Positions 1-64,000 of a DNA stretch of 64,000 nucleotides are shown piece by piece; within the stretch, counting starts at the first letter, position 1; every line of letters begins with the position of its first letter. The translations under genes and the position numbers were made by a program. The stretch covers positions 120,052 to 184,051 of the forward strand of contig CAVZVU010000002.1 in assembly GCA_963778795.1 (NCBI GenBank). The letters run 5' to 3'. This stretch comes from an uncultured Pseudomonadota bacterium. Its GTDB lineage: Bacteria > Myxococcota_A > Polyangia > Fen-1088. The notes under the pieces are model-generated. The model had not been told where the DNA came from and searched no databases. It was given only the letters and a program-made list of their open reading frames with translations.

Positions 1-46
1 GGAGCCTGCTCGAAGTCATATGACTAGGGCTCGGTTCGCGATTCAT
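1..46 (-). CDS. 5' start of a probable lipoprotein gene running off the window (MNREPSPSHMTSSRL...)
   Basis: ATG at 46 after the same GAAGAGGGG RBS as copy B; same N-terminus as the 509-658 ORF. Confidence 0.5.
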   Translation of the reverse strand, partial: MNREPSPSHMTSSRL

Positions 47-501
47 CGTGTCCCCTCTTCGGATCTGGTGAAGAAGCGCTGCAACCGGGGTGCCGACGGC
101 AACATCGGGTGACGAAAATAAGACAGCTGAGGCTGTTGCACCCTCGTTGTATGTGAAGACCGTTCGTTCGATCAGAGAATCGCTTTGTAGCGATCTCGGG
201 ACGCGAGCGTCAACGAGAAATCAGCTGTCGCACGTGACTTTTTCCGATGACCAGAACCAGCGCCCCCCGGCCAACAAAGTCGAAAAACTTTTGGAAATAA
301 ATGGCCCCGAGGTCGTTCGCCCCCGACTCAAACGACTGAGACGTCGTTCCCAGGGTGATTTGCGGCGGGTCGTTCCCCACGCCCTACTACGGATTGTGTC
401 TGCGCACAGGGATCTGGGGTTGCTCGTACCCCTGGTCGGCCCGTCCGATATTCGAACGATGGCCGTCCGGACGGAGGGAGTCGCCGCCTGCCAGCTTCGA
501 A
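1..501. repeat. Copy A of ~500 bp direct repeat (cut by window edge)
   Basis: Closely matches 613-1127 from ggagcctgctc to gcttcgaac, with scattered substitutions and small indels. Confidence 0.95.
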
Positions 502-508
502 CATCAAC

Positions 509-658
509 CTAGGAGAGGCTAGTGCCCGCGACCGGCGCTCCATCGGAAGAGGACTCTCGCCGGCACGACGCCGCCAGCGCAAGTGCCACTATCGCCAACG
601 TGGCCAACCCCGGGAGCCTGCTCAAAGTCATATGACTAGGGCTCGGTTCGCGATTCAT
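509..658 (-). CDS. 49-aa small or truncated lipoprotein (not in ORF track)
   Basis: Hand translation: MNREPSPSHMTLSRLPGLATLAIVALALAASCRRESSSDGAPVAGTSLS*. Hydrophobic core, LAAS-C lipobox-like motif, RBS GAAGAGGGG upstream. Confidence 0.55.
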   Translation of the reverse strand: MNREPSPSHMTLSRLPGLATLAIVALALAASCRRESSSDGAPVAGTSLS

Positions 659-1127
659 CGTGTCCCCTCTTCGGATCTGGTGAAGAAGCGCTGCAACCGG
701 GGTGCCGACGGCAACATCGGGGGTGACGAAAATAAGACAGCTGAGGCTGTTGCACCCTCGTTGTATGTGAAGACCGTTCTTTCGATCAGAGAATCGCTTT
801 GTAGCGATCTCGGGACGCGAGCGTCAACGAGAAATCAGCTGTCGCACGTGACTTTTTCCGACGACCAGAACCAGCGCCCGCCCGCGAACAAAGTCGAAAA
901 ACTTTTGGAAATAAATGGGGCCGAGGTCGTTCGCCCCCCGACTCAAACGACTGAGACGTCGTTCCCAGGGTGATTTGCAGCGGGTCGTTCCCCACGCCCT
1001 ACTACTGATTGTGTCTGGGCACAGGGATTTGGGGTCGCCCCTACCCCGTTGAGCCCTGGTCGACCCCGTCCGATTTTCGAACGATGGCCGTCCGGATGGA
1101 CGGAGTCGCCGCCTGCCCGCTTCGAAC
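613..1127. repeat. Copy B of ~500 bp direct repeat
   Basis: Matches 1-501 with an offset of about 612 bp. Confidence 0.95.
798..827 (-). promoter_or_regulatory. Putative sigma70-type promoter in repeat copy B (copy A equivalent at 184-213)
   Basis: Minus-strand TTGACG-N18-TACAAA about 140 bp upstream of the ATG at 658, with an A/T-rich tract further upstream. Confidence 0.45.
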
Positions 1128-1159
1128 GTGGCGCGCTCGCGTGGGTCGTGTCGCCACCG

Positions 1160-3170
1160 TCACCGGTCAAACTTGAGGCGGCCACCGAGGCGCGCTTCGA
1201 GGGTCCTCTCGAGCTGGTGGTCCTCGATGTTCCGCTGACGACCGCGCTGGCGCGCGAGATGACCGGCCAATTCGGATCCGGGGAGACTGAATGCGAAGTC
1301 GACGGTTCGCTGAGCGTACCTATCCCAGTCGCGCCGTTCGGTCGGCCGGTGCATCGGCGCGGCCTCACGAATGGCCTGGGCGACGGCGTCCCGGCGATAG
1401 CCGGCGACGCGCATGCGCACAGCGACATGGGCGTCCAGCCGCGATGGATCGGGACTCCCCGGAAGTGAGTGGTGAGCAACCTCGGCGGCCAGATGCCGCC
1501 GGTAGGCCTCAGCCAGCGACGGGGCCGCGGTCGGCGACTGGGGCCGAGCGTTCTTGGAGCGGAGCCGCTCCCGATCGGCGGCGATCGCCTGCTGCAGCTC
1601 GGGATTGGCGATCTTGAATCCGTGCTCGACGGCCAGCTCGACACATAGCCGCGCGAAACTGCTCGTTGCCGTGGACGGTGAAGCGTGCCCCACTTCTGGG
1701 CGCTGAGCTGAAGCGCGGCCAGGACGCTCTCTCGGCGCTTGGCTGTCGTGGATGTCGATCACCTTCCCGCGGTCGGTGAACGCGGGGCCGCCGCGCTGGC
1801 CGGCCAGGTGGTAGTGGACCTTCCCGCCGTCGATGACCGGCGCTGAAGGCGCGGATGTCACGCGGGGCCGGCGGCTCGAACGTCGGTCCCTCGATGGTGG
1901 CGGGTCGTCGCTCGCGGTGCCGCCATCGCTGGGCGAGATCGGGGCTCGGTCTCGGCCAGCCAGTCCTTGAAGCCGGGGAATCGGCCATGCTCTCGGCGTA
2001 GCGCCGCCCGCTCGAGCTTCTGCTGGTCCCGAAGCGCGGCCTTCTCTTGGGCCTGGCGGGCGGCCAGCACGCTTCGGGTCGCGTTCAAGAGCTCGCCTCG
2101 GCCCGCCCATGACCCACGCGAGCATGTCGGCGCGCTCGTGCCGGTGTCGTTCCGACATGCGGCGCCATTCGTCACGCTGCTGCTCGGCGATGCTGCTCGC
2201 GAGCCGTCGCGCGTTCTTGCTGGTGACGGGCGCGCAGCTCGCGCATACTGGCTCCAGAGAGGCGCGGCTGGCTCGACGGGTTCGCGGCAGCGCGCGCGGG
2301 CGGACGTGGCCGACCGTCGGGCGGACCGGGTGCGAACTCTCCGAGCCTCTTGCGCAAGGCCGCCATCGAGCAGTCGCGGCCGGCGCTGCTCGCCTTCACC
2401 GGCTCGTCGCCGATCCACAGAATTGCGCCCGAGCCCTTCTTCTCGAATCGCATCCCCTTGCGCGGCGAGAGCCTCGTGCAGCTCGCGCCAGCTCCGGGCC
2501 CGCCGGATGATCGGAGCCGCCTCCTCGATGGCGATCCGCTGGGCGCTGCGCTGCCCCGGCGCGCTCCTCGAAGTCCCGCGCCCGGGCGGACGGGCTGCCG
2601 CTCGCTCTGCGCCACGACGCTCGGTCCGCTCGATGTCGCCCATCCGGTCCGCGCGAGCGAACAGCGCCCGGTCTTCGCGCTGCCAGCCCTGGCGCTGCTC
2701 GATCCGGGCGATCGCCCGGTGGGCGACCTCGTGGTCGAAGCCGTTGTTGACGGTGACGAGCTTCTCGGTGTCGGGGTGGACGCGGTTGACGGCGAGGTGG
2801 AGGTGGCAGTTCTGGGTGTCGCGGTGGAGCGCGTAGATGGCCTGGTGCTCGCCGAGGCCCATCTCGTCGAGGAACATGGCGACCGCCTCGTCGGCCTGGG
2901 CGGCCGTCGGCTGCTCACCCTCTCGCCAGCTCAGGATCCAGTGCTGCACGGGCTGGGGGCTGCGCCGGGCGACCTCGGCGAGGTCGATCATCTCCTGCAC
3001 CTGGCCGTCGTGGTCGATGTTGAGGAGGTTGAGCGCGCCGCGGTGCTCGACCTTCTCGCCATCGCCGCCGGCGTCGGGGCCCGGCGATGTAGTCGACGAG
3101 CGCGCGCACGTTCGACGGCCTTGCTCTTGGGCGGCGCCGTCTTCGACGTCGGGATCTTCTTGACGATCAC
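1160..3170 (-). CDS. mobA: MOBP-family relaxase (TraI/MobA-like) with LPD7-like and RepB'-C-like C-terminal regions; multiple frameshifts
   Basis: Pieces across frames: MIVKKIP..VRALVDYI (Tyr motif I), HWILSW (motif II), HQAIYALHRDTQNCHLHLAVNRVHP (3H motif III), SWRELHEALAAQGMRFEKKGSGA, AFTDRGKVIDI..FKIANPELQ, DPSRLDAHVAVRMR..RDWDRYAQRTV. GTG start overlaps the upstream stop. Confidence 0.9.
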
Positions 3171-3496
3171 GTCGCCGCCTCCGGCTCGCCGCGCGGCCAA
3201 GCGGTCGATCGCGGCGCGCAGGGCGCCGAGGGCGGCCGCCGTCTGCTGGCTGTAGGCGCCGCCGCTGTCGATGTGGACCTTCTTGAGCAGGCCGCCGAGC
3301 CGGCGCAGCTCGCGGATGGTCGTCGCGTCGGTGCGCGACACGACGGGACGACCGAGCGCGCGAAGCGCGGACCAGCTCGGCGACGGCGATGCCGGCGTCG
3401 CGCGGCGATGCCGCGAAGCTGCTCCTTCTCGGCGGGCGCGACGCGGACGTCGAGGCGCTCGGTGAGCCCGGCCGCCGCCTTCCTACGGAACGGCAT
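3167..3496 (-). CDS. mobB: Relaxosome accessory RHH protein (TraJ/MobB-like); frameshifted
   Basis: LDVRVAPAEKEQL..AGIAVAELVR..IRELRRLGGLLKK resembles IncP TraJ (LGRLGGLLK). Lies between oriT and the relaxase. Confidence 0.8.
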   Translation of the reverse strand: MPFRRKAAAGLTERLDVRVAPAEKEQLRGIAARRRHRRRRAGPRFARSVVPSCRAPTRRPSASCAGSAACSRRSTSTAAAPTASRRRPPSAPCAPRSTAWPRGEPEAAT

Positions 3497-3605
3497 CGGC
3501 GCGCCTCCGGTCGATGGGGCTGCGAGAAGCGATAGCGCCGAGCAGCCCGCCGTCTGGCGGAGCCTGGCCTGCGAGAAGCGGAGCGCCGAGCGGGCGGGGC
3601 GGAGC

Positions 3606-3666
3606 GGGGCTTGGGAGGACACGTGCGGCGGCAGCCGCATGTGTCCGGACAAGCCCCCATCCTGCT
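3606..3666 (+). other. Origin of transfer (oriT), RP4/IncP-type nic
   Basis: Inverted repeat ggggcttg..GGACACGTGCGGC-ggca-GCCGCATGTGTCC..caagcccc, then CATCCTG|C (3658-3665) matching the YATCCTG*Y consensus. Sits between divergent mob genes. Confidence 0.85.
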
Positions 3667-3716
3667 ATCCGCGCATCGACACTCGGTGAGACCAGCTCGG
3701 AAGCAACGGTATTCAC

Positions 3717-3895
3717 GTACTACTTGTCGGCGCGAAGCGAAAAATGTTGCACGTAGCGAGCAACTTTTTCGCGCGCGGCCGACAAGTACGCGGGGAGCGC
3801 TCCGCGTGCGGCTCCGACGCGAAAAGACAGAAAAGTGATCGGCAGCGAGCACCTTTTTCCGCTCGCGGCCGACAAGTACCGCGGGGACCGCTCCG
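3717..3895. repeat. oriT-adjacent repeats: two ~50 bp direct copies plus one inverted core
   Basis: agcgagca.ctttt..gcggccgacaagtac.gcgggga..gctccg at ~3755-3804 and ~3844-3895; inverted core tacttgtcggc at 3721-3731. Confidence 0.8.
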
Positions 3896-3946
3896 GCCGA
3901 CGCAACAGATGCCGCTCTCGTCGCGAGAACCCGATCTGGAGACGCC

Positions 3947-4418
3947 ATGGACTACACGCTCGAGACCGCGCGACGCCTCGCCGAGGAGCTGCGCGCCATC
4001 CCTGCCAAGGACCCGTCGCAGCGCCGGCTCGACAAGCAGGCCATGGTGAAGGAGCTCGCGCGCGAGCTCATCGCGCTGCAACAGCGCGGATACACGATCG
4101 AGGAGGTGGCCGAGAGCCTGCGCGGGCGCGGGCTCGAGATCACGACCCCGACGCTGAAGAACTACCTCCAACGGGCCAAGAGCACGGCCGCCAAGCGAGC
4201 CGGAAACCTCGGCGGCCGCCGGGTCGCGCGCGGCGCGCCGACGAGCGTCGGAGCGTCCGCCAGATGCCAGCCGCCAGCCGCGAAAGCAGCCGCCGAACCG
4301 AGCTCGAACGCCGCCGCGAGCGCTGCGAAAGCCAGAGTCGGCGCAGCGGCCGGCGAGCGACCCAACGCTCCGCAGCGGCAAGAGCGCATTCCTCGTCAAG
4401 GACAAGGACAGCTACTGA
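3947..4418 (+). CDS. mobC: MobC (TraK-equivalent) mobilisation protein; likely frameshift, probable true end SAFLVKDKDSY*
   Basis: KQAMVKELARELIALQQRGYTIEEVAESLRGRGLEITTPTLKNYL resembles IncQ2 MobC; first gene right of oriT. Confidence 0.75.
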
Positions 4419-4434
4419 CCGAAAGGACGGAAGC

Positions 4435-5119
4435 ATGTCGAACACAATCTTTCTCATCGGTGGAGGCAAGGGCGGCGTGGGCAAGTCGCTCATGTCGATG
4501 GCCGTTCTCGACTTCCTGCACGCGAACGGCCAGCGGCCATTCCTCGTCGAGACGGACACGTCGGTCCCGGACGTCTTCAAGACGTACGCGGAAGCAGTGA
4601 GGGGAGAGCTGGTGAACCTCGACGAACGGGAGGGATGGATCGAGCTGGTCAACCTGGTCGGAGAGCAGGCCGGAGAGCACCATCGTCATCAACACGGGAG
4701 CACGGAACCAGACCGGCATCAGCAACTTCGGCCGGACGCTCAGCAAGGCGCTGCCGGAGCTGGGCCGGAAGCTGGTCGTCCTCTGGATGATCGACCGGAA
4801 GCGGGAGAGCCTGGAGCTGCTCGCGGACTTCACGGAAGCCATCCCGGAAGCCGAGGTCCATGTCGTCCGGAACATGTATCTCGGCGCCGAGAAGAAGTTC
4901 GAGCTCTACAACGGTTCGAAGATGAGAGCCGCGATCGAAGCGAAGGGAGGCCGGTCCCTGAACCTCCCCGAGCTGGCCGATCGGGTGACGGACGCCATGA
5001 ACAAGGGTCGCCTGACGATCGAGAGGGCGGTCGGCGAGCTGTCGCTCGGCGATCGCATGGAGCTCGAACGGTGGCGGGACGACTGCAAGACGATGCTGTC
5101 CGAGGTCATCGGTGGGTGA
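4435..5119 (+). CDS. mobD: MobD/TraL-like P-loop NTPase; frameshift near 4665
   Basis: MSNTIFLIGGGKGGVGKS deviant Walker A, LVETDTSVPDV, then VHVVRN...LNLPELADRV in the second frame. Confidence 0.85.
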
Positions 5120-5802
5120 GCTCGACGACAGCTTCGCGCAGCTGCTCGGACGACAGCCGAGCGACAAAGACAGGCAGGACCTCTACCGGGTCCGCGACGC
5201 GCTGAAGATCAAAGCGACGGACTCCGTGTGGCTCCTCCTCATGGCGCTGCAGTACTACGTGAAGCTCTATGAAGAGTTCCCCGCGCAGAATCGCGGCAAC
5301 GGCGCAGCGAAGTGACGCAAGACGGTCCGCGCGGCCGCAGAGGCGGAGGCGAAGGCAGCACAGGAGGAGACGAAGAGAGCGCTGACGGAAGCCGTTCGTC
5401 AGGCCGCGGTGAAAGCGGCGAATGATGCCGCCACCGCCGATCTCGTGAAGTGGGTGAGCATCGCGGTGGGCGTCGTCTGCACGATCATGCTGATCATCGG
5501 ATTGAGCGCCTACGGCCACGGGCGGGAAAACGGCCGGGCGGTAGGGAGAGAACGTGGCGAAGCGGGAGTGCGCGGCGCTGGTCGCCGCGTCGTCCTGGGC
5601 GAACACGCCCGACGGACAGCTCGCGTACGCGTTCGCAAAGGCAGGAGGCCTGGGCGAGGTGGCCCGGTGTACCGGCCGGGGGATGGTTTCGCGAGATGGT
5701 TGGTGCACGGTTTTGTCGGAGCGCGGAAGAATAAGCGCGCGCTGGCCGCGTACCAGCCGTCGCCAGACGTCAGGAACAATGGAGAAAACCGATGAGGAAT
5801 GA
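5112..5802 (+). CDS. mobE: MobE/TraM-like membrane protein; frameshifted, 3' end uncertain
   Basis: LDDSFAQLLGRQPSDKDRQDLYRVRDAL..DSVWLLLMALQYY, one TM segment (WVSIAVGVVCTIMLIIGL), WANTPDGQLAY. Follows mobD. Confidence 0.7.
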
Positions 5803-5808
5803 CGACCA

Positions 5809-6051
5809 ATGCGTCGACGACGACGCGCCCACCGGGGTCTTCACGCGCCCGAGCGCGATTCCTTGCCCCGCCCCCGCGGACAGTTGAATGACGATCGACT
5901 CTGGGACGCGAACGACGTCGCCAAGTACCTCAAAGTCAGTCGTTCGTGGGTCTATCACCGCGCGGAAGCCGGCCTGCTGCCCCACCTGCGAGTCGGCGGG
6001 CTCTTGCGGTTCGACCCCGCGACGGTGAGAGCATTCGCCCGAAAGAAGTGA
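5809..6051 (+). CDS. Excisionase-like helix-turn-helix protein
   Basis: LWDANDVAKYLKVSRSWVYHRAEAGLLPHLRVGGLLRFDP (MerR-like/HTH_17 pattern), directly upstream of the integrase. Confidence 0.85.
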   Translation: MRRRRRAHRGLHAPERDSLPRPRGQLNDDRLWDANDVAKYLKVSRSWVYHRAEAGLLPHLRVGGLLRFDPATVRAFARKK

Positions 6052-6111
6052 CTGGAATCGCTCGGGAGCCGGTGGGGAAAAGGCTATCGTCCGAAAAGAG
6101 GGAGCACTGGC

Positions 6112-7501
<1,390 letters not shown>

Positions 7502-7560
7502 ATAGGACGACGATGGTGCTGTCGAACGTGACGGGCGTGTGACCGCCCGGCACGGCGGAG

Positions 7561-7589
7561 GATCTACCTGGGCTGGTTCGGGGTGTCAA
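7561..7589 (-). promoter_or_regulatory. Sigma70 promoter of tRNA-Asp
   Basis: Minus-strand TTGACA-N17-TAGATC about 60 bp upstream of the tRNA. Confidence 0.7.
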
Positions 7590-7664
7590 CAGAATGCGCG
7601 CGGTCGGGGGGGGCGAAGAAATGGAGGGGCGTGGTAGGGTGCTGGGCCTCGGAGGTTACTGATC

Positions 7665-7750
7665 ATGTCCACGTCTTCGCCGATGTCCACGTCTTCGCCG
7701 ATGTCCACGTCTTCGCCGATGCCCACGTCTTCGCCGATGCCCACGTCCCA
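7665..7750 (+). repeat. 18-bp tandem repeat, about 5 copies (ATGTCCACGTCTTCGCCG)
   Basis: Encodes MSTSSP x3, MPTSSP, MPTSQS. Confidence 0.95.
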
Positions 7751-8330
7751 GTCGCGCTCGACGTCGTCCCGGTCCCGCCATCTTCTCGCTCTGCTGGCGC
7801 TCAGCTCAACCCTGGGAGTCGGCGCCGCCTATCTGCCGTTCGGCGCGGCGCGGGCCGACAACAAGCCGGCCGCGGCGGGGAAACCGGCGGCGGCCGAAGC
7901 GCCGAAATGCAAGACCTGGGGCGGCAAGCCGCAGTGCTGCGATCCGGCGATCGCGGCGCACCTGACCAAGGAGGCGATCTTCGCGGCCTGTGGCGAATCG
8001 GAGGCGACGTTCCTGGGCGAGCAGGGCTCCAAGGAGACCTGCAAGTATGTCTTCAAGGTCGAGGGCCAGAAAGAAGACGAGACCTTCGTCCAGGTGTACG
8101 CCCCGGCGCAAAAAGAGGTGCCGAGCGAGCCGAACGACCCGTTCTTCCAGTGGAAGAAGATTGGCAAGGTGTTCGTGACGGAGAAGGCCAAGTCGCCGAA
8201 GGCGGCGCCGATGATGGTGAACTCGACCGGGCTTTGGCTGCCCGCCAAGGGCTATTTCGTCAGCGTGAACGCTTCGACAAAGGTTTGCGACAAAAGCCAG
8301 GCGAAGCGCCTGGCTCCGAGCATGAAGTAG
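7665..8330 (+). CDS. Hypothetical exported Cys-containing protein
   Basis: GGAGG RBS, signal peptide ending ARA-D, Lys-rich natural-looking sequence. Confidence 0.8.
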   Translation: MSTSSPMSTSSPMSTSSPMPTSSPMPTSQSRSTSSRSRHLLALLALSSTLGVGAAYLPFGAARADNKPAAAGKPAAAEAPKCKTWGGKPQCCDPAIAAHLTKEAIFAACGESEATFLGEQGSKETCKYVFKVEGQKEDETFVQVYAPAQKEVPSEPNDPFFQWKKIGKVFVTEKAKSPKAAPMMVNSTGLWLPAKGYFVSVNASTKVCDKSQAKRLAPSMK

Positions 8331-8429
8331 GCGAAAACACACTGGTCTCCGCCACCGGCAGAGCTTTCGCGGCGCAGTGGCGGACCTTGCCTGGCAGGCC
8401 TCGAACATCTATCATCTCTTGATCGGATC

Positions 8430-9203
8430 GTGGACACGGCGAACACTTCCCCAGGCTATTCGCGCTCCCACCGAGCGGTCGAGATCATCAGCATTGTCCT
8501 GGTGTTCGGCATGCTGGCGGCGATGGCGATCCGGATCGGCCGCTCGATGCACTCGACGGGCGACTGGTTCTATCTCGGGTTCACGGCGCTCACCGGCTAC
8601 CTGACCGCGGACTTTCTGTCGGGGGTGGTGCACTGGGCCGGTGACACCATCGGCGACGAGACGACGCCGATCCTGGGGAAGAACTTCGTGCTGCCGTTTC
8701 GCCAGCACCACGTCGACCCCAAGGACATCTCGCGCCACGACTTCATCGAGACCAACGGCAACAACTGCATCGTGGTGCTGGCGCCGCTCGGAACGGCCTA
8801 TCTGATGATGCCGGCGGAGACCGGATGCGCATTCTTCGCCGCGGCGCTGATGGGGTTTCTCGCGCTGTTCATCGTCGCTACCAACCAGTTTCACAAGTGG
8901 GCGCACTCGGATACGCCGCCGCGCTTCGCGGTGCTCTTGCAGCGCAGCGGGCTCATCCTCTCGCCCGACCACCACAACATCCACCACGCCCTGCCCCACG
9001 ACCGGCACTACTGCATCACGGTCGGCTGGATGAACCCTCTGCTCAACCGTATCCATTTCTTCCGCGCCGCCGAGGCGCTGCTGGCGACTTTCCGCCCGAA
9101 CTGGCTCCACCTGGAAGAGCGCCGGCTGTTGGCCGCTGCCGCTGCGGCTGCCACCACCACCGCGGCCAGCGCCGCCGCGGCCGACCCTTCGCGCGCGCTC
9201 TAG
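8430..9203 (+). CDS. carF: CarF/TMEM189-family plasmanylethanolamine desaturase
   Basis: SGVVHWAGDT, FRQHHVDP, HDFIETNGNNC, TNQFHKWAH, HHNIHH, YCITVGWMNP His motifs. Confidence 0.9.
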   Translation: MDTANTSPGYSRSHRAVEIISIVLVFGMLAAMAIRIGRSMHSTGDWFYLGFTALTGYLTADFLSGVVHWAGDTIGDETTPILGKNFVLPFRQHHVDPKDISRHDFIETNGNNCIVVLAPLGTAYLMMPAETGCAFFAAALMGFLALFIVATNQFHKWAHSDTPPRFAVLLQRSGLILSPDHHNIHHALPHDRHYCITVGWMNPLLNRIHFFRAAEALLATFRPNWLHLEERRLLAAAAAAATTTAASAAAADPSRAL

Positions 9204-9216
9204 GCCAGACTCGACG

Positions 9217-9702
9217 ATGCCTTCGTTCGACGTGGTCTCGAAGGTCGACCTCATGGAGCTCGACAACGCGCTGAACACGGCGCGCAAGGAGATCCTGCAG
9301 CGCTACGATTTCCGCGGCACGAACACGACGATCGAGCGCGGCCCCGAGGGGATCACCATCCGCTCGGCGGATGAGCCGCACGTCGAGGCGTCGGTCTCGG
9401 TGCTGCGCGAGCGCATGGCCAAGCGCAACGTCTCGCAGCGCTGCCTGGACGCCAAGCCGATCGAGGCGGCGGGCGGCAGCACGGTGCGCCAGCTGATCGC
9501 CATAAAGCAGGGCATCGAGCAGGAGACGGCGAAGAAGATCATCCGCGCGATCAAGGACAGCAAGCTCAAGGTCCAGGCCCAGATCCAGGACGACCAGCTG
9601 CGGGTCACCGGCAAGGACCGCGACTCGCTGCAGGCGGCCATCGCGCTCATGCGCAAGAACGACTTCGGAATCGACTTGCAGTACGTGAATTTTCGCGACT
9701 AA
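9217..9702 (+). CDS. yajQ: YajQ-family nucleotide/c-di-GMP-binding protein
   Basis: MPSFDVVSKVD..RYDFRG..KLKVQAQIQDDQLRVTGK..LQYVNFRD. Confidence 0.97.
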   Translation: MPSFDVVSKVDLMELDNALNTARKEILQRYDFRGTNTTIERGPEGITIRSADEPHVEASVSVLRERMAKRNVSQRCLDAKPIEAAGGSTVRQLIAIKQGIEQETAKKIIRAIKDSKLKVQAQIQDDQLRVTGKDRDSLQAAIALMRKNDFGIDLQYVNFRD

Positions 9703-9728
9703 GTGGGCGATTCGCCTACCATTACGCG

Positions 9729-12141
<2,413 letters not shown>

Positions 12142-12164
<23 letters not shown>

Positions 12165-13146
12165 TAAGGGGATTGCACCGCGCGATATGGATATCAGCGT
12201 CGTCCTCCCGGTCTACAACGAACGCGACAACCTGATCCCGCTGCTCGACGAGATCGAACGCGTTCTCTCGTCGGCGAACAAGCGGTTCGAGGTCATCGCC
12301 GTCGACGACGGCAGCCGCGACGGCAGCGCCCAGCTGTTGCGTGACGCGGTCGCGCAGCGGCCCTACCTGCGCGTGCTCAGCTTCCGGCGAAACGCCGGGC
12401 AATCGGCCGCCTTCGACGCCGGCTTCCGCGCCGCGACCGGCGACCTGGTGGTCACGATGGACGCCGATCTCCAGAACGATCCGGCCGATATCCCGCGGCT
12501 CATCGCCAAGCTCGACGAGGGCTTCGACGTGGTGACCGGTTGGCGCAAGCACCGCAAGGACGGCGCGATCCTGCGCAAGCTACCGTCGCGGATCGCGAAC
12601 TTCCTCATCCGCCATCTCACCGGCACCGAGATCCACGACCTCGGCTGCTCGCTCAAGGTCTATCGCCGCCACGTCACCGACGAGCTGCGGCTTTACGGCG
12701 AGATGCACCGCTTCATCTCGGTGCTGGCCGACGGGCTGGGCGCGCACCTGGGCGAGGTCGAGGTCAACCATCGCGCGCGGCGCGCGGGGCAATCGAAGTA
12801 CGGGCTCATGCGCACCTTCAAGGTGCTGCTCGACCTCACGACGATCTGGTTCATGCGGCGCTACCAGACCAAGCCGATCTACCTGTTCGGCGGCCTGGGC
12901 GTGCTGATGTTCGCCGCCGCCAGCGTGCTGTCGGGGGTCGTGCTGTACGAGAAGTTCGCCGACGGCGCCTGGGTGCATCGCAACCCGCTGTTCCTCATCA
13001 GCATCACCTGCGCGCTGATGGGCATGCAGTCGATCGGCACCGGGATCCTGGCCGAGCTGATCGTGCGCACCTACTTCGAATCGCAGGGCAAGACCGCCTA
13101 CTCGATCGCGTCGCGCTCCGGGTTCCCGCCGGACGCGCGGGGCTAG
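12142..13146 (+). CDS. GT2 polyprenol-phosphate glycosyltransferase (ArnC/DPM-like); start uncertain
   Basis: SVVLPVYNE, VDDGSRD, GQSAAFDAG, TMDADLQNDP, LYGEMHRF, two C-terminal TM helices. Confidence 0.93.
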
Positions 13147-13156
13147 GGGCCAGCCG

Positions 13157-15212
13157 ATGTGCGGCATCGCGGGCTTCATCGACATCGACCGGACGGCGGA
13201 GCCGGGCAGGCTCGGGCGCATGCTGGCGCAGATCGCGCACCGCGGTCCCGACGGCGCGGGTGAATGGCGCGGCGAATGCCGCGGCGACGCCGACGGGCCC
13301 CCGTAGCAGGTCGCGCTCGGCCACCGCCGGCTGGCGATCATCGATCTCGTCACCGGCGACCAGCCGATGGAGAACGAGGACGGCTCGGTCGTCGTCACGT
13401 TCAACGGCGAGATCTACAACTTCGCGGCGCTGCGGCCGGCGCTGGAGCGGCAGGGCCACCGCTTCAAGACCCGCAGCGACACCGAGACGATCATCCACCA
13501 CTTCGAGCAGCACGGCCCCGACGGCGTGCGCGATCTGAGCGGGATGTTCGCGTTCGCGATCTGGGACGCGAAGGCGGCGGCGCCTGACGCTGGCGCGCGA
13601 TCGCGTCGGCATCAAGCCGCTCTACTACGCCGAGCTCGCGGACGGCGGCATCGTCTTCGGGTCGGAGCTGGGCGCGGTGCTGGCGCACGGCGGCATCGAC
13701 GTGGCGCTGTCACCCGAGGGGCTGGCGTCGTATTTCTTCTCGGACTACGTCCACCCGCCGCACACCATCGTGCGCGGCGTGAAGAAGCTCGCGCCCGGAC
13801 ACACCGTCGTCTGGGAGCGCGGCCGCCTCGCGGCGCCGCGCGCCTTCTGGCAGGTGCCGCTGGCGCTGGGCACCGGCGCGACGGCCCTCGGCGACGATCA
13901 GGCGCTGGCGCACGAGCTGTGGCAGCGGCTGGAGCGCGCGGTCGAGGCGCAGCTGATCTCCGACGTGCCGGTCGGGATCTTCCTCAGCGGCGGCGTCGAC
14001 TCGTCGTGCGTGGCGGCGCTGGCGGCGCGGCGCGCGCCCGGCCGCATGAAGGCGTTCTCGATCGGGTTCGAGACGGCGACCTTCGACGAGAGCGACTACG
14101 CGCGCCTGGTCGCGGGACGCCTCGGCCTCGAGCACGTGGTCGAGACGCTGCGCGAGCAGACCCTGCTCGAGGTCCTCGACCCGGCGCTCGATCGCCTCGA
14201 CGAGCCGCTGGGCGATCCGTCGTTTCTGCCGACGTTCCTGCTGTCGCGCCTGGCGGCCCGCCACGTCAAGGTGGTGGTCGGCGGCGACGGCGGCGACGAG
14301 CTGTGGGGCGGTTACCCGACCTACCGCGCCCACGGCTACGCCGCGCTTTACGGCCGCCTGCCGGCCTGGTTTCGCGCGCAGGTGGTGTCACGGGCAATCG
14401 ATCGACTTCCGGTCGACCACGGCTATCAAAGCCTGGAGTGGAAGCTGCGCCGGTTCACCCAACGCTTCGACGACGATCGCGTGCGCCGTCACCTGCGCTG
14501 GATGTCGAACCTGGATCTCCCCGACCTGGCGGCGGCGCTGCAGCGCGGTCCCGGCAGCGGCGCGGGCGGTCACGGCAACGGCAACGGCAAAGGCAAAGGC
14601 ACGACGCTTCTGGGCGCGCTGACGCCGGCGACGTTGCAGGCCAGCCTGCCCGACGCCGGCGGCGACTGGCTGAACCAGATCCTCGCGCTCGACTTCACCA
14701 CGTACATGCCGGGCTCGGTGCTGACCAAGGTCGATCGCGCGTCGATGGCGCACGGCCTCGAGGTGCGGCCTCCGTTGCTCGATAACCAGGTGGTCGACTG
14801 GGCGTTCTCCTTGCCGTCGCACTACAAGCTGCGGGGCCGGCGGGGCAAGTACCTGCTCAAGCGCGCCGCCAAGGGGAGCGTCCCCGACGAGGTGATCGAC
14901 CGCCCCAAGAAGGGCTTCGCGATCCCGCTCGCGACCTGGCTGGCAGGCCCGCTGCGCGCGCGCGTCGACGCCGTGATGAAGAGCTCGCCGCTGTGGGACC
15001 TGGGTGCCCTCGATCGCGCCACCTTCGTCGGGTGGCAGGATCAGCATCAAACGCGGCGCCAGGATCGCTCGAAGCCGCTATGGGCGCTGCTGGTGCTGGA
15101 CCACTGGATCCGCCGCCAGCCCGGCGCCGCTCATTTGCGCGGCGCCGGCTCCCAGGTCGAACGCACGAAGGCGGCAGCGCGCGCCTCCGACGGGCTGGGA
15201 CCGCGGCCGTAG
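13157..15212 (+). CDS. asnB: Asparagine synthase (glutamine-hydrolysing)-family amidotransferase; frameshifts near 13300 and 13585
   Basis: MCGIAG, HRGPD, GHRRLAIID, FNGEIYN, RDRVGIKPLYY, FLSGGVDSS, KVDRASMAHGLEVR. Confidence 0.92.
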
Positions 15213-16771
15213 CGGCTGAGCGAGACCAGACCGAGCGCGGCGATCAGCACCGCGACCGCGGCGTGCCTTCCCCAGCGCGCGGGCCGCGAATTCTCGCCCC
15301 CGATCGCCAGCGACAGGGCGACCAGAAGAACAATCCCCAGCGGCGCCAGCGACCACAGACCTGAGAAGACCAGCAGCCCCAGGCTGTACGGCACGAAGCC
15401 GCTGCCCAGCAGCGGGAAGGCGAGATCGAAGACCGGATTGTTGAACTCGGTCGGGTAGTGCGGATAGACCGCCGCGGAGATGCCGTTCAGGACCACCGAG
15501 ACGATCACCAAAGCCGAGACCGCCACCGACAGCGCCAGGCGCCCGCGCCCGCTGACCTGACGCCACGCGTGCGCGATCGCCGCCGCCAGGAACGGCACCA
15601 CCGTGGCGATGTAGCGCGGGCCGACGCACCAGCCGGCGCGCCAGTTGCTCATGCCGCCCAGGAAAACCAGCATGACCACGAAGACCGCGACGATCAGCGT
15701 CCCTTCGCGCCGCGGGCCCCGCACCATCGCCAGCGCAGCGCACAGAAGGCCGATCGCCAGGAAGGGAGAAAATACGAACAGACCGTAATCGGACGCGAAC
15801 AGCGAGGCCGCCATCGCCGACAGCTTCGGCAGCGCCAGGCCGTGAAAACCGGCGCTGTGCCCGGTGCGCAGGAAGTCGGGGTTCTCGATGTATCCGTAGG
15901 GGAAGCGCCACGGCCGCCCGAAAAGAACCGTGTGGTACAGGCCCAGGAGCGCCGCCGCCGGCGCGGCGCCCGCAAGGAACGCCGCCGCCCTTCGCCGGTG
16001 GCGCGCCCAGGCATAGACCGCCAGCACCGCGAAGACCAGCAGCGCCTGATACTCGAACATGACCGAAAGCGCGGCCAGGAAGCCGCCCCAGATCAGCTGC
16101 GGCGTCGGCGTGTCGGTGTCGATCCCGTCGCCGCCCGGCGGCGCGGCGTCCCGTGCGCCGGCCCCCTCGCCTGCGGCCGCGTCCGCGCCTGGAGCGAAGC
16201 CCCCCGACAGCAGCATGTAGCCCGCGAATGCCAGCGCCGACGCCTGAGCGTGGCCGACGAAGATGACGCCGTAGGGATAGAACATCGTCCCCAGCCCCAG
16301 GCCGACGACCAGTAGATCTCGCGCCGCGCGCGATCCGCTCACCCGCTCGATGTAGCGGGCGAAGAAGAACAGAAACAGCGACATCGTCAGCTCGACGGAG
16401 AAGACCCTCAACCACAGCGTCGTCTGGCGTTTCGTGGGCGGCGGCATCCCCAGCAGACGGTTGAGCTTGGTCTCCAGGAACAGCACCGGGACGCCCACGA
16501 ACGACGTCCCCGGCGCCTTCGACGAGTAGAGGTGACCGCCGGTGGTCGCCTTGTCGTTCACGTACCCCCATTCGCGCGTGACCTTGTCGATGTTCAGCAC
16601 GTGGTGCTCGACGATCGCGCGCGTCATCCAGACGCGGACATTCTCGTTGGGGTTGTTGATCCGCTCGGTGTACGGAAACACGTAGAGATACGCCAACGTC
16701 ACCACCAGCCAGGCGGCGTATCGGCTGAGCAGCGGCTCACGCGCCACCGCTGCCCGTCGGTCGAACTCCAT
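15131..16771 (-). CDS. Polytopic membrane protein, probable GT-C-fold glycosyltransferase
   Basis: About 12 TM segments; periplasmic NPNE..YSSKAPG loop; WRAGWCVGPRY motif. Confidence 0.65.
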   Translation of the reverse strand: MEFDRRAAVAREPLLSRYAAWLVVTLAYLYVFPYTERINNPNENVRVWMTRAIVEHHVLNIDKVTREWGYVNDKATTGGHLYSSKAPGTSFVGVPVLFLETKLNRLLGMPPPTKRQTTLWLRVFSVELTMSLFLFFFARYIERVSGSRAARDLLVVGLGLGTMFYPYGVIFVGHAQASALAFAGYMLLSGGFAPGADAAAGEGAGARDAAPPGGDGIDTDTPTPQLIWGGFLAALSVMFEYQALLVFAVLAVYAWARHRRRAAAFLAGAAPAAALLGLYHTVLFGRPWRFPYGYIENPDFLRTGHSAGFHGLALPKLSAMAASLFASDYGLFVFSPFLAIGLLCAALAMVRGPRREGTLIVAVFVVMLVFLGGMSNWRAGWCVGPRYIATVVPFLAAAIAHAWRQVSGRGRLALSVAVSALVIVSVVLNGISAAVYPHYPTEFNNPVFDLAFPLLGSGFVPYSLGLLVFSGLWSLAPLGIVLLVALSLAIGGENSRPARWGRHAAVAVLIAALGLVSLSRYGRGPSPSEARAAAFVRSTWEPAPRK

Positions 16772-16940
16772 TTCGCGGACACCCTACGGAGTGTCGAGAG
16801 CGGAATCAAGTGAACCGGGCGCAATCGGCGGCCTGCCGCACGCGACGTTTGCACGGGTTTCTATGGTGGATCCCGCGCAGGTCGACTAGGGTAGCGTCAC
16901 TTCGGCTGAGCCGGGATGCGGCCCGGCCGCCACGCCATCC

Positions 16941-17693
16941 ATGCAGGAATCAGTCTATGCCGTCGACGCGCGACGGGAACAGGATCACTGGTGGTATGTC
17001 GGCCGCCGCCGGCTGTTCGCGCGCGTCATCCAGGCGCTGTCACCCGCCCCCGATCAACCGGTGCTGGACGTTGGAACCAGCGCGGGCACCAACCTGAGAA
17101 TGCTGCGCGAACTGGGGTTCACCGACGTCACCGGCCTCGACTTCAGCGAAGAGGCGATCCGATTCTGCGCCGAGAAGGGGCTTGGCGCCGTGCGCCGGGG
17201 CAACATCACGGAGATGCCGTTCCCCGACGAGTCGTTCTCGCTGGTGCTGGCGACCGACATCATCGAGCACGTCGACGACGACGGGCGCGCGCTGCGCGAG
17301 ATCGCGCGCGTGCTGCGGCCCGGCCAGAACGCGCTGGTGACCGTGCCGGCATTCCCGTCGCTGTGGGGTTTCCAGGACGAGGTCTCGCTGCACAAGCGGC
17401 GCTACCGGATGAGGCCGCTGCTGGAGCGGATCCGGGCCGCCGGGCTGGAGCCACGCCAGCAGTTCCACTTCAACTATCTGCTGTTCGCTCCGATCTGGGC
17501 CGCGCGCCAGGTGATGAAGCTCTGGAAGCACTCCTATCGCAGCGAGAGCGACGTCACCGGGCCGCTGGCCAACCGCGTGTTGACCGCGATCTTCGCGTTC
17601 GACGTGCTGACCTCGCCCCGTCTTTCGCCCCCATTCGGGGTCTCGATCCTCGTGGTCGCGCACAAGCCGGCGCGGGCCGGCGCTGCTTCTTAA
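16941..17693 (+). CDS. Class I SAM-dependent methyltransferase
   Basis: HWWYVGRR, VLDVGTSAG, DIIEHVDDD, TVPAFPSLW..HKRRY. Confidence 0.92.
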   Translation: MQESVYAVDARREQDHWWYVGRRRLFARVIQALSPAPDQPVLDVGTSAGTNLRMLRELGFTDVTGLDFSEEAIRFCAEKGLGAVRRGNITEMPFPDESFSLVLATDIIEHVDDDGRALREIARVLRPGQNALVTVPAFPSLWGFQDEVSLHKRRYRMRPLLERIRAAGLEPRQQFHFNYLLFAPIWAARQVMKLWKHSYRSESDVTGPLANRVLTAIFAFDVLTSPRLSPPFGVSILVVAHKPARAGAAS

Positions 17694-17721
17694 GGCCGCG
17701 GTCGCGCTTCGCCGTCGCGTC

Positions 17722-18534
17722 TTACTTGCGCGCCGAACGCCGCGGGCCGAGGCGTTCTTCCAGACGGTCGAGCTCGCTCTGGAACAGGCTCGACGAGAAC
17801 GGCAGCAGCGCGACGCTGGCGGCGCCCGCCATCAGCGCCGGCTTTTCGATGTCGTCGTTCAGCGTCGCCGAGCCGGCGACCACGCGGCAGCGGCGCTGGG
17901 CCCGACTCGAAAGGCTCGACAGCACCCGACAGGTCTCGAAGGCATGCACGCTGGCCAGGCCCAGGTCGAGGAACACCATCTCGGGGCGATAGCGATCCGC
18001 CAGGCACATCCCCATCGGCAGGCTGCTGGCGACCAGGCCGGCGGTGTCGGCGTGGCGCGCCAGCACATCGGTCAGCTCGACGCGCCCCTCGCCATCGGCC
18101 GAGATCAGCAGGACCACGCCGCGCGGCGCGCTGTCCAGGCGGGCGGCGTCGATCGCGAACAGCGACGCGTCGACGTTGAGATCCGCCGCCTCGACCTTGG
18201 CGGCGGCAGCCGTGCCACCCGCGCGGCGCCGCTTGCCGACCTCGTCGGTGCGCGACCGGCTGACCTGCTTTTGCGCCTGCTCCTGGCTCAGCGTCCCCGA
18301 CGCCAGCGCCACCAGCATCATCGTCTCGACGTCGAGCGCGTCAGCCAGCCGCACCAGGTACTCGGCCCGATCGACGTACATCTGGCCTTCTTTCCACCGA
18401 ACCGCCCGCGAGTGCTCGAAGCCCAGAATATTGGCCAGATCACGCTCTCGTGTGTCTTGGCCGCGCAACTCGCGCAAGCGGTCCATGCAAAACTTCCAGA
18501 GCTCGCGTGACGGCGGGTGGCGCAAGGTTTTCAT
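17722..18534 (-). CDS. XRE-like HTH fused to an atypical receiver domain
   Basis: ERDLANILGFEHSRAVRWKEG..LADALDV. The receiver-like region has RPEMVFLDL, VVAGSA and LLPF. Confidence 0.7.
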   Translation of the reverse strand: MKTLRHPPSRELWKFCMDRLRELRGQDTRERDLANILGFEHSRAVRWKEGQMYVDRAEYLVRLADALDVETMMLVALASGTLSQEQAQKQVSRSRTDEVGKRRRAGGTAAAAKVEAADLNVDASLFAIDAARLDSAPRGVVLLISADGEGRVELTDVLARHADTAGLVASSLPMGMCLADRYRPEMVFLDLGLASVHAFETCRVLSSLSSRAQRRCRVVAGSATLNDDIEKPALMAGAASVALLPFSSSLFQSELDRLEERLGPRRSARK

Positions 18535-18744
18535 GAGTCCTTTTCGGTCGGGACGCGAGCAATGTAGGCATCACCCCGACGATTGCAACGGGGCGACCGA
18601 CCGCGACGAGCGAATCCTCAATCGCTTTGTTTGGGTCTTTCCGGGGTCGCGAGAATTGCCGCAGGGCCCCGGTCTGTGGCAAGGTGCTCGGCGACGTTCG
18701 AGCCGTACGCGGCCGTACCGTGCCCTGACCTTCAAAATCGCTCG

Positions 18745-19533
18745 ATGCACACCCCACCGTCCCGACGCCGGACCTTCTTCGCCATCAGCCTCGGCTGTGT
18801 CGCGATCGCGGCCGCCTGTGGCATCAGCATCCGGCGGGACTACTCGACGATTCCGGCCGGGCAGGTCGGCTTCGATGATCTTTGCGGCCTGCAGGACTAC
18901 TTCGACACCCTGGAGGCCAAGCTGGCCAGCCCGCCGGCGCTGGTGAGCGCGATCGACATCGAGAACCAAGGCGACGCGCGCGTCCAGGGCGGCAAGAACC
19001 GCTTCGCCTTCGAGACCGAGTTTCAGCTGAAGAATCTGCGCCGCGTGCTCGACGAGAACTGGAGCCGGCTGCCCGAGACCCTGCCCAAGGCCGAACGGGT
19101 CGAGATCGAGGTTCACTGGTCGGCGAAGGCCGGCGTCCAGCGCGTCGTCACCGACGGCGACGCCCAGGTGTTTGTCGGAAACCAGTCGTTCGCCCTGCCC
19201 TACCACGTCTGCCTGTCCGAGCTGCTGTTCGGCGCCCCGCTCTACCGGCAGCGACGCGAGATAGAGGGACGTCCCTTGCCTTACAAGCCGATGTTCGCGG
19301 AGGGCGGGGGCAACCTGCGACTGGCTGATGCGGGGGCGTCCGGGGAGGCACCGCTGGTCGTGCCTTTGCCGACGCCGACGAACGCGCCGACGCCGACGCC
19401 GACGGGGGGGACGATGGCGCCGGCGCCGGCCTCAGCGCCTCCGGCGGCGGCCGCCGCCAGCGCGGTCGGCCCCGATGCCGGCGCGATCGCCCCAACCTCG
19501 CCCCTCTTCAAGCCGGCCCCCGCGGCGCATTAG
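18745..19533 (+). CDS. Hypothetical lipoprotein
   Basis: MHTPPSRRRTFFAISLGCVAIAAAC lipobox; Pro/Ala-rich tail. Confidence 0.75.
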   Translation: MHTPPSRRRTFFAISLGCVAIAAACGISIRRDYSTIPAGQVGFDDLCGLQDYFDTLEAKLASPPALVSAIDIENQGDARVQGGKNRFAFETEFQLKNLRRVLDENWSRLPETLPKAERVEIEVHWSAKAGVQRVVTDGDAQVFVGNQSFALPYHVCLSELLFGAPLYRQRREIEGRPLPYKPMFAEGGGNLRLADAGASGEAPLVVPLPTPTNAPTPTPTGGTMAPAPASAPPAAAAASAVGPDAGAIAPTSPLFKPAPAAH

Positions 19534-19593
19534 CGGCCGTCGGCGCGCGGCGGCGGCGATGCCGCGCCAGAATCCGGCTAGAATACCCGGCCC

Positions 19594-22122
19594 ATGTCTT
19601 ACGACCATCGCACGGTAGAACCGAAGTGGCAGGCCCGCTGGAAGGCGGCCGAGCTGCACAAGACCCCCGACGTCCCGGGCCGGCCCAAGTTCTACGCTCT
19701 CGACATGTTCCCCTACCCCTCGGGCGCCGGCCTGCACGTCGGCCACTGCGAGGGATACGCCGCGACCGACATCCTCATGCGCTGGAAGCGGATGCAGGGC
19801 TGGAACGTGCTGCACCCGATGGGGTGGGACGCCTTCGGACTGCCGGCCGAGAACTACGCCATCAAGCACGGCGTGCATCCAAGCATCGTCACCGCCGAGG
19901 CGATCACGAACTTCCGCCGCCAGATCGACTCCATCGGCTTCGCCTATGACTGGGAGCGGGAGCTGAACACCACCGATCCGGCGTACATGAAGTGGACCCA
20001 GTGGATCTTCCTGCAGCTGTTCAAGCGTGACCTGGCCTACCAGGGGACGGCCGCCATCAACTGGTGCCCCTCGTGCAAGACCGGCCTCGCCAACGAAGAG
20101 GTCAGCCAGGGGCGGTGCGAGCGCTGCGGCAGCGTCGTCGAGCGCAAGGACATGCGCCAGTGGATGCTGCGCATCACCCGCTACGCCGATCGCCTGCTGG
20201 AGGATCTGGCGCTGCTCGACTGGCCCGAATCGACGGTGGCCATGCAGCGCCACTGGATCGGGCGCAGCGAGGGGGCCGAGGTGTCGTTCACCACGGCGAC
20301 GCCGGTCGCCGGCCGCGAGATCCGCGTCTTCACCACGCGGCCCGACACGCTGTACGGCGCGACGTACATGGTGCTGGCGCCCGAGCACCCGCTGGTGGCC
20401 GAGCTGACGTCACCCGCGCAGCGCGACGCGGTCGCCGCCTATCAGACGCAGGCGCGGCGCAAGAGCGACCTCGAGCGGACCGACCTGGCCAAGGAGAAGA
20501 CCGGCGTCTTCACCGGCGCCACCGCGCGCAACCCGGTCAACGGCCGCGAGATCCCGATCTGGATCGCCGACTATGTGCTGGCGACCTACGGCACCGGCGC
20601 GATCATGGCGGTGCCGGCGCACGACGACCGCGACTTCGCCTTCGCCAACACCTTTGGTCTGCCGATCGTCACCGTGGTCGCCGCCGCGGGCGCCGCCGCT
20701 CCCACCTCCGCCACGCCCGAGGCCCCGTTCACCGACGACGGGATCGCCGTCAACTCGGGCCCGCTCGACGGGCTGCCGACGGCCGAGGCCAAGAAGAAGA
20801 TCACCGCGACGCTGGAGGCGGCGGGCACCGGCAAGCTGGCGGTCAGCTACCGTCTGCGCGACTGGGTCTTCTCGCGCCAGCGCTACTGGGGCGAGCCGAT
20901 CCCGCTGGTGCATTGCCCGACCCACGGTCCGGTCGCCGTGTCCGAGTCCGACCTGCCGGTCACCCTGCCCGATGTCGAGCGCTACCTGCCAACCGGCACC
21001 GGTGAATCGCCGCTGGCCGCGATCGACAGCTGGGTCAACACCACCTGCCCCCAGTGCGGCGGGCCAGCGAAGCGCGAGACCAACACCATGCCCCAGTGGG
21101 CCGGCTCGTGCTGGTACTACCTGCGCTTCCTCGACCCGGGCAACAGCGACAAGCCGTTCGACGGCGCGCTCGAGAAGAAGTGGATGCCGGTCGATCTCTA
21201 CGTGGGCGGCGGCGAGCACGCGGTGCTGCACCTGCTGTACGCGCGCTTCTGGCACAAGGTGCTGTTCGACATGGGCGCTGTCAGCACCCCCGAGCCGTTC
21301 AAGAAGCTGCGCCACCAGGGGACGGTGCTGTCGCGTTCGTACCAGGACGCCATGGGCCGTTACCACGAGATCAGCGAGGTCGAGTTTCGGGGCGAACAGC
21401 CGTTCCTGCGCGCGACCGGCGAGCCGCTGAAGAGCACCGTCGAGAAGATGGCCAAGAGCAAGATGAACGGCATCAACCCCGACGACGTCATCCGCGAATA
21501 CGGCGCCGACGTCATGCGCCTGTACGAGATGTTCATGGGCGAGTTCGAGCTGCCGAAGCCCTGGGACCCGCGCGCCATCGAAGGGGTGAACCGCTTCACC
21601 AAGCGCGTCTGGCGCCTGGTCGAGGAGTGGGACGCCGCCAAGGCGCCCGCGGGGGATCCGCACGCCAGCCTGCGCCACAAGACCATCAAGCGCGTGACCG
21701 CCGATCTCGAACGGATGCAGTTCAACACCGCCGTGGCCGCGATGATGGAGCTGGTCAACGAGCTGACCGCCAAGGGGGCGACGCGCGAAGACCTGGTGAC
21801 GCTGGTCAAGCTCCTCGGCCCCTACGCGCCCCACCTGGGCGACGAGGCGTGGGAGCGTCTGGGCGAGAAGGGCTTCCTGCTGGAGGCGTCCTGGCCGGTG
21901 CACGACGAGGCGCTCACGCAGGACGCCACGGTCACGCTGGGCGTGCAGATCGACGGCAAGGTCCGCGGCTCGGTCGAGATCGCCCGCGACGCCAGCGAAG
22001 CCGACGCCCGCGCGGCCGCGCTGGCGATCCCCAACGTCAGCAAGCACCTCGAGGGCCGCAAGATCAGCAAGTTCATCTACAAGCCGGGACGGATCATCGG
22101 CATCGTCTCGTCCGCCGGCTAG
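19594..22122 (+). CDS. leuS: Leucine-tRNA ligase
   Basis: MFPYPSGAGLHVGH, GWDAFGLPAEN, SRQRYWGEPIP, KMAKS (KMSKS variant). Confidence 0.99.
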   Translation: MSYDHRTVEPKWQARWKAAELHKTPDVPGRPKFYALDMFPYPSGAGLHVGHCEGYAATDILMRWKRMQGWNVLHPMGWDAFGLPAENYAIKHGVHPSIVTAEAITNFRRQIDSIGFAYDWERELNTTDPAYMKWTQWIFLQLFKRDLAYQGTAAINWCPSCKTGLANEEVSQGRCERCGSVVERKDMRQWMLRITRYADRLLEDLALLDWPESTVAMQRHWIGRSEGAEVSFTTATPVAGREIRVFTTRPDTLYGATYMVLAPEHPLVAELTSPAQRDAVAAYQTQARRKSDLERTDLAKEKTGVFTGATARNPVNGREIPIWIADYVLATYGTGAIMAVPAHDDRDFAFANTFGLPIVTVVAAAGAAAPTSATPEAPFTDDGIAVNSGPLDGLPTAEAKKKITATLEAAGTGKLAVSYRLRDWVFSRQRYWGEPIPLVHCPTHGPVAVSESDLPVTLPDVERYLPTGTGESPLAAIDSWVNTTCPQCGGPAKRETNTMPQWAGSCWYYLRFLDPGNSDKPFDGALEKKWMPVDLYVGGGEHAVLHLLYARFWHKVLFDMGAVSTPEPFKKLRHQGTVLSRSYQDAMGRYHEISEVEFRGEQPFLRATGEPLKSTVEKMAKSKMNGINPDDVIREYGADVMRLYEMFMGEFELPKPWDPRAIEGVNRFTKRVWRLVEEWDAAKAPAGDPHASLRHKTIKRVTADLERMQFNTAVAAMMELVNELTAKGATREDLVTLVKLLGPYAPHLGDEAWERLGEKGFLLEASWPVHDEALTQDATVTLGVQIDGKVRGSVEIARDASEADARAAALAIPNVSKHLEGRKISKFIYKPGRIIGIVSSAG

Positions 22123-22148
22123 CTAACCCGCGGGATCGGATGGGACGA

Positions 22149-22223
22149 AACGCCACGACGCCAGAGACGCCAGAGGCCGGATTTTCAAAATTTCAGAACG
22201 TGGCGTCCTGGCGTCTTGGCGTT
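22149..22223. repeat. Inverted-repeat element between convergent genes (terminator or REP-like)
   Basis: aacgccacgacgccagagacgcca ... tggcgtcctggcgtcttggcgtt around an AT-rich spacer. Confidence 0.75.
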
Positions 22224-22240
22224 CAACCGATCAGCATTGG

Positions 22241-24751
22241 CTACGGGATCGTCGGCGTTCCGGTGGCGAAGTACGATTGCAGGAACGCCGACCAGTCGGC
22301 GATCGCCGCCGGATCGCGTAGCGCGACGAAGTTGCCGTCGTAGCTACCGCTGCCCGCGCCGCCGTCCCCGGCGCCCGCGTCACCACCGCCGCCGGCGGCC
22401 GGCATGTACTGCGCCAGCACGCCGGTGCGCATCTTGCCGTCGCCCGCGGTGACGTCCAGGCTCACCGGCCGCGACACCAGCAACAGGTCCGCCATCTCGA
22501 CCAGCGGGCGGATGGCGGGGATGTGCAAGGTCACCGCATTCGGCTGCATTGTCGACGTCGGGGTATAGGTGTCGCCGACCCCCCAGGTCATGAAGACGTG
22601 CTTCGACACGCGACCGGTCGGCGGCTTGTTCAACGTCAGCGGATTGGTGTTCAGCGCATCGACCCGGTCGAAGAAGCTCTGCAGCAGCGTCATCACCGGG
22701 TGCGCGCCATCCAGCGGCTCACCGGCGGCAAACGTCAGCCCGGCGGAGAGATCGACGGGGCTGCGCCGGTCGAGCAGCGACGACGTCATGAACGCGCCAG
22801 CGCCCGACAGCACCGCCGCCCCCGCCGCGTCGGTGAACGGCAGCGCGAGCTCGCCCGAGGCGCTGCCCTGGGTGCGCCCGAAGAACGCCACCGCCGCCGG
22901 ATTGAACGCGATCGCCGCGCCGGTGGGCGAGGCGGCGGCGCTGACGGTGACGCCGGCGACGCGCAGCGCCTGCACGACGTCGGCGGCGCCCTGCAGGTAG
23001 TTGTCGCGCGCGGCGCGCGGATTCAGCAGGTTGAAGATCAGCCGCTCGGGGCTGGTGGTCGAGGCGCCCCGCCGCGCGCCGTGCTCGACCGCGTCGAAGC
23101 CGAGCACCGCCGCCGCCGGCGTCCCGCCCGCGAGCGCCGCGGCGATCCCGTCGGTGACGATCGAGCGCATCGAACCGCCGGTGTCGTGATGATAGACGAC
23201 CAGCGGCCAACCGGAGGCCGGCGGCGCAACCCCCTTGGGAATCGCCAGCGCGAAGCAGACCGTCTCGGTGCGCGCCAGCTGCGGGACACCGGCAGTCTCC
23301 AGGATGCCGCCCCCCGCGGCGGTCGTTTCGTAGGGCGGCGTCCCCTGCTGGAAGATCGGAACGCTGAGCCTGCCGTGGATCTCATAAAACTTCGCATCGG
23401 CAGCCACGCACGCCCGGGATGCCGCCGGGGCGGGCGCTATCCCGCCGTCGGTCGTCGCCCCGCCGTCGGTCGTCGCCCCGCCGTCGGACGTTGCACTGCT
23501 GGCGCTGGTGTCGGCACACGGCGAGGTGACGCCGGCGTCGCACAGAGTCAGCGCCGACAACACCGGCGCCGGCTGGCCCGCGGCCGCCGCCGCGATCCGC
23601 TGCGCGTGCCCGGCCGCGTCGGCCACCGTGAAGACCGCCGCCGCCGCGACCGCGGGCGCGGTGGTGCCGCGGCTGGCGAGCCAGTCGCGCAGCGGCTGGT
23701 AGGTCACCCAGGCCGTCGCCAGGGTCGCGTCGGTCGTCGGCTGGGTCGACGCCAGCAGCAGCGCCAGGTCGGTATCGGCGACGGCGGCGGCACCGTTCGT
23801 CGATCGGATCGCGGTCGTCAGGATCACGGCGTAGGTGTGCCGGGGCTGCAGCGGCGAGTCGATCGCGCCCCGCACCACCAGCCGGTTCGCGCAGATGTAC
23901 TTCCCGCGCGATGAATTGAAGGCCCAGTTGCGCGCCAGCGCCGCGCCCAGCGAAGCGCCCGGCGTCAGATCGATGAACAGCACCGCGTCGCCGGTCGCCG
24001 TCGCGAAGTCGATCGGCGCCGAGAAGCGGAACGTCACCGGCGCGATGGTGCTGAAACCGTCGAAGTCGGCAGACCAGGCGTCGGCGTACAGGCGGACGAA
24101 GTCGACGCCCAGCGGCCCCAGCCCCGGCGTCGGGAAATCGTGGATGTCGAGCTGCCCGCCGCTGACGCGTAGGTTGTTGGGGAACGGCAGGCGAAAGAAG
24201 TCGGCCGGCGGCTTCGCGGGACGTGGCACCTCGAAGTAAGCGCGAAAGGCCCCCTCGTCGGCGCACGCGGCGCCAGAAAATGCCGGGAAGGCGGTCGCGA
24301 TCGGCTGGCAGGTCTGGTCGCGCGCGCACCAGAGCCCCGACAGACAGGCGGCGTGAGTCTGGCAGGACGACCCGACCTCGCCGGTCCCCGAGGTGGCGCA
24401 GACTCCGGTGAACCCCGCCAGCGCGCAGCGCAGCGGCGGCAGGCATTGTCCGTCGGTGGTGCACGACGCCCCGACCATGCCGCTGCCTCCGGTGGCGCAG
24501 ACTCCGGTCCCGCCGCAATAGAACCCAGCCGCGCAGTCGCGCGTCGCCAGGCACGCCGCGCCGGGCGCGATCGCGACCGGCGCGACGCATACGCCCGACG
24601 TGCAAATCTTGCCGCCGCTGCAGTCGGTATTGAGCCGGCACTGCCCGCCCGCGCCGGCGCTCCCGGTCGACGTCAGGTGACACCCGAGCAGCCCGCTCAC
24701 CGCGCCGAGCAGGGCCGCGGCCATCGCCAGGCGGCTTTCGGTCCGGGTCAC
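22241..24751 (-). CDS. Large lipoprotein: Cys-rich repeats, Ig-like region, degenerate alpha/beta-hydrolase fold
   Basis: LLG-C lipobox, C-x4-DC-x5-C repeats, FFRLPFP, GWPLVVY, NPRAARDNYLQGAAD, AVLSGAG, GVGDTYTP. Confidence 0.8.
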   Translation of the reverse strand: MTRTESRLAMAAALLGAVSGLLGCHLTSTGSAGAGGQCRLNTDCSGGKICTSGVCVAPVAIAPGAACLATRDCAAGFYCGGTGVCATGGSGMVGASCTTDGQCLPPLRCALAGFTGVCATSGTGEVGSSCQTHAACLSGLWCARDQTCQPIATAFPAFSGAACADEGAFRAYFEVPRPAKPPADFFRLPFPNNLRVSGGQLDIHDFPTPGLGPLGVDFVRLYADAWSADFDGFSTIAPVTFRFSAPIDFATATGDAVLFIDLTPGASLGAALARNWAFNSSRGKYICANRLVVRGAIDSPLQPRHTYAVILTTAIRSTNGAAAVADTDLALLLASTQPTTDATLATAWVTYQPLRDWLASRGTTAPAVAAAAVFTVADAAGHAQRIAAAAAGQPAPVLSALTLCDAGVTSPCADTSASSATSDGGATTDGGATTDGGIAPAPAASRACVAADAKFYEIHGRLSVPIFQQGTPPYETTAAGGGILETAGVPQLARTETVCFALAIPKGVAPPASGWPLVVYHHDTGGSMRSIVTDGIAAALAGGTPAAAVLGFDAVEHGARRGASTTSPERLIFNLLNPRAARDNYLQGAADVVQALRVAGVTVSAAASPTGAAIAFNPAAVAFFGRTQGSASGELALPFTDAAGAAVLSGAGAFMTSSLLDRRSPVDLSAGLTFAAGEPLDGAHPVMTLLQSFFDRVDALNTNPLTLNKPPTGRVSKHVFMTWGVGDTYTPTSTMQPNAVTLHIPAIRPLVEMADLLLVSRPVSLDVTAGDGKMRTGVLAQYMPAAGGGGDAGAGDGGAGSGSYDGNFVALRDPAAIADWSAFLQSYFATGTPTIP

Positions 24752-24967
24752 GAGCACCAGACCGTCCGATGATGAGACATCGACGCGGGCACCGAAACGG
24801 ACCGGGATGGGGGAGTCGGCAGCGACATGGCTGCCAGCAGTGTCCGCCAGCGTGCCGACCGCTGGCAAGCGCGACCGCGGATCATCCCCAAGCGCCGGGC
24901 GCCATTCCGGCTCGCGCTGTTCGCCAGGCTGGCGGCGATCACGACCAGACCATGACGCGCCCGACCC

Positions 24968-25042
<75 letters not shown>

Positions 25043-25346
25043 GTTTACTTTTGGCTGTCGCTACTTACGCTGCTCGGGCCGTCCTCGTCAACCTCACTCG
25101 CACCCAAGCCGCGCCCAACCCTCCCCCTTCCGTGTCCCACGGTGGGCGGCGAGTTCTATCACGGCGCCGCCCGGCCGGGAAAGGTCGACGCCGACGTTCT
25201 GACATCGCCGCACGCTGATTCAGGCCCAGCTCCGCCGGAGCTGCGCGCAGCCGCCAACCTCGGGTGGTTGGTTGCCGTCGCCGAGGTGCATGGACATCCA
25301 TCGCACTCATGCATCTGCTGACAGTCATCGGTGACGGATCGCGCAG

Positions 25347-25500
25347 GGACCGACGCTCGGGTACGCGATCCTCGTGCTGACGCTGATGCTCGCCCCCCGG
25401 CTCGCGGAGAAGCTGCGGCTGCCGGCGATGGTCGGCCCTGGGGCCCGCACGAAGGAGATCGCGCTCTCGGCGCTCGGCGAGTTCGGCTTGCTTGAGGCGA
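25347..25500 (+). pseudogene. Possible remnant of a cation:proton antiporter N-terminus
   Basis: YAILVLTLMLAPRLAEKLRLPAMVG..ALGEFGLL resembles the first helices of CPA2 antiporters, then degenerates. Confidence 0.35.
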
Positions 25501-25802
25501 TGCGCCGAGTCCCGTCGTTGGCGGACGGGCGGTTCCTGGTGGGCCATCGCCGCCCACGAGACCACCGTTCACAAACGCGAGGAACGCGTCGCCGGCCCGG
25601 TCGTGGTCGGACGAAGCCTGAAGCCGCACCCTGCCTGAGGAGACCACGGTCACGAGTAATTGCGGGCCGGCCGAGACCCCGCGCAGGCTCCAACTCAGGC
25701 TCCATGAAGGGCGAGAGCAAGACGGCAAGATTCAGCAGCGCACCTGACCGCCGCCCAATGAGCTGCAGCGATCGCCGCGACTCCTCGCAGGCTTACCTGC
25801 CT

Positions 25803-25829
25803 ATAATACTAATAATTACATAGTATTAT
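25803..25829. promoter_or_regulatory. AT-rich perfect inverted repeat, putative operator
   Basis: ATAATACTA-N9-TAGTATTAT. Confidence 0.65.
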
Positions 25830-25978
25830 GAAAATGTTCACGACGAGGCGGGGACGGGCCGCCACGGAGTGGCCCTCATCTCGCCCCGTCCGTCAATGCT
25901 CTCGTCGAAAGATGTCGATTGTGTGACGTGATTGTACTCACGGCAGTGGAAGGCAATCCCAAAACGTAGGACAATCAA

Positions 25979-27241
25979 TTGGTGTATTCCACGCCACAAC
26001 TGTCTTGTGATGAGAAGGCGGACGGAGAGGAAGTGGGGCGCACCACCCCATCCGTCGATTCAGTCGCTGGGTCGCCGACGATCTCCGCGGCACCCTCCCC
26101 GCCGACGGTCAGTAATGGCGTCGGCAAGCGAGTTATTCCGGAATCCAGTCACGCCCCACCGGAATTGGGGCGCTCACGAGAGAGCGGTCGGTCTGGCGCG
26201 TTCGCCGGCCTGGCGGAGTCCTGGAGCGCGCTCGAGGCGTCGGGCGTGTCGCCAACGCAACACTTCATCTGGGCCGACGTCTGCGCCGACACTCTGCACG
26301 ATGCGCCAGATCTGCGCCCGCTGGTCGTCGAGCGCGACGGGGCCACCACGGCAATCGCGCCGCTCGCGCTGGGGCCGGGTCCGCTGAGGCGCCTCGAGGC
26401 GGTGGGTGTGCGAACCCTCTGCGAACCGATGGACTTCATCTATCCAAACGAAGCTGCGTTGACGGCGCTCGTCGACCGCTTGGCCCGCCAACCGATCCCA
26501 ATCCAGATCGATCGCGTCCGCGCAGATTCGCCGCTCATCGGCGCGATCAAGCAGGCCTTCGAGGGCCGTGGGTTGGTGCACGTCTCCCCAGCCGGCCCGT
26601 GTCCTTACATCGATCTCGACGCCAGCTGGCGTGAGCCCGAGAAGCACTTCAACAGCGGCCGCAGGTCCGATTTCCGGCGCGCGCGTCGGCATGCTGACCA
26701 GCTTGGTGCCGTGACGTTCGAAGTGCGCTCGCCCGCGCCGCACGAGGTCGCGGCGCTCCTGGACGAAGCGCTGGCTGTCGAAGCGCAAAGTTGGAAAGGA
26801 CCGGCGGGCTCCGCACTGGCGCGGGATCCTGTGCGTGGCCGCTTTTTTCGCCGTTACGCGGCTGCCGCGAGCGCCCGAGGGATCCTGCGTCTGGTATTCA
26901 TGCGCATCAACGGTATCGCCGTCGGCATGCAGATCGCCATCGAGAGCAATCGCGGGTTCTGGTTGTTCAAGATTGGTTACGACGAACGCGTCGCGCGCTG
27001 CTGCCCCGGCACCTTGCTGATGCTCCATGCGGTCAAGTACGCCGCCGAGCGGGGCCTCGATTCGTTCGAGTTCCTCGGTAGCGTGGATCCCTGGACCTCG
27101 ACGTGGACCAAGACCCTGCGCCAGTGTGAAAGGGTCCAGACCTATCCGTTCAGCCTGCAAGGCGCCACGGCGTTGGCGTGGGACGGCGGGCGCTGGGCGC
27201 TGAGGCGCGTTCGTCGCAAACTGGCGAGCAAGTCGGCGTGA
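25979..27241 (+). CDS. GNAT N-acyltransferase, CelD/BcsL-like (start uncertain)
   Basis: AIAPL, PCPYIDL, FRRARR, VEAQSWKG, LFKIGYDE..PGTLL, FEFLG. Confidence 0.88.
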   Translation: MVYSTPQLSCDEKADGEEVGRTTPSVDSVAGSPTISAAPSPPTVSNGVGKRVIPESSHAPPELGRSRESGRSGAFAGLAESWSALEASGVSPTQHFIWADVCADTLHDAPDLRPLVVERDGATTAIAPLALGPGPLRRLEAVGVRTLCEPMDFIYPNEAALTALVDRLARQPIPIQIDRVRADSPLIGAIKQAFEGRGLVHVSPAGPCPYIDLDASWREPEKHFNSGRRSDFRRARRHADQLGAVTFEVRSPAPHEVAALLDEALAVEAQSWKGPAGSALARDPVRGRFFRRYAAAASARGILRLVFMRINGIAVGMQIAIESNRGFWLFKIGYDERVARCCPGTLLMLHAVKYAAERGLDSFEFLGSVDPWTSTWTKTLRQCERVQTYPFSLQGATALAWDGGRWALRRVRRKLASKSA

Positions 27242-28158
27242 GACGCGGTCTACGAGCGCCGGCGGGGGCGATCATGGGCTTGGGCATCCGGATGTCCGCT
27301 CGTCTCTTCATCCGCGGTAGCCGGTTGCCGGACGCCGTTCAGGCTTGCCGTCGTCTCTCGGCGCGCGGTCGTGCCAACACGCTCGGCTACTTCAACACCG
27401 ACTCCGAGTCGCCGAGGTCCGTCGCGGACTCCAGCCTCGCTGCGCTCGACGCGCTGGCGGGACTTGGCCCCGGGGGTTACTTGTCGATCAAGGCGCCGGC
27501 GCTTGGATTCGACGCGGAGCTCATCGGTGAGATCGTCGACCGCGCCGTTCGGGGGAGCGTCGGCATCCATTTCGATTCTCACGAGATTGATCAAGCCGAC
27601 GCGACGTTCGTCGCCATTCGGACGGCCCTGGATCGCTTCAATCGCCAGCGCGTCGCGGAGGCTGACGGCTCTCGGGACGGCTCTCGATTCGTGGGCTACT
27701 CGTTGCCGGGGCGATGGACGCGTAGCCTCGACGACGCCGACCGAATCATCGAGCTCGGTATACGTCCCCGCGTCGTCAAGGGGCAGTGGGGTGATCCGGC
27801 CGAGCCCGGGATTGATTCACGGGCTGGCTTCCTGGCGGTCATTGATCGTCTGGCGGGGCGAGCGCGCGCGGTCGGTGTCGCCACCCATGATCCACCCCTC
27901 GCCGAGGAGGCTTTGCGTCGCCTGGCGCGCGCCGGGACGCCGTACGAGCTCGAGCTTCTGCAGGGCCTACCAATGAACGGGGTCCTCCGTGTCGCGCGCA
28001 AGATCGGCGCGCCCGTGCGGATCTACGTCCCCTTCGGGGTCGCCTGGGTTCCGTACGCGCTCGAGCAGATCCGCAAGCGCCCGTATCTCGTGGGATGGGT
28101 GATTCGCGACGCGATCTTGGGGCGCTTCATCGACCAACCCCCGCTCGCGTTGCGCTAG
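27238..28158 (+). CDS. Monofunctional proline-dehydrogenase-like flavoprotein
   Basis: YLSIKAPALG, RVVKGQW, VATHDP, RIYVPFG; GTGA overlap with the GNAT gene. Confidence 0.8.
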   Translation: MRRGLRAPAGAIMGLGIRMSARLFIRGSRLPDAVQACRRLSARGRANTLGYFNTDSESPRSVADSSLAALDALAGLGPGGYLSIKAPALGFDAELIGEIVDRAVRGSVGIHFDSHEIDQADATFVAIRTALDRFNRQRVAEADGSRDGSRFVGYSLPGRWTRSLDDADRIIELGIRPRVVKGQWGDPAEPGIDSRAGFLAVIDRLAGRARAVGVATHDPPLAEEALRRLARAGTPYELELLQGLPMNGVLRVARKIGAPVRIYVPFGVAWVPYALEQIRKRPYLVGWVIRDAILGRFIDQPPLALR

Positions 28159-28303
28159 TGCACCGCTCTCGGCCCGATCGCGAGGCGCGAGGAGCGCGCA
28201 TACTGGACGTATGTAAGCGACGAGCAACGAAGCGAGCGGGCCGCAGGCGCGCCCGAATGCAGGCGGATTTCTGACTCAGGACACTAGATCCGATCGCGGT
28301 CTG

Positions 28304-31300
28304 TCAGTCCTTCTTCAGCTTCAGCTCGACGTGGCCGCCGCCGGCGCTGCCGTCGACTCGTGGCGTGATCAGAAACAGGCGGCTGGCCGCGCCGACGACG
28401 GTTTTTGCCAGCGTGCCCTGCACGGCGGTGGCGCGGCGTAGGGCGAGCGAGCGCAGGTCGTCGTCCTCGACGCGGGTGTTGGCGAGCAGCATCGCCTCCA
28501 TCTCGGGGGTCGTGACGCTCTTTTCCAGGCCGACCGCGTCCTTGGGCTTGGCGAACTTCTCGGACTTGTAGGCGGCCTCGAGCAGGCGCGGGCGCTCGCC
28601 GGGATCGAGGGCGACCTGGTCGGGCGAGGCGACGGCGGCCCCGGCCTGCACCATCTCGGTCAGCTTCCTGGCCTTGAGCCTGCGCTCCATCAAATAGGCG
28701 CGCAGGCCGTCACGATCGCGCTTGGTGTCGGCGCCGCCCTCGATCTCGAACGAGATGCCAGGGCGCTCCTGCAGCGCTTTGGCGAGAATGCCGAGCCGCT
28801 TCTGCGCGGTCGCGTCCAGGGAGGCCGCGCCCGCCGAAAACTCGATGCGCGACAGCTCGTCGCCGCCGCCGAACGCCGAGGCCAGCAGCGAGAACGGCGC
28901 GGTGACCGCCTTGACGACCAGGTTGCCGAGGACCTTGAGGATCGCGCCCCACACCTTGAACTCAGGATCGTCGAGCGAGCCGGCGATCGGCACCTCGATG
29001 TCGATCAGGCCACGCCGGTCCTTGAGCAGCGCGACCGCCAGCCGCACCGGAAGGTGGACGGCGTCGGGGCTGTCGACCCTTTCGCCGAAGGTGAACTGGT
29101 CCAGCACCAGGCGGTTGTGCGCGTCGAGCTTGCGGTTCGCGACCTTGTAGTCGAGCGCCAGATCGAGCTTCCCCTTGCTGACCTCGTAGCCGGCGAACTT
29201 GCCGGCGTAGGGGCTGGTCGGCGGCAGCTCGAAGTCCTTGATCGCGATCTTCATGTCGAGCGAGAGATCCTTCGCCAGCGGGTTGGCCTTGCCGACGATC
29301 GTCAGCGCGCCCGAGCGATTGATCGTGCCGTGAATGTCGACGTCGGCGGTGCTGCCGGCGGTTGACGAGAGACCGGCGACGCGTCCGTTGAGCTCGGTCA
29401 GCTCGGCGGCGTAGGTGGGCTGGATCGAGCGATCGCTGAAATGCACCTGGCCGCCCTGCAGCGTGACCTGGTCGATGGAGATCTGGGGCGCGGGGGTGGC
29501 GGGTGGCGGCGAGGACGGGGACGGGGAGGGGGGGACGCGGGCGCGCCTGGCTTCGTTGGCTTTCGGGGCGGCGCAGGTGGGGCGTCGGACTTGGCCAGGG
29601 CGTCGAGCAGGTTCAGGTGGGAGCCGGGAGACAAGACCACCCGCGACTGAAAATCACTGAGGCGGACGTCGTGGATCGCCACGACCATCGGTGAGCTCGC
29701 GATGCGCACGCCGCCGACGTGGAACGATCGCCACTTCAGCAGCGGCTCCTCGCGGTCGCGATCGACGGTCGAAAGGTTGGCGACCTCGAGGTCGGCGTTG
29801 CCGCTGATCTGAGGCTCATGCCCCGCCGGGAGCTTGATCGCCCCCTGTCCCCTCAGCGTGACCGAACCGCCGGTCACCGTCAGCCGCGTCTGGTCCTGGA
29901 AGTACGGCTGGAAGGGCAAGACCTCCAGCGCGCCCAGATCGAAGCGAGCGTTGACCGCCACCGGTTGCGCCCCCGTTGGCACCGGCACGGCGCTGCCCTC
30001 GATCTGGATGTGCCCGGTCTTGTTGACGCCGAGGCGCAGGTTGAAGCCGACCTTGGCGCCCGGCGCGGTCGACAGGTTGGTGATGTGCAGCGCCAGCCCG
30101 TCGACCGCGAGCAGCGCGCTCGGTTGCACCGCGCGGTCCTCGAACCGCACGCCCCACCGCTCGAGGTCGAAACGCTCGACGGCCACGATCCAGGCGGGCG
30201 GATGCGCGGGGGCGGCGAGCGACGATGACGCCGACGAGGATGCGGACGCCGACGCCGGCGGCGACGGAACGGCGGTGACCGGAGGCGCGGCGGGCGCGAC
30301 CAGCGTCGTCAGATCGATCGTGCCCCGCGCGTCGCGGGACGCGCGGATCTTGGCGTCGCGCGTGCTCACCTCGGCGACCTTGACGGTGTGCTCGTCGAGG
30401 TCGAGCGCGGCGCCGTGGATCGCGAGCGTCCCCAGGCGCAGGAAGTCGTCGTGGGCGTCGCGGCGCCGCAGAACGAGATCGGCCAACTCGAAGAAGGCGT
30501 CGCTGATCTGCACCGTCTGGTGCGCGCCGTTGCCCGCTCCCTCTTGCTCGAAGCGGTAGCTCGCGCCTAGGCGCAGGCGGCCGTCGGTGACGTCGAACGC
30601 CACGCGGTCGCGATAGTACGGCGCCAGGCGCGCCGGCTCGATGCCGTCGATGGTGACGGTGCCGGTCGCGGCCAGCGGCGTCAGGCGCAAGGTTCCGCGC
30701 TGGGCGAGCGTCCCCCCGGGCACGGCGCGCAGGCCGGCGGTCAGCTGGGCGACGACGCCGGGCGCGTTCGACAACCCCTTCGCCGTGACGGAGATGTCGC
30801 GCACGTCGCACGCGAACGCCGGCGCCACCGCCTGGTCGCGAAAGTGAACCGTCGCCTTCTCGAGCGAGAAGAGATCGACCGCGAAACGGGGCCCGGCAAC
30901 GCCACCCGGCTTGCCCGCGGCGCCGGACTTGCCCGCGGCGCCGGACTTGCCCGCGGCGCCGGACTTGCCCGCGGCGGGCGGGCCCGACGGCGCCAGATGC
31001 TCGAGGTTGAGGCTACCGTCGCGCCGCCGTTCGACGTGCAGGTCCAGACCAGCGACGCGAACCTTGGCGACATGAAACCGCATGGCGGTGAGATCGGCGT
31101 CGCCGATGACCACCTCGAAGGTATCGAGCGCCGCCAGCGGCGCCGCTCCGCTCGCGGTTGCACTCGCCGCCCCGGTCGCTGCCCCGCCCTTCCGCTTCTC
31201 CCGCACGTCGAGCTTTTCCAGCGCGATGCTCCCCTTGACCGTGAGCTGCGACGAATCGGCGCGCGGGCGCGCGAAGCCAACGTCGAGCGCGAGCGACAAG

Positions 31301-32127
31301 CGGGCCGAATCGACGGTGAACGGCAACGACACCGGAATGAACGGAACGTAACGGGTCAGGTCGAGCGATTGCAGCCGCAGCTCGAGGACCGTCTCCAGCG
31401 AGTCTCGAAACGGCTTGGTGCGGCCCGCCACCGAGAACGGCGTGCCGTCGACCCGCAAGCTCAACCCTGGCTCGACGAATGAATCGAGATAGACCGGCAG
31501 CGTCGACACGAACGGCACGCCGATCGACAGCGCCGTCACCTCGTGATGGTCGCCGAGCGGGCGATCGTCGAAGGTCACGGCGCCGTCGCTGACGCGGATG
31601 TTGTTCAGCGAAAACCGCGGCGGCGGCGCGTCGAGTGGCTCGGGCGGCTCGAGCGTTTTGGGCCGCGCCGCCAGCCGCGCCACGATGTCGGAGAAGTTGT
31701 AGGCGGAGGCGACGTCGGCCCAGGCGTCGGCCGTGGCCGCCGTGCGGACGATCCGCACCCGCGGCGACTCGAGGCGGATCTCCTGCAACACCGGCGCGCG
31801 CCGGAACACCGACGAGATCTGGGCATTCACGTACAGCCGCGAGAAGCCCACGAACGGCGTGCTGCCATCGCGCTCGAAGATCTGGAAGTCCTCGACCGTC
31901 AGCGACAGCGCAAACGGATTGATGCGCACCTGACCGATGCGGACCGTGCGCCCGAGCAGGTCGCCCAGCTGTTTCTGCGCGATGTGCCTGGCCAGCGGCG
32001 GCGCGACCAGGAACCCGACCACCGCGAACAGCGCGACCGCCCCTGCCGTGCCGACGACCAGCCGACGCAACCGACGTCGCCACCGGCGGCGTCGAGGCGT
32101 TGCCGCCTCCGTGGGGTCGCGGTTCAT
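28304..32127 (-). CDS. DUF748-domain (AsmA-like) protein with OmpA-like C-terminal region; frameshift near 29500
   Basis: VRINPFALSL, NFSDIV, FSDRSIQP, SPYAGKFAGY..KGKL, LPVRLAVALLKDRRG..GSLDDPEF, KAVTAPFSLL. Confidence 0.88.
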
Positions 32128-32143
32128 CTCATCTCATCTCATC

Positions 32144-33772
32144 TCAACCTGGCGTGGCGGCGGCGTCGACGACGACGCCGGCGGGCGGATGCCCCACCGA
32201 CCAGGAGCAGAGATGGCCGTCGGCGCCCACGACGATGCGCCCCTTGACGGCGATCGGCGAGGTCCACTGGCGGACGCCGGCGCAGGTCCCGGTCCCACCG
32301 GTGAAGATCGGCGCGCCGGTGTCACCGTCGACGCCGTTCAGGACGTTGCCGTTCATGAACCAGACGATCGCGTCCTTCTTGCCGTCGCTGGTGGTCGCGA
32401 TCGGCGCCGGCGGACCAGCGGCGCCCCCGATCGGCACGCACCACAGTACTTGTGGACGCGGCGGCGCGCCCGGAGGAATCGCCACCGACATCACGACGCG
32501 CCCGCTGCCGACGTTCGCGCCGGCCGGGCATTGCGCGGCGGCGTCGGTCGCCAGCGCGACGTGAACCCGCTGACTCGAGGTGTAGGCGGTCGGCACGGTG
32601 TGGATCGAATTGCCGAGCGAGACCACGAAGTCGACCAACTGCCCGCCGAGGCCGCCGAGGTTCCCGCTGTCGAGCAGGTACATGTGCCCGTCCTTGGACA
32701 GCGCCATCACGTAGGACGACGGCGTCGCGCCCGGCACCTGCAAGAACATCGGGTTGTTCGACGCGAAGTCGGCGTCGGCGCGGTCCATGCCGTACCAGCT
32801 GGTCGGATAAAAATGGTTACTGCCGCTGGCCCGCTCCAAGGTGCCGAGGCCGGTGATGCGGACGATCTCCTCGCTGTCGAGGTGGGTCGCCGCCCCCGCG
32901 GTGTTGTTCCCGGTCGACGCGAAGACGCCATCGCCGTCCGACGCCATTCCGCCTGCCGCCCAGATCCCCTCGCCCTGCCCGCCCGTCGCCCAGGCGCCCG
33001 CTTCCGTCGGCTTCTTGGCATTGATGGCCACGACCCAGCCGTGGTAGGGGCCGCAATCCCCGATGTGACCGCCGTACGCGACGTAGAGGATGCCGCGCAC
33101 CAGCGACAGCGCGCTGCGCTGGTTCTCCGGCGAAGGCATGAACGGAAGCGGCGGGCCGCCGTCGGCCGACGGCGCGGTGATGGTCGATACGTCGACCGGC
33201 CAGCCGGCGCGCTCGGAGCCGTCGTCGACCGACAACGCGTGGACCTCGTGCCGTTCGATCTTGGCGCCGCTGCCGACGGCGCCGGCGACGTAGATCGTCC
33301 GTGCGCCGGCGTCGATCACCGGCGTGCTGAGGATCCCGATCGGCGAGATGTTGCCGCAGCCGGCGCCGCTGGCCGTCGGCGAGGGACCGATGTTGTGGGT
33401 CCAGACGACGGCGCCGGTGGTCTCGTCGAGCGCGAACACGTCGTTGCCGGTGGTCACCGCGAAGAAGATCCCGCGGCCGCCCGGGCCGTTCTCGAGATAG
33501 AGGGGTGACGCGAACATGGCGCCGGTGAACGTGGCCTGAAAGCCGGTGTCGAAGGTCATCGTCGCCGCCGCCGCCCGGGTCAGCGCGGGCTGGACGAAGT
33601 GGCCGTCGCGCGAAGGGTGGTTGTTCCGCTCCAGCACGGAGTTCGTGGTCGACGAGCCGTTCGAGCAGCTGGGCGTGAACAGGAGCGCGGCGCCCAGCGC
33701 GACGCCCGACGCCGTGACGACCGCGGCGACCAACATCGCGATCGAAATCGCGGACGACGAACGCTTCATCAC
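32144..33772 (-). CDS. PQQ-like beta-propeller exported lipoprotein
   Basis: Signal peptide, VFALDETTGAVVW, GILSTPVID, NQRSAL, YHGWV, GIWAAGG. Confidence 0.8.
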   Translation of the reverse strand: MMKRSSSAISIAMLVAAVVTASGVALGAALLFTPSCSNGSSTTNSVLERNNHPSRDGHFVQPALTRAAAATMTFDTGFQATFTGAMFASPLYLENGPGGRGIFFAVTTGNDVFALDETTGAVVWTHNIGPSPTASGAGCGNISPIGILSTPVIDAGARTIYVAGAVGSGAKIERHEVHALSVDDGSERAGWPVDVSTITAPSADGGPPLPFMPSPENQRSALSLVRGILYVAYGGHIGDCGPYHGWVVAINAKKPTEAGAWATGGQGEGIWAAGGMASDGDGVFASTGNNTAGAATHLDSEEIVRITGLGTLERASGSNHFYPTSWYGMDRADADFASNNPMFLQVPGATPSSYVMALSKDGHMYLLDSGNLGGLGGQLVDFVVSLGNSIHTVPTAYTSSQRVHVALATDAAAQCPAGANVGSGRVVMSVAIPPGAPPRPQVLWCVPIGGAAGPPAPIATTSDGKKDAIVWFMNGNVLNGVDGDTGAPIFTGGTGTCAGVRQWTSPIAVKGRIVVGADGHLCSWSVGHPPAGVVVDAAATPG

Positions 33773-33788
33773 CGCACCTCCGCTAAGG

Positions 33789-34529
33789 CTATTTTTGAAA
33801 GACGCGCAGCAACCGCTTGATCGGATCGTAGAACTGATCGACGACGCGCTCCTTCATCGGAATGATCGCGTTGTCGGTGATCGTGATGCTCTCGGGACAG
33901 ACCTTGGTGCAACACTTGGTGATGTTGCAGTAGCCGATGCCGTGCTGCTCTTTCAGCTCCGCGGTCCGATCCTCTACGTCGAGCGGGTGCATCTCCAGCG
34001 CCGCGGCGTAGACCAGGTGGCGCGGACCGATGAACTCCTCGTGCTTGTGGTGGTCACGCAGCACGTGGCAGACGTCCTGGCACAGGAAGCACTCGATGCA
34101 CTTGCGAAACTCCTGCACGCGCTCGATGTCTTCTTGCTGCATGCGCCAGGTCCCGTCGGCGGCGTCGGGGGCGCGCGGCTTGAACTTCTTGATGCTCTTC
34201 TTGGCCTTGAAGTTCCACGACACGTCGGTGACCAGATCGCGGATCGACGGGAAGGCGTGGATCGGCTCGATGGTGATCGGCTCCGCGGTCGGCAGCGTGT
34301 TCATGCGGGTCATGCACATCAGCTTCGGCATGCCGTTGATCTCCGCCGAGCACGAGCCGCACTTGCCGGCCTTGCAGTTCCAGCGCACCGCCAGATCGTT
34401 GGCCTGCTCGGCCTGGATCTGGTGAACGGCGTCGAGCACGACCATCCCTTCGGTGATGTCGGTGTCGTACTGCTTGAAGTCCCCCTTGCCCTTCTCGCCG
34501 CGCCAGATCTTGAACGCCACCTTGGCCAT
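33789..34529 (-). CDS. sdhB: Succinate dehydrogenase/fumarate reductase iron-sulfur subunit
   Basis: WNCKAGKCGSC, CIECFLCQDVC, CNITKCCTKVCP. Confidence 0.96.
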   Translation of the reverse strand: MAKVAFKIWRGEKGKGDFKQYDTDITEGMVVLDAVHQIQAEQANDLAVRWNCKAGKCGSCSAEINGMPKLMCMTRMNTLPTAEPITIEPIHAFPSIRDLVTDVSWNFKAKKSIKKFKPRAPDAADGTWRMQQEDIERVQEFRKCIECFLCQDVCHVLRDHHKHEEFIGPRHLVYAAALEMHPLDVEDRTAELKEQHGIGYCNITKCCTKVCPESITITDNAIIPMKERVVDQFYDPIKRLLRVFQK

Positions 34530-34531
34530 CG

Positions 34532-36362
34532 CTACTTGTTCTCCTCGACGACCTGCTTCAGATCGGCGCGCAACTCGGGGATCGGCTCGCGCCGCAGCTG
34601 CAGTCGCCCGTCGGGACCCTTCCTGCACACCAGGTTGAACGACCCGTAGGCCCCTTCCTTGTTGGGGAAGTCCTCGCGGAAGTGACCACCGCGGCTCTCC
34701 TTGCGCTCCAGCGCCGAGCGCGCGATCGCCTCGGAGCAGACCAGCAGGTTGCTGCAGGTCGACCGCGGTGTGCCAGCCCGGGTTGTACTCGCGGTTGCCG
34801 GTGATGGCGACCTTCGCGGCGCGCTGGCGCAGCCCTTCGATCGCGTCGACGGCGTGAGCCATCTCCTTTTCGCTGCGCACGATCCCGACGTTGGCCTGCA
34901 TCAGGTCCTGCAGCTCGTACTGGATCTTGTACGGCCCTTCGGCGTCCGGGGTCGCGCCGGCGGCGCCGCGGTCGAACGGCGCCAGGGCGGCGCGCGCCGC
35001 CCCGTCGATCTGGGCGGCGGACACCTGCGGCGCCGGGTGTTCCTTGGCGAACTTGGCCGCGTACTCGCCGGCGCGCTTGCCGAACACCAGCAGGTCGGAC
35101 AGCGAGTTGCCGCCCAACCGATTGGCGCCGTGCAGCCCGGCGGCGCACTCGCCGGCCGCGAACAGCCCCGGCACGGTCGACATCTGGGTGTCGGCGTCGA
35201 CGCGAATGCCACCCATGATGTAGTGGGTGGTCGGGCCGATCTCCATCGGCGTCTCGGTGATGTCCAGGTCGGCCAGCTGCTTGAACTGGTGGTACATGCT
35301 CGGCAGCTTCTTCTTGATGTGCTCGGCGCCCGCCGGCACGCGCGACTTGATCCAGGCGATGTCGAGGAACACGCCACCGTGCGGGCTGCCGCGCCCCTCG
35401 CGCACCTCGCGGTTGATGCAGCGGGCGACGTGGTCGCGCGTCAGCAGCTCGGGCGGGCGGCGCGAGTTCTTGTCGCCCTGGGTGTAGCGCCAGCCCTCTT
35501 CCTCGTTGTCGGCGGTCTGAGCTTTGTAGTTGTCGGGAATGTCGTCGAACATGAATCGACGGCCGTCCTTGTTGCGCAGCACCCCACCCTCGCCGCGCAC
35601 GCCCTCGGTCACCAGGATGCCGCGCACGCTGGGCGGCCAGACCATGCCGGTCGGGTGGAACTGCACGAACTCCATGTCCATCAGATCGGCGCCCGCCTCG
35701 TAGGCCAGCGCCTGTCCGTCGCCGGTGTACTCCCAGCTGTTGCTGGTGATCTTGAACGCGCGGCCGACGCCGCCGGTGGCGAAGACGACCGCCTTGGCGC
35801 GGAACACGCGCAGGAAGCCACGCTCGCGGTCGTAGCCGAAGGCGCCCGCGATGCGATCGCCGTCCTTCAGCAGGGTCGTGACCGTGTGTTCCATGTAGAC
35901 CTGGATCCCCTGATGGATCCCGTGGTCCTGCAGCGTGCGGATCATCTCCAGGCCGGTGCGATCGCCGACGTGGGCCAGGCGCGGATAGCGGTGGCCTCCG
36001 AAGTTGCGCTGCAGAATCTTGCCGTCCTTGGTGCGATCGAAGACCGCGCCCCAGGCCTCGAGCTCGCGCACGCGGTCGGGCGCCTCCTTGGCGTGCAGCT
36101 CGGCCATGCGCCAGTTGTTCAGGTACTGCCCGCCGCGCATCGTATCGGCGAAGTGCACCTTCCATCCGTCGCGATCGTCGACGTTGGCCAGCGCGGCGGC
36201 GACGCCCCCCTCCGCCATCACGGTGTGGGCCTTGCCCAGCAAGGACTTACAGACGAGACCGACGGACACGCCGGCCGCCGAGGCCTCGATGGCGGCGCGC
36301 AACCCGGCGCCGCCGGCCCCGATCACCAGCACGTCGTGCTCGTGGGTTTGATACTCGGCCAT
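34532..36362 (-). CDS. sdhA: Succinate dehydrogenase/fumarate reductase flavoprotein; frameshift near 34750
   Basis: VIGAGGAG, KAHTVMAEGG (FAD His), QFHPTG, HYIMGG, HGANRLGGNSL, ESRGGH in the shifted frame. Confidence 0.96.
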
Positions 36363-37165
36363 TAGATGATTCTCCAGTCGGTGATGACACCCATCGAACA
36401 AAGGCGGACGTAGACGTCGGTCAGCGCGACGCCAAACAAGCTGAACCACGCCCATCGCGGGTGACCCCGATTGAGACAGCTCACACAGTCATAGGCGCGC
36501 TTGCGCATCGGGTTGCGCGAGAACTGATCGAGAAACCCGCCGACCAGATGCCGCAACGAGTGGCAACCCAGGGTGTAGCCGCCGATGAGCACGACGTTCA
36601 GCAAGAGAATCAGCGATCCGACGCCAACGCCGAACTTCTCGTGGCCGGTGGTCGGATCGTTGAACCAGAAGCCCTTCCAGGCGTCGTGCGACAGGATGAC
36701 AATGAAGAGCAGCGCGAAGTACAGCGCGTACCGGTGCAGGTTCTGGATGATGAGCGGCAGCTTGGCCTCGCCCCGGTAGTCATGCCGGGGCTCGCCGACG
36801 GCGCAGGAGACCGGGTCGGCCCAGAACGCCTTGTAGTAGGCGCCACGGTAGTAGTAGCAGGACATCCGGAACGCCAGCGGGAAGACCAGGATCAACATCG
36901 CCGGCGAGAACTTCACGAAGGGGAGCCAGGGCCACCGCCAGGGGCCGAAGAGGCTATGCGGGGAATTCCCGAATAGCTCCGGCGAATAGAACGGCGACAG
37001 GTAGTTGCCGAAGTAGTAGTGCTCGCCCTGCAGCAGCGCCCACGTCGTGTAGATCACGAACGAGCTGAAGACCACCAGGGTTATCAGGGACTGCAACCAC
37101 CAGGCGTCCTTGCGGCGGGTCTGACCGAAACGCAGGCGCTCGAGAGGGACATCAACGGGAGCCAT
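36362..37165 (-). CDS. Sdh membrane anchor of the mycobacterial Sdh1 (Rv0249c) type
   Basis: YLSPFYSP, FRMSCYYYRGAYYKAFW, QNLHRY, YTLGCHSLRH; first gene of the sdh operon. Confidence 0.85.
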   Translation of the reverse strand: MAPVDVPLERLRFGQTRRKDAWWLQSLITLVVFSSFVIYTTWALLQGEHYYFGNYLSPFYSPELFGNSPHSLFGPWRWPWLPFVKFSPAMLILVFPLAFRMSCYYYRGAYYKAFWADPVSCAVGEPRHDYRGEAKLPLIIQNLHRYALYFALLFIVILSHDAWKGFWFNDPTTGHEKFGVGVGSLILLLNVVLIGGYTLGCHSLRHLVGGFLDQFSRNPMRKRAYDCVSCLNRGHPRWAWFSLFGVALTDVYVRLCSMGVITDWRII

Positions 37166-37655
37166 TTACATTTTCCTCGCACACCCACGGGGCGGCGCGG
37201 GCGTCAGTGTATGCATGTGGACGAAAGTTTCAACGTCCTTCCCGATCCTGCGACGATCGTCCGACGGTTCGGCTCGGTTCTGCGACGGACTTGGCACAAC
37301 GGGCTTGCCGGCGGCGCGCGCGAGGCGTATGTGGGACTCGCACGGATGTTCGATTGATCAATCCCCCGATTGGCGGTCCCACCTGCCCTCTCTGCGCCTC
37401 GCTGCACTTCGCCTGCACTCGATCGTCCGCGCGATTCCTGAGCCGAATCTGTGTCCGGTTTGAACCTACCCGCAGACTCCGATTCTCGCGACGAGGCGCT
37501 CCGCGTCGGCCGGCGGCGCGCCGTCCAACAATGCACGCCGCCGACGCAGAGCCACGCGACCTTCCGCTTAACCTTTTTTGAGCTTTAGAGTAATTTTAGG
37601 TGACGCATTTCACTTCCCCACGGCACTAATCTGGGAAGACGATAGGGAGGCCTCT

Positions 37656-38753
37656 ATGCACCGCACGAACGCGCTCATCGTGAGCTTTGTCAGCTTGGGT
37701 CTGTTGGTGGGATGTACCTGGTCCCCGGAAGCGAACGTCAATGGGGGCGGTCAGGCCGGTGGCGCCGGGCACAACAACAACGGCGGCGTCGGCGGAACCG
37801 GGGTCGGCTTTGACGGCGGGCCCGGGCCTACCCAGGATGCGAACTGCGGTATCACCAACCACCAGGGGAATCGGCTGCCGCCCGACCTGCTGCTGGTGTT
37901 CGATAAGTCCGGATCGATGGAAGAGGACCCCGCCACCGGACAAAACTGCCCGGGGGCGAACCCCCTCACCTGCCCCACCTCGAAGTGGATCGAGGCGACC
38001 ACGGCCGTGAACATGGCAGTCGCCAACACGCAGGACACGATTCGTTGGGGACTCAAGCTGTTTGCGAACGGCAACGCCTGCCAGGTCAACGCCGGTGCGG
38101 CCGTTCCAATCGCGCTCAACAACGCCGGAGCGATCATGACCGCCCTCGCGGGGCAAGCGCCCGGCGGCAGCACGCCGACCACGGCGGCGATCACCCGCGG
38201 TGGCGACTACCTGGCGACGCTCACCACGCCGAATCCACGGTTCCTGGTCCTGGTCACCGACGGACAGCCGACCTGCGGCCCGGGCGGTGGCAACAACCCG
38301 CCCGACGACGCCAACGCGATCGCCGCCGTGGCGACCCAGGCGACCCGCGGCTTTGGGACCTTCGTCGTCGGCATCAACAACCTGGTCGGCGCCAACGCCA
38401 ACGCAGCCGCCGCCACGCTGACGTCGATGTCGACCAATGGGCTGCATCCGCGGCCGGGCACGCCGAACTACTACGTCGTGTCCGATACCGCCGGTCTGGT
38501 GACCGCGCTCGAATCGATCGGAACCCAGGTCACTTCCTGCACGTTCACGCTCGACTCGGTTCCCCCGGATCCGAGCAACGTGAAGGTTCTGGGTAACAAC
38601 ACCGCCATCCCGGCGAACGACGTGAACGGCTGGGTGTATGAGCCGGGCATGCGCGCGGTGACCCTCAAGGGCAGCTACTGCGACGCCGTCACGGCCGGCA
38701 CCCTCACCAACGTCGTCGTGCTCTTCGGCTGCGTCGGGACGCCGATTCCGTAG
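37656..38753 (+). CDS. VWA-domain lipoprotein (CglB-like)
   Basis: LVG-C lipobox, MIDAS DKSGS, STPT, LVTDGQP, C-terminal SCTFTL..YCD Cys domain. Confidence 0.88.
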   Translation: MHRTNALIVSFVSLGLLVGCTWSPEANVNGGGQAGGAGHNNNGGVGGTGVGFDGGPGPTQDANCGITNHQGNRLPPDLLLVFDKSGSMEEDPATGQNCPGANPLTCPTSKWIEATTAVNMAVANTQDTIRWGLKLFANGNACQVNAGAAVPIALNNAGAIMTALAGQAPGGSTPTTAAITRGGDYLATLTTPNPRFLVLVTDGQPTCGPGGGNNPPDDANAIAAVATQATRGFGTFVVGINNLVGANANAAAATLTSMSTNGLHPRPGTPNYYVVSDTAGLVTALESIGTQVTSCTFTLDSVPPDPSNVKVLGNNTAIPANDVNGWVYEPGMRAVTLKGSYCDAVTAGTLTNVVVLFGCVGTPIP

Positions 38754-38789
38754 CCGATCCGAAACGACCGGAACGGCCGGCCGCGGCCG

Positions 38790-41700
38790 TCAAAAAATCC
38801 TGGCGTCTTCGGACGCCAGGATTTTTGCGTTTGCGGGGACGTCGCGCAGAAAGCGGCTGCGCCACGACGGCTCGCTGATGCGGGCAGCGCGCCCGAGCAG
38901 CCAATCGCGCGCCGCCGCCAGGGCCGCGCGCGCCTCGTCCCGGGCGCCGCTCTGCTCCAGGCAGTCCACCTGAACCAGCCGCACCGCGGCCTCGCCCTCC
39001 TCCAGCTCGCCCAGCGCCGCCAGGTCGGCGACCGCGCGCCGCGCCGCGACCACCGCCTCCCCGGTGCGCCCCTGCGCCAGCAGCGCCCGCGCGAAGACGC
39101 CCTGCGCCGCCACGCGCAGCGATGGCGCGACGCCGAGAACCTCGACCGCGCGCTCGGCCTCGGCCCGCGCACCGTCGAAATCGCCGGCGGCGACCAGGAT
39201 CTCGGCCAGGTAGGTGCGCGCCACCCCCTCCAGACGCTGGTCCCCCTGCTCGACGAAGCTGTCGATCGCCTCCTGCTCCAACCGCCGCGCCTCGCCGAGG
39301 TCTCCGCCCACGCCCAGCACCCGCCCCAGGTTGTGCAGGATCGCCGCGACCAGCTCGCGCAATCCCATGCGGCCGGCGGCGGTCAGCGCATGGCGCAGCG
39401 CCGCCTCGGCGCGCTGGAAGTCCCCGAGCTCGCAGTAGAGGTAGCCCATGTTGCAGCGGACGGTGCAGGCGTCGCGCAGGTCGCCCGCCTGCTCGAACGC
39501 CAGCAGCGCGGTCTCGAGCCCGCTCAACGACGCGCCGAGATCGCCGGCGATCGACGCCCGCACCGAGCGCACCTGATGCACCAGCGCCACCGCCTGGAGA
39601 TCGATCTCCGACAGATCGCCGGCCAGGTCGCCGATGATCGCCATCACCCGGTCGGCGACGGCGTGGCGGCCGCCGAACATCAGGTAGTTCGCTCCCCAGC
39701 ACAGGCAGATGATCTGGGCGCTGCGCGCACCGAAGTCGGGGACGATCCGGCTCACCTCGCCCACCTGAGCTTCGACCTCGTCCAGCTTGCCGAGCTTGGC
39801 CGCGGCGACGACCGCTTGGCCGAGCGCCCGCAAACCGAGCGCGCTGCCGGGCGACAGCTGGGCGGCCGCCTCGAGCGCGCAGCGCTCGGCCATCACCAGC
39901 TCGCCCCGCCAGACGTGCCCCTCGGCCTGGATCAACCGCAGCGCCCCCGCCTGCTCGCCCGCCGCGCCCCCCTCGACGCCGCGCTCGGCTCGCTCGATCG
40001 CGGCGGCGAGATCGTTGGCCTTGAGAGCGTCCTCGGCGGCGCGGCGGTACCACGCGATCGATCGCCCCGGCTCGTCGCCCAGCCGGAAGTGCTCGGCCAG
40101 CACCATGGTGTCGCCCGACCCCTTTTGTTCCAGCCACTCGCCTGCCAGGCGATGGCCGAGCGCGCGGTCGTCGTCGGTCAGCATCGCGTAGGCCGCCTCG
40201 CGCACCAGCGCGTGCGCGAACGTCAGCTCCAGATCGCCGGCGGCGCCTCCGGGCCGCGGCTCGGCGATCGGGATCCGCGCCAGCAGCTCGCGCGCGCACA
40301 GCAGGTCGAGCCAGTCGCCGACGCGCCCGCCGGCCGCCTCGCCGCCGAGCAAGAAGGTGACGCCGGCGCGCGAGAAGCGCTCGCCGAAGATGCTGGCGGC
40401 GCGCAGGATCCGACGCGCGTCGGGATCCTCGGCGTCGAGGCGCGCCTGCACCATCCCGATCACCGAATCGGGCAGTGATTCGCTGCGGCCGTCGGCCGCC
40501 GCGCGGATCAACTCCTCCAGGCAGAAAGCGTTGCCGTCGGCGCGATCGATGATCTGCTCGACGATCGTCTCGCCGACGTCGGTGCGCAGCGCCCCGCGCA
40601 CCAGCTTCTCCGCCGCCCGGCGCGGCAACGGCGACAGGCGGATCGTGTGCAGCTCGCGGTCCTGCCACAGCTGCGCGAAGCGGCTGTGGACGTCGGGGCG
40701 CGCCAGCGCCAGCACCATGAACGGCTGCTCGCGGAAATTGCGCAGGGCACCGTCGATGAAGCTGACCGTGCCCCAGTCGCCCCAGTGCAGGTCCTCGAGC
40801 ACGATCAGCACCGGCCCGGCGGCGCACTCCCCCGCCAGCCAATCCTCCCAGGCCCGGCGCATGCCGTCGCCCATCAGCTGCGGGTTCTGCCGCGCGGCCT
40901 GCAGCGCGCCGTTGTCGTCGTCGGCGTAAGCGATGCCGGCCATCTCGCCCAGGAACGCCGCCACCCGCCCGACCGAATCGGGGTCGACGTGGCGCGCGAC
41001 CCGGGCCGTCAGCTTGCGGCGCTTCTCGTCGCCGGGCTCGCCGTCCTGGATCCCGGCGGCGCGCTGGATCGCGCGCCCGAGCATGCCGAACGGCGAACCG
41101 GCCCCCAGCGAGTCGCCGACGCCGAACAGCACCTCGGCGCGCTCCGGCCGGCGCTGGACCCACTCGACCAGCTCCTGGCGCAGGCGCGATTTGCCGGCGC
41201 CGGCTGGCCCGGTGACCAGGACTGCGCTGGCGATCGACTCGGAGGCGGCGCTGGCGAACAGGTTGGTGAGCGTCGACATCTCGCGCCCGCGCCCCACGAA
41301 CTCGCTGATCTTGCCGAGCAGGTTGCGCTTGACCTCGAACACGTCGCGCTCGCCGCGCAGGAAGCGCAGGCTGCCGTCGCGGTGGATCTCGAAGCGCGCG
41401 TCCAGCAGCCCGGCCGCCATGTCGTCGAGCCGGATCGATCCGGGCGCCGTGCAGCGCAGCAGGCGCATGCCGCTGTCAATCACCTCACCGACGATCGACC
41501 GGGCCGAGAAGCGGCCGGGACCGGTCGCGATCACCAGCCCGACATCCGGGAAAGCGGCGCGCACGCGCAGCGCGCAGCGCGCCGCCGCCGCCGCCTGGTC
41601 GGTCGACTTGCCGCCGTCGGGCAGGGTCAACACCATCGACCCGTCGGGCAGCGGATACACCCGGGCGCCGTGGGCGCTCGCAAGCTCGGTCTCGAGCGCT

Positions 41701-42776
41701 TCGAGCATCGACATCGGGGGTCCGCCGCCGCGCGCGCCGTTCCCCTCGTCGTCGTCGTCAGCGCCCGAGATGCGCACCGTCCGCCCGCGCCACTTGCGGT
41801 CGTCGCTGGGCGACGGCCCCGCGAGCACGACGCAGGCGATCCTCTGTTCGATGGTGGTGAGCGACGCGGGCGGCAGCGATCGCCGAGTGCTGGCGCCGGC
41901 TTCGGAGATCGGACCCAGCTGGTCGAGCGCGTCCAGCACCGCGGGCATGTCGGGAAAGCGCTGCGCCGGATCCTTGGCGAGCATGCGCGCCACCAGCTCG
42001 TCCAGCGCCGCGGGCAGCCGCGGGACCAGCTCGCGCACGCGCGGCGCGTCCTGCAGCAGGATCTTCGCCAGCAGCGCCGATGACTCCTCGGCTTCGAAGA
42101 CCGGCCGCCCGGTCAGACACTGAAACATCACACAGCCGAGCGAGAAGACGTCGGCGCAGGCGGTCACGCTGCGCTCGCCGCGCACCAACTCGGGCGCCAG
42201 GTAGCCGGGCGTCCCGACGACCGCCCCGGTGCGCGTCAGGCTGCGTCCCCCCTGCGCCAACCGGGCGATGCCGAAGTCGAGCACCTTGGCGCGGCCGATG
42301 TCGCCGCCGGGCAGGAACAGGTTCTCCGGCTTGACGTCGCGATGAATGATGCCGCGCCCATGCGCGTAGCCCAGCGCCTCGGCGGCGCGCCGGATCACGA
42401 ACAGCGCGTCGGTCATCGAGACCGCCTGGCGCGCGATCCGGCCCGCCAGGTCCTCCCCTTCCAGCCACTCCATCGCCAGGAACGGATCACCCGACTCGTC
42501 GACGCCGTGGGCCAGGTAGCGCACGATCGCCGGGTGCGACAGCTCGGCCAGGATCGCCGCCTCCTGCTCGAAGCGCCGCCGGTCGTGCAGCGCGCGGCCG
42601 TTCAGAATCTTGATGGCGACCGGAAGGCCGGTCACCAGGTCGATGGCCCGGAAGACCGTTCCCATGCCGCCCGACCCGGCCTCGCGCTCGAGATGGAAGC
42701 GGCCCGCGACGACGATGTCGGGCGCCGTCGGCAGCGGACACGGCGGATCGGCGAATTGACCGGTGCCCGATGCCAT
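38790..42776 (-). CDS. Ser/Thr kinase + degenerate cyclase-like + AAA (STAND) + TPR protein
   Basis: GSGGMG, VAIK, HRDVKPEN, DFG, GPAGAGKS Walker A, VLEDLHW Walker B, TPR-like helices; no TM segment. Confidence 0.93.
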   Translation of the reverse strand: MASGTGQFADPPCPLPTAPDIVVAGRFHLEREAGSGGMGTVFRAIDLVTGLPVAIKILNGRALHDRRRFEQEAAILAELSHPAIVRYLAHGVDESGDPFLAMEWLEGEDLAGRIARQAVSMTDALFVIRRAAEALGYAHGRGIIHRDVKPENLFLPGGDIGRAKVLDFGIARLAQGGRSLTRTGAVVGTPGYLAPELVRGERSVTACADVFSLGCVMFQCLTGRPVFEAEESSALLAKILLQDAPRVRELVPRLPAALDELVARMLAKDPAQRFPDMPAVLDALDQLGPISEAGASTRRSLPPASLTTIEQRIACVVLAGPSPSDDRKWRGRTVRISGADDDDEGNGARGGGPPMSMLEALETELASAHGARVYPLPDGSMVLTLPDGGKSTDQAAAAARCALRVRAAFPDVGLVIATGPGRFSARSIVGEVIDSGMRLLRCTAPGSIRLDDMAAGLLDARFEIHRDGSLRFLRGERDVFEVKRNLLGKISEFVGRGREMSTLTNLFASAASESIASAVLVTGPAGAGKSRLRQELVEWVQRRPERAEVLFGVGDSLGAGSPFGMLGRAIQRAAGIQDGEPGDEKRRKLTARVARHVDPDSVGRVAAFLGEMAGIAYADDDNGALQAARQNPQLMGDGMRRAWEDWLAGECAAGPVLIVLEDLHWGDWGTVSFIDGALRNFREQPFMVLALARPDVHSRFAQLWQDRELHTIRLSPLPRRAAEKLVRGALRTDVGETIVEQIIDRADGNAFCLEELIRAAADGRSESLPDSVIGMVQARLDAEDPDARRILRAASIFGERFSRAGVTFLLGGEAAGGRVGDWLDLLCARELLARIPIAEPRPGGAAGDLELTFAHALVREAAYAMLTDDDRALGHRLAGEWLEQKGSGDTMVLAEHFRLGDEPGRSIAWYRRAAEDALKANDLAAAIERAERGVEGGAAGEQAGALRLIQAEGHVWRGELVMAERCALEAAAQLSPGSALGLRALGQAVVAAAKLGKLDEVEAQVGEVSRIVPDFGARSAQIICLCWGANYLMFGGRHAVADRVMAIIGDLAGDLSEIDLQAVALVHQVRSVRASIAGDLGASLSGLETALLAFEQAGDLRDACTVRCNMGYLYCELGDFQRAEAALRHALTAAGRMGLRELVAAILHNLGRVLGVGGDLGEARRLEQEAIDSFVEQGDQRLEGVARTYLAEILVAAGDFDGARAEAERAVEVLGVAPSLRVAAQGVFARALLAQGRTGEAVVAARRAVADLAALGELEEGEAAVRLVQVDCLEQSGARDEARAALAAARDWLLGRAARISEPSWRSRFLRDVPANAKILASEDARIF
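38793..38826. terminator. Bidirectional intrinsic terminator with UUCG loop
   Basis: AAAAATCCTGGCGTC-TTCG-GACGCCAGGATTTTT between convergent genes, inside the kinase's last codons. Confidence 0.85.
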
Positions 42777-42785
42777 CCGACGGCC

Positions 42786-43580
42786 TTACGGCAGAAAGAC
42801 CGTGACGGTCTCGGCGTAGGTCTCCCCGTGGCTGCCGCGACGAGCGGTCCGGCAGTCGGAGAAGGTGCCGAAGGCGCCGCGATCGCTGCAGACATCGTCG
42901 CACGAGCCCACCACGGTCATCGGGCAGCTGGACAGCGACGGGCCGCAGACGCGCGTATCTGACGTCGCGCCCGGCGACAGGCAGAGAAAGCGCGGCTCGT
43001 TCTCGACGAAGATGTTCCCGTAGTAGGTCGCCTCGCGATTGGGGTAGTCACGCAGCTCGTGCGGCGCGGGGCGCAGCGCTGAGGCGTCGCCGCGAATCGA
43101 GATCAGCCGCTCGACGCCCGCGGCGTCGACCCGCGCCAGCACGCAGGCCGAGACCCAATGCTGGCAGCTGCGATCGCACGAGCCGTGCTCGCGTCCCCAG
43201 TCGGGCGCGAGGCCGATCGAGCCCGGGAACTGGTAGCGCGTGCCGTCCACCTTGATCGACACGCTGGCGCCCTCGGGCAGCGCGCACGAGACGACGTACT
43301 TGAGCAACTCGCGCCCCAGCGGATCCTCTAGACCGTTCGCGGTCAGCGCGTTCGCCGTGAGCGCGTTGGCGGTCAGCGCGTTCGCGGTCAGCGCGTTCGC
43401 CGTGAGTGCGTTGGCGGTCAGCGCATTGGCGGTCAGCGCGTTCGCGGTCAGCGCATTCTCAACGGTCAGCGCCGAGCGTGCGGTCGCGAGATCGGTGTCG
43501 GGTGTGCCCCCACAGGACGCCAGAAGGACCAACGACGAGACGAACGAGGAACCAACCGACAAGCCGCGTACTGGCGCCAT
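42786..43580 (-). CDS. Lipoprotein with (NALTA)8 repeat and Cys-rich domain
   Basis: LAS-C lipobox; LLKYVVSCALP, GLAPDW, WVSACVLAR, EATYYGN. Confidence 0.85.
   Translation of the reverse strand: MAPVRGLSVGSSFVSSLVLLASCGGTPDTDLATARSALTVENALTANALTANALTANALTANALTANALTANALTANALTANGLEDPLGRELLKYVVSCALPEGASVSIKVDGTRYQFPGSIGLAPDWGREHGSCDRSCQHWVSACVLARVDAAGVERLISIRGDASALRPAPHELRDYPNREATYYGNIFVENEPRFLCLSPGATSDTRVCGPSLSSCPMTVVGSCDDVCSDRGAFGTFSDCRTARRGSHGETYAETVTVFLP
43338..43457 (-). repeat. 15-bp coding repeat x8 (NALTA)
   Basis: Identical peptide unit with synonymous codon variation. Confidence 0.95.
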
Positions 43581-43666
43581 GCCCGAGCTATCGACGGATA
43601 ATTTATGGGCTTTAGGCGGATTTCCCGATTAATGCATCTATTTAATAGTATTGGAAATTACTCAAT

Positions 43667-44845
<1,179 letters not shown>

Positions 44846-44902
44846 CGCTTAATGGTGCGGTTGAGATCTTGATAGAGCAAATTTATAATTTACGCCTTGA
44901 TC

Positions 44903-44917
44903 ATAACTGCACCTTAT
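44903..44917. promoter_or_regulatory. LysR-type T-N11-A operator
   Basis: ATAA-N7-TTAT dyad in the AT-rich gap between divergent leuA and LysR. Confidence 0.7.
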
Positions 44918-44933
44918 CCGATAAACCACATTA

Positions 44934-45812
44934 ATGGAGCTCTATGCTCTGCAGGTGTTCGCGACCGTCGTCGGTGAGCGCAGCTTCTCGCGCGCCGCCG
45001 AGAAGCTGTTGCGCACGCAGCCCGCGATCTCGCTCGCGCTGCAGCGCCTCGAGGCCGAGCTGGGAGAGAAGCTGATCGATCGCTCGGCCAAGGGGTTGGT
45101 GATGACCGACGCCGGGCGGACGGTGCTCGACTTCGCGCGCCGCTTCGAGAACCTGCGCCAGGAGATGGACAGCGCGCTCACCGAGCTGCGCGACAAGGGG
45201 GCGGGCCGCCTGGTCATCGGGGCCAACGAATCCTCGACGCTGTACCTGTTGCCGCACATCGAGCGCTATCGCCGCCTCTTCCCCAAGGTCAAAGTGCAGG
45301 TGCGGCGCAGCCAGTCGAGCAAGATCCCGAGCGAGCTCCTCGACGGCAATCTCGAGCTGGGCGTGGTCAGCTACGATCCGGCCGACGACCGCATCGAATC
45401 GAAGGTCATCTACAACGACGCGCTGGCCTTCGTCGTGTCGCCCAAGCATCGCTTCGCCAAGCGCAAGACCGTCTCGATCTCGGAGCTGGGCATGGAGACG
45501 TTCATCGCCCACAACGTGGTCTCGCCCTACCGCGAGGTGGTGGTGCGCGAGTTCCGCCGGCACAAGGTCCCGCTGAACATGGACGTCGAGATGCCGACGC
45601 TCGAGAGCATCCGCAAGCTGGTGCAGAGCAACGAGGGCGTCGCGTTCCTGCCCAGGATGTGCGTGCGGCACGAGGTCGAGCACCACGCGGTGTGCGAGGT
45701 AAAGGTGAAGGAGCTGCACGTCGAACGGATGGTGCGCCTGTTGTTCGTGAAGGCACGAACCCTCAGCCACGCCGCGCAGGCTTTCCTCGACGTAGTTCAG
45801 GGCCACGCCTGA
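44934..45812 (+). CDS. LysR-family transcriptional regulator
   Basis: SFSRAAEKLLRTQPAISLALQRLEAELGEKLIDR. Confidence 0.97.
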   Translation: MELYALQVFATVVGERSFSRAAEKLLRTQPAISLALQRLEAELGEKLIDRSAKGLVMTDAGRTVLDFARRFENLRQEMDSALTELRDKGAGRLVIGANESSTLYLLPHIERYRRLFPKVKVQVRRSQSSKIPSELLDGNLELGVVSYDPADDRIESKVIYNDALAFVVSPKHRFAKRKTVSISELGMETFIAHNVVSPYREVVVREFRRHKVPLNMDVEMPTLESIRKLVQSNEGVAFLPRMCVRHEVEHHAVCEVKVKELHVERMVRLLFVKARTLSHAAQAFLDVVQGHA

Positions 45813-45825
45813 ACGCGGAGGGTTA

Positions 45826-45846
45826 GGGAACCCTTTCAGGGTTCCC
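45826..45846. repeat. Hairpin GGAACCCT-N3-AGGGTTCC, copy 1
   Basis: Just 3' of LysR; same hairpin at 51601. Confidence 0.75.
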
Positions 45847-45938
45847 TTCAAAGCGAAAGCTCGGCCGCCGCCTTGACGTAGAGGTGATCATCGCCAGGTT
45901 CTCTGCTGAGTCGATAACGACTGGATGGGAGAACGAAA

Positions 45939-46088
45939 ATGCTCTGGACTATCGCGGTCATTCTTCTGGTTCTGTGGGCCCTCGGGCTGGTGAGCTCCTT
46001 CACCATGGGCGGGTTCATTCACCTCTTGCTGGTCGCCGCTGTGGTCGTCGTCGCGGTTCGGCTGATTCAGGGAAGATCCCCGATCTGA
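45939..46088 (+). CDS. lmo0937-family small membrane protein (49 aa, not in ORF track)
   Basis: MLWTIAVILLVLWALGLVSSFTMGGFIHLLLVAAVVVVAVRLIQGRSPI*, with GGAG RBS. Confidence 0.9.
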   Translation: MLWTIAVILLVLWALGLVSSFTMGGFIHLLLVAAVVVVAVRLIQGRSPI

Positions 46089-46310
46089 CGCCCCCCCAGT
46101 CAGACGACCCCTGGCGGCCCCTGGTCTGACGACCCCCGGTCCGACGACCCCCGGTTGACGTCCTCGACGGCCCTCGCGTGGGCGCGTGTGCGGCTCGCGC
46201 GGACCGAGGGGACTCATGTCGGGCCCTGAATGTCAGGCAGACGCCAGGCATCCGTCCGGTATCCAAACCCCGCAACAACGTCGGCCTGCGCCGTAGACTG
46301 CGGCCGCTGA

Positions 46311-47414
46311 ATGAAGTTCAAAGTGCAAAGCCCGCGAGGGCGCGCTAAGCTCGGTTCACTCGTGAGCGCAGTACCTCCGACCGTCGAGGATGCGGCCGCC
46401 TACGCGGCCCGAAGAGCGGCAGCCGCGAGGCGCGCCGACAGTAGCGAGCCGAGCCCCGCTTCGCTGCTGCACCGGATCGAGCTTCGGCGGTTCGCCGGAC
46501 CGGTCGCTTATCTCGAGCAGATCGCGCACCTGCGCATCGCGCACCTGACCGACCAGCACGTCGGGCGGGTGACGCCGATGGAGGTGCAGCGCGCCGCCGT
46601 CGAGATGACCAACGCCGAGAAACCCGACCTGGTGCTGCTGACCGGCGACTTCGTCTGTCACAGCCAGCTTTACCTCGACGAGCTGACGACGCTGGTGCAG
46701 GGCTTTCAAGCGCCGGTGATCGCGGTGCTTGGCAATCACGACCACTGGTCGGGCGCGAACGAGGTGCAGCTCGCGCTCGAGCGCGGCGGCGTCGAGGTCC
46801 TGCGCAATCGACACACCACGATCACGCTGCGCCACGATCGGCTGCAGGTGGTCGGGCTCGACGACTCGTACACGGGACACGCGCGTCTCGACGAAGCGGT
46901 GAAGGGGCTGCGCCGTGATCTGCCGTCGATCGGCATGTCTCACATCGCCGAGGAGGCCGACGGCCTGTGGCGCCACGGCGTGCCGCTGGTGCTGTCCGGC
47001 CACACCCACGGCGGTCAGGTGACGCTGGCGCGCTTGCACGAGATCGCCGTCGGCATGATCGCCGGGCACAAATACGTTCACGGGCTGTATGGCTCGCGCC
47101 GCAAGTCTGCGTCGGCGCAACCAGGCCATGAAGATGGCCACGGGCACGGCCGCGCGCCGGAGCCTCGAGGCGCGGTCTACGTCGGTGCGGGCATCGGCGC
47201 GGCGGTCGTCCCGTTCCGCCTCGGTGATCGCGGCCGGCGCGAGGTCACGATGTTCGAGCTCGGCTGCGAACCGGGCGACTTCGTCGAGCATCACAGCGAG
47301 CAGGAGCCGATGCGAGGCCGCAAGCCGACCAAGGAGCTGATCGCGAAGCGCGCGGCGGCGGTGCTGCGCAAGCGATTGGATCGCGAGCGACGCCACGGTC
47401 GCAAGTCGGCCTGA
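46311..47414 (+). CDS. Calcineurin-like metallophosphoesterase
   Basis: HLTDQH, LTGDF, LGNHD, SGHTHGGQ. Confidence 0.93.
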   Translation: MKFKVQSPRGRAKLGSLVSAVPPTVEDAAAYAARRAAAARRADSSEPSPASLLHRIELRRFAGPVAYLEQIAHLRIAHLTDQHVGRVTPMEVQRAAVEMTNAEKPDLVLLTGDFVCHSQLYLDELTTLVQGFQAPVIAVLGNHDHWSGANEVQLALERGGVEVLRNRHTTITLRHDRLQVVGLDDSYTGHARLDEAVKGLRRDLPSIGMSHIAEEADGLWRHGVPLVLSGHTHGGQVTLARLHEIAVGMIAGHKYVHGLYGSRRKSASAQPGHEDGHGHGRAPEPRGAVYVGAGIGAAVVPFRLGDRGRREVTMFELGCEPGDFVEHHSEQEPMRGRKPTKELIAKRAAAVLRKRLDRERRHGRKSA

Positions 47415-47620
47415 GCGTCGTCGCGCGCCGGTCACCGCCGCCTCGTCGACCCCGTAGACGCGATCTACGCGACCGCGATTTCTCGTCGGAGCAAGCCCCG
47501 CGCCCGGCGTGCGGTCCCCTCGTGACAGGTAGAGGGTTGATTTCTGCCGCATACCGACGCATCTTGCGTGCGCACAGCTCAAGGATGCGACGTAACCCTT
47601 CCACTCAAGGAGAGATTCTT

Positions 47621-48217
47621 ATGACTAAACGACTTCCAACAATTATTGCCCTGGCGGTCGCAGCCCTCAGCGCCCAAGCCTGCAGCAGCAGCAGCAAAGG
47701 CGGCACCGGTGGCGCCGGTGGCACCGTCACTGACGCTGCCAGCGGCACCGGCGGAGTCGCCGTCGGGACGGGCGGAATGACGACCGACGCGGCCGCCGAC
47801 GCCCCTCACGACACGGCCGCCGACGCCCCTCACGACACGGTCGTTGTTACCGACTCGGGCACCGACTCGGGCATCAACGTTGCGGCGCTCTGTCCCGGGG
47901 CCCCCGGCGACGGGGGACGCACCATGACCAGCGCGGCGATGACAGCGCTGGAGTTCTGCACGCTCTACCTGCAGACCTGCACCGGGGCCAACAACCCCGA
48001 CGGCGGCCCGACGATGCTGTCGACCTGCATGGCCACCTACACCGGACTCAACTCCGAGGCGGCGCGTGAGTGCCGGTCGGATCACGTCTGTAACGCCGCC
48101 GTCTACTTCACGACGGCGGTCATGCTCCACTGCGGACACGCCAACGGCAATCCCCCCTGCGCCGACACCGTGCCCGACGCCGCCACCGACGTCGCCACCG
48201 ACGCCAGCGGCCAGTAA
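47621..48217 (+). CDS. Cys-rich lipoprotein
   Basis: AAGGAG RBS, AQA-C, Gly/Thr and ADAPHDT linker, FCxxYxxTC..CRxxHxCxA..HCGHA domain. Confidence 0.85.
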   Translation: MTKRLPTIIALAVAALSAQACSSSSKGGTGGAGGTVTDAASGTGGVAVGTGGMTTDAAADAPHDTAADAPHDTVVVTDSGTDSGINVAALCPGAPGDGGRTMTSAAMTALEFCTLYLQTCTGANNPDGGPTMLSTCMATYTGLNSEAARECRSDHVCNAAVYFTTAVMLHCGHANGNPPCADTVPDAATDVATDASGQ

Positions 48218-48296
48218 GCGGAGCACGCTCGGGTCGCTCCAGCGACTCAACCACACCAAAGCGACAAACCAAAACCACAAACCAAGACCAGAAGAA

Positions 48297-48330
48297 AGGC
48301 GCTCTCCCCGACGGGAGGGCGCCTTTTTTT
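48297..48330 (+). terminator. Intrinsic terminator
   Basis: aggcgctctccc-cgac-gggagggcgcct followed by a T run. Confidence 0.85.
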
Positions 48331-48373
48331 GTTCCTGCACCGCGAGGCGGGTTACCATGTTTGCGTGGGACGC

Positions 48374-48550
48374 ATGCTGGCGCCGCTGTTGCTAGCCTTG
48401 GGGCTGCTGTTCTGCGTGGTCTCAGCGTGCGAGGACGACAGCGTCTTCCGGAGCGGCGACCTCCCGCCCGGAAACCCGGCCGATAGCGGCGCGGCGGGAG
48501 GTGGCGGAGCGGGAGGGGCCCCGACGGATACCGACGCGGGCGCCGATTAA
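48374..48550 (+). CDS. Small lipoprotein (58 aa)
   Basis: MLAPLLLALGLLFCVVSA-C followed by a low-complexity Gly/Asp tail. Confidence 0.6.
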   Translation: MLAPLLLALGLLFCVVSACEDDSVFRSGDLPPGNPADSGAAGGGGAGGAPTDTDAGAD

Positions 48551-48586
48551 ACCTCGTCTGGGCAAGGTCCGATAAGGAGATCCGAA

Positions 48587-48892
48587 ATGTTCGACACCAT
48601 GACTCTAAAGACGCTTTGTCGCCGACTGTTGGGCGCCACCTCGCTCATCGCCTGCCTGGCGACGGCGGGGTGCATCGACAACAGCGGGAACAAGACCTAT
48701 CCCCCCGCCGACGCGGCCGCCGACGCCCCCGCCGATACCGGCGCGGCGGAGACCGCGGATGATGCGCCGGCCGCCGAGACCGCGAATGACGTCCCGGCGA
48801 GCGACACCCCCACCGACCTCCCGGCGAGCGACTCGCTCCCGTCCGACACCGGCGCCGCCGACGTGCACGCCGATACCGCCAGCGGCGGCTGA
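48587..48892 (+). CDS. Small disordered lipoprotein
   Basis: TAAGGAGA RBS, TAG-C lipobox, Asp/Ala/Pro/Thr-rich. Confidence 0.75.
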   Translation: MFDTMTLKTLCRRLLGATSLIACLATAGCIDNSGNKTYPPADAAADAPADTGAAETADDAPAAETANDVPASDTPTDLPASDSLPSDTGAADVHADTASGG

Positions 48893-48895
48893 GCC

Positions 48896-50647
48896 TCACT
48901 CGACGATCGGAGCGCCGTTCGTCGCGGCGCCGTCGCGCGCCGGCGCCGGCGGTGCGGCGCGGACGGTGATCGCCGCCGTCTCGAAAGCGGGAGTCGCCGG
49001 CTCGCCGTTCGGCACTGCGGCCGGTGGCGGCGGGCTGACCGCGGGCGCGTGGTCACCGGCAGCAGCGGGCGGCGCGACGATCAGAGCGGCCCGAACCGGT
49101 GGCGGATCGGCCGGCGGCGACGGCGGCCGGCGCGCGGCGGCCGCCTTCTCGACCGCTTCGGCGGGCAGCCTGGCGACCGCAGGCGGTGGTAACCCGGCCT
49201 GGGCAGGTCCTCCCGCCGCCACCGCGGGCCGCGCGACCTCCGGCGATGGATCCTGCGACGACGGGGGGACGCCGGGCGCGGGACGCGCCCCCTCCGGCTC
49301 CGCAGCCGAGGCGGTCGCGGGACCCTGCCCCCTCCCTCTTCCGCCGACGCTCACCAGCACCGCCACGCCGACGGCAACCGCGACCACCGCGACCGCCGCG
49401 GCCACCACCGGCCAGGACCGCCCCCAGGCGGCGCGCGCCTTCCCGGCGGTCGGCGCCGCCGCGCCCCACCGCCCGAGCGCGCCGGGCGCGGATGAACGAG
49501 CCGGCGAACGAGCCATGGTGCGGGTCTCGACCTCGCTGGGCGGCGGCGTCTCCTCGCCGGCACCGCCCGCCCGGGCCGCCGAGCCGCCGGCGCGAGGGTT
49601 CCGACGGAGGGGCGACAACGGCTCGCGCCGGGCCCCCGGTTTCGCCGCCGGCGCGGGGGCGCGCCGGTCGTCGGGCAGGCTCGTCTTCGACGCCGGACCG
49701 AGGCTCGCACGATGGAACAGCGTGCTCACCAGCTCGCCCAGCGGGGCACCGTCGGCCGAGTACGCCGGCAGCGCCAGCAACGCCGACAGTGCGTCGGTCG
49801 TGGTCGCGAAGCGCTGATGGGGGCGCAGCGACAGCATCTTGCGCACGAACGCCTCGAGCGCCGGCGGGACTTTCCGGTCGGGGCAAACCAGCGTCAGCGG
49901 GGGCACGTCGCACCGCATGACCTTGCCGACGATCTCGATCTCGTCGTTGCCGTCGAACAGCGGACGGCCGGCCAGGATCTCCCACAGGGTGATCCCCATC
50001 GCGAACTGGTCGGTGCGCTGGTCGACCGGCTCGCCGTTCAGCTGCTCGGGCGACGCGTAGGAGAGCTTGCCGCGGATCGTGCCGGTCTTCGTGCGGCTGC
50101 TGTGAGCCAGCGACTTGGCGATGCCGAAATCCGACAGCTTGACCTCGCCCGAGAACCCAACCAGCACGTTGTGGGGCGAGACGTCTCGATGGACCAAGCC
50201 CAGCGGGCGCCCGTTCTCCCGCCGCTCATGCACGTAGCGCAGCCCCTTGAGCACCTCGCCCGCAAGATAGAGCGCGAGCGGCAGCGGAAAGACGTAGCCG
50301 GCGTGCTTGGCCGCCTCGACGACCCGCCGGGCGTCGTGACCCTCGACGTGCTCCATCGCGATGTAGTAACGGCCGCCCTGGCCGTGCTCGGGATCGGTGA
50401 CGACCTTGTCGAAGTCGAACACGGCGACGAGGTTCGCGTGCTGCAGCTGCGCGGCGATGCGCGCCTCCTTGACGAACAACCGCTCCAGCTCGGGATCGCC
50501 ACTGAACGACTCGAGGATGAACTTCAACGCCACCGGCTTGATGAAGCCCTCGGGCCCCTCGGCCCGCGCAGCCCAGACCTCGGCCATGCCGCCCACGGCG
50601 ATCTTCTCGCCGAGCACGTACTTGCCGATGCGTTGGCCGGGGTGCAC
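48896..50647 (-). CDS. Membrane Ser/Thr protein kinase
   Basis: GGMAEV, VALK, HRDVSPHN, DFGIAK, YASPEQ; one TM segment then a Pro/Ala tail. Confidence 0.93.
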   Translation of the reverse strand: MHPGQRIGKYVLGEKIAVGGMAEVWAARAEGPEGFIKPVALKFILESFSGDPELERLFVKEARIAAQLQHANLVAVFDFDKVVTDPEHGQGGRYYIAMEHVEGHDARRVVEAAKHAGYVFPLPLALYLAGEVLKGLRYVHERRENGRPLGLVHRDVSPHNVLVGFSGEVKLSDFGIAKSLAHSSRTKTGTIRGKLSYASPEQLNGEPVDQRTDQFAMGITLWEILAGRPLFDGNDEIEIVGKVMRCDVPPLTLVCPDRKVPPALEAFVRKMLSLRPHQRFATTTDALSALLALPAYSADGAPLGELVSTLFHRASLGPASKTSLPDDRRAPAPAAKPGARREPLSPLRRNPRAGGSAARAGGAGEETPPPSEVETRTMARSPARSSAPGALGRWGAAAPTAGKARAAWGRSWPVVAAAVAVVAVAVGVAVLVSVGGRGRGQGPATASAAEPEGARPAPGVPPSSQDPSPEVARPAVAAGGPAQAGLPPPAVARLPAEAVEKAAAARRPPSPPADPPPVRAALIVAPPAAAGDHAPAVSPPPPAAVPNGEPATPAFETAAITVRAAPPAPARDGAATNGAPIVE

Positions 50648-50773
50648 GGGATCTATACGCCGGGGCGGTGCACCGAAGTCAAGCCGGAGGCCGCTGGCGC
50701 ACTGCGGCCCCTCGGCCGGGCTTTTTTCGCCGGCACCGGTAACCTTTCTGCGGCCCCAGGATCCAAGATCGCG

Positions 50774-51550
50774 ATGCATCCCCTGCCCCGAGCCCAACCG
50801 CTGGCGCCGGCCATTTCCGCCACGCTCACCGATGCCGAGATCGTGGCGCGGGTCCTGGCCGGCGAGATCGAGCTGTTCGAGGTCCTGATGCGGCGCCACA
50901 ACCAGCGCCTGTTCCGCGCCGCGCGCGCGATCGTGCGCGACGACGCCGAGGCCGAGGACGTCATGCAGGAGGCCTATACCCGGGCATTTTCCCAGCTCGC
51001 GCGCTTCGAAGGGCGCTCGCAGTGGTCGACCTGGGTGACCCGGATCGCCGTGAACGAGGCCCTGGGTCGGGTGCGGCGCACGGGACGGTTCGTGAGCACC
51101 GATGTGGACGGCGCCCCGGGCACGCAGGACGGGGCGAGGAACGGCGGCAACGCAGGCGCGAAAGCGAGGGCCAGGTTGGATCCAAACGACGACGCGTGGC
51201 GCGAGGCGAACGGCGGGGCGGCACCTTTCCCGACCGGGCCCGAGGACCACGCCGCCGCGCGCGAGCTGGGCGGCTTCCTCGAGCGGGCGCTCGACGAGCT
51301 GCCCGACATCTACCGGTCGGTCTTCGTGCTGCGCGAGATCGAGGAGCTGTCGACCGCCGAGGCGGCGGCCTGCCTCGACGTCAGCGAGGAGCTGGTCAAG
51401 GTCCGATTGCATCGCGCCCGCGCCGCGCTCCGCCAGCGCCTCGACCAGCGCGTCGGCTCAGCGCTGCGCGGGGTCTACGGCTTCCACCTGTCGCGCTGCG
51501 ATCGGGTCGTCGCCGCCGTGATGGCACGTATCGGCCCACCGAAGCCGTGA
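50774..51550 (+). CDS. ECF RNA polymerase sigma factor with C-terminal RCDR motif
   Basis: FEVLMRRHNQRLFR, AEDVMQEAY, WVTRIAVN, VKVRLHRAR, FHLSRCDRVV. Candidate own promoter GTAACC...GATCC at 50739-50764. Confidence 0.93.
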   Translation: MHPLPRAQPLAPAISATLTDAEIVARVLAGEIELFEVLMRRHNQRLFRAARAIVRDDAEAEDVMQEAYTRAFSQLARFEGRSQWSTWVTRIAVNEALGRVRRTGRFVSTDVDGAPGTQDGARNGGNAGAKARARLDPNDDAWREANGGAAPFPTGPEDHAAARELGGFLERALDELPDIYRSVFVLREIEELSTAEAAACLDVSEELVKVRLHRARAALRQRLDQRVGSALRGVYGFHLSRCDRVVAAVMARIGPPKP

Positions 51551-51600
51551 TCGCGTCGAGCGTAGGCAGGCTTGCCTGCCGGAGCTCATCGCGGGAGGTT

Positions 51601-51621
51601 CGGAACCCTTTGAGGGTTCCG
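51601..51621. repeat. Hairpin GGAACCCT-N3-AGGGTTCC, copy 2
   Basis: Between the convergent sigma and ABC ATPase genes. Confidence 0.75.
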
Positions 51622-51639
51622 AGGTAAATGACGCTCGGA

Positions 51640-53193
51640 TCAGCCCACGCCAGCCATGAGGCGCATCACCGTCGCCTGATCGGCGCGCGCGCGCATGACC
51701 TCGCCGGTGATCGCTCCGCGGCGCATCACCAAGATCCGTGTCGACAGGCCGATCAGCTCCTGCAGCTCGCTCGAGATCAGCAGCACCGCGCTCCCCTCGG
51801 CAGCGAGCCGATCGATGAGTCCGTGGATCTCCGCCTTGGCCCCGACGTCGACGCCCCGGGTCGGCTCGTCGAGGATCAGCACGCGGCAGCGCGCCGCCAG
51901 CCACTTCGCGAGCACGATCTTCTGCTGATTTCCGCCCGACAGGCCGGCGGTGACCACGTCGATGTTCGCCGCGCGCACGCCCAGCCGCTCGGCCAGACGG
52001 CGCGCAAGGATCGCCTCGGCCTGGCGGCGGATCCAGCCGAAGCGCGCCAGCGCCGGCAAGATCGGCAGCGTGAAGTTGTGCGCCGCCGACATGCCGAGCA
52101 CCAGACCCTGACGCTTGCGATCCTCGGGCACCAGGCCCAGGCCGGCGCGCATCGCCGCGCGCGGTGACGACAGCCTGATCGGCTTTCCGTCGACCAGCAC
52201 GCGGCCAGTCGCGTGCGCATCGAGCCCGAACAGCGCCTGCGCCACCTCCGAGCGGCCGGCGCCGACGAGACCGGCCAGCCCAACCACTTCGCCCGCACGG
52301 ATCTCCAGCGAGACGTCACGGAACCTCCCCGGGCTCGACAGCCCCTCGACGCGCAACAGCTCCGTCCCCGGCGACGACGACACGTGCGTGGGCAGGTACT
52401 CGTCGAGCCGGCGGCCGATCATGAGGTGAACCAGCTTGGCCTCGTCGAGGCTGCTCGCCGGCTGGGTGGTGACGTGCCCGCCGTCGCGCAGCACCGTGAT
52501 GGTGTCGCACAGCTTGAAGATCTCAGGCATGCGGTGCGAAACGTAGACGCAGGTGACGCCGCGCGCGCGCAGCCTCTCCATCAGCGCGTACAGACGATCG
52601 GCCTCGCCCTGCGACAGGCTGCTGGTCGGCTCGTCGAAGATGATGACCCGCGCGCCGCTGCCGACGGCCGCGGCGATCTGGACCATCTGCTGCTGCCCCA
52701 GCGACAGCGTGCCCACGGGGCGCTGTACGTCGACGTCGACGTCGGCGTCGATCGCCTGCAGCATGGCGAGCGCGCGCCGCTCGAGCTCGCGCCAGTCGAC
52801 GAACATCCGCCGTGTCGGCAGCCGCCCCAGGCACAGGTTCTCGGCGACGGTGAGGTTCTCGCACGACGCCAGCTCCTGGTGAACGATGCCGATCCCGGCG
52901 CGCAGGGCGGCGCCGGGGTTGCGCAGCTCCGCGCGCTTTCCGTCGACGATCACCTCGCCCGCGTCGGGGGCGTAGATGCCGGCCAGGATCTTCGCCAGCG
53001 TGCTCTTGCCGGCGCCATTCTCGCCGCACAGCGCGTGGCACGAGCCGCGCCGGATATCGAAGGTGACTGCCTCGAGGGCGAGCACGCCGGGGAAGCGCTT
53101 GCTGACGCCGGAGAAGCGGACCGCCGGGGGCGCCGTTTCATCGGCCGGAGCGGCGGCGTCGATCCCGGCATCGAGCCCGATTTGCGTCCCCAT
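51640..53193 (-). CDS. Sugar ABC transporter ATP-binding protein (RbsA/MglA-type, two NBDs)
   Basis: GENGAGKS, FDEPT, LSGGNQQK, LDEPTRGVDVGAK. Confidence 0.96.
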   Translation of the reverse strand: MGTQIGLDAGIDAAAPADETAPPAVRFSGVSKRFPGVLALEAVTFDIRRGSCHALCGENGAGKSTLAKILAGIYAPDAGEVIVDGKRAELRNPGAALRAGIGIVHQELASCENLTVAENLCLGRLPTRRMFVDWRELERRALAMLQAIDADVDVDVQRPVGTLSLGQQQMVQIAAAVGSGARVIIFDEPTSSLSQGEADRLYALMERLRARGVTCVYVSHRMPEIFKLCDTITVLRDGGHVTTQPASSLDEAKLVHLMIGRRLDEYLPTHVSSSPGTELLRVEGLSSPGRFRDVSLEIRAGEVVGLAGLVGAGRSEVAQALFGLDAHATGRVLVDGKPIRLSSPRAAMRAGLGLVPEDRKRQGLVLGMSAAHNFTLPILPALARFGWIRRQAEAILARRLAERLGVRAANIDVVTAGLSGGNQQKIVLAKWLAARCRVLILDEPTRGVDVGAKAEIHGLIDRLAAEGSAVLLISSELQELIGLSTRILVMRRGAITGEVMRARADQATVMRLMAGVG

Positions 53194-53202
53194 GGCGACG
53201 AC

Positions 53203-54300
53203 CTAGGGCATCTTGAGGTACTGCTCGGGTACGTCGACGAAGCCCCAGCTCACCAGCTGGCGCGCCCAGGTGCCAAGGTTCTCGCGCGTCACCCGCACCG
53301 GCTCCATCGGGATGATCGTCGGCACATCCTTCTTGAAGTGGATCTTGTCGATCACCGTGGTGACCCCGACCCGGCCCCACAGATACGGCGCCTGCGCGAT
53401 CAGCACCGGCGTCAGCCCCTTCTCGATGTAGGGCAGCTCGGGCGCGAGCGCGTCGACCGCGACCACCTTCACCTTCTTGGGATCGAGATCGGTGAGCAGC
53501 GTCTTGGTGTAAAGCGCCCAGCCGCCGACCATCGCCCAGCCCCGGATGTCGGGGTAGGCGTTGTTGACGCGGATGACTTCGGACGCGGCGTCCTGCGGCG
53601 TCTCGAGGTGATAGAAGGTTCCGACGATCTGGATGCCCGGGTGCTTGGCGGCCTCGAGCTTGACCGCGTCGACCCGCATCCTCAGGTTGGGGGCGTTCTG
53701 GTTTCCGGCCAGGATCGCGATCCGCCCGCGGCCGTCGATCTGCTTTGCCAGCTCGACCATCACGTCCTGGCCCATGCGATGATCATCGACGCCGTAGAAC
53801 GAGAACCGCTTGGACTGCGGGGCGTCGCTGTCGAACGTCATGACCGGCACCCCGCGCGCCACCGCGTCGTCAATCGCGCCCGTGACCTTGCCGGCATCGG
53901 AGCACGAGACCAGGATCGCGCTCGACCCTTCGTTCACCGCCTGGGCGATCCGCTGCGCCTGGATCTGGCCGTCCTCTTGCGGCGGCGTCAACCACGCGAT
54001 CTCGATCGGGATGCCGATCTTCGCCGACAGCTCCTTGGCCGTCGTCTCGGCGCCGGTGCGCGCCGAGAGAAATACCGGGTTGGTCGAGCTCTTGGCGATC
54101 ATCGCGATCCGGATCGCCTTGACGGCGCCCGCGCCGCCGGTCGCCTGCGCCGCCCGCTCGCCGCCCGTCGGCGCACGCCCGCGGTTGCAGCCGATCGACG
54201 TCGACGTCACCAGGGCCAACACCAAGGCCAGGGCGATCGACGAGATCGACGAGATCGGCAAGCTCCGGGTCGTCATCCTCCGGGTCATCCTCGGGGTCAT
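53203..54300 (-). CDS. Sugar ABC transporter substrate-binding lipoprotein
   Basis: SIG-C lipobox, KSSTNPVF, GVPVMTFDSD; TGATG coupling to the permease. Confidence 0.92.
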   Translation of the reverse strand: MTPRMTRRMTTRSLPISSISSIALALVLALVTSTSIGCNRGRAPTGGERAAQATGGAGAVKAIRIAMIAKSSTNPVFLSARTGAETTAKELSAKIGIPIEIAWLTPPQEDGQIQAQRIAQAVNEGSSAILVSCSDAGKVTGAIDDAVARGVPVMTFDSDAPQSKRFSFYGVDDHRMGQDVMVELAKQIDGRGRIAILAGNQNAPNLRMRVDAVKLEAAKHPGIQIVGTFYHLETPQDAASEVIRVNNAYPDIRGWAMVGGWALYTKTLLTDLDPKKVKVVAVDALAPELPYIEKGLTPVLIAQAPYLWGRVGVTTVIDKIHFKKDVPTIIPMEPVRVTRENLGTWARQLVSWGFVDVPEQYLKMP

Positions 54301-55445
54301 CACCCGGATCCGGCCTCCCGGTTGCCGGCGTCCTCCGGACGAGGGGTACCCTCCAGCCGCCTGGCCGCGGCGTCCTCCGCTGGCCGCGCCCCGATCGCCG
54401 AGGGTGGACCCCCGCGCAGGCTGCCCCGCGCGAGGCGGCGCGCCGCAAAACGGGTGCTGGACTGATCGAGCACCACCGCGATCACAATCGCGCAGCCGAT
54501 GATGATCCATTCGTAGTTCTGGTCGAAGTGCAGCGTTCGAATCGACTGTCGAATGAGCACGATCAAGATCGCGCCCAGCATGGCGTTGATGGCGCTCCCC
54601 TTGCCACCGCTGAGGCTGGCCCCGCCGACCACCGCCGATGCGATCACGTATAGCTCATATCCCGTCGCGTCTCCACAGGACGCCGAGCCATAAAAGCTGG
54701 CGCCCAGGAACGACGCCAGCGCCGCGGTCACGCCCGAAACCAGGTAGACACCCAGCTGGATGCGTCCAATGCGCAGCCCCGAGAAGCGGCTCGCCTCGAC
54801 GTTGCCGCCGATGGCGAAGACGTGCCGGCCCATGACGGTGCGCGACAGGTAAATCGCCCCCGCGACGCTGACCAGCAGCATGCTCAGCATCGGCACCGGA
54901 TAGAGCGACGCGCCCATCCCCAGCGATGCCTTCGCGACCCGCGTCAGCGGCTCGGGCAGCAGGATGCTCTCGGCCTTGCTGCTGACGAACGCGAGCCCGC
55001 GCAGGATCCACATCGTCCCCAGCGTGATGATGAACGGATGGACGCGCAGCCCCACGACCATCGCGCCGTTCAAGAGACCGGCGAGGAAGCCGATCGCCAC
55101 CGCGACCCCCAGCGCCAGCCCGACCGTGGCCAACGCCGTCTGCGGCTGCAGCGTGCGGATCGCCAGCGCCATCCCCACGCCGGCCAGCGCGTAGACCGAC
55201 CCCACCGACAGATCGATCCCCGCGGCGATGATGACGATCGTCGCGCCCACCGCCATGATCGCGAAGAAGCTCGCGTCGGTCGCGGTCTGGATCAGCGTGT
55301 ACGAGTTGAGGAAGTTATTGACGGTCGCGCCGGTGACCGGGTCGGCGTGCGTTCCTGCGAGCAGGCTCAGGGCGACGGCGAGCCCGACGATGACCAGCAG
55401 CAAGCCGGCCTGCTGCGAGCGGAACAGGCGGCGGAGGACGCCCAT
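54300..55445 (-). CDS. Sugar ABC transporter permease (RbsC-type)
   Basis: GIDLSVGS, PFIITLG, GGNVEASRFSG, ELYVIASAVVGGASLSGGKG. Confidence 0.96.
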   Translation of the reverse strand: MGVLRRLFRSQQAGLLLVIVGLAVALSLLAGTHADPVTGATVNNFLNSYTLIQTATDASFFAIMAVGATIVIIAAGIDLSVGSVYALAGVGMALAIRTLQPQTALATVGLALGVAVAIGFLAGLLNGAMVVGLRVHPFIITLGTMWILRGLAFVSSKAESILLPEPLTRVAKASLGMGASLYPVPMLSMLLVSVAGAIYLSRTVMGRHVFAIGGNVEASRFSGLRIGRIQLGVYLVSGVTAALASFLGASFYGSASCGDATGYELYVIASAVVGGASLSGGKGSAINAMLGAILIVLIRQSIRTLHFDQNYEWIIIGCAIVIAVVLDQSSTRFAARRLARGSLRGGPPSAIGARPAEDAAARRLEGTPRPEDAGNREAGSG

Positions 55446-55739
55446 GGGACCTCAAGTAATATATGACGCTGGCGCCGAAGCAATCCGCGTTTCCAGTCGA
55501 GCGGTGGCCCGAGCGACCCGTCGGAGAAACCTCGCGATCTGGAGATTTCGGAAGATTGATTCCGCCCGCAGGATCGACGCGCGGCGAGAGGGAGGAAGAC
55601 ACCATCAGCAGCGACGGTCGGCCGACCGCGTCGCCGGATGGATCGCCAACCCAAGGATCGGGTATAAGCGTGAGGGTGTTCCCCTGCAACGGAACCGACG
55701 GCCGGCGTCAACCCAACCCCCGTTTGTGACGATCTTCCG

Positions 55740-55770
55740 TGAGCCGCTTCGCGGCCGTGAGGCTACTGCC
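55740..55770 (+). promoter_or_regulatory. Putative ECF promoter TGAGCC-N16-GCTACT (copy 1)
   Basis: 25/31 identical to 59301-59331. Confidence 0.7.
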
Positions 55771-55819
55771 TCAGGAGGCTATCTCGCTCCAAATGCTCAA
55801 CCCCCCGTCGGAGACAGTC

Positions 55820-57061
55820 ATGATTTCCCGTGGCGCCGTTGCTCGAGTCATTCACGAATCACGGGCGGGGTTGATGGCGGTGGCGGGAATCTCGGTGTGG
55901 GCAGCGCTGGTCGGAGGCGCGTGCCAGAGCGCGCCGATCAGCGGTGGCATGACCGATCCGGGCGGCTCCGGCGGCAGCGCCGTCGGTGACGGCACCGGGG
56001 CCGGCGGCGCCACCGGCGGCGGCGGCAACGCAGGAAGCATGGGCCTCGGGGGTCGTGCCGGCGTTGGCGGCGGGCCCGGGAGCGGCGGCATGGGGATGGG
56101 GGGCCGCATCATCGTTGGCGGGGGCGGCGGGCTCGCCGTTCCGCCCAGCTGCGGCTCGACGACGCTCAACCTGAACCCGTTCGGCTGCAACCTCGCCTGG
56201 GGCACGCAGAACCCGGGCGGGTCGCTCAGCGGCCTTGGCGCCCTGCAGTTCGTCTCGTTCTGGATCGGCTCGGAGGCGCGCGCCGACGGTACGCTGAGCG
56301 GATGCAGCGGCTGCACCTGGCTCACGAACCAGGTCTCGAAGGTCAGCAACCTGACCCCGGTCTTCTACGCGTACGTCATTGGCTTCTACGGTCACGCCAA
56401 CGGCCTGCCCGACGGAAACGTCGCGCCGAACGGCCCCAACCTGACCACGGGCGGCGCGAACCTGATCCGAAACAACCGCGCGAAGATCATCCAGATGTAC
56501 AGCAGCTACGCGCAGCAGGCGCATACGGCCTGGCCCACGAAGCCGCTGGTCTGGCTGCTGGAGGGCGATTTCGTGCAGTACACCGGCACCTCGCAGGCGA
56601 GCCCGCTCAGCTACGCCGAGCTGGCCCAGCTGGCCGAGGACATCACCTGCGCGATCAAGGCGAACATGCCCAACGCCGTCGTCGCCATCAACCACTCCAC
56701 CTGGAACACCAACGACGTCACCAACAAGTTCTGGGCGGCGATGGCGGGCGTGAACTACGACATGGCCTGGACCAGTGGCGCGGGCAACGTCAACGACTTC
56801 TTCACGCCGGGAACGACCGCGAAGTCGTACAACGGCGCGACCGCGACCTATGCTTACCTCCACAACCTCACCGGCAGGACGATCCTTGTCGACACCAGCT
56901 TCGGTCTCTCGGGCGCGGGTGACTCCTGGTCCGACACCGGCGCCGCCAACCTGAATGCGCGCATCGCCGACGGCGTCATCGCCGTGAACGTCACCAGCCC
57001 CGCTTCGAACTACGCCAGCAACATCGCTGCCGAGACCGGGTTGGCGACGACCTGCCACTGA
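55820..57061 (+). CDS. Lipoprotein with Gly-rich linker and unassigned glycoside-hydrolase-like domain (paralog 1)
   Basis: GGA-C lipobox-like motif; LVWLLEGDFVQY, MPNA, ILVDTSFG, NLNARI. Confidence 0.75.
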   Translation: MISRGAVARVIHESRAGLMAVAGISVWAALVGGACQSAPISGGMTDPGGSGGSAVGDGTGAGGATGGGGNAGSMGLGGRAGVGGGPGSGGMGMGGRIIVGGGGGLAVPPSCGSTTLNLNPFGCNLAWGTQNPGGSLSGLGALQFVSFWIGSEARADGTLSGCSGCTWLTNQVSKVSNLTPVFYAYVIGFYGHANGLPDGNVAPNGPNLTTGGANLIRNNRAKIIQMYSSYAQQAHTAWPTKPLVWLLEGDFVQYTGTSQASPLSYAELAQLAEDITCAIKANMPNAVVAINHSTWNTNDVTNKFWAAMAGVNYDMAWTSGAGNVNDFFTPGTTAKSYNGATATYAYLHNLTGRTILVDTSFGLSGAGDSWSDTGAANLNARIADGVIAVNVTSPASNYASNIAAETGLATTCH

Positions 57062-58422
57062 TGGAAACGCCGGAGGAGCCTATGACCCCAGCACCTCGGA
57101 GTAGTGCGGGACCCTCGTCGATCCGCCGGCTCGCGGGCGCGGCCGCAACCGCGCTGGCGCTGGTGACGGGAGCCTGCACCGGCACGCTCGGGCTGCCCGG
57201 CGACATGAACGGCACCGGCGCGCACGGCGCCGGCGGCAGCGCCAGCGGCGCCGGCGGGGGGGCGGTCAACTCGGGCGCGGGCGGCGGCGCGGGACCGACC
57301 GGCGGCGCGGGCGGAGCGATCGGAACCGGTGGCAACACCAGCGGCGGCGCGGGTGGCAGGGGCGCCGGCGGCGCGCTCGGAACCGGCGGCGCCATCGGCG
57401 GCAGCGGCGGCCGGACCGGCACCGGCGGCGCGTCGGGAGTCGGGGGCGCGCCGGGGGTCGGCGGGCGCACCGGCGCGGGTGGCTCGACGGGGACGGCGTT
57501 CAGCCAGTGCCGATTCCACTTCGGCACCGTCGATGCGATCGCCCGCGGCAACCCCGCGATGATCCCTCAGCTGGACTTCTACACGCCGGGCTGGATGGGC
57601 AGCATCAGCGACACGTTCGACATGGGGTACGTCTGCACCGACACCAAGGCGGGCGGGACCTTCGCCAATCAGGTGCCGGTGATCGTGGCGTACGTGGCGG
57701 CGTTCTACGTCAAGCGGCACGCCGGGCTCTCGGACTGCGGCGCGGCGCCCGGCGGCGCGACCACCGATCTGTGCCACCAGGGTGCGGCCGCGATCCAGGC
57801 CAACCTGGCCGCCATCGTCAACGTCTACCGCAGCTTCGCGCAGGGCTTCGCCGCCTGCTACGGCACGACCCGACCAATCATCTTCGAGATGGAGCCGGAC
57901 TTCTATCAGTACACCTACACCGGTTCGACCGGGCAGACCCAGCCCTGGACCTACGCGCAGGCGGGGCAGATCATGGGACAGTTCGTCGGGGCGATGAAGC
58001 CAGCGCTGCCGAACGCGCTGTTCTCGATGGATATCTCGCCCTGGGTTGGGACGAATAACAACACAGGATCCAATGGTTCGGACAATGGCCTCAACTGGTA
58101 CTCGAACTTCGATATGACCCAGTTCACCTTCATCAACACGTCGGGCGGCTCGACCAACGCCGCGGCGGCGCAGATTCGCGGCAACGCGATGACCTGGGCC
58201 GGGGTCAGCAACGCCACCGGCAAGCCGATCCTCGCCGACACCGGCTACGGTTTCAATGGCAGCTCGGCCGGGCCGGATCCGGCCTGGGATTCGCCGGCCA
58301 ACATCAACGCCCGCATGCTGAACGGCGTGGTCTCGATCAGCCAGTACAACCCCGCCGGCAGCTGGGGGACGACGATCGCCGGGATTCGGGGACAGCTCCA
58401 GGCGCCACCGATCTGTCCGTGA
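57061..58422 (+). CDS. Lipoprotein with Gly-rich linker and unassigned glycoside-hydrolase-like domain (paralog 2)
   Basis: TGA-C lipobox; IIFEMEPDFYQY, LPNA, ILADTGYG, NINARM. Alternative start at 57082. Confidence 0.75.
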   Translation: METPEEPMTPAPRSSAGPSSIRRLAGAAATALALVTGACTGTLGLPGDMNGTGAHGAGGSASGAGGGAVNSGAGGGAGPTGGAGGAIGTGGNTSGGAGGRGAGGALGTGGAIGGSGGRTGTGGASGVGGAPGVGGRTGAGGSTGTAFSQCRFHFGTVDAIARGNPAMIPQLDFYTPGWMGSISDTFDMGYVCTDTKAGGTFANQVPVIVAYVAAFYVKRHAGLSDCGAAPGGATTDLCHQGAAAIQANLAAIVNVYRSFAQGFAACYGTTRPIIFEMEPDFYQYTYTGSTGQTQPWTYAQAGQIMGQFVGAMKPALPNALFSMDISPWVGTNNNTGSNGSDNGLNWYSNFDMTQFTFINTSGGSTNAAAAQIRGNAMTWAGVSNATGKPILADTGYGFNGSSAGPDPAWDSPANINARMLNGVVSISQYNPAGSWGTTIAGIRGQLQAPPICP

Positions 58423-59303
58423 GGGGCGGGAGGTGCGCGGCGGCGCGCGCGGCGGTGGTGCTGGGGGTGGTTGTGGCGGCGATGGGGTGCCGTCGGGGAG
58501 GGACGACGGCGGCGTCTACGGGCGCGACTACGACAGCGACTACGTTGACGACCAGGTCCACGTTGACGACCAGGTCCACGTCTACGTCCACGATCGGGGG
58601 GGCGGCGGTGGGTTTTGCGCAGGCGATCGTCGAGTTGGCGCCGGCGATCCATGAGCGGCAGACGAGGGAGGTGCGGATCGCGGGCCGACTGGCGGGGAAC
58701 GCGCGTCTGACGATCGAGCGCGTCGAGGATCCGGCGCTCGAGGTCGAGGTGCTGGCGCCCGCAGGCGAGCAGGCGCCGGGGTTGCGACTCGGGTTCACCG
58801 GCGACCGCGTCGGCGTTCGCACCGGGCAGATCGTGGTCGCGACCGGGCTCGACGAGCCGGCGCGATTGACGCTGCTCTACAGCCTGCGCGTCCGCGGCAG
58901 CGTCGAGGTCACGCCGTCCAACCCCTACTTCAACCTGCGCGATCCTGGCGCCCGCGAGCGGGTGCTCACCGTGCGCGGACACCAGCCCGGGTTTCGCGTG
59001 CGCGCGGCGCAGGTGCTCGCGGGGCCGTTTCGCGCCAGCGTCGCGTCCGACGGCTCCGGCGACGGGACGGCGGCGATCCGGATCGGTATCGACGAACGGG
59101 CGATCGGGACCGACCAGCAACGCGGATTTCTGGGCCGCCTGCGGGTCCTCAGCAACGACCCCGCCGAACCGGCGACGGAGGTGCCGCTGTTCGCCATGGG
59201 GGCGCTGCCCCTGCCCCACCCTGTCACCGACAGCGACTCCGGCACCGTCGCCGACGCGGGCGGTCGCGGCGCCGACAGTACCTGGGGCGGCGCGACTCGA
59301 TGA
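58419..59303 (+). CDS. Hypothetical lipoprotein, Thr-rich linker plus beta-sandwich-like domains
   Basis: AMG-C, GTGA overlap, LRVLSNDP motif typical of Ig-like (ASH) domains. Confidence 0.7.
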   Translation: MRGGRCAAARAAVVLGVVVAAMGCRRGGTTAASTGATTTATTLTTRSTLTTRSTSTSTIGGAAVGFAQAIVELAPAIHERQTREVRIAGRLAGNARLTIERVEDPALEVEVLAPAGEQAPGLRLGFTGDRVGVRTGQIVVATGLDEPARLTLLYSLRVRGSVEVTPSNPYFNLRDPGARERVLTVRGHQPGFRVRAAQVLAGPFRASVASDGSGDGTAAIRIGIDERAIGTDQQRGFLGRLRVLSNDPAEPATEVPLFAMGALPLPHPVTDSDSGTVADAGGRGADSTWGGATR

Positions 59304-59331
59304 GCCGATTCCCGGCGGGTACGCTACTGCC
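59301..59331 (+). promoter_or_regulatory. Putative autoregulatory ECF promoter (copy 2)
   Basis: tgagccgattcccggcgggtacgctactgcc directly upstream of the ECF gene. Confidence 0.7.
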
Positions 59332-59354
59332 AATCGAGGTACATTCCTTGGCCC

Positions 59355-60011
59355 ATGGGCAACCAATCAATGCCAGCTGACCGCACCCAGGTGCCGCTCA
59401 GCGTCGTGCCGGTCGGTCGCGCCAGCGAGCCGACCGACGCCGAGCTGGCGCACGCGCTCAAGGCCGGCGAAGAGTGGGCGGCCGCGGCGACCTGGAATCG
59501 GTTCGCCCCCGTGGTGTACGGAATCGCCTGCCGCGCCATCGGCAGCCAGAACGACGCCGAGGATGTCACCCAGGAGGTCTTCTTCCACCTCTTCGCGCGC
59601 GTCGGCACGCTGCGCGATCCGGCGGCGTTTCGCAGCTTCGTGGTGTCGTTCGCCCTGCGCATCGTCAAGTGGGAGCTGCGCCGCCGGCGCGCTCGGCGGT
59701 GGCTGCTGCTGACGCCGGCGAGCCTGCTGCCCGAGACGCCGGGCATCGATAGCGACCCCGAGGCGCGCGAGGTGTTGCGCCGTTTTTACACCGTGCTCGA
59801 TCAGCTGCCGGCCCGCGATCGCCTGGTCTTTGCGTTGCGCTACCTCGAGTCGATGACCCTCGAGGAGATCGCCGACACGCTCGAGATATCGCTGTCGACG
59901 GTGAAGCGAAACTTGAGCCACGCCTCGGCGCGCGTGTCGCGCTGGATCGCGGGCGATCGCGATCTGGTGACGTTCTTCGAGAGGAGGAGGAGGGACGATG
60001 ATTCGGTCTGA
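59355..60011 (+). CDS. ECF RNA polymerase sigma factor
   Basis: AEDVTQEVF, LRDPAAFRSF, MTLEEIADTLEISLSTVKR. Confidence 0.95.
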   Translation: MGNQSMPADRTQVPLSVVPVGRASEPTDAELAHALKAGEEWAAAATWNRFAPVVYGIACRAIGSQNDAEDVTQEVFFHLFARVGTLRDPAAFRSFVVSFALRIVKWELRRRRARRWLLLTPASLLPETPGIDSDPEAREVLRRFYTVLDQLPARDRLVFALRYLESMTLEEIADTLEISLSTVKRNLSHASARVSRWIAGDRDLVTFFERRRRDDDSV

Positions 60012-61407
60012 TGGCGGGCGCGACCCAACCGATGGTCTCGCCGCCGTGGCGGCGCTGGCGCGCGAGGCGGCGCCGCCGATGACGCCGTTGCAGCGCATGC
60101 GTGGTCTGCAGGCGGTGTCGCTGCGGCGCGAGGCGCGGCAGCGCCGGCGGCGCGGGTTGCTGGTCGCATTTACGCTGTCGGCGTGCGGCGTGGTCGGGGT
60201 CTTGGCCGTCGGCCTGCTGGGTCCGCCGGCGCTGCACGGGCGGCGCTCGCTGCAAGCGTCGCGAACCCCGCAGGCGCTGTCCTCGCCGCAGGCGCTGCCG
60301 GGCGGGGCCAACGCGACGCCCCTCTCCTATCGCGTCGACCACGGCGAGATCGGCGACGGCGGCTATCTCCGTGCCAATCCCCATTCTTCCGGCGACGGCA
60401 CGGGCGTTGGACTGCGCTTCGCCGAGGGGACCGAGCTGCGCCTGGCCGCCGGCGCTCGCGGACGGCTGACCAGCGTCGACGCTCAGGGCGCCCGCTTCGC
60501 GATCGAGCAGGGGGAGGCGGCGGTCAACGTCGTGCCGCGCCCGGGCGCGCGCTGGCTCATCGACGCGGGTCCCTTCCTCATCACCGTTCACGGCACGATC
60601 TTCACCGCGTCCTGGGACGGCGCCAGCGAACAGCTCGACGTCAGAATGAAGCACGGCTTGGTGTCGGTGAGCGGACCGGTCGCCGACGGAAAGATCGCCG
60701 TGCGCGCCGGCCAGCGGCTGACGATCAACGTTCCGGAGCGCGAGGTCCTGCTGCGGCCGAGCGACGACGCCGACGTAACCGACGTGCCGGCCGCGTCCGT
60801 CGAGCCGAGCGCCGCGGAAGCGCCGCCGGCCGCCCTGGCGCACCCGGCGCGCGCGGCGGCGCCGTCGCGCGCGGCGACCTCTCGGAGCGCACCGACGCGC
60901 GCGGCGCCTTCGTCGATCGGCTTCCGGACGAGCGACCCCGCGCGCAGCTGGACGGCGGCGCTGGCCAGCGGTGATTTCCAGGGCATCCTGCGCGATGCCG
61001 AGCACTACGGCCTGCGGCGCGCGCTCGCCGACGTCCGGAGCGAAGACCTGGCGGCGCTCGCCGACGCCGCCCGATACCTGCGCCGCGAGGACCTGGCGCG
61101 GCAGGCGCTGATCGCGCAACGCCAGCGCTTTCCGCGCACCGAGCGCGCGCACGAGGCGGCCTTCCTGCTCGGCCGGTTGACCGAGAGCGGCGCCGAGGGA
61201 GACGTCCGTGCCCTCGGCTGGTACGACCGTTACCTGGGCGAGGCCCCGACCGGCGCCTACGCGTCGGAGGCGCTCGGTCGCAAGATGACGGCGACCGAGA
61301 AGCTGAGGGGGCGGGCGGCGGCGCGCGATATCGCGCGCGAGTACCTGCGGCGCTTCCCCCACGGGACATACGCCGGCGCCGCCCAGGCCTTAGCGGAATC
61401 ACCCTAG
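59998..61407 (+). CDS. FecR-like anti-sigma factor with C-terminal TPR
   Basis: One TM segment; LRFAEGT..AGPFLITVHGT.F..V..G.V.V (FecR); YDRYLGEAPTGAYASEALGR, YLRRFPHG. Confidence 0.88.
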   Translation: MIRSDGGRDPTDGLAAVAALAREAAPPMTPLQRMRGLQAVSLRREARQRRRRGLLVAFTLSACGVVGVLAVGLLGPPALHGRRSLQASRTPQALSSPQALPGGANATPLSYRVDHGEIGDGGYLRANPHSSGDGTGVGLRFAEGTELRLAAGARGRLTSVDAQGARFAIEQGEAAVNVVPRPGARWLIDAGPFLITVHGTIFTASWDGASEQLDVRMKHGLVSVSGPVADGKIAVRAGQRLTINVPEREVLLRPSDDADVTDVPAASVEPSAAEAPPAALAHPARAAAPSRAATSRSAPTRAAPSSIGFRTSDPARSWTAALASGDFQGILRDAEHYGLRRALADVRSEDLAALADAARYLRREDLARQALIAQRQRFPRTERAHEAAFLLGRLTESGAEGDVRALGWYDRYLGEAPTGAYASEALGRKMTATEKLRGRAAARDIAREYLRRFPHGTYAGAAQALAESP

Positions 61408-61432
61408 CTCCGGCGTCGGGCGCAAGAGGACG

Positions 61433-62482
61433 ATGGCGGTGACCCGGACGCTCGCGCCGACCGCGGTCATCGGCGTGTTGCTGGGGGTGGCCGTACCGGC
61501 GCACGCAGCGACGGTGGTGCTGATCAAGGCGCCGCACCCGAGCGCGATCGCCAGTGAGGCGACGGTGCGCCTGCGCGGCGAGCTGACCGCGGGCGGCTTC
61601 GACGTGACCGTCGTCGAGTCGCCGGCGGGGGAAGACCCGCGCGCCTTTCTCGAGGAGCAGGCGGCTGCCCCCGACGTCGAGGCGGTGGTCGCGATCCTGG
61701 CCGCGGCGCCGACTGACATCGTCGAGCTGTGGGTCATCGATCGCGTCACCGGCAAGACCGTCACGCGCCGCCTGCCGGCCGAGCCGGCGACCGCGCGCTC
61801 GGCCGAGGTGCTGTCGATCCGCGCGCTGGAGCTGCTGCGCGCGAGCTTCCTCGAGATCGCGCTCGGCGCGAGCCGCGCCGGACCCGACCCGTCGACGCCG
61901 CCACCGCCTCCGCCGCCGCCCGAGGTGGCGCGCATGACCGAGGTCGCCCTCGACAACGGCTGGCCGAAGACCTGGGCCATCGAGGCCGGCGGCTGCCTGC
62001 TCGGCAGCTTCGAGGGCTTCTCTCCGTCGCTGGCGCCGGTGGTGCGCGGCGAGCGCATCTGGCTCGATCGGATCGTCGGCCGCTTGACCATCGCCGGCCT
62101 GGGGACGCCGGCCCACGTGAAGTCGATGGTCGGCAGCGCCAGCGTGTCGCAGACCTTCGGGCTGGTCGAGGTGGCGGTCAAGCTGCGACCGGAGACGCGC
62201 CTGCGCCCGTTCCTGTCGCTGGGCGCCGGCGTCCTGCACGTCACCGCCGAGGGGCGGGGGACGGCGTTCCCCTACCAGGCGCTGAGCGGCGACCAATGGT
62301 CACCGATCGCCGACGCCGGCGCCGGCGTGCGGGTCGCGCTGCGCGGGCGATTCGAGCTGGCGGCCGAGGTGCACGCCCAGGTCGCCCGGTCCTACCCGGA
62401 GATTCATTTCGTCGACGGCACCGTGGCGCGCAGCGGCCGGCCGACGGTGATCGGCAGCCTGACGCTGGTGGCGTGGCTATGA
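61433..62482 (+). CDS. Exported protein with probable C-terminal outer-membrane beta-barrel
   Basis: Signal AHA-A; WVIDRVTGKT, LSIRALELLRAS; amphipathic strands; terminal ..LVAWL. Confidence 0.7.
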   Translation: MAVTRTLAPTAVIGVLLGVAVPAHAATVVLIKAPHPSAIASEATVRLRGELTAGGFDVTVVESPAGEDPRAFLEEQAAAPDVEAVVAILAAAPTDIVELWVIDRVTGKTVTRRLPAEPATARSAEVLSIRALELLRASFLEIALGASRAGPDPSTPPPPPPPPEVARMTEVALDNGWPKTWAIEAGGCLLGSFEGFSPSLAPVVRGERIWLDRIVGRLTIAGLGTPAHVKSMVGSASVSQTFGLVEVAVKLRPETRLRPFLSLGAGVLHVTAEGRGTAFPYQALSGDQWSPIADAGAGVRVALRGRFELAAEVHAQVARSYPEIHFVDGTVARSGRPTVIGSLTLVAWL

Positions 62483-63321
62483 GCGCTCCGGCGCGACGCG
62501 GCTCTCGCTCTGCCTGGTGGCGCCTGGCCGGTCTGGTCGCCGCCTGCGGCGCCGGCCTGGCCGCCGGATGCGACCCGGGACGGATCGACGCCGTCGGGCT
62601 CGACCCGAAGAGCACGACCAGCGGCCTGCTCGCGTACTGGTCGTTCGACGACGGCAGCGGAACCATCCTCGCCGATCTATCGGGAAACGGCCGCACCGGC
62701 ACGGTCTTGCCCGGGGCGACCTGGACCAAGACGGGACAGTTCGGCGGCGCGCTGCACTTCGACGGCACGACGATGGCCGAGGTCGACGTCCCGATGTTCC
62801 CTGCGGCGACCGGCAGCTGGAGCGTCGCGGGATGGGTGAACGCGCCCGACGGCGACACCGGCGACCTCTACGCGACGATCATCAGCACGGAGGCGCTGCA
62901 GATCGGCGGCTGGGAGTTGAACCTCCGCCTGGTGCCACCCGGCACGGTCGCCGCGAAGCCGTCGCTGTACCAGTTCGCCTACTGGGTCGGCATCACCGGC
63001 CTGTCCGACTACGCCAACCAGGAGTGCGCCTGCTTCGTGCCCAACAAATGGGTCCACGTGGCCGGCGTCTTCGACGCCGACGCGCACCGCTTGTCGTTCT
63101 ATCGCAACGGCGAGCTGATGGGCTCGAGCGCGACGACCCAGAACATCCGCGCCGGCAGCAGCACGCTCTATTTCGGGCGCTGGGGGAACGACGACAGCCG
63201 GCGGTTCACCGGAGATCTCGACGACTTCGTGATCTACAACCGCGTGCTGGTGCTGGCCGAGATCCAGCGCCTCGCGCGCGAGAAAGTACCGATCTCCGGC
63301 ACGGCGACGCCCGCGCCCTGA
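62479..63321 (+). CDS. LamG/ConA-like lectin-fold lipoprotein
   Basis: AAG-C lipobox; LLAYWSFDDGSG, GALHFDG, WVHVAGVFD, FTGDLDDFVIYNRVL; ATGA overlap. Confidence 0.9.
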   Translation: MSAPARRGSRSAWWRLAGLVAACGAGLAAGCDPGRIDAVGLDPKSTTSGLLAYWSFDDGSGTILADLSGNGRTGTVLPGATWTKTGQFGGALHFDGTTMAEVDVPMFPAATGSWSVAGWVNAPDGDTGDLYATIISTEALQIGGWELNLRLVPPGTVAAKPSLYQFAYWVGITGLSDYANQECACFVPNKWVHVAGVFDADAHRLSFYRNGELMGSSATTQNIRAGSSTLYFGRWGNDDSRRFTGDLDDFVIYNRVLVLAEIQRLAREKVPISGTATPAP

Positions 63322-63362
63322 TGCCGCCTGTCCGGCGTCAGTGCGACGCCGCCTGCCCGGCG

Positions 63363-64000
63363 TCAATGCGCTGCGGGCGCGCGCTTCGACCGCGCCTTCG
63401 CCGGTGCGTGGGTCTTGCCTCCGGGCGCCTTCCCTCGGACCGACGACGTCTTGCCCTTGGCCGATCCTTTCACCGATCCTCGGACCGATCCCTTAGCCGA
63501 TCCTGGGACCTCGCGCGTGCAGGCGCGCATGATCTCCGCCTGCGCGCTCGGCGGCGGGAGCGGCGACGGGCTCCAGCCGCGGCAGAGCGCGCCGACCGGC
63601 CCGGCGTCGCCCGCGGCCCCGGCGACGCAGTAGACGCCGACGCCGTCGGGGCGCGCCGAAAACAGCGCCGGCGTGGCGGCCGCACCGGCGGCGGTCGGCG
63701 GCGCGCCGGTCGCGCCTGGGCTCGCCGCCGACGGATCCTCGAGACGCGCGCTGAGCACGTTCACGACCTCGATGCGGCGCCGCGCCTGCTCCGGATCGGC
63801 GAACGGCGCCGGCTGGCGGTGCATGTCGCGGATCGGGACGAGCTCGATGGCGCGCAGCGCGAGGCGCCCGCCCGGCACCGTGCGCCGCAGATGCACGCGC
63901 GCCAGCAACCCGTAGTCACGGCAGCCGGCGAACGCTGGCTCCGCCCCCATGTCGCGCGCGCCGCGCAGCATGAAGTTGCCCAGCCCGTAAAAGATCGGCA
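63363..64000 (-). CDS. CapA/PgsA-like metallophosphatase, C-terminal part (5' end outside window)
   Basis: PIFYGLGNF motif at the window edge, then IELVPI. Confidence 0.7.
   Translation of the reverse strand, partial: PIFYGLGNFMLRGARDMGAEPAFAGCRDYGLLARVHLRRTVPGGRLALRAIELVPIRDMHRQPAPFADPEQARRRIEVVNVLSARLEDPSAASPGATGAPPTAAGAAATPALFSARPDGVGVYCVAGAAGDAGPVGALCRGWSPSPLPPPSAQAEIMRACTREVPGSAKGSVRGSVKGSAKGKTSSVRGKAPGGKTHAPAKARSKRAPAAH

Follow-up and report, generated by a model that had tools for sequence, protein, structure and literature searches.

The locus described here probably encodes a four-gene signalling cassette that operates without a TonB receptor in a soil myxobacterium, and that reads its own promoter together with the promoter of a neighbouring lipoA-lipoB-lipoC unit. 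All ten genes of the locus were found as open reading frames of the window (the whole stretch of DNA analysed, 64,000 nt), with GC3 values of 0.88–0.94, as follows.

51640..53193, minus strand: ABC ATPase (ABC_tran, 1.9e-52, in two stretches corresponding to two nucleotide-binding domains)
53203..54300, minus strand: periplasmic sugar-binding lipoprotein of CUT2 type (Peripla_BP_4, 4.4e-44)
54300..55445, minus strand: ABC permease (BPD_transp_2, 9e-37)
55740..55768, plus strand: P1, ECF-type promoter before lipoA (TGAGCC-N16-GCTACTG)
55793 (or 55820)..57061, plus strand: lipoA, lipoprotein with Gly-rich linker and predicted (beta/alpha)8 glycosidase-like domain
57061..58422, plus strand: lipoB, distant lipoA paralogue of the same build
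58419..59303, plus strand: lipoC, lipoprotein with Thr/Ser-rich linker and Ig-like (DUF1573-related) region
59301..59329, plus strand: P2, ECF-type promoter before the sigma gene (TGAGCC-N16-GCTACTG)
59355..60011, plus strand: ECF sigma factor (Sigma70_r2, 1.3e-9; r4_2, 3.4e-14; TIGR02937, 1.7e-25)
59998..61407, plus strand: FecR-TPR anti-sigma factor (FecR, 22.7 bits; YbgF, 0.0034)
61433..62482, plus strand: exported barrel protein (AF2 model and fold search)
62479..63321, plus strand: LamG lipoprotein (Laminin_G_3, 1.7e-21)

Organization of the locus

A preliminary description of this DNA had proposed a sugar ABC importer divergent from a tightly coupled plus-strand run. The importer genes were in place according to coordinates and Pfam matches, in the order permease, binding protein, and ATPase, with the ATG of the binding lipoprotein at 54300 sharing one base with the permease stop codon. 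Junctions in the plus-strand run were indeed short (overlaps of 1, 4, 14, and 4 nt; gaps of 51 and 25 nt), the anti-sigma gene overlapping the sigma gene by 14 nt and an ATGA overlap joining the barrel gene to the LamG gene, whose start was corrected to 62479. However, a single uninterrupted operon was ruled out by the second promoter at 59301–59329, whose -35 element shares bases with the stop codon of lipoC. The run thus consisted of two units, lipoA-lipoB-lipoC and sigma/FecR-TPR anti-sigma/barrel/LamG, each behind its own copy of one ECF-type promoter. The start of lipoA was placed at ATG 55793 or 55820 (GC3 0.90); GTG 55739 was rejected because it falls inside the promoter. Synteny of the ten genes, with both promoters, was kept in the relative locus L066 and likewise, within the limits of its contig, in L067.

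Components of the cassette

The ECF sigma factor was confirmed by its matches to Sigma70_r2, r4_2, and TIGR02937. The anti-sigma assignment held in part, since the FecR match remained under the Pfam cut-off (22.7 bits against 24), whereas the family profile compared with the PDB matched an anti-sigma structure (4m0n, E 1.3e-3) and CpoB (6g5s, E 2.9e-3). The family alignment displayed two conserved blocks, and a hydrophobic stretch was read from the sequence at residues 54–76. The predicted order was a short cytoplasmic N-terminus, a membrane helix, the FecR domain, a Pro/Ala-rich linker, and a CpoB/YbgF-like TPR domain. For the fourth gene, the assignment to LamG, of the concanavalin-like lectin/glucanase superfamily, was clear (77.4 bits; cut-off, 27.6).

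The protein encoded at 61433 presented no Pfam or NCBIfam match and a PDB sequence search yielded E values of 0.44 or more, while its 427 relatives were all named "hypothetical protein" at most. Its supposed beta-barrel character was nevertheless borne out by the AF2 model (pLDDT 77.8) and by fold searches. The model displayed a periplasmic alpha/beta domain (residues 27–145), a Pro-rich linker, and an antiparallel 8-stranded barrel of about 170 residues (178–349; block pLDDT mostly 81–95). The barrel model retrieved OmpW (Z 18.6) and OprF-N (Z 18.0, rmsd 1.8), as well as OmpA, NspA, and PagL; Foldseek returned OmpA (E 1e-7), OmpW, and OmpX, and weakly TolB, which aligned to the N-domain. The strongest conserved blocks were located within residues 40–140. 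We consider the protein a predicted OmpW/OmpA-like outer-membrane barrel plus periplasmic alpha/beta domain, which has the 8-stranded fold in common with OmpA/OmpW/OmpX-like barrels but belongs to no sequence family matched here.

The reported lack of a TonB-dependent receptor was corroborated. No such receptor, Plug, or SusD was found within positions 46000–64000 of the window, and none of the 15 Plug matches of the genome lay on this contig. The sole STN match in the genome was 36 kb from the nearest Plug match, and the assembly, which is 78.6% complete, yielded no TonB receptor with an STN domain.

Conservation of the cassette and variation of its fourth gene

Barrel matches occurred in 82 of 301 genomes, and the best match of each of 20 genomes was taken as the sample. 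Sigma factor, FecR-TPR anti-sigma factor, and barrel were colinear in all 20 loci, and a lipoprotein gene followed the barrel in 18: LamG in 13, an esterase-like lipoprotein in four (Esterase_PHB match sub-threshold), and a GH141-like beta-helix lipoprotein in one, with none seen in the remaining two. The hydrolase-like genes were not regular neighbours of the cassette: lipoA/B adjoined it in only two of the 20 cassette loci, and lipoA in six of 60 lipoA loci.

Cassettes were multi-copy, four with an HMM-detected barrel being present in this genome. Around nine FecR-TPR genes were counted in it, five without an adjacent HMM-detected barrel, although one or two of these had a divergent barrel by eye. 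All four cassettes lay within about 6 kb of glycoside hydrolase (GH) genes (lipoA/B, GH31, GH8-like with BNR, and GH16), counted as raw proximity.

A promoter common to the sigma operon and the hydrolase-like lipoproteins

The exact motif TGAGCC-N16-GCTACTG matched three times in the 8.5-Mb genome, two of the matches being P1 and P2, whereas 150 composition-matched permuted controls gave a mean of 0.32 matches and three of them reached three. In 10 of the 20 relatives' loci, a relaxed form of the motif immediately preceded the sigma gene; the pattern had been set by eye on the very loci later counted, and some of these are near-duplicates and not independent (L066/L067/L068, L119/L121, and L122/L125). 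Just 12 matches to the relaxed pattern occurred in 689,174 nt, of which 10 preceded the sigma gene and the 11th lipoA in L033. The same motif preceded the lipoA orthologues in L033/L068, L066, and L067. On the coding strand, it was located 200–900 nt upstream of a lipoA-family domain in 11 of 51 loci, against an expectation of 0.31 calculated for these same loci. Looser whole-genome counts were no higher than those of the reversed-pattern control (6 vs. 6 in G130; 3 vs. 5 in G301).

Occurrence of the motif before both the sigma gene and the lipoA family supported, at the level of sequence, autoregulation of the sigma factor and its control of the hydrolase-like lipoproteins. It is also consistent with the earlier proposal that the cassette induces hydrolases, as the candidate enzymes and the sigma operon have an ECF-type promoter in common, here and in relatives. 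The motif was absent from the other 10 relatives' cassettes, which therefore would have other specificities. Two more genes of the genome, GH12 and GH29, carried the motif; searches of G130 and G301 gave no GH12 counterpart, and the GH29 homologue of G301 was without the motif.

Lipoproteins of the first unit

The preliminary description of lipoA and lipoB as GH-like held for the fold, whereas no sequence support was obtained for it: neither protein gave a Pfam or NCBIfam match at E 0.01, nor a PDB sequence or profile match. The AF2 model of lipoA (pLDDT 89.5, pTM 0.91) displayed eight strand/helix units forming a (beta/alpha)8 barrel, and when compared with VIA all 50 matches listed were glycoside hydrolases (Z 14.5–16.9). 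With Z of 15–17, the rmsd of 3.5–4.0 and the identity of 6–15% place lipoA outside any family among the matches listed. In the model, E141 lies just after strand 4 (residues 136–140) and D251 ends strand 7 (247–251), both being invariant or nearly so in the family. LipoB was related to lipoA by tblastn (34% over 251 aa, E 7.5e-21), BLASTP giving no alignment, and retained the lipoA residues E141, D143, D207, and D251.

Members of clan GH-A carry a Glu acid/base after strand 4 and a Glu nucleophile after strand 7. With this clan (GH5, GH26, GH35, GH53, and others), lipoA has in common the predicted (beta/alpha)8 fold and acidic residues ending strands 4 and 7, but its strand-7 residue is Asp instead of Glu and no sequence-family match was found in Pfam, NCBIfam, or PDB. 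LipoA and lipoB are predicted to represent an unannotated family of glycosidase-like TIM-barrel lipoproteins and are candidate enzymes. The lipoA family, with at least 523 members and no name, could constitute a previously undescribed family of glycoside hydrolases. A surface location of these hydrolase-like lipoproteins is putative, as is any sugar on which they would act.

LipoC itself had no Pfam match. Its description as Ig-like was upheld through distant homologues, 25 of 91 displaying PF07610 (DUF1573) and/or PF22544 (HYDIN-type Ig domain). Atlas leads for lipoC had scores of 0.90–0.91.

Proposed mechanism and alternative explanations

In the mechanism that we propose, the LamG lipoprotein would bind a glycan, or a fragment of one, at the outer membrane, and the barrel protein would relay the signal through its periplasmic domain to the TPR domain of the anti-sigma factor; ligand, contacts, and direction of signalling are putative. 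Inactivation of the anti-sigma factor, probably through regulated proteolysis of the FecR kind, would then release a sigma factor that would read TGAGCC-N16-GCTACTG both upstream of its own operon (autoregulation) and upstream of lipoA-lipoB-lipoC. The preliminary interpretation was partly supported, because the barrel, the co-conservation, the absence of a TonB receptor, and the common promoter held, whereas the role assigned to the importer was not supported. More tentatively, and with some doubt on our part, Polyangia may have a modular glycan sensor that spans the envelope independently of TonB, in which a swappable lipoprotein receptor derived from lectins or CAZymes (LamG, dead esterase, GH141-like) docks to the 8-stranded barrel and a TolB-N-like domain contacts the CpoB-like TPR, each copy driving its own lipoprotein glycosidases, including the new GH family of lipoA/lipoB.

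Importation of the hydrolase products by the ABC system had also been proposed, so that the whole block would form one polysaccharide-utilization unit. All three components of a CUT2 importer were present (fused two-domain ATPase, BPD_transp_2 permease, and Peripla_BP_4 binding protein), and the best NCBIfam rows of the ATPase were the pentose/hexose importers AraG, XylG, and RbsA, each under its cut-off, as were the ribose-type rows of the permease and the best row of the binding lipoprotein (RhaS, 76 bits against 342). The divergent adjacency was kept only in the nearest relatives, with the ATPase present in L066, the permease detected in L067, and the binding protein retained in G130. In this last genome (locus L033), however, a search for the importer ATPase gave nothing, and three short fragments were all that remained of the permease. 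In the locus described here, the 294-nt intergenic region carried no ECF motif on its ABC side, and the other 19 cassette loci showed no sugar ABC genes. We regard the importer as a lineage-specific neighbour whose membership of the system is doubtful, and a single utilization unit as unlikely.

An output role of barrel and LamG lipoprotein, in place of a sensory one, is rather unlikely; the two would then form a co-expressed glycan-binding or anchoring device with a role like that of a surface glycan-binding protein, while the periplasmic FecR/TPR part of the anti-sigma factor would itself sense an oligosaccharide or envelope cue. Their position downstream in an autoregulated operon, the carbohydrate-active folds of the fourth gene (LamG, esterase-like, GH141-like), and the FecR-TPR genes lacking a detectable adjacent barrel would agree with such a device; colinearity of barrel and anti-sigma factor in 20 of 20 loci and their translational coupling are more typical of partners than of cargo, and a conserved periplasmic domain would be of no evident use to a surface anchor. 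Envelope stress is commonly sensed by ECF/anti-sigma pairs, and two components of the Tol-Pal envelope system are echoed in the cassette, CpoB by the TPR and, weakly, TolB by the N-domain of the barrel protein. This could point to a sigmaE/RseA-like monitor of the assembly of its own barrel or lipoprotein or of outer-membrane damage, with the hydrolase-like neighbours incidental or engaged in envelope remodelling. Such a monitor is highly unlikely in view of the multi-copy cassettes with a variable fourth gene of carbohydrate-active fold, the recurrence of the promoter before lipoA-family genes (11 of 51 loci), and the GH genes adjoining all four cassettes of the genome.

Comparison with known systems

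FecR-type signalling is understood as TonB-powered, normally with a TonB-dependent receptor. [quoted passage not shown] In contrast, a predicted 8-stranded barrel that carries an alpha/beta domain at its N-terminus takes the place of the 22-stranded TonB-dependent STN transducer in the outer membrane, a CpoB-like TPR ends the anti-sigma factor, a lipoprotein forms a fourth component, and the putative targets are glycosidase-like lipoproteins and not an iron transporter. If the proposed mechanism is true, a small barrel plus a lipoprotein would constitute a second route for a signal across the outer membrane and a handle on CAZyme regulation in cellulose- and hemicellulose-degrading myxobacteria; the common promoter makes the regulon directly testable.

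The Pseudomonas aeruginosa PUMA3 system (VreA-VreI-VreR; PMC2729926) is likewise non-canonical, with a small receptor component in place of a TonB-dependent barrel. VreA has an STN-like plus a TolA/TonB-like domain, lacks a barrel and is mostly periplasmic, whereas the present cassette includes a lipoprotein and a predicted true barrel and gave no STN match. Extracytoplasmic polysaccharide is also sensed, with glycan-degrading enzymes as the response, by the ECF-sigma/anti-sigma systems with SusC-like transducers of Bacteroides PULs (PMC2709373) and by Clostridium SigI/RsgI (PMC10328401). This locus, however, is without a SusC/SusD pair, and RsgI, a protein of a Gram-positive envelope, senses through a carbohydrate-binding domain of its own, whereas the putative sensor here is a separate lipoprotein plus a small barrel.

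[quoted passage not shown] Our cassette, whose named relatives are from Polyangia/Polyangiaceae, resembles it in these three features, a likeness of architecture and not a group-model assignment. The barrel at +2 and the lipoprotein at +3 found here are not mentioned for ECF267 in the available text of that source, and literature searches did not bring up the cassette's barrel, lipoprotein, or targets. According to the same text, target promoters of ECF267 are "not conserved," protein kinases occur in its context, and control by phosphorylation has been proposed. A protein kinase gene was located about 9 kb upstream of the present cassette.

Organization of the locus

The plus-strand genes of the locus likely represent a TonB-independent ECF cassette controlling glycosidase-like lipoproteins. 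Genes were recognizable by a third-position G+C content of 0.88-0.94 in DNA of 70% G+C, and the gene content agreed with the preliminary description once the start of lipoA and the operon structure had been corrected. The genes, in window coordinates, were the following:

51640-53193, minus, two-domain ATPase of a sugar-type ABC operon
53203-54300, minus, binding lipoprotein of the same operon
54300-55445, minus, permease of the same operon
55793 or 55820 (ATG) to 57061, plus, lipoprotein gene lipoA
57061-58422, plus, lipoprotein gene lipoB
58419-59303, plus, lipoprotein gene lipoC
59355-60011, plus, ECF sigma factor
59998-61407, plus, FecR-TPR anti-sigma factor
61433-62482, plus, barrel protein
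62479-63321, plus, LamG lipoprotein

The three ABC genes formed one tightly coupled operon, and the junctions of the plus-strand run consisted of overlaps of 1, 4, 14, and 4 nt and gaps of 51 and 25 nt. No TonB-dependent receptor was found within 46000-64000, as previously described for the locus itself, nor was an STN-bearing TonB receptor detectable in the genome. The 46000-64000 stretch also contained a metallophosphatase, a Ser/Thr protein kinase, and a second ECF sigma factor. Within 48896-51550, the kinase gene (minus; Pkinase, 3.6e-33) was divergent from that of the second sigma factor, the latter being the C-terminal part of an ORF at 49712-51550 (plus), and the pair was also present in the same-genus genome G130 (locus L033). 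A PGA_cap (CapA-like) gene (63363-64856, running beyond the window end) was convergent on the plus-strand run; its product has a Lys/Ser-rich tail and the gene was kept at the same place in G130.

Some genes were split over frames, namely DUF1552-like pieces beyond the window end (66318-68035 in window numbering, G000:C2:186369-188086, where G000 is the genome of the window and the window itself is G000:C2:120052-184051) and, on another contig, a FecR-TPR gene broken across two frames (C1:144666-145797). Together with a completeness of 78.6% for an assembly of 8.5 Mb in only seven contigs, this suggests indel errors, so that some ORF boundaries may be artefacts.

Conservation of the cassette and its neighbors

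Of 301 genomes sampled from the class, 82 encoded relatives of the barrel protein (34 of 46 in the window's own family), often in multiple copies per genome. The best barrel match of each of 20 genomes with relatives was considered with 8.6-19.9 kb of context. Genes for sigma factor, anti-sigma factor, and barrel were colinear at all 20 loci. The fourth gene encoded a LamG protein at 13 loci, a roughly 340-residue esterase-like lipoprotein at four (Esterase_PHB/DLH scores under cut-off), and a GH141-like beta-helix lipoprotein at one (L050, 3135-5048 of G275:C343; 638 residues, GH141_M 8.9e-30); nothing recognizable was found at the remaining two. Only two of the 20 loci had lipoA, and only one, that of G130, had ABC genes; lipoB and lipoC were missing at the G130 locus. 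Conversely, a lipoA-based search of species-representative genomes yielded 60 loci, with the cassette beside lipoA in six. Two of these six, L066 and L067 (short contig), matched the arrangement of the window gene for gene, with 52-93% identity.

A Pfam scan of 125 ORFs neighboring cassette loci for GH and CE families, recording raw presence, gave GH30 and GH39 at L040, GH8 at L042, GH44 and CE2 at L048, an alpha-amylase at L051, and GH43 at L052. In the genome of the window, an HMM census counted about nine FecR-TPR genes and five barrels, four of which adjoin a FecR-TPR gene; one or two more divergent barrels were recognized by eye. These four cassettes adjoin lipoA/lipoB, a GH31 gene, a GH8-like gene with BNR genes and another ECF sigma gene, and a GH16 gene. 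The sites outside the window (C5:521446-525000, C5:726664-729164, C6:944911-947919, and C6:604499-606614) comprise the last three of these and a barrel-LamG pair without a detected FecR gene.

Predicted folds of the lipoproteins

No Pfam or NCBIfam match was obtained for LipoA, and PDB sequence searches with LipoA, LipoB, and the barrel protein gave no useful match. The LipoA family comprises at least 523 unnamed proteins, from Polyangia where labelled. The C-terminal 306 residues of LipoA were modeled confidently (pLDDT 89.5, pTM 0.91) as eight strand/helix units, and the 50 fold matches listed from among 48,161 representative chains were without exception (beta/alpha)8-type glycoside hydrolases, namely GH35, GH5, GH26, GH53, GH42, GH1, GH10, GH39, and beta-amylase (Z 14.5-16.9, 220-272 residues aligned, rmsd 3.2-4.3). 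Foldseek agreed weakly (E about 1e-5, TM about 0.5). Two conserved acidic residues, E141 (LLEGDF) after strand 4 and D251 (VDTSFG) after strand 7, appear to lie at the positions of the catalytic pair of clan GH-A, the second being Asp where the clan has Glu. LipoB is a distant paralogue of LipoA (34% identity over 251 residues, tblastn E 7.5e-21; homology also by MAFFT; no match of the two by BLASTP) and retains E141, D143, D207, and D251. LipoC itself gave no domain match, Pfam returning noise even at E 10; DUF1573 and/or HYDIN-type Ig domains occurred in 25 of 91 homologues, which makes the label "Ig-like" reasonable.

Long linkers follow the lipobox cysteine, Gly-rich in LipoA and LipoB (55820-58422) and Thr/Ser-rich in LipoC, and likewise in many relatives.

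Promoter motif and candidate regulon

Alignment by eye of the sigma-gene upstream regions (300 nt each) revealed a motif of the form TGA(A/G/C)CC, 16 or 17 nt, GC(T/G/A)ACTG, located 20-60 nt before the start codon. In its relaxed form it matched 12 times in the 689,174 nt of the 20 loci (both strands): ten matches directly upstream of a sigma gene (10/20 loci), one upstream of lipoA in G130, and one stray. The exact sequence TGAGCC-N16-GCTACTG occurred twice in the window, at 59301-59329, where the -35 element and the stop codon of lipoC overlap, and at 55740-55768, just before lipoA, the start of which was therefore moved to ATG 55793 or 55820. The whole genome contained it three times (both strands); for 150 permutations of equal composition the mean was 0.32 matches, and three of them reached three.

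Among lipoA-family loci, 51 of the 60 had sufficient upstream sequence, and in 11 of these the motif stood on the coding strand 200-900 nt before the catalytic-like domain (0.31 expected from the match rate of the same loci), with the start codon (ATG) of a signal peptide after it. In G130 it also preceded an unlinked lipoB-like gene and another lipoprotein with a Gly linker. The lipoB paralogue on contig C5 of the window's genome had none before it. Looser whole-genome counts did not exceed those of a reversed-pattern control; at that level a match counts as evidence only through where it stands with respect to genes. With the caveat that the motif was derived from the loci in which it was counted, several of them close kin, these data support the view that sigma factors of this type are autoregulated and directly control lipoA-family genes.

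Exact or near-exact motifs were also found in the window's genome at a distance of 5-6 nt upstream of the start codons for two further lipoproteins (C1:1770805-1773229, L053; C5:590233-591936, L054). One is a GH12 protein with Stig1-like Cys repeats whose upstream neighbor is of BNR/Sortilin type; the other combines GH29 with an F5/8-type-C domain and adjoins a GH31 gene (GH31+PA14). Together these genes resemble a set of enzymes for a hemicellulose of the xyloglucan-like kind. A GH12 homologue was not found in G130 or in a further relative, G301, at E 1e-20, and the GH29 homologue of G301 (64% identity) lacked the motif. A xyloglucan regulon was accordingly dropped, and both lipoproteins are retained as candidate targets only. 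Motif-bearing genes elsewhere had the same lipoprotein-plus-linker build as those of the window.

The ABC importer

The nearest curated families were AraG, XylG, and RbsA for the ATPase and RhaS for the binding protein; all scored far under their cut-offs, so that no sugar could be assigned. The motif shared by lipoA and the sigma gene was absent on the ABC side of the intergenic region common with lipoA. In G130 (L033, 8265-9680) the binding protein was intact (91% identity), three fragments of 14-31 residues were left of the permease, and no ATPase was detected at the locus; the ABC operon of this genome is decayed. Uptake of hydrolysis products by the importer, as initially proposed, may occur, the evidence being adjacency in the nearest relatives only.

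The barrel protein, the anti-sigma factor, and proposed signaling

The protein encoded at 61433 had been described as beta-barrel-like, and its model (pLDDT 77.8) supported this. It consisted of a signal peptide, an alpha/beta domain (27-145), a proline-rich linker, and a predicted all-beta domain (178-349) whose fold matches were eight-stranded outer-membrane barrels (OmpW, Z 18.6; OprF N-domain, Z 18.0, rmsd 1.8; then OmpA, NspA, and PagL); Foldseek gave OmpA (E 1e-7). The N-terminal domain displayed generic alpha/beta matches (Z 9-10), including anticodon-binding domains of tRNA synthetases, a fold class shared by the N-domain of TolB, and weakly matched whole TolB chains (probability 0.5-0.84, TM about 0.2). 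No STN-like fold was among its matches, and an Atlas search with this domain gave no usable match. Pfam at E 10 returned noise for it and for the TPR part of the anti-sigma factor. The anti-sigma factor begins with a short N-terminus and a single hydrophobic helix, continues with a FecR-like block and a variable Pro/Ala linker, and ends in a conserved C-terminal block; its family profile matched 4m0n, the structure of an anti-sigma factor (1.3e-3), and 6g5s, that of the TPR protein CpoB/YbgF (2.9e-3).

In the mechanism that we propose, the fourth-gene lipoprotein would bind glycan, the barrel protein, by way of its periplasmic domain, would pass the signal to the TPR end of the anti-sigma factor, and the sigma factor would then be released. 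Alternatively, barrel and lipoprotein may be outputs of the system and not its sensors, or the cassette may serve as an envelope monitor.

[quoted passage not shown] Barrel, lipoprotein, promoter, and targets are not mentioned in that part of the paper, and our literature search found no paper on the barrel/lipoprotein module, its promoter, or its targets. According to the portions available of the respective reports, PUMA3/VreAIR of Pseudomonas (PMC2729926) is also non-canonical but, unlike in the cassette described here, the receptor carries an STN domain and lacks a barrel, and the systems closest in purpose are the sigma/anti-sigma pairs of Bacteroides PULs (PMC2709373) and the clostridial SigI/RsgI (PMC10328401).
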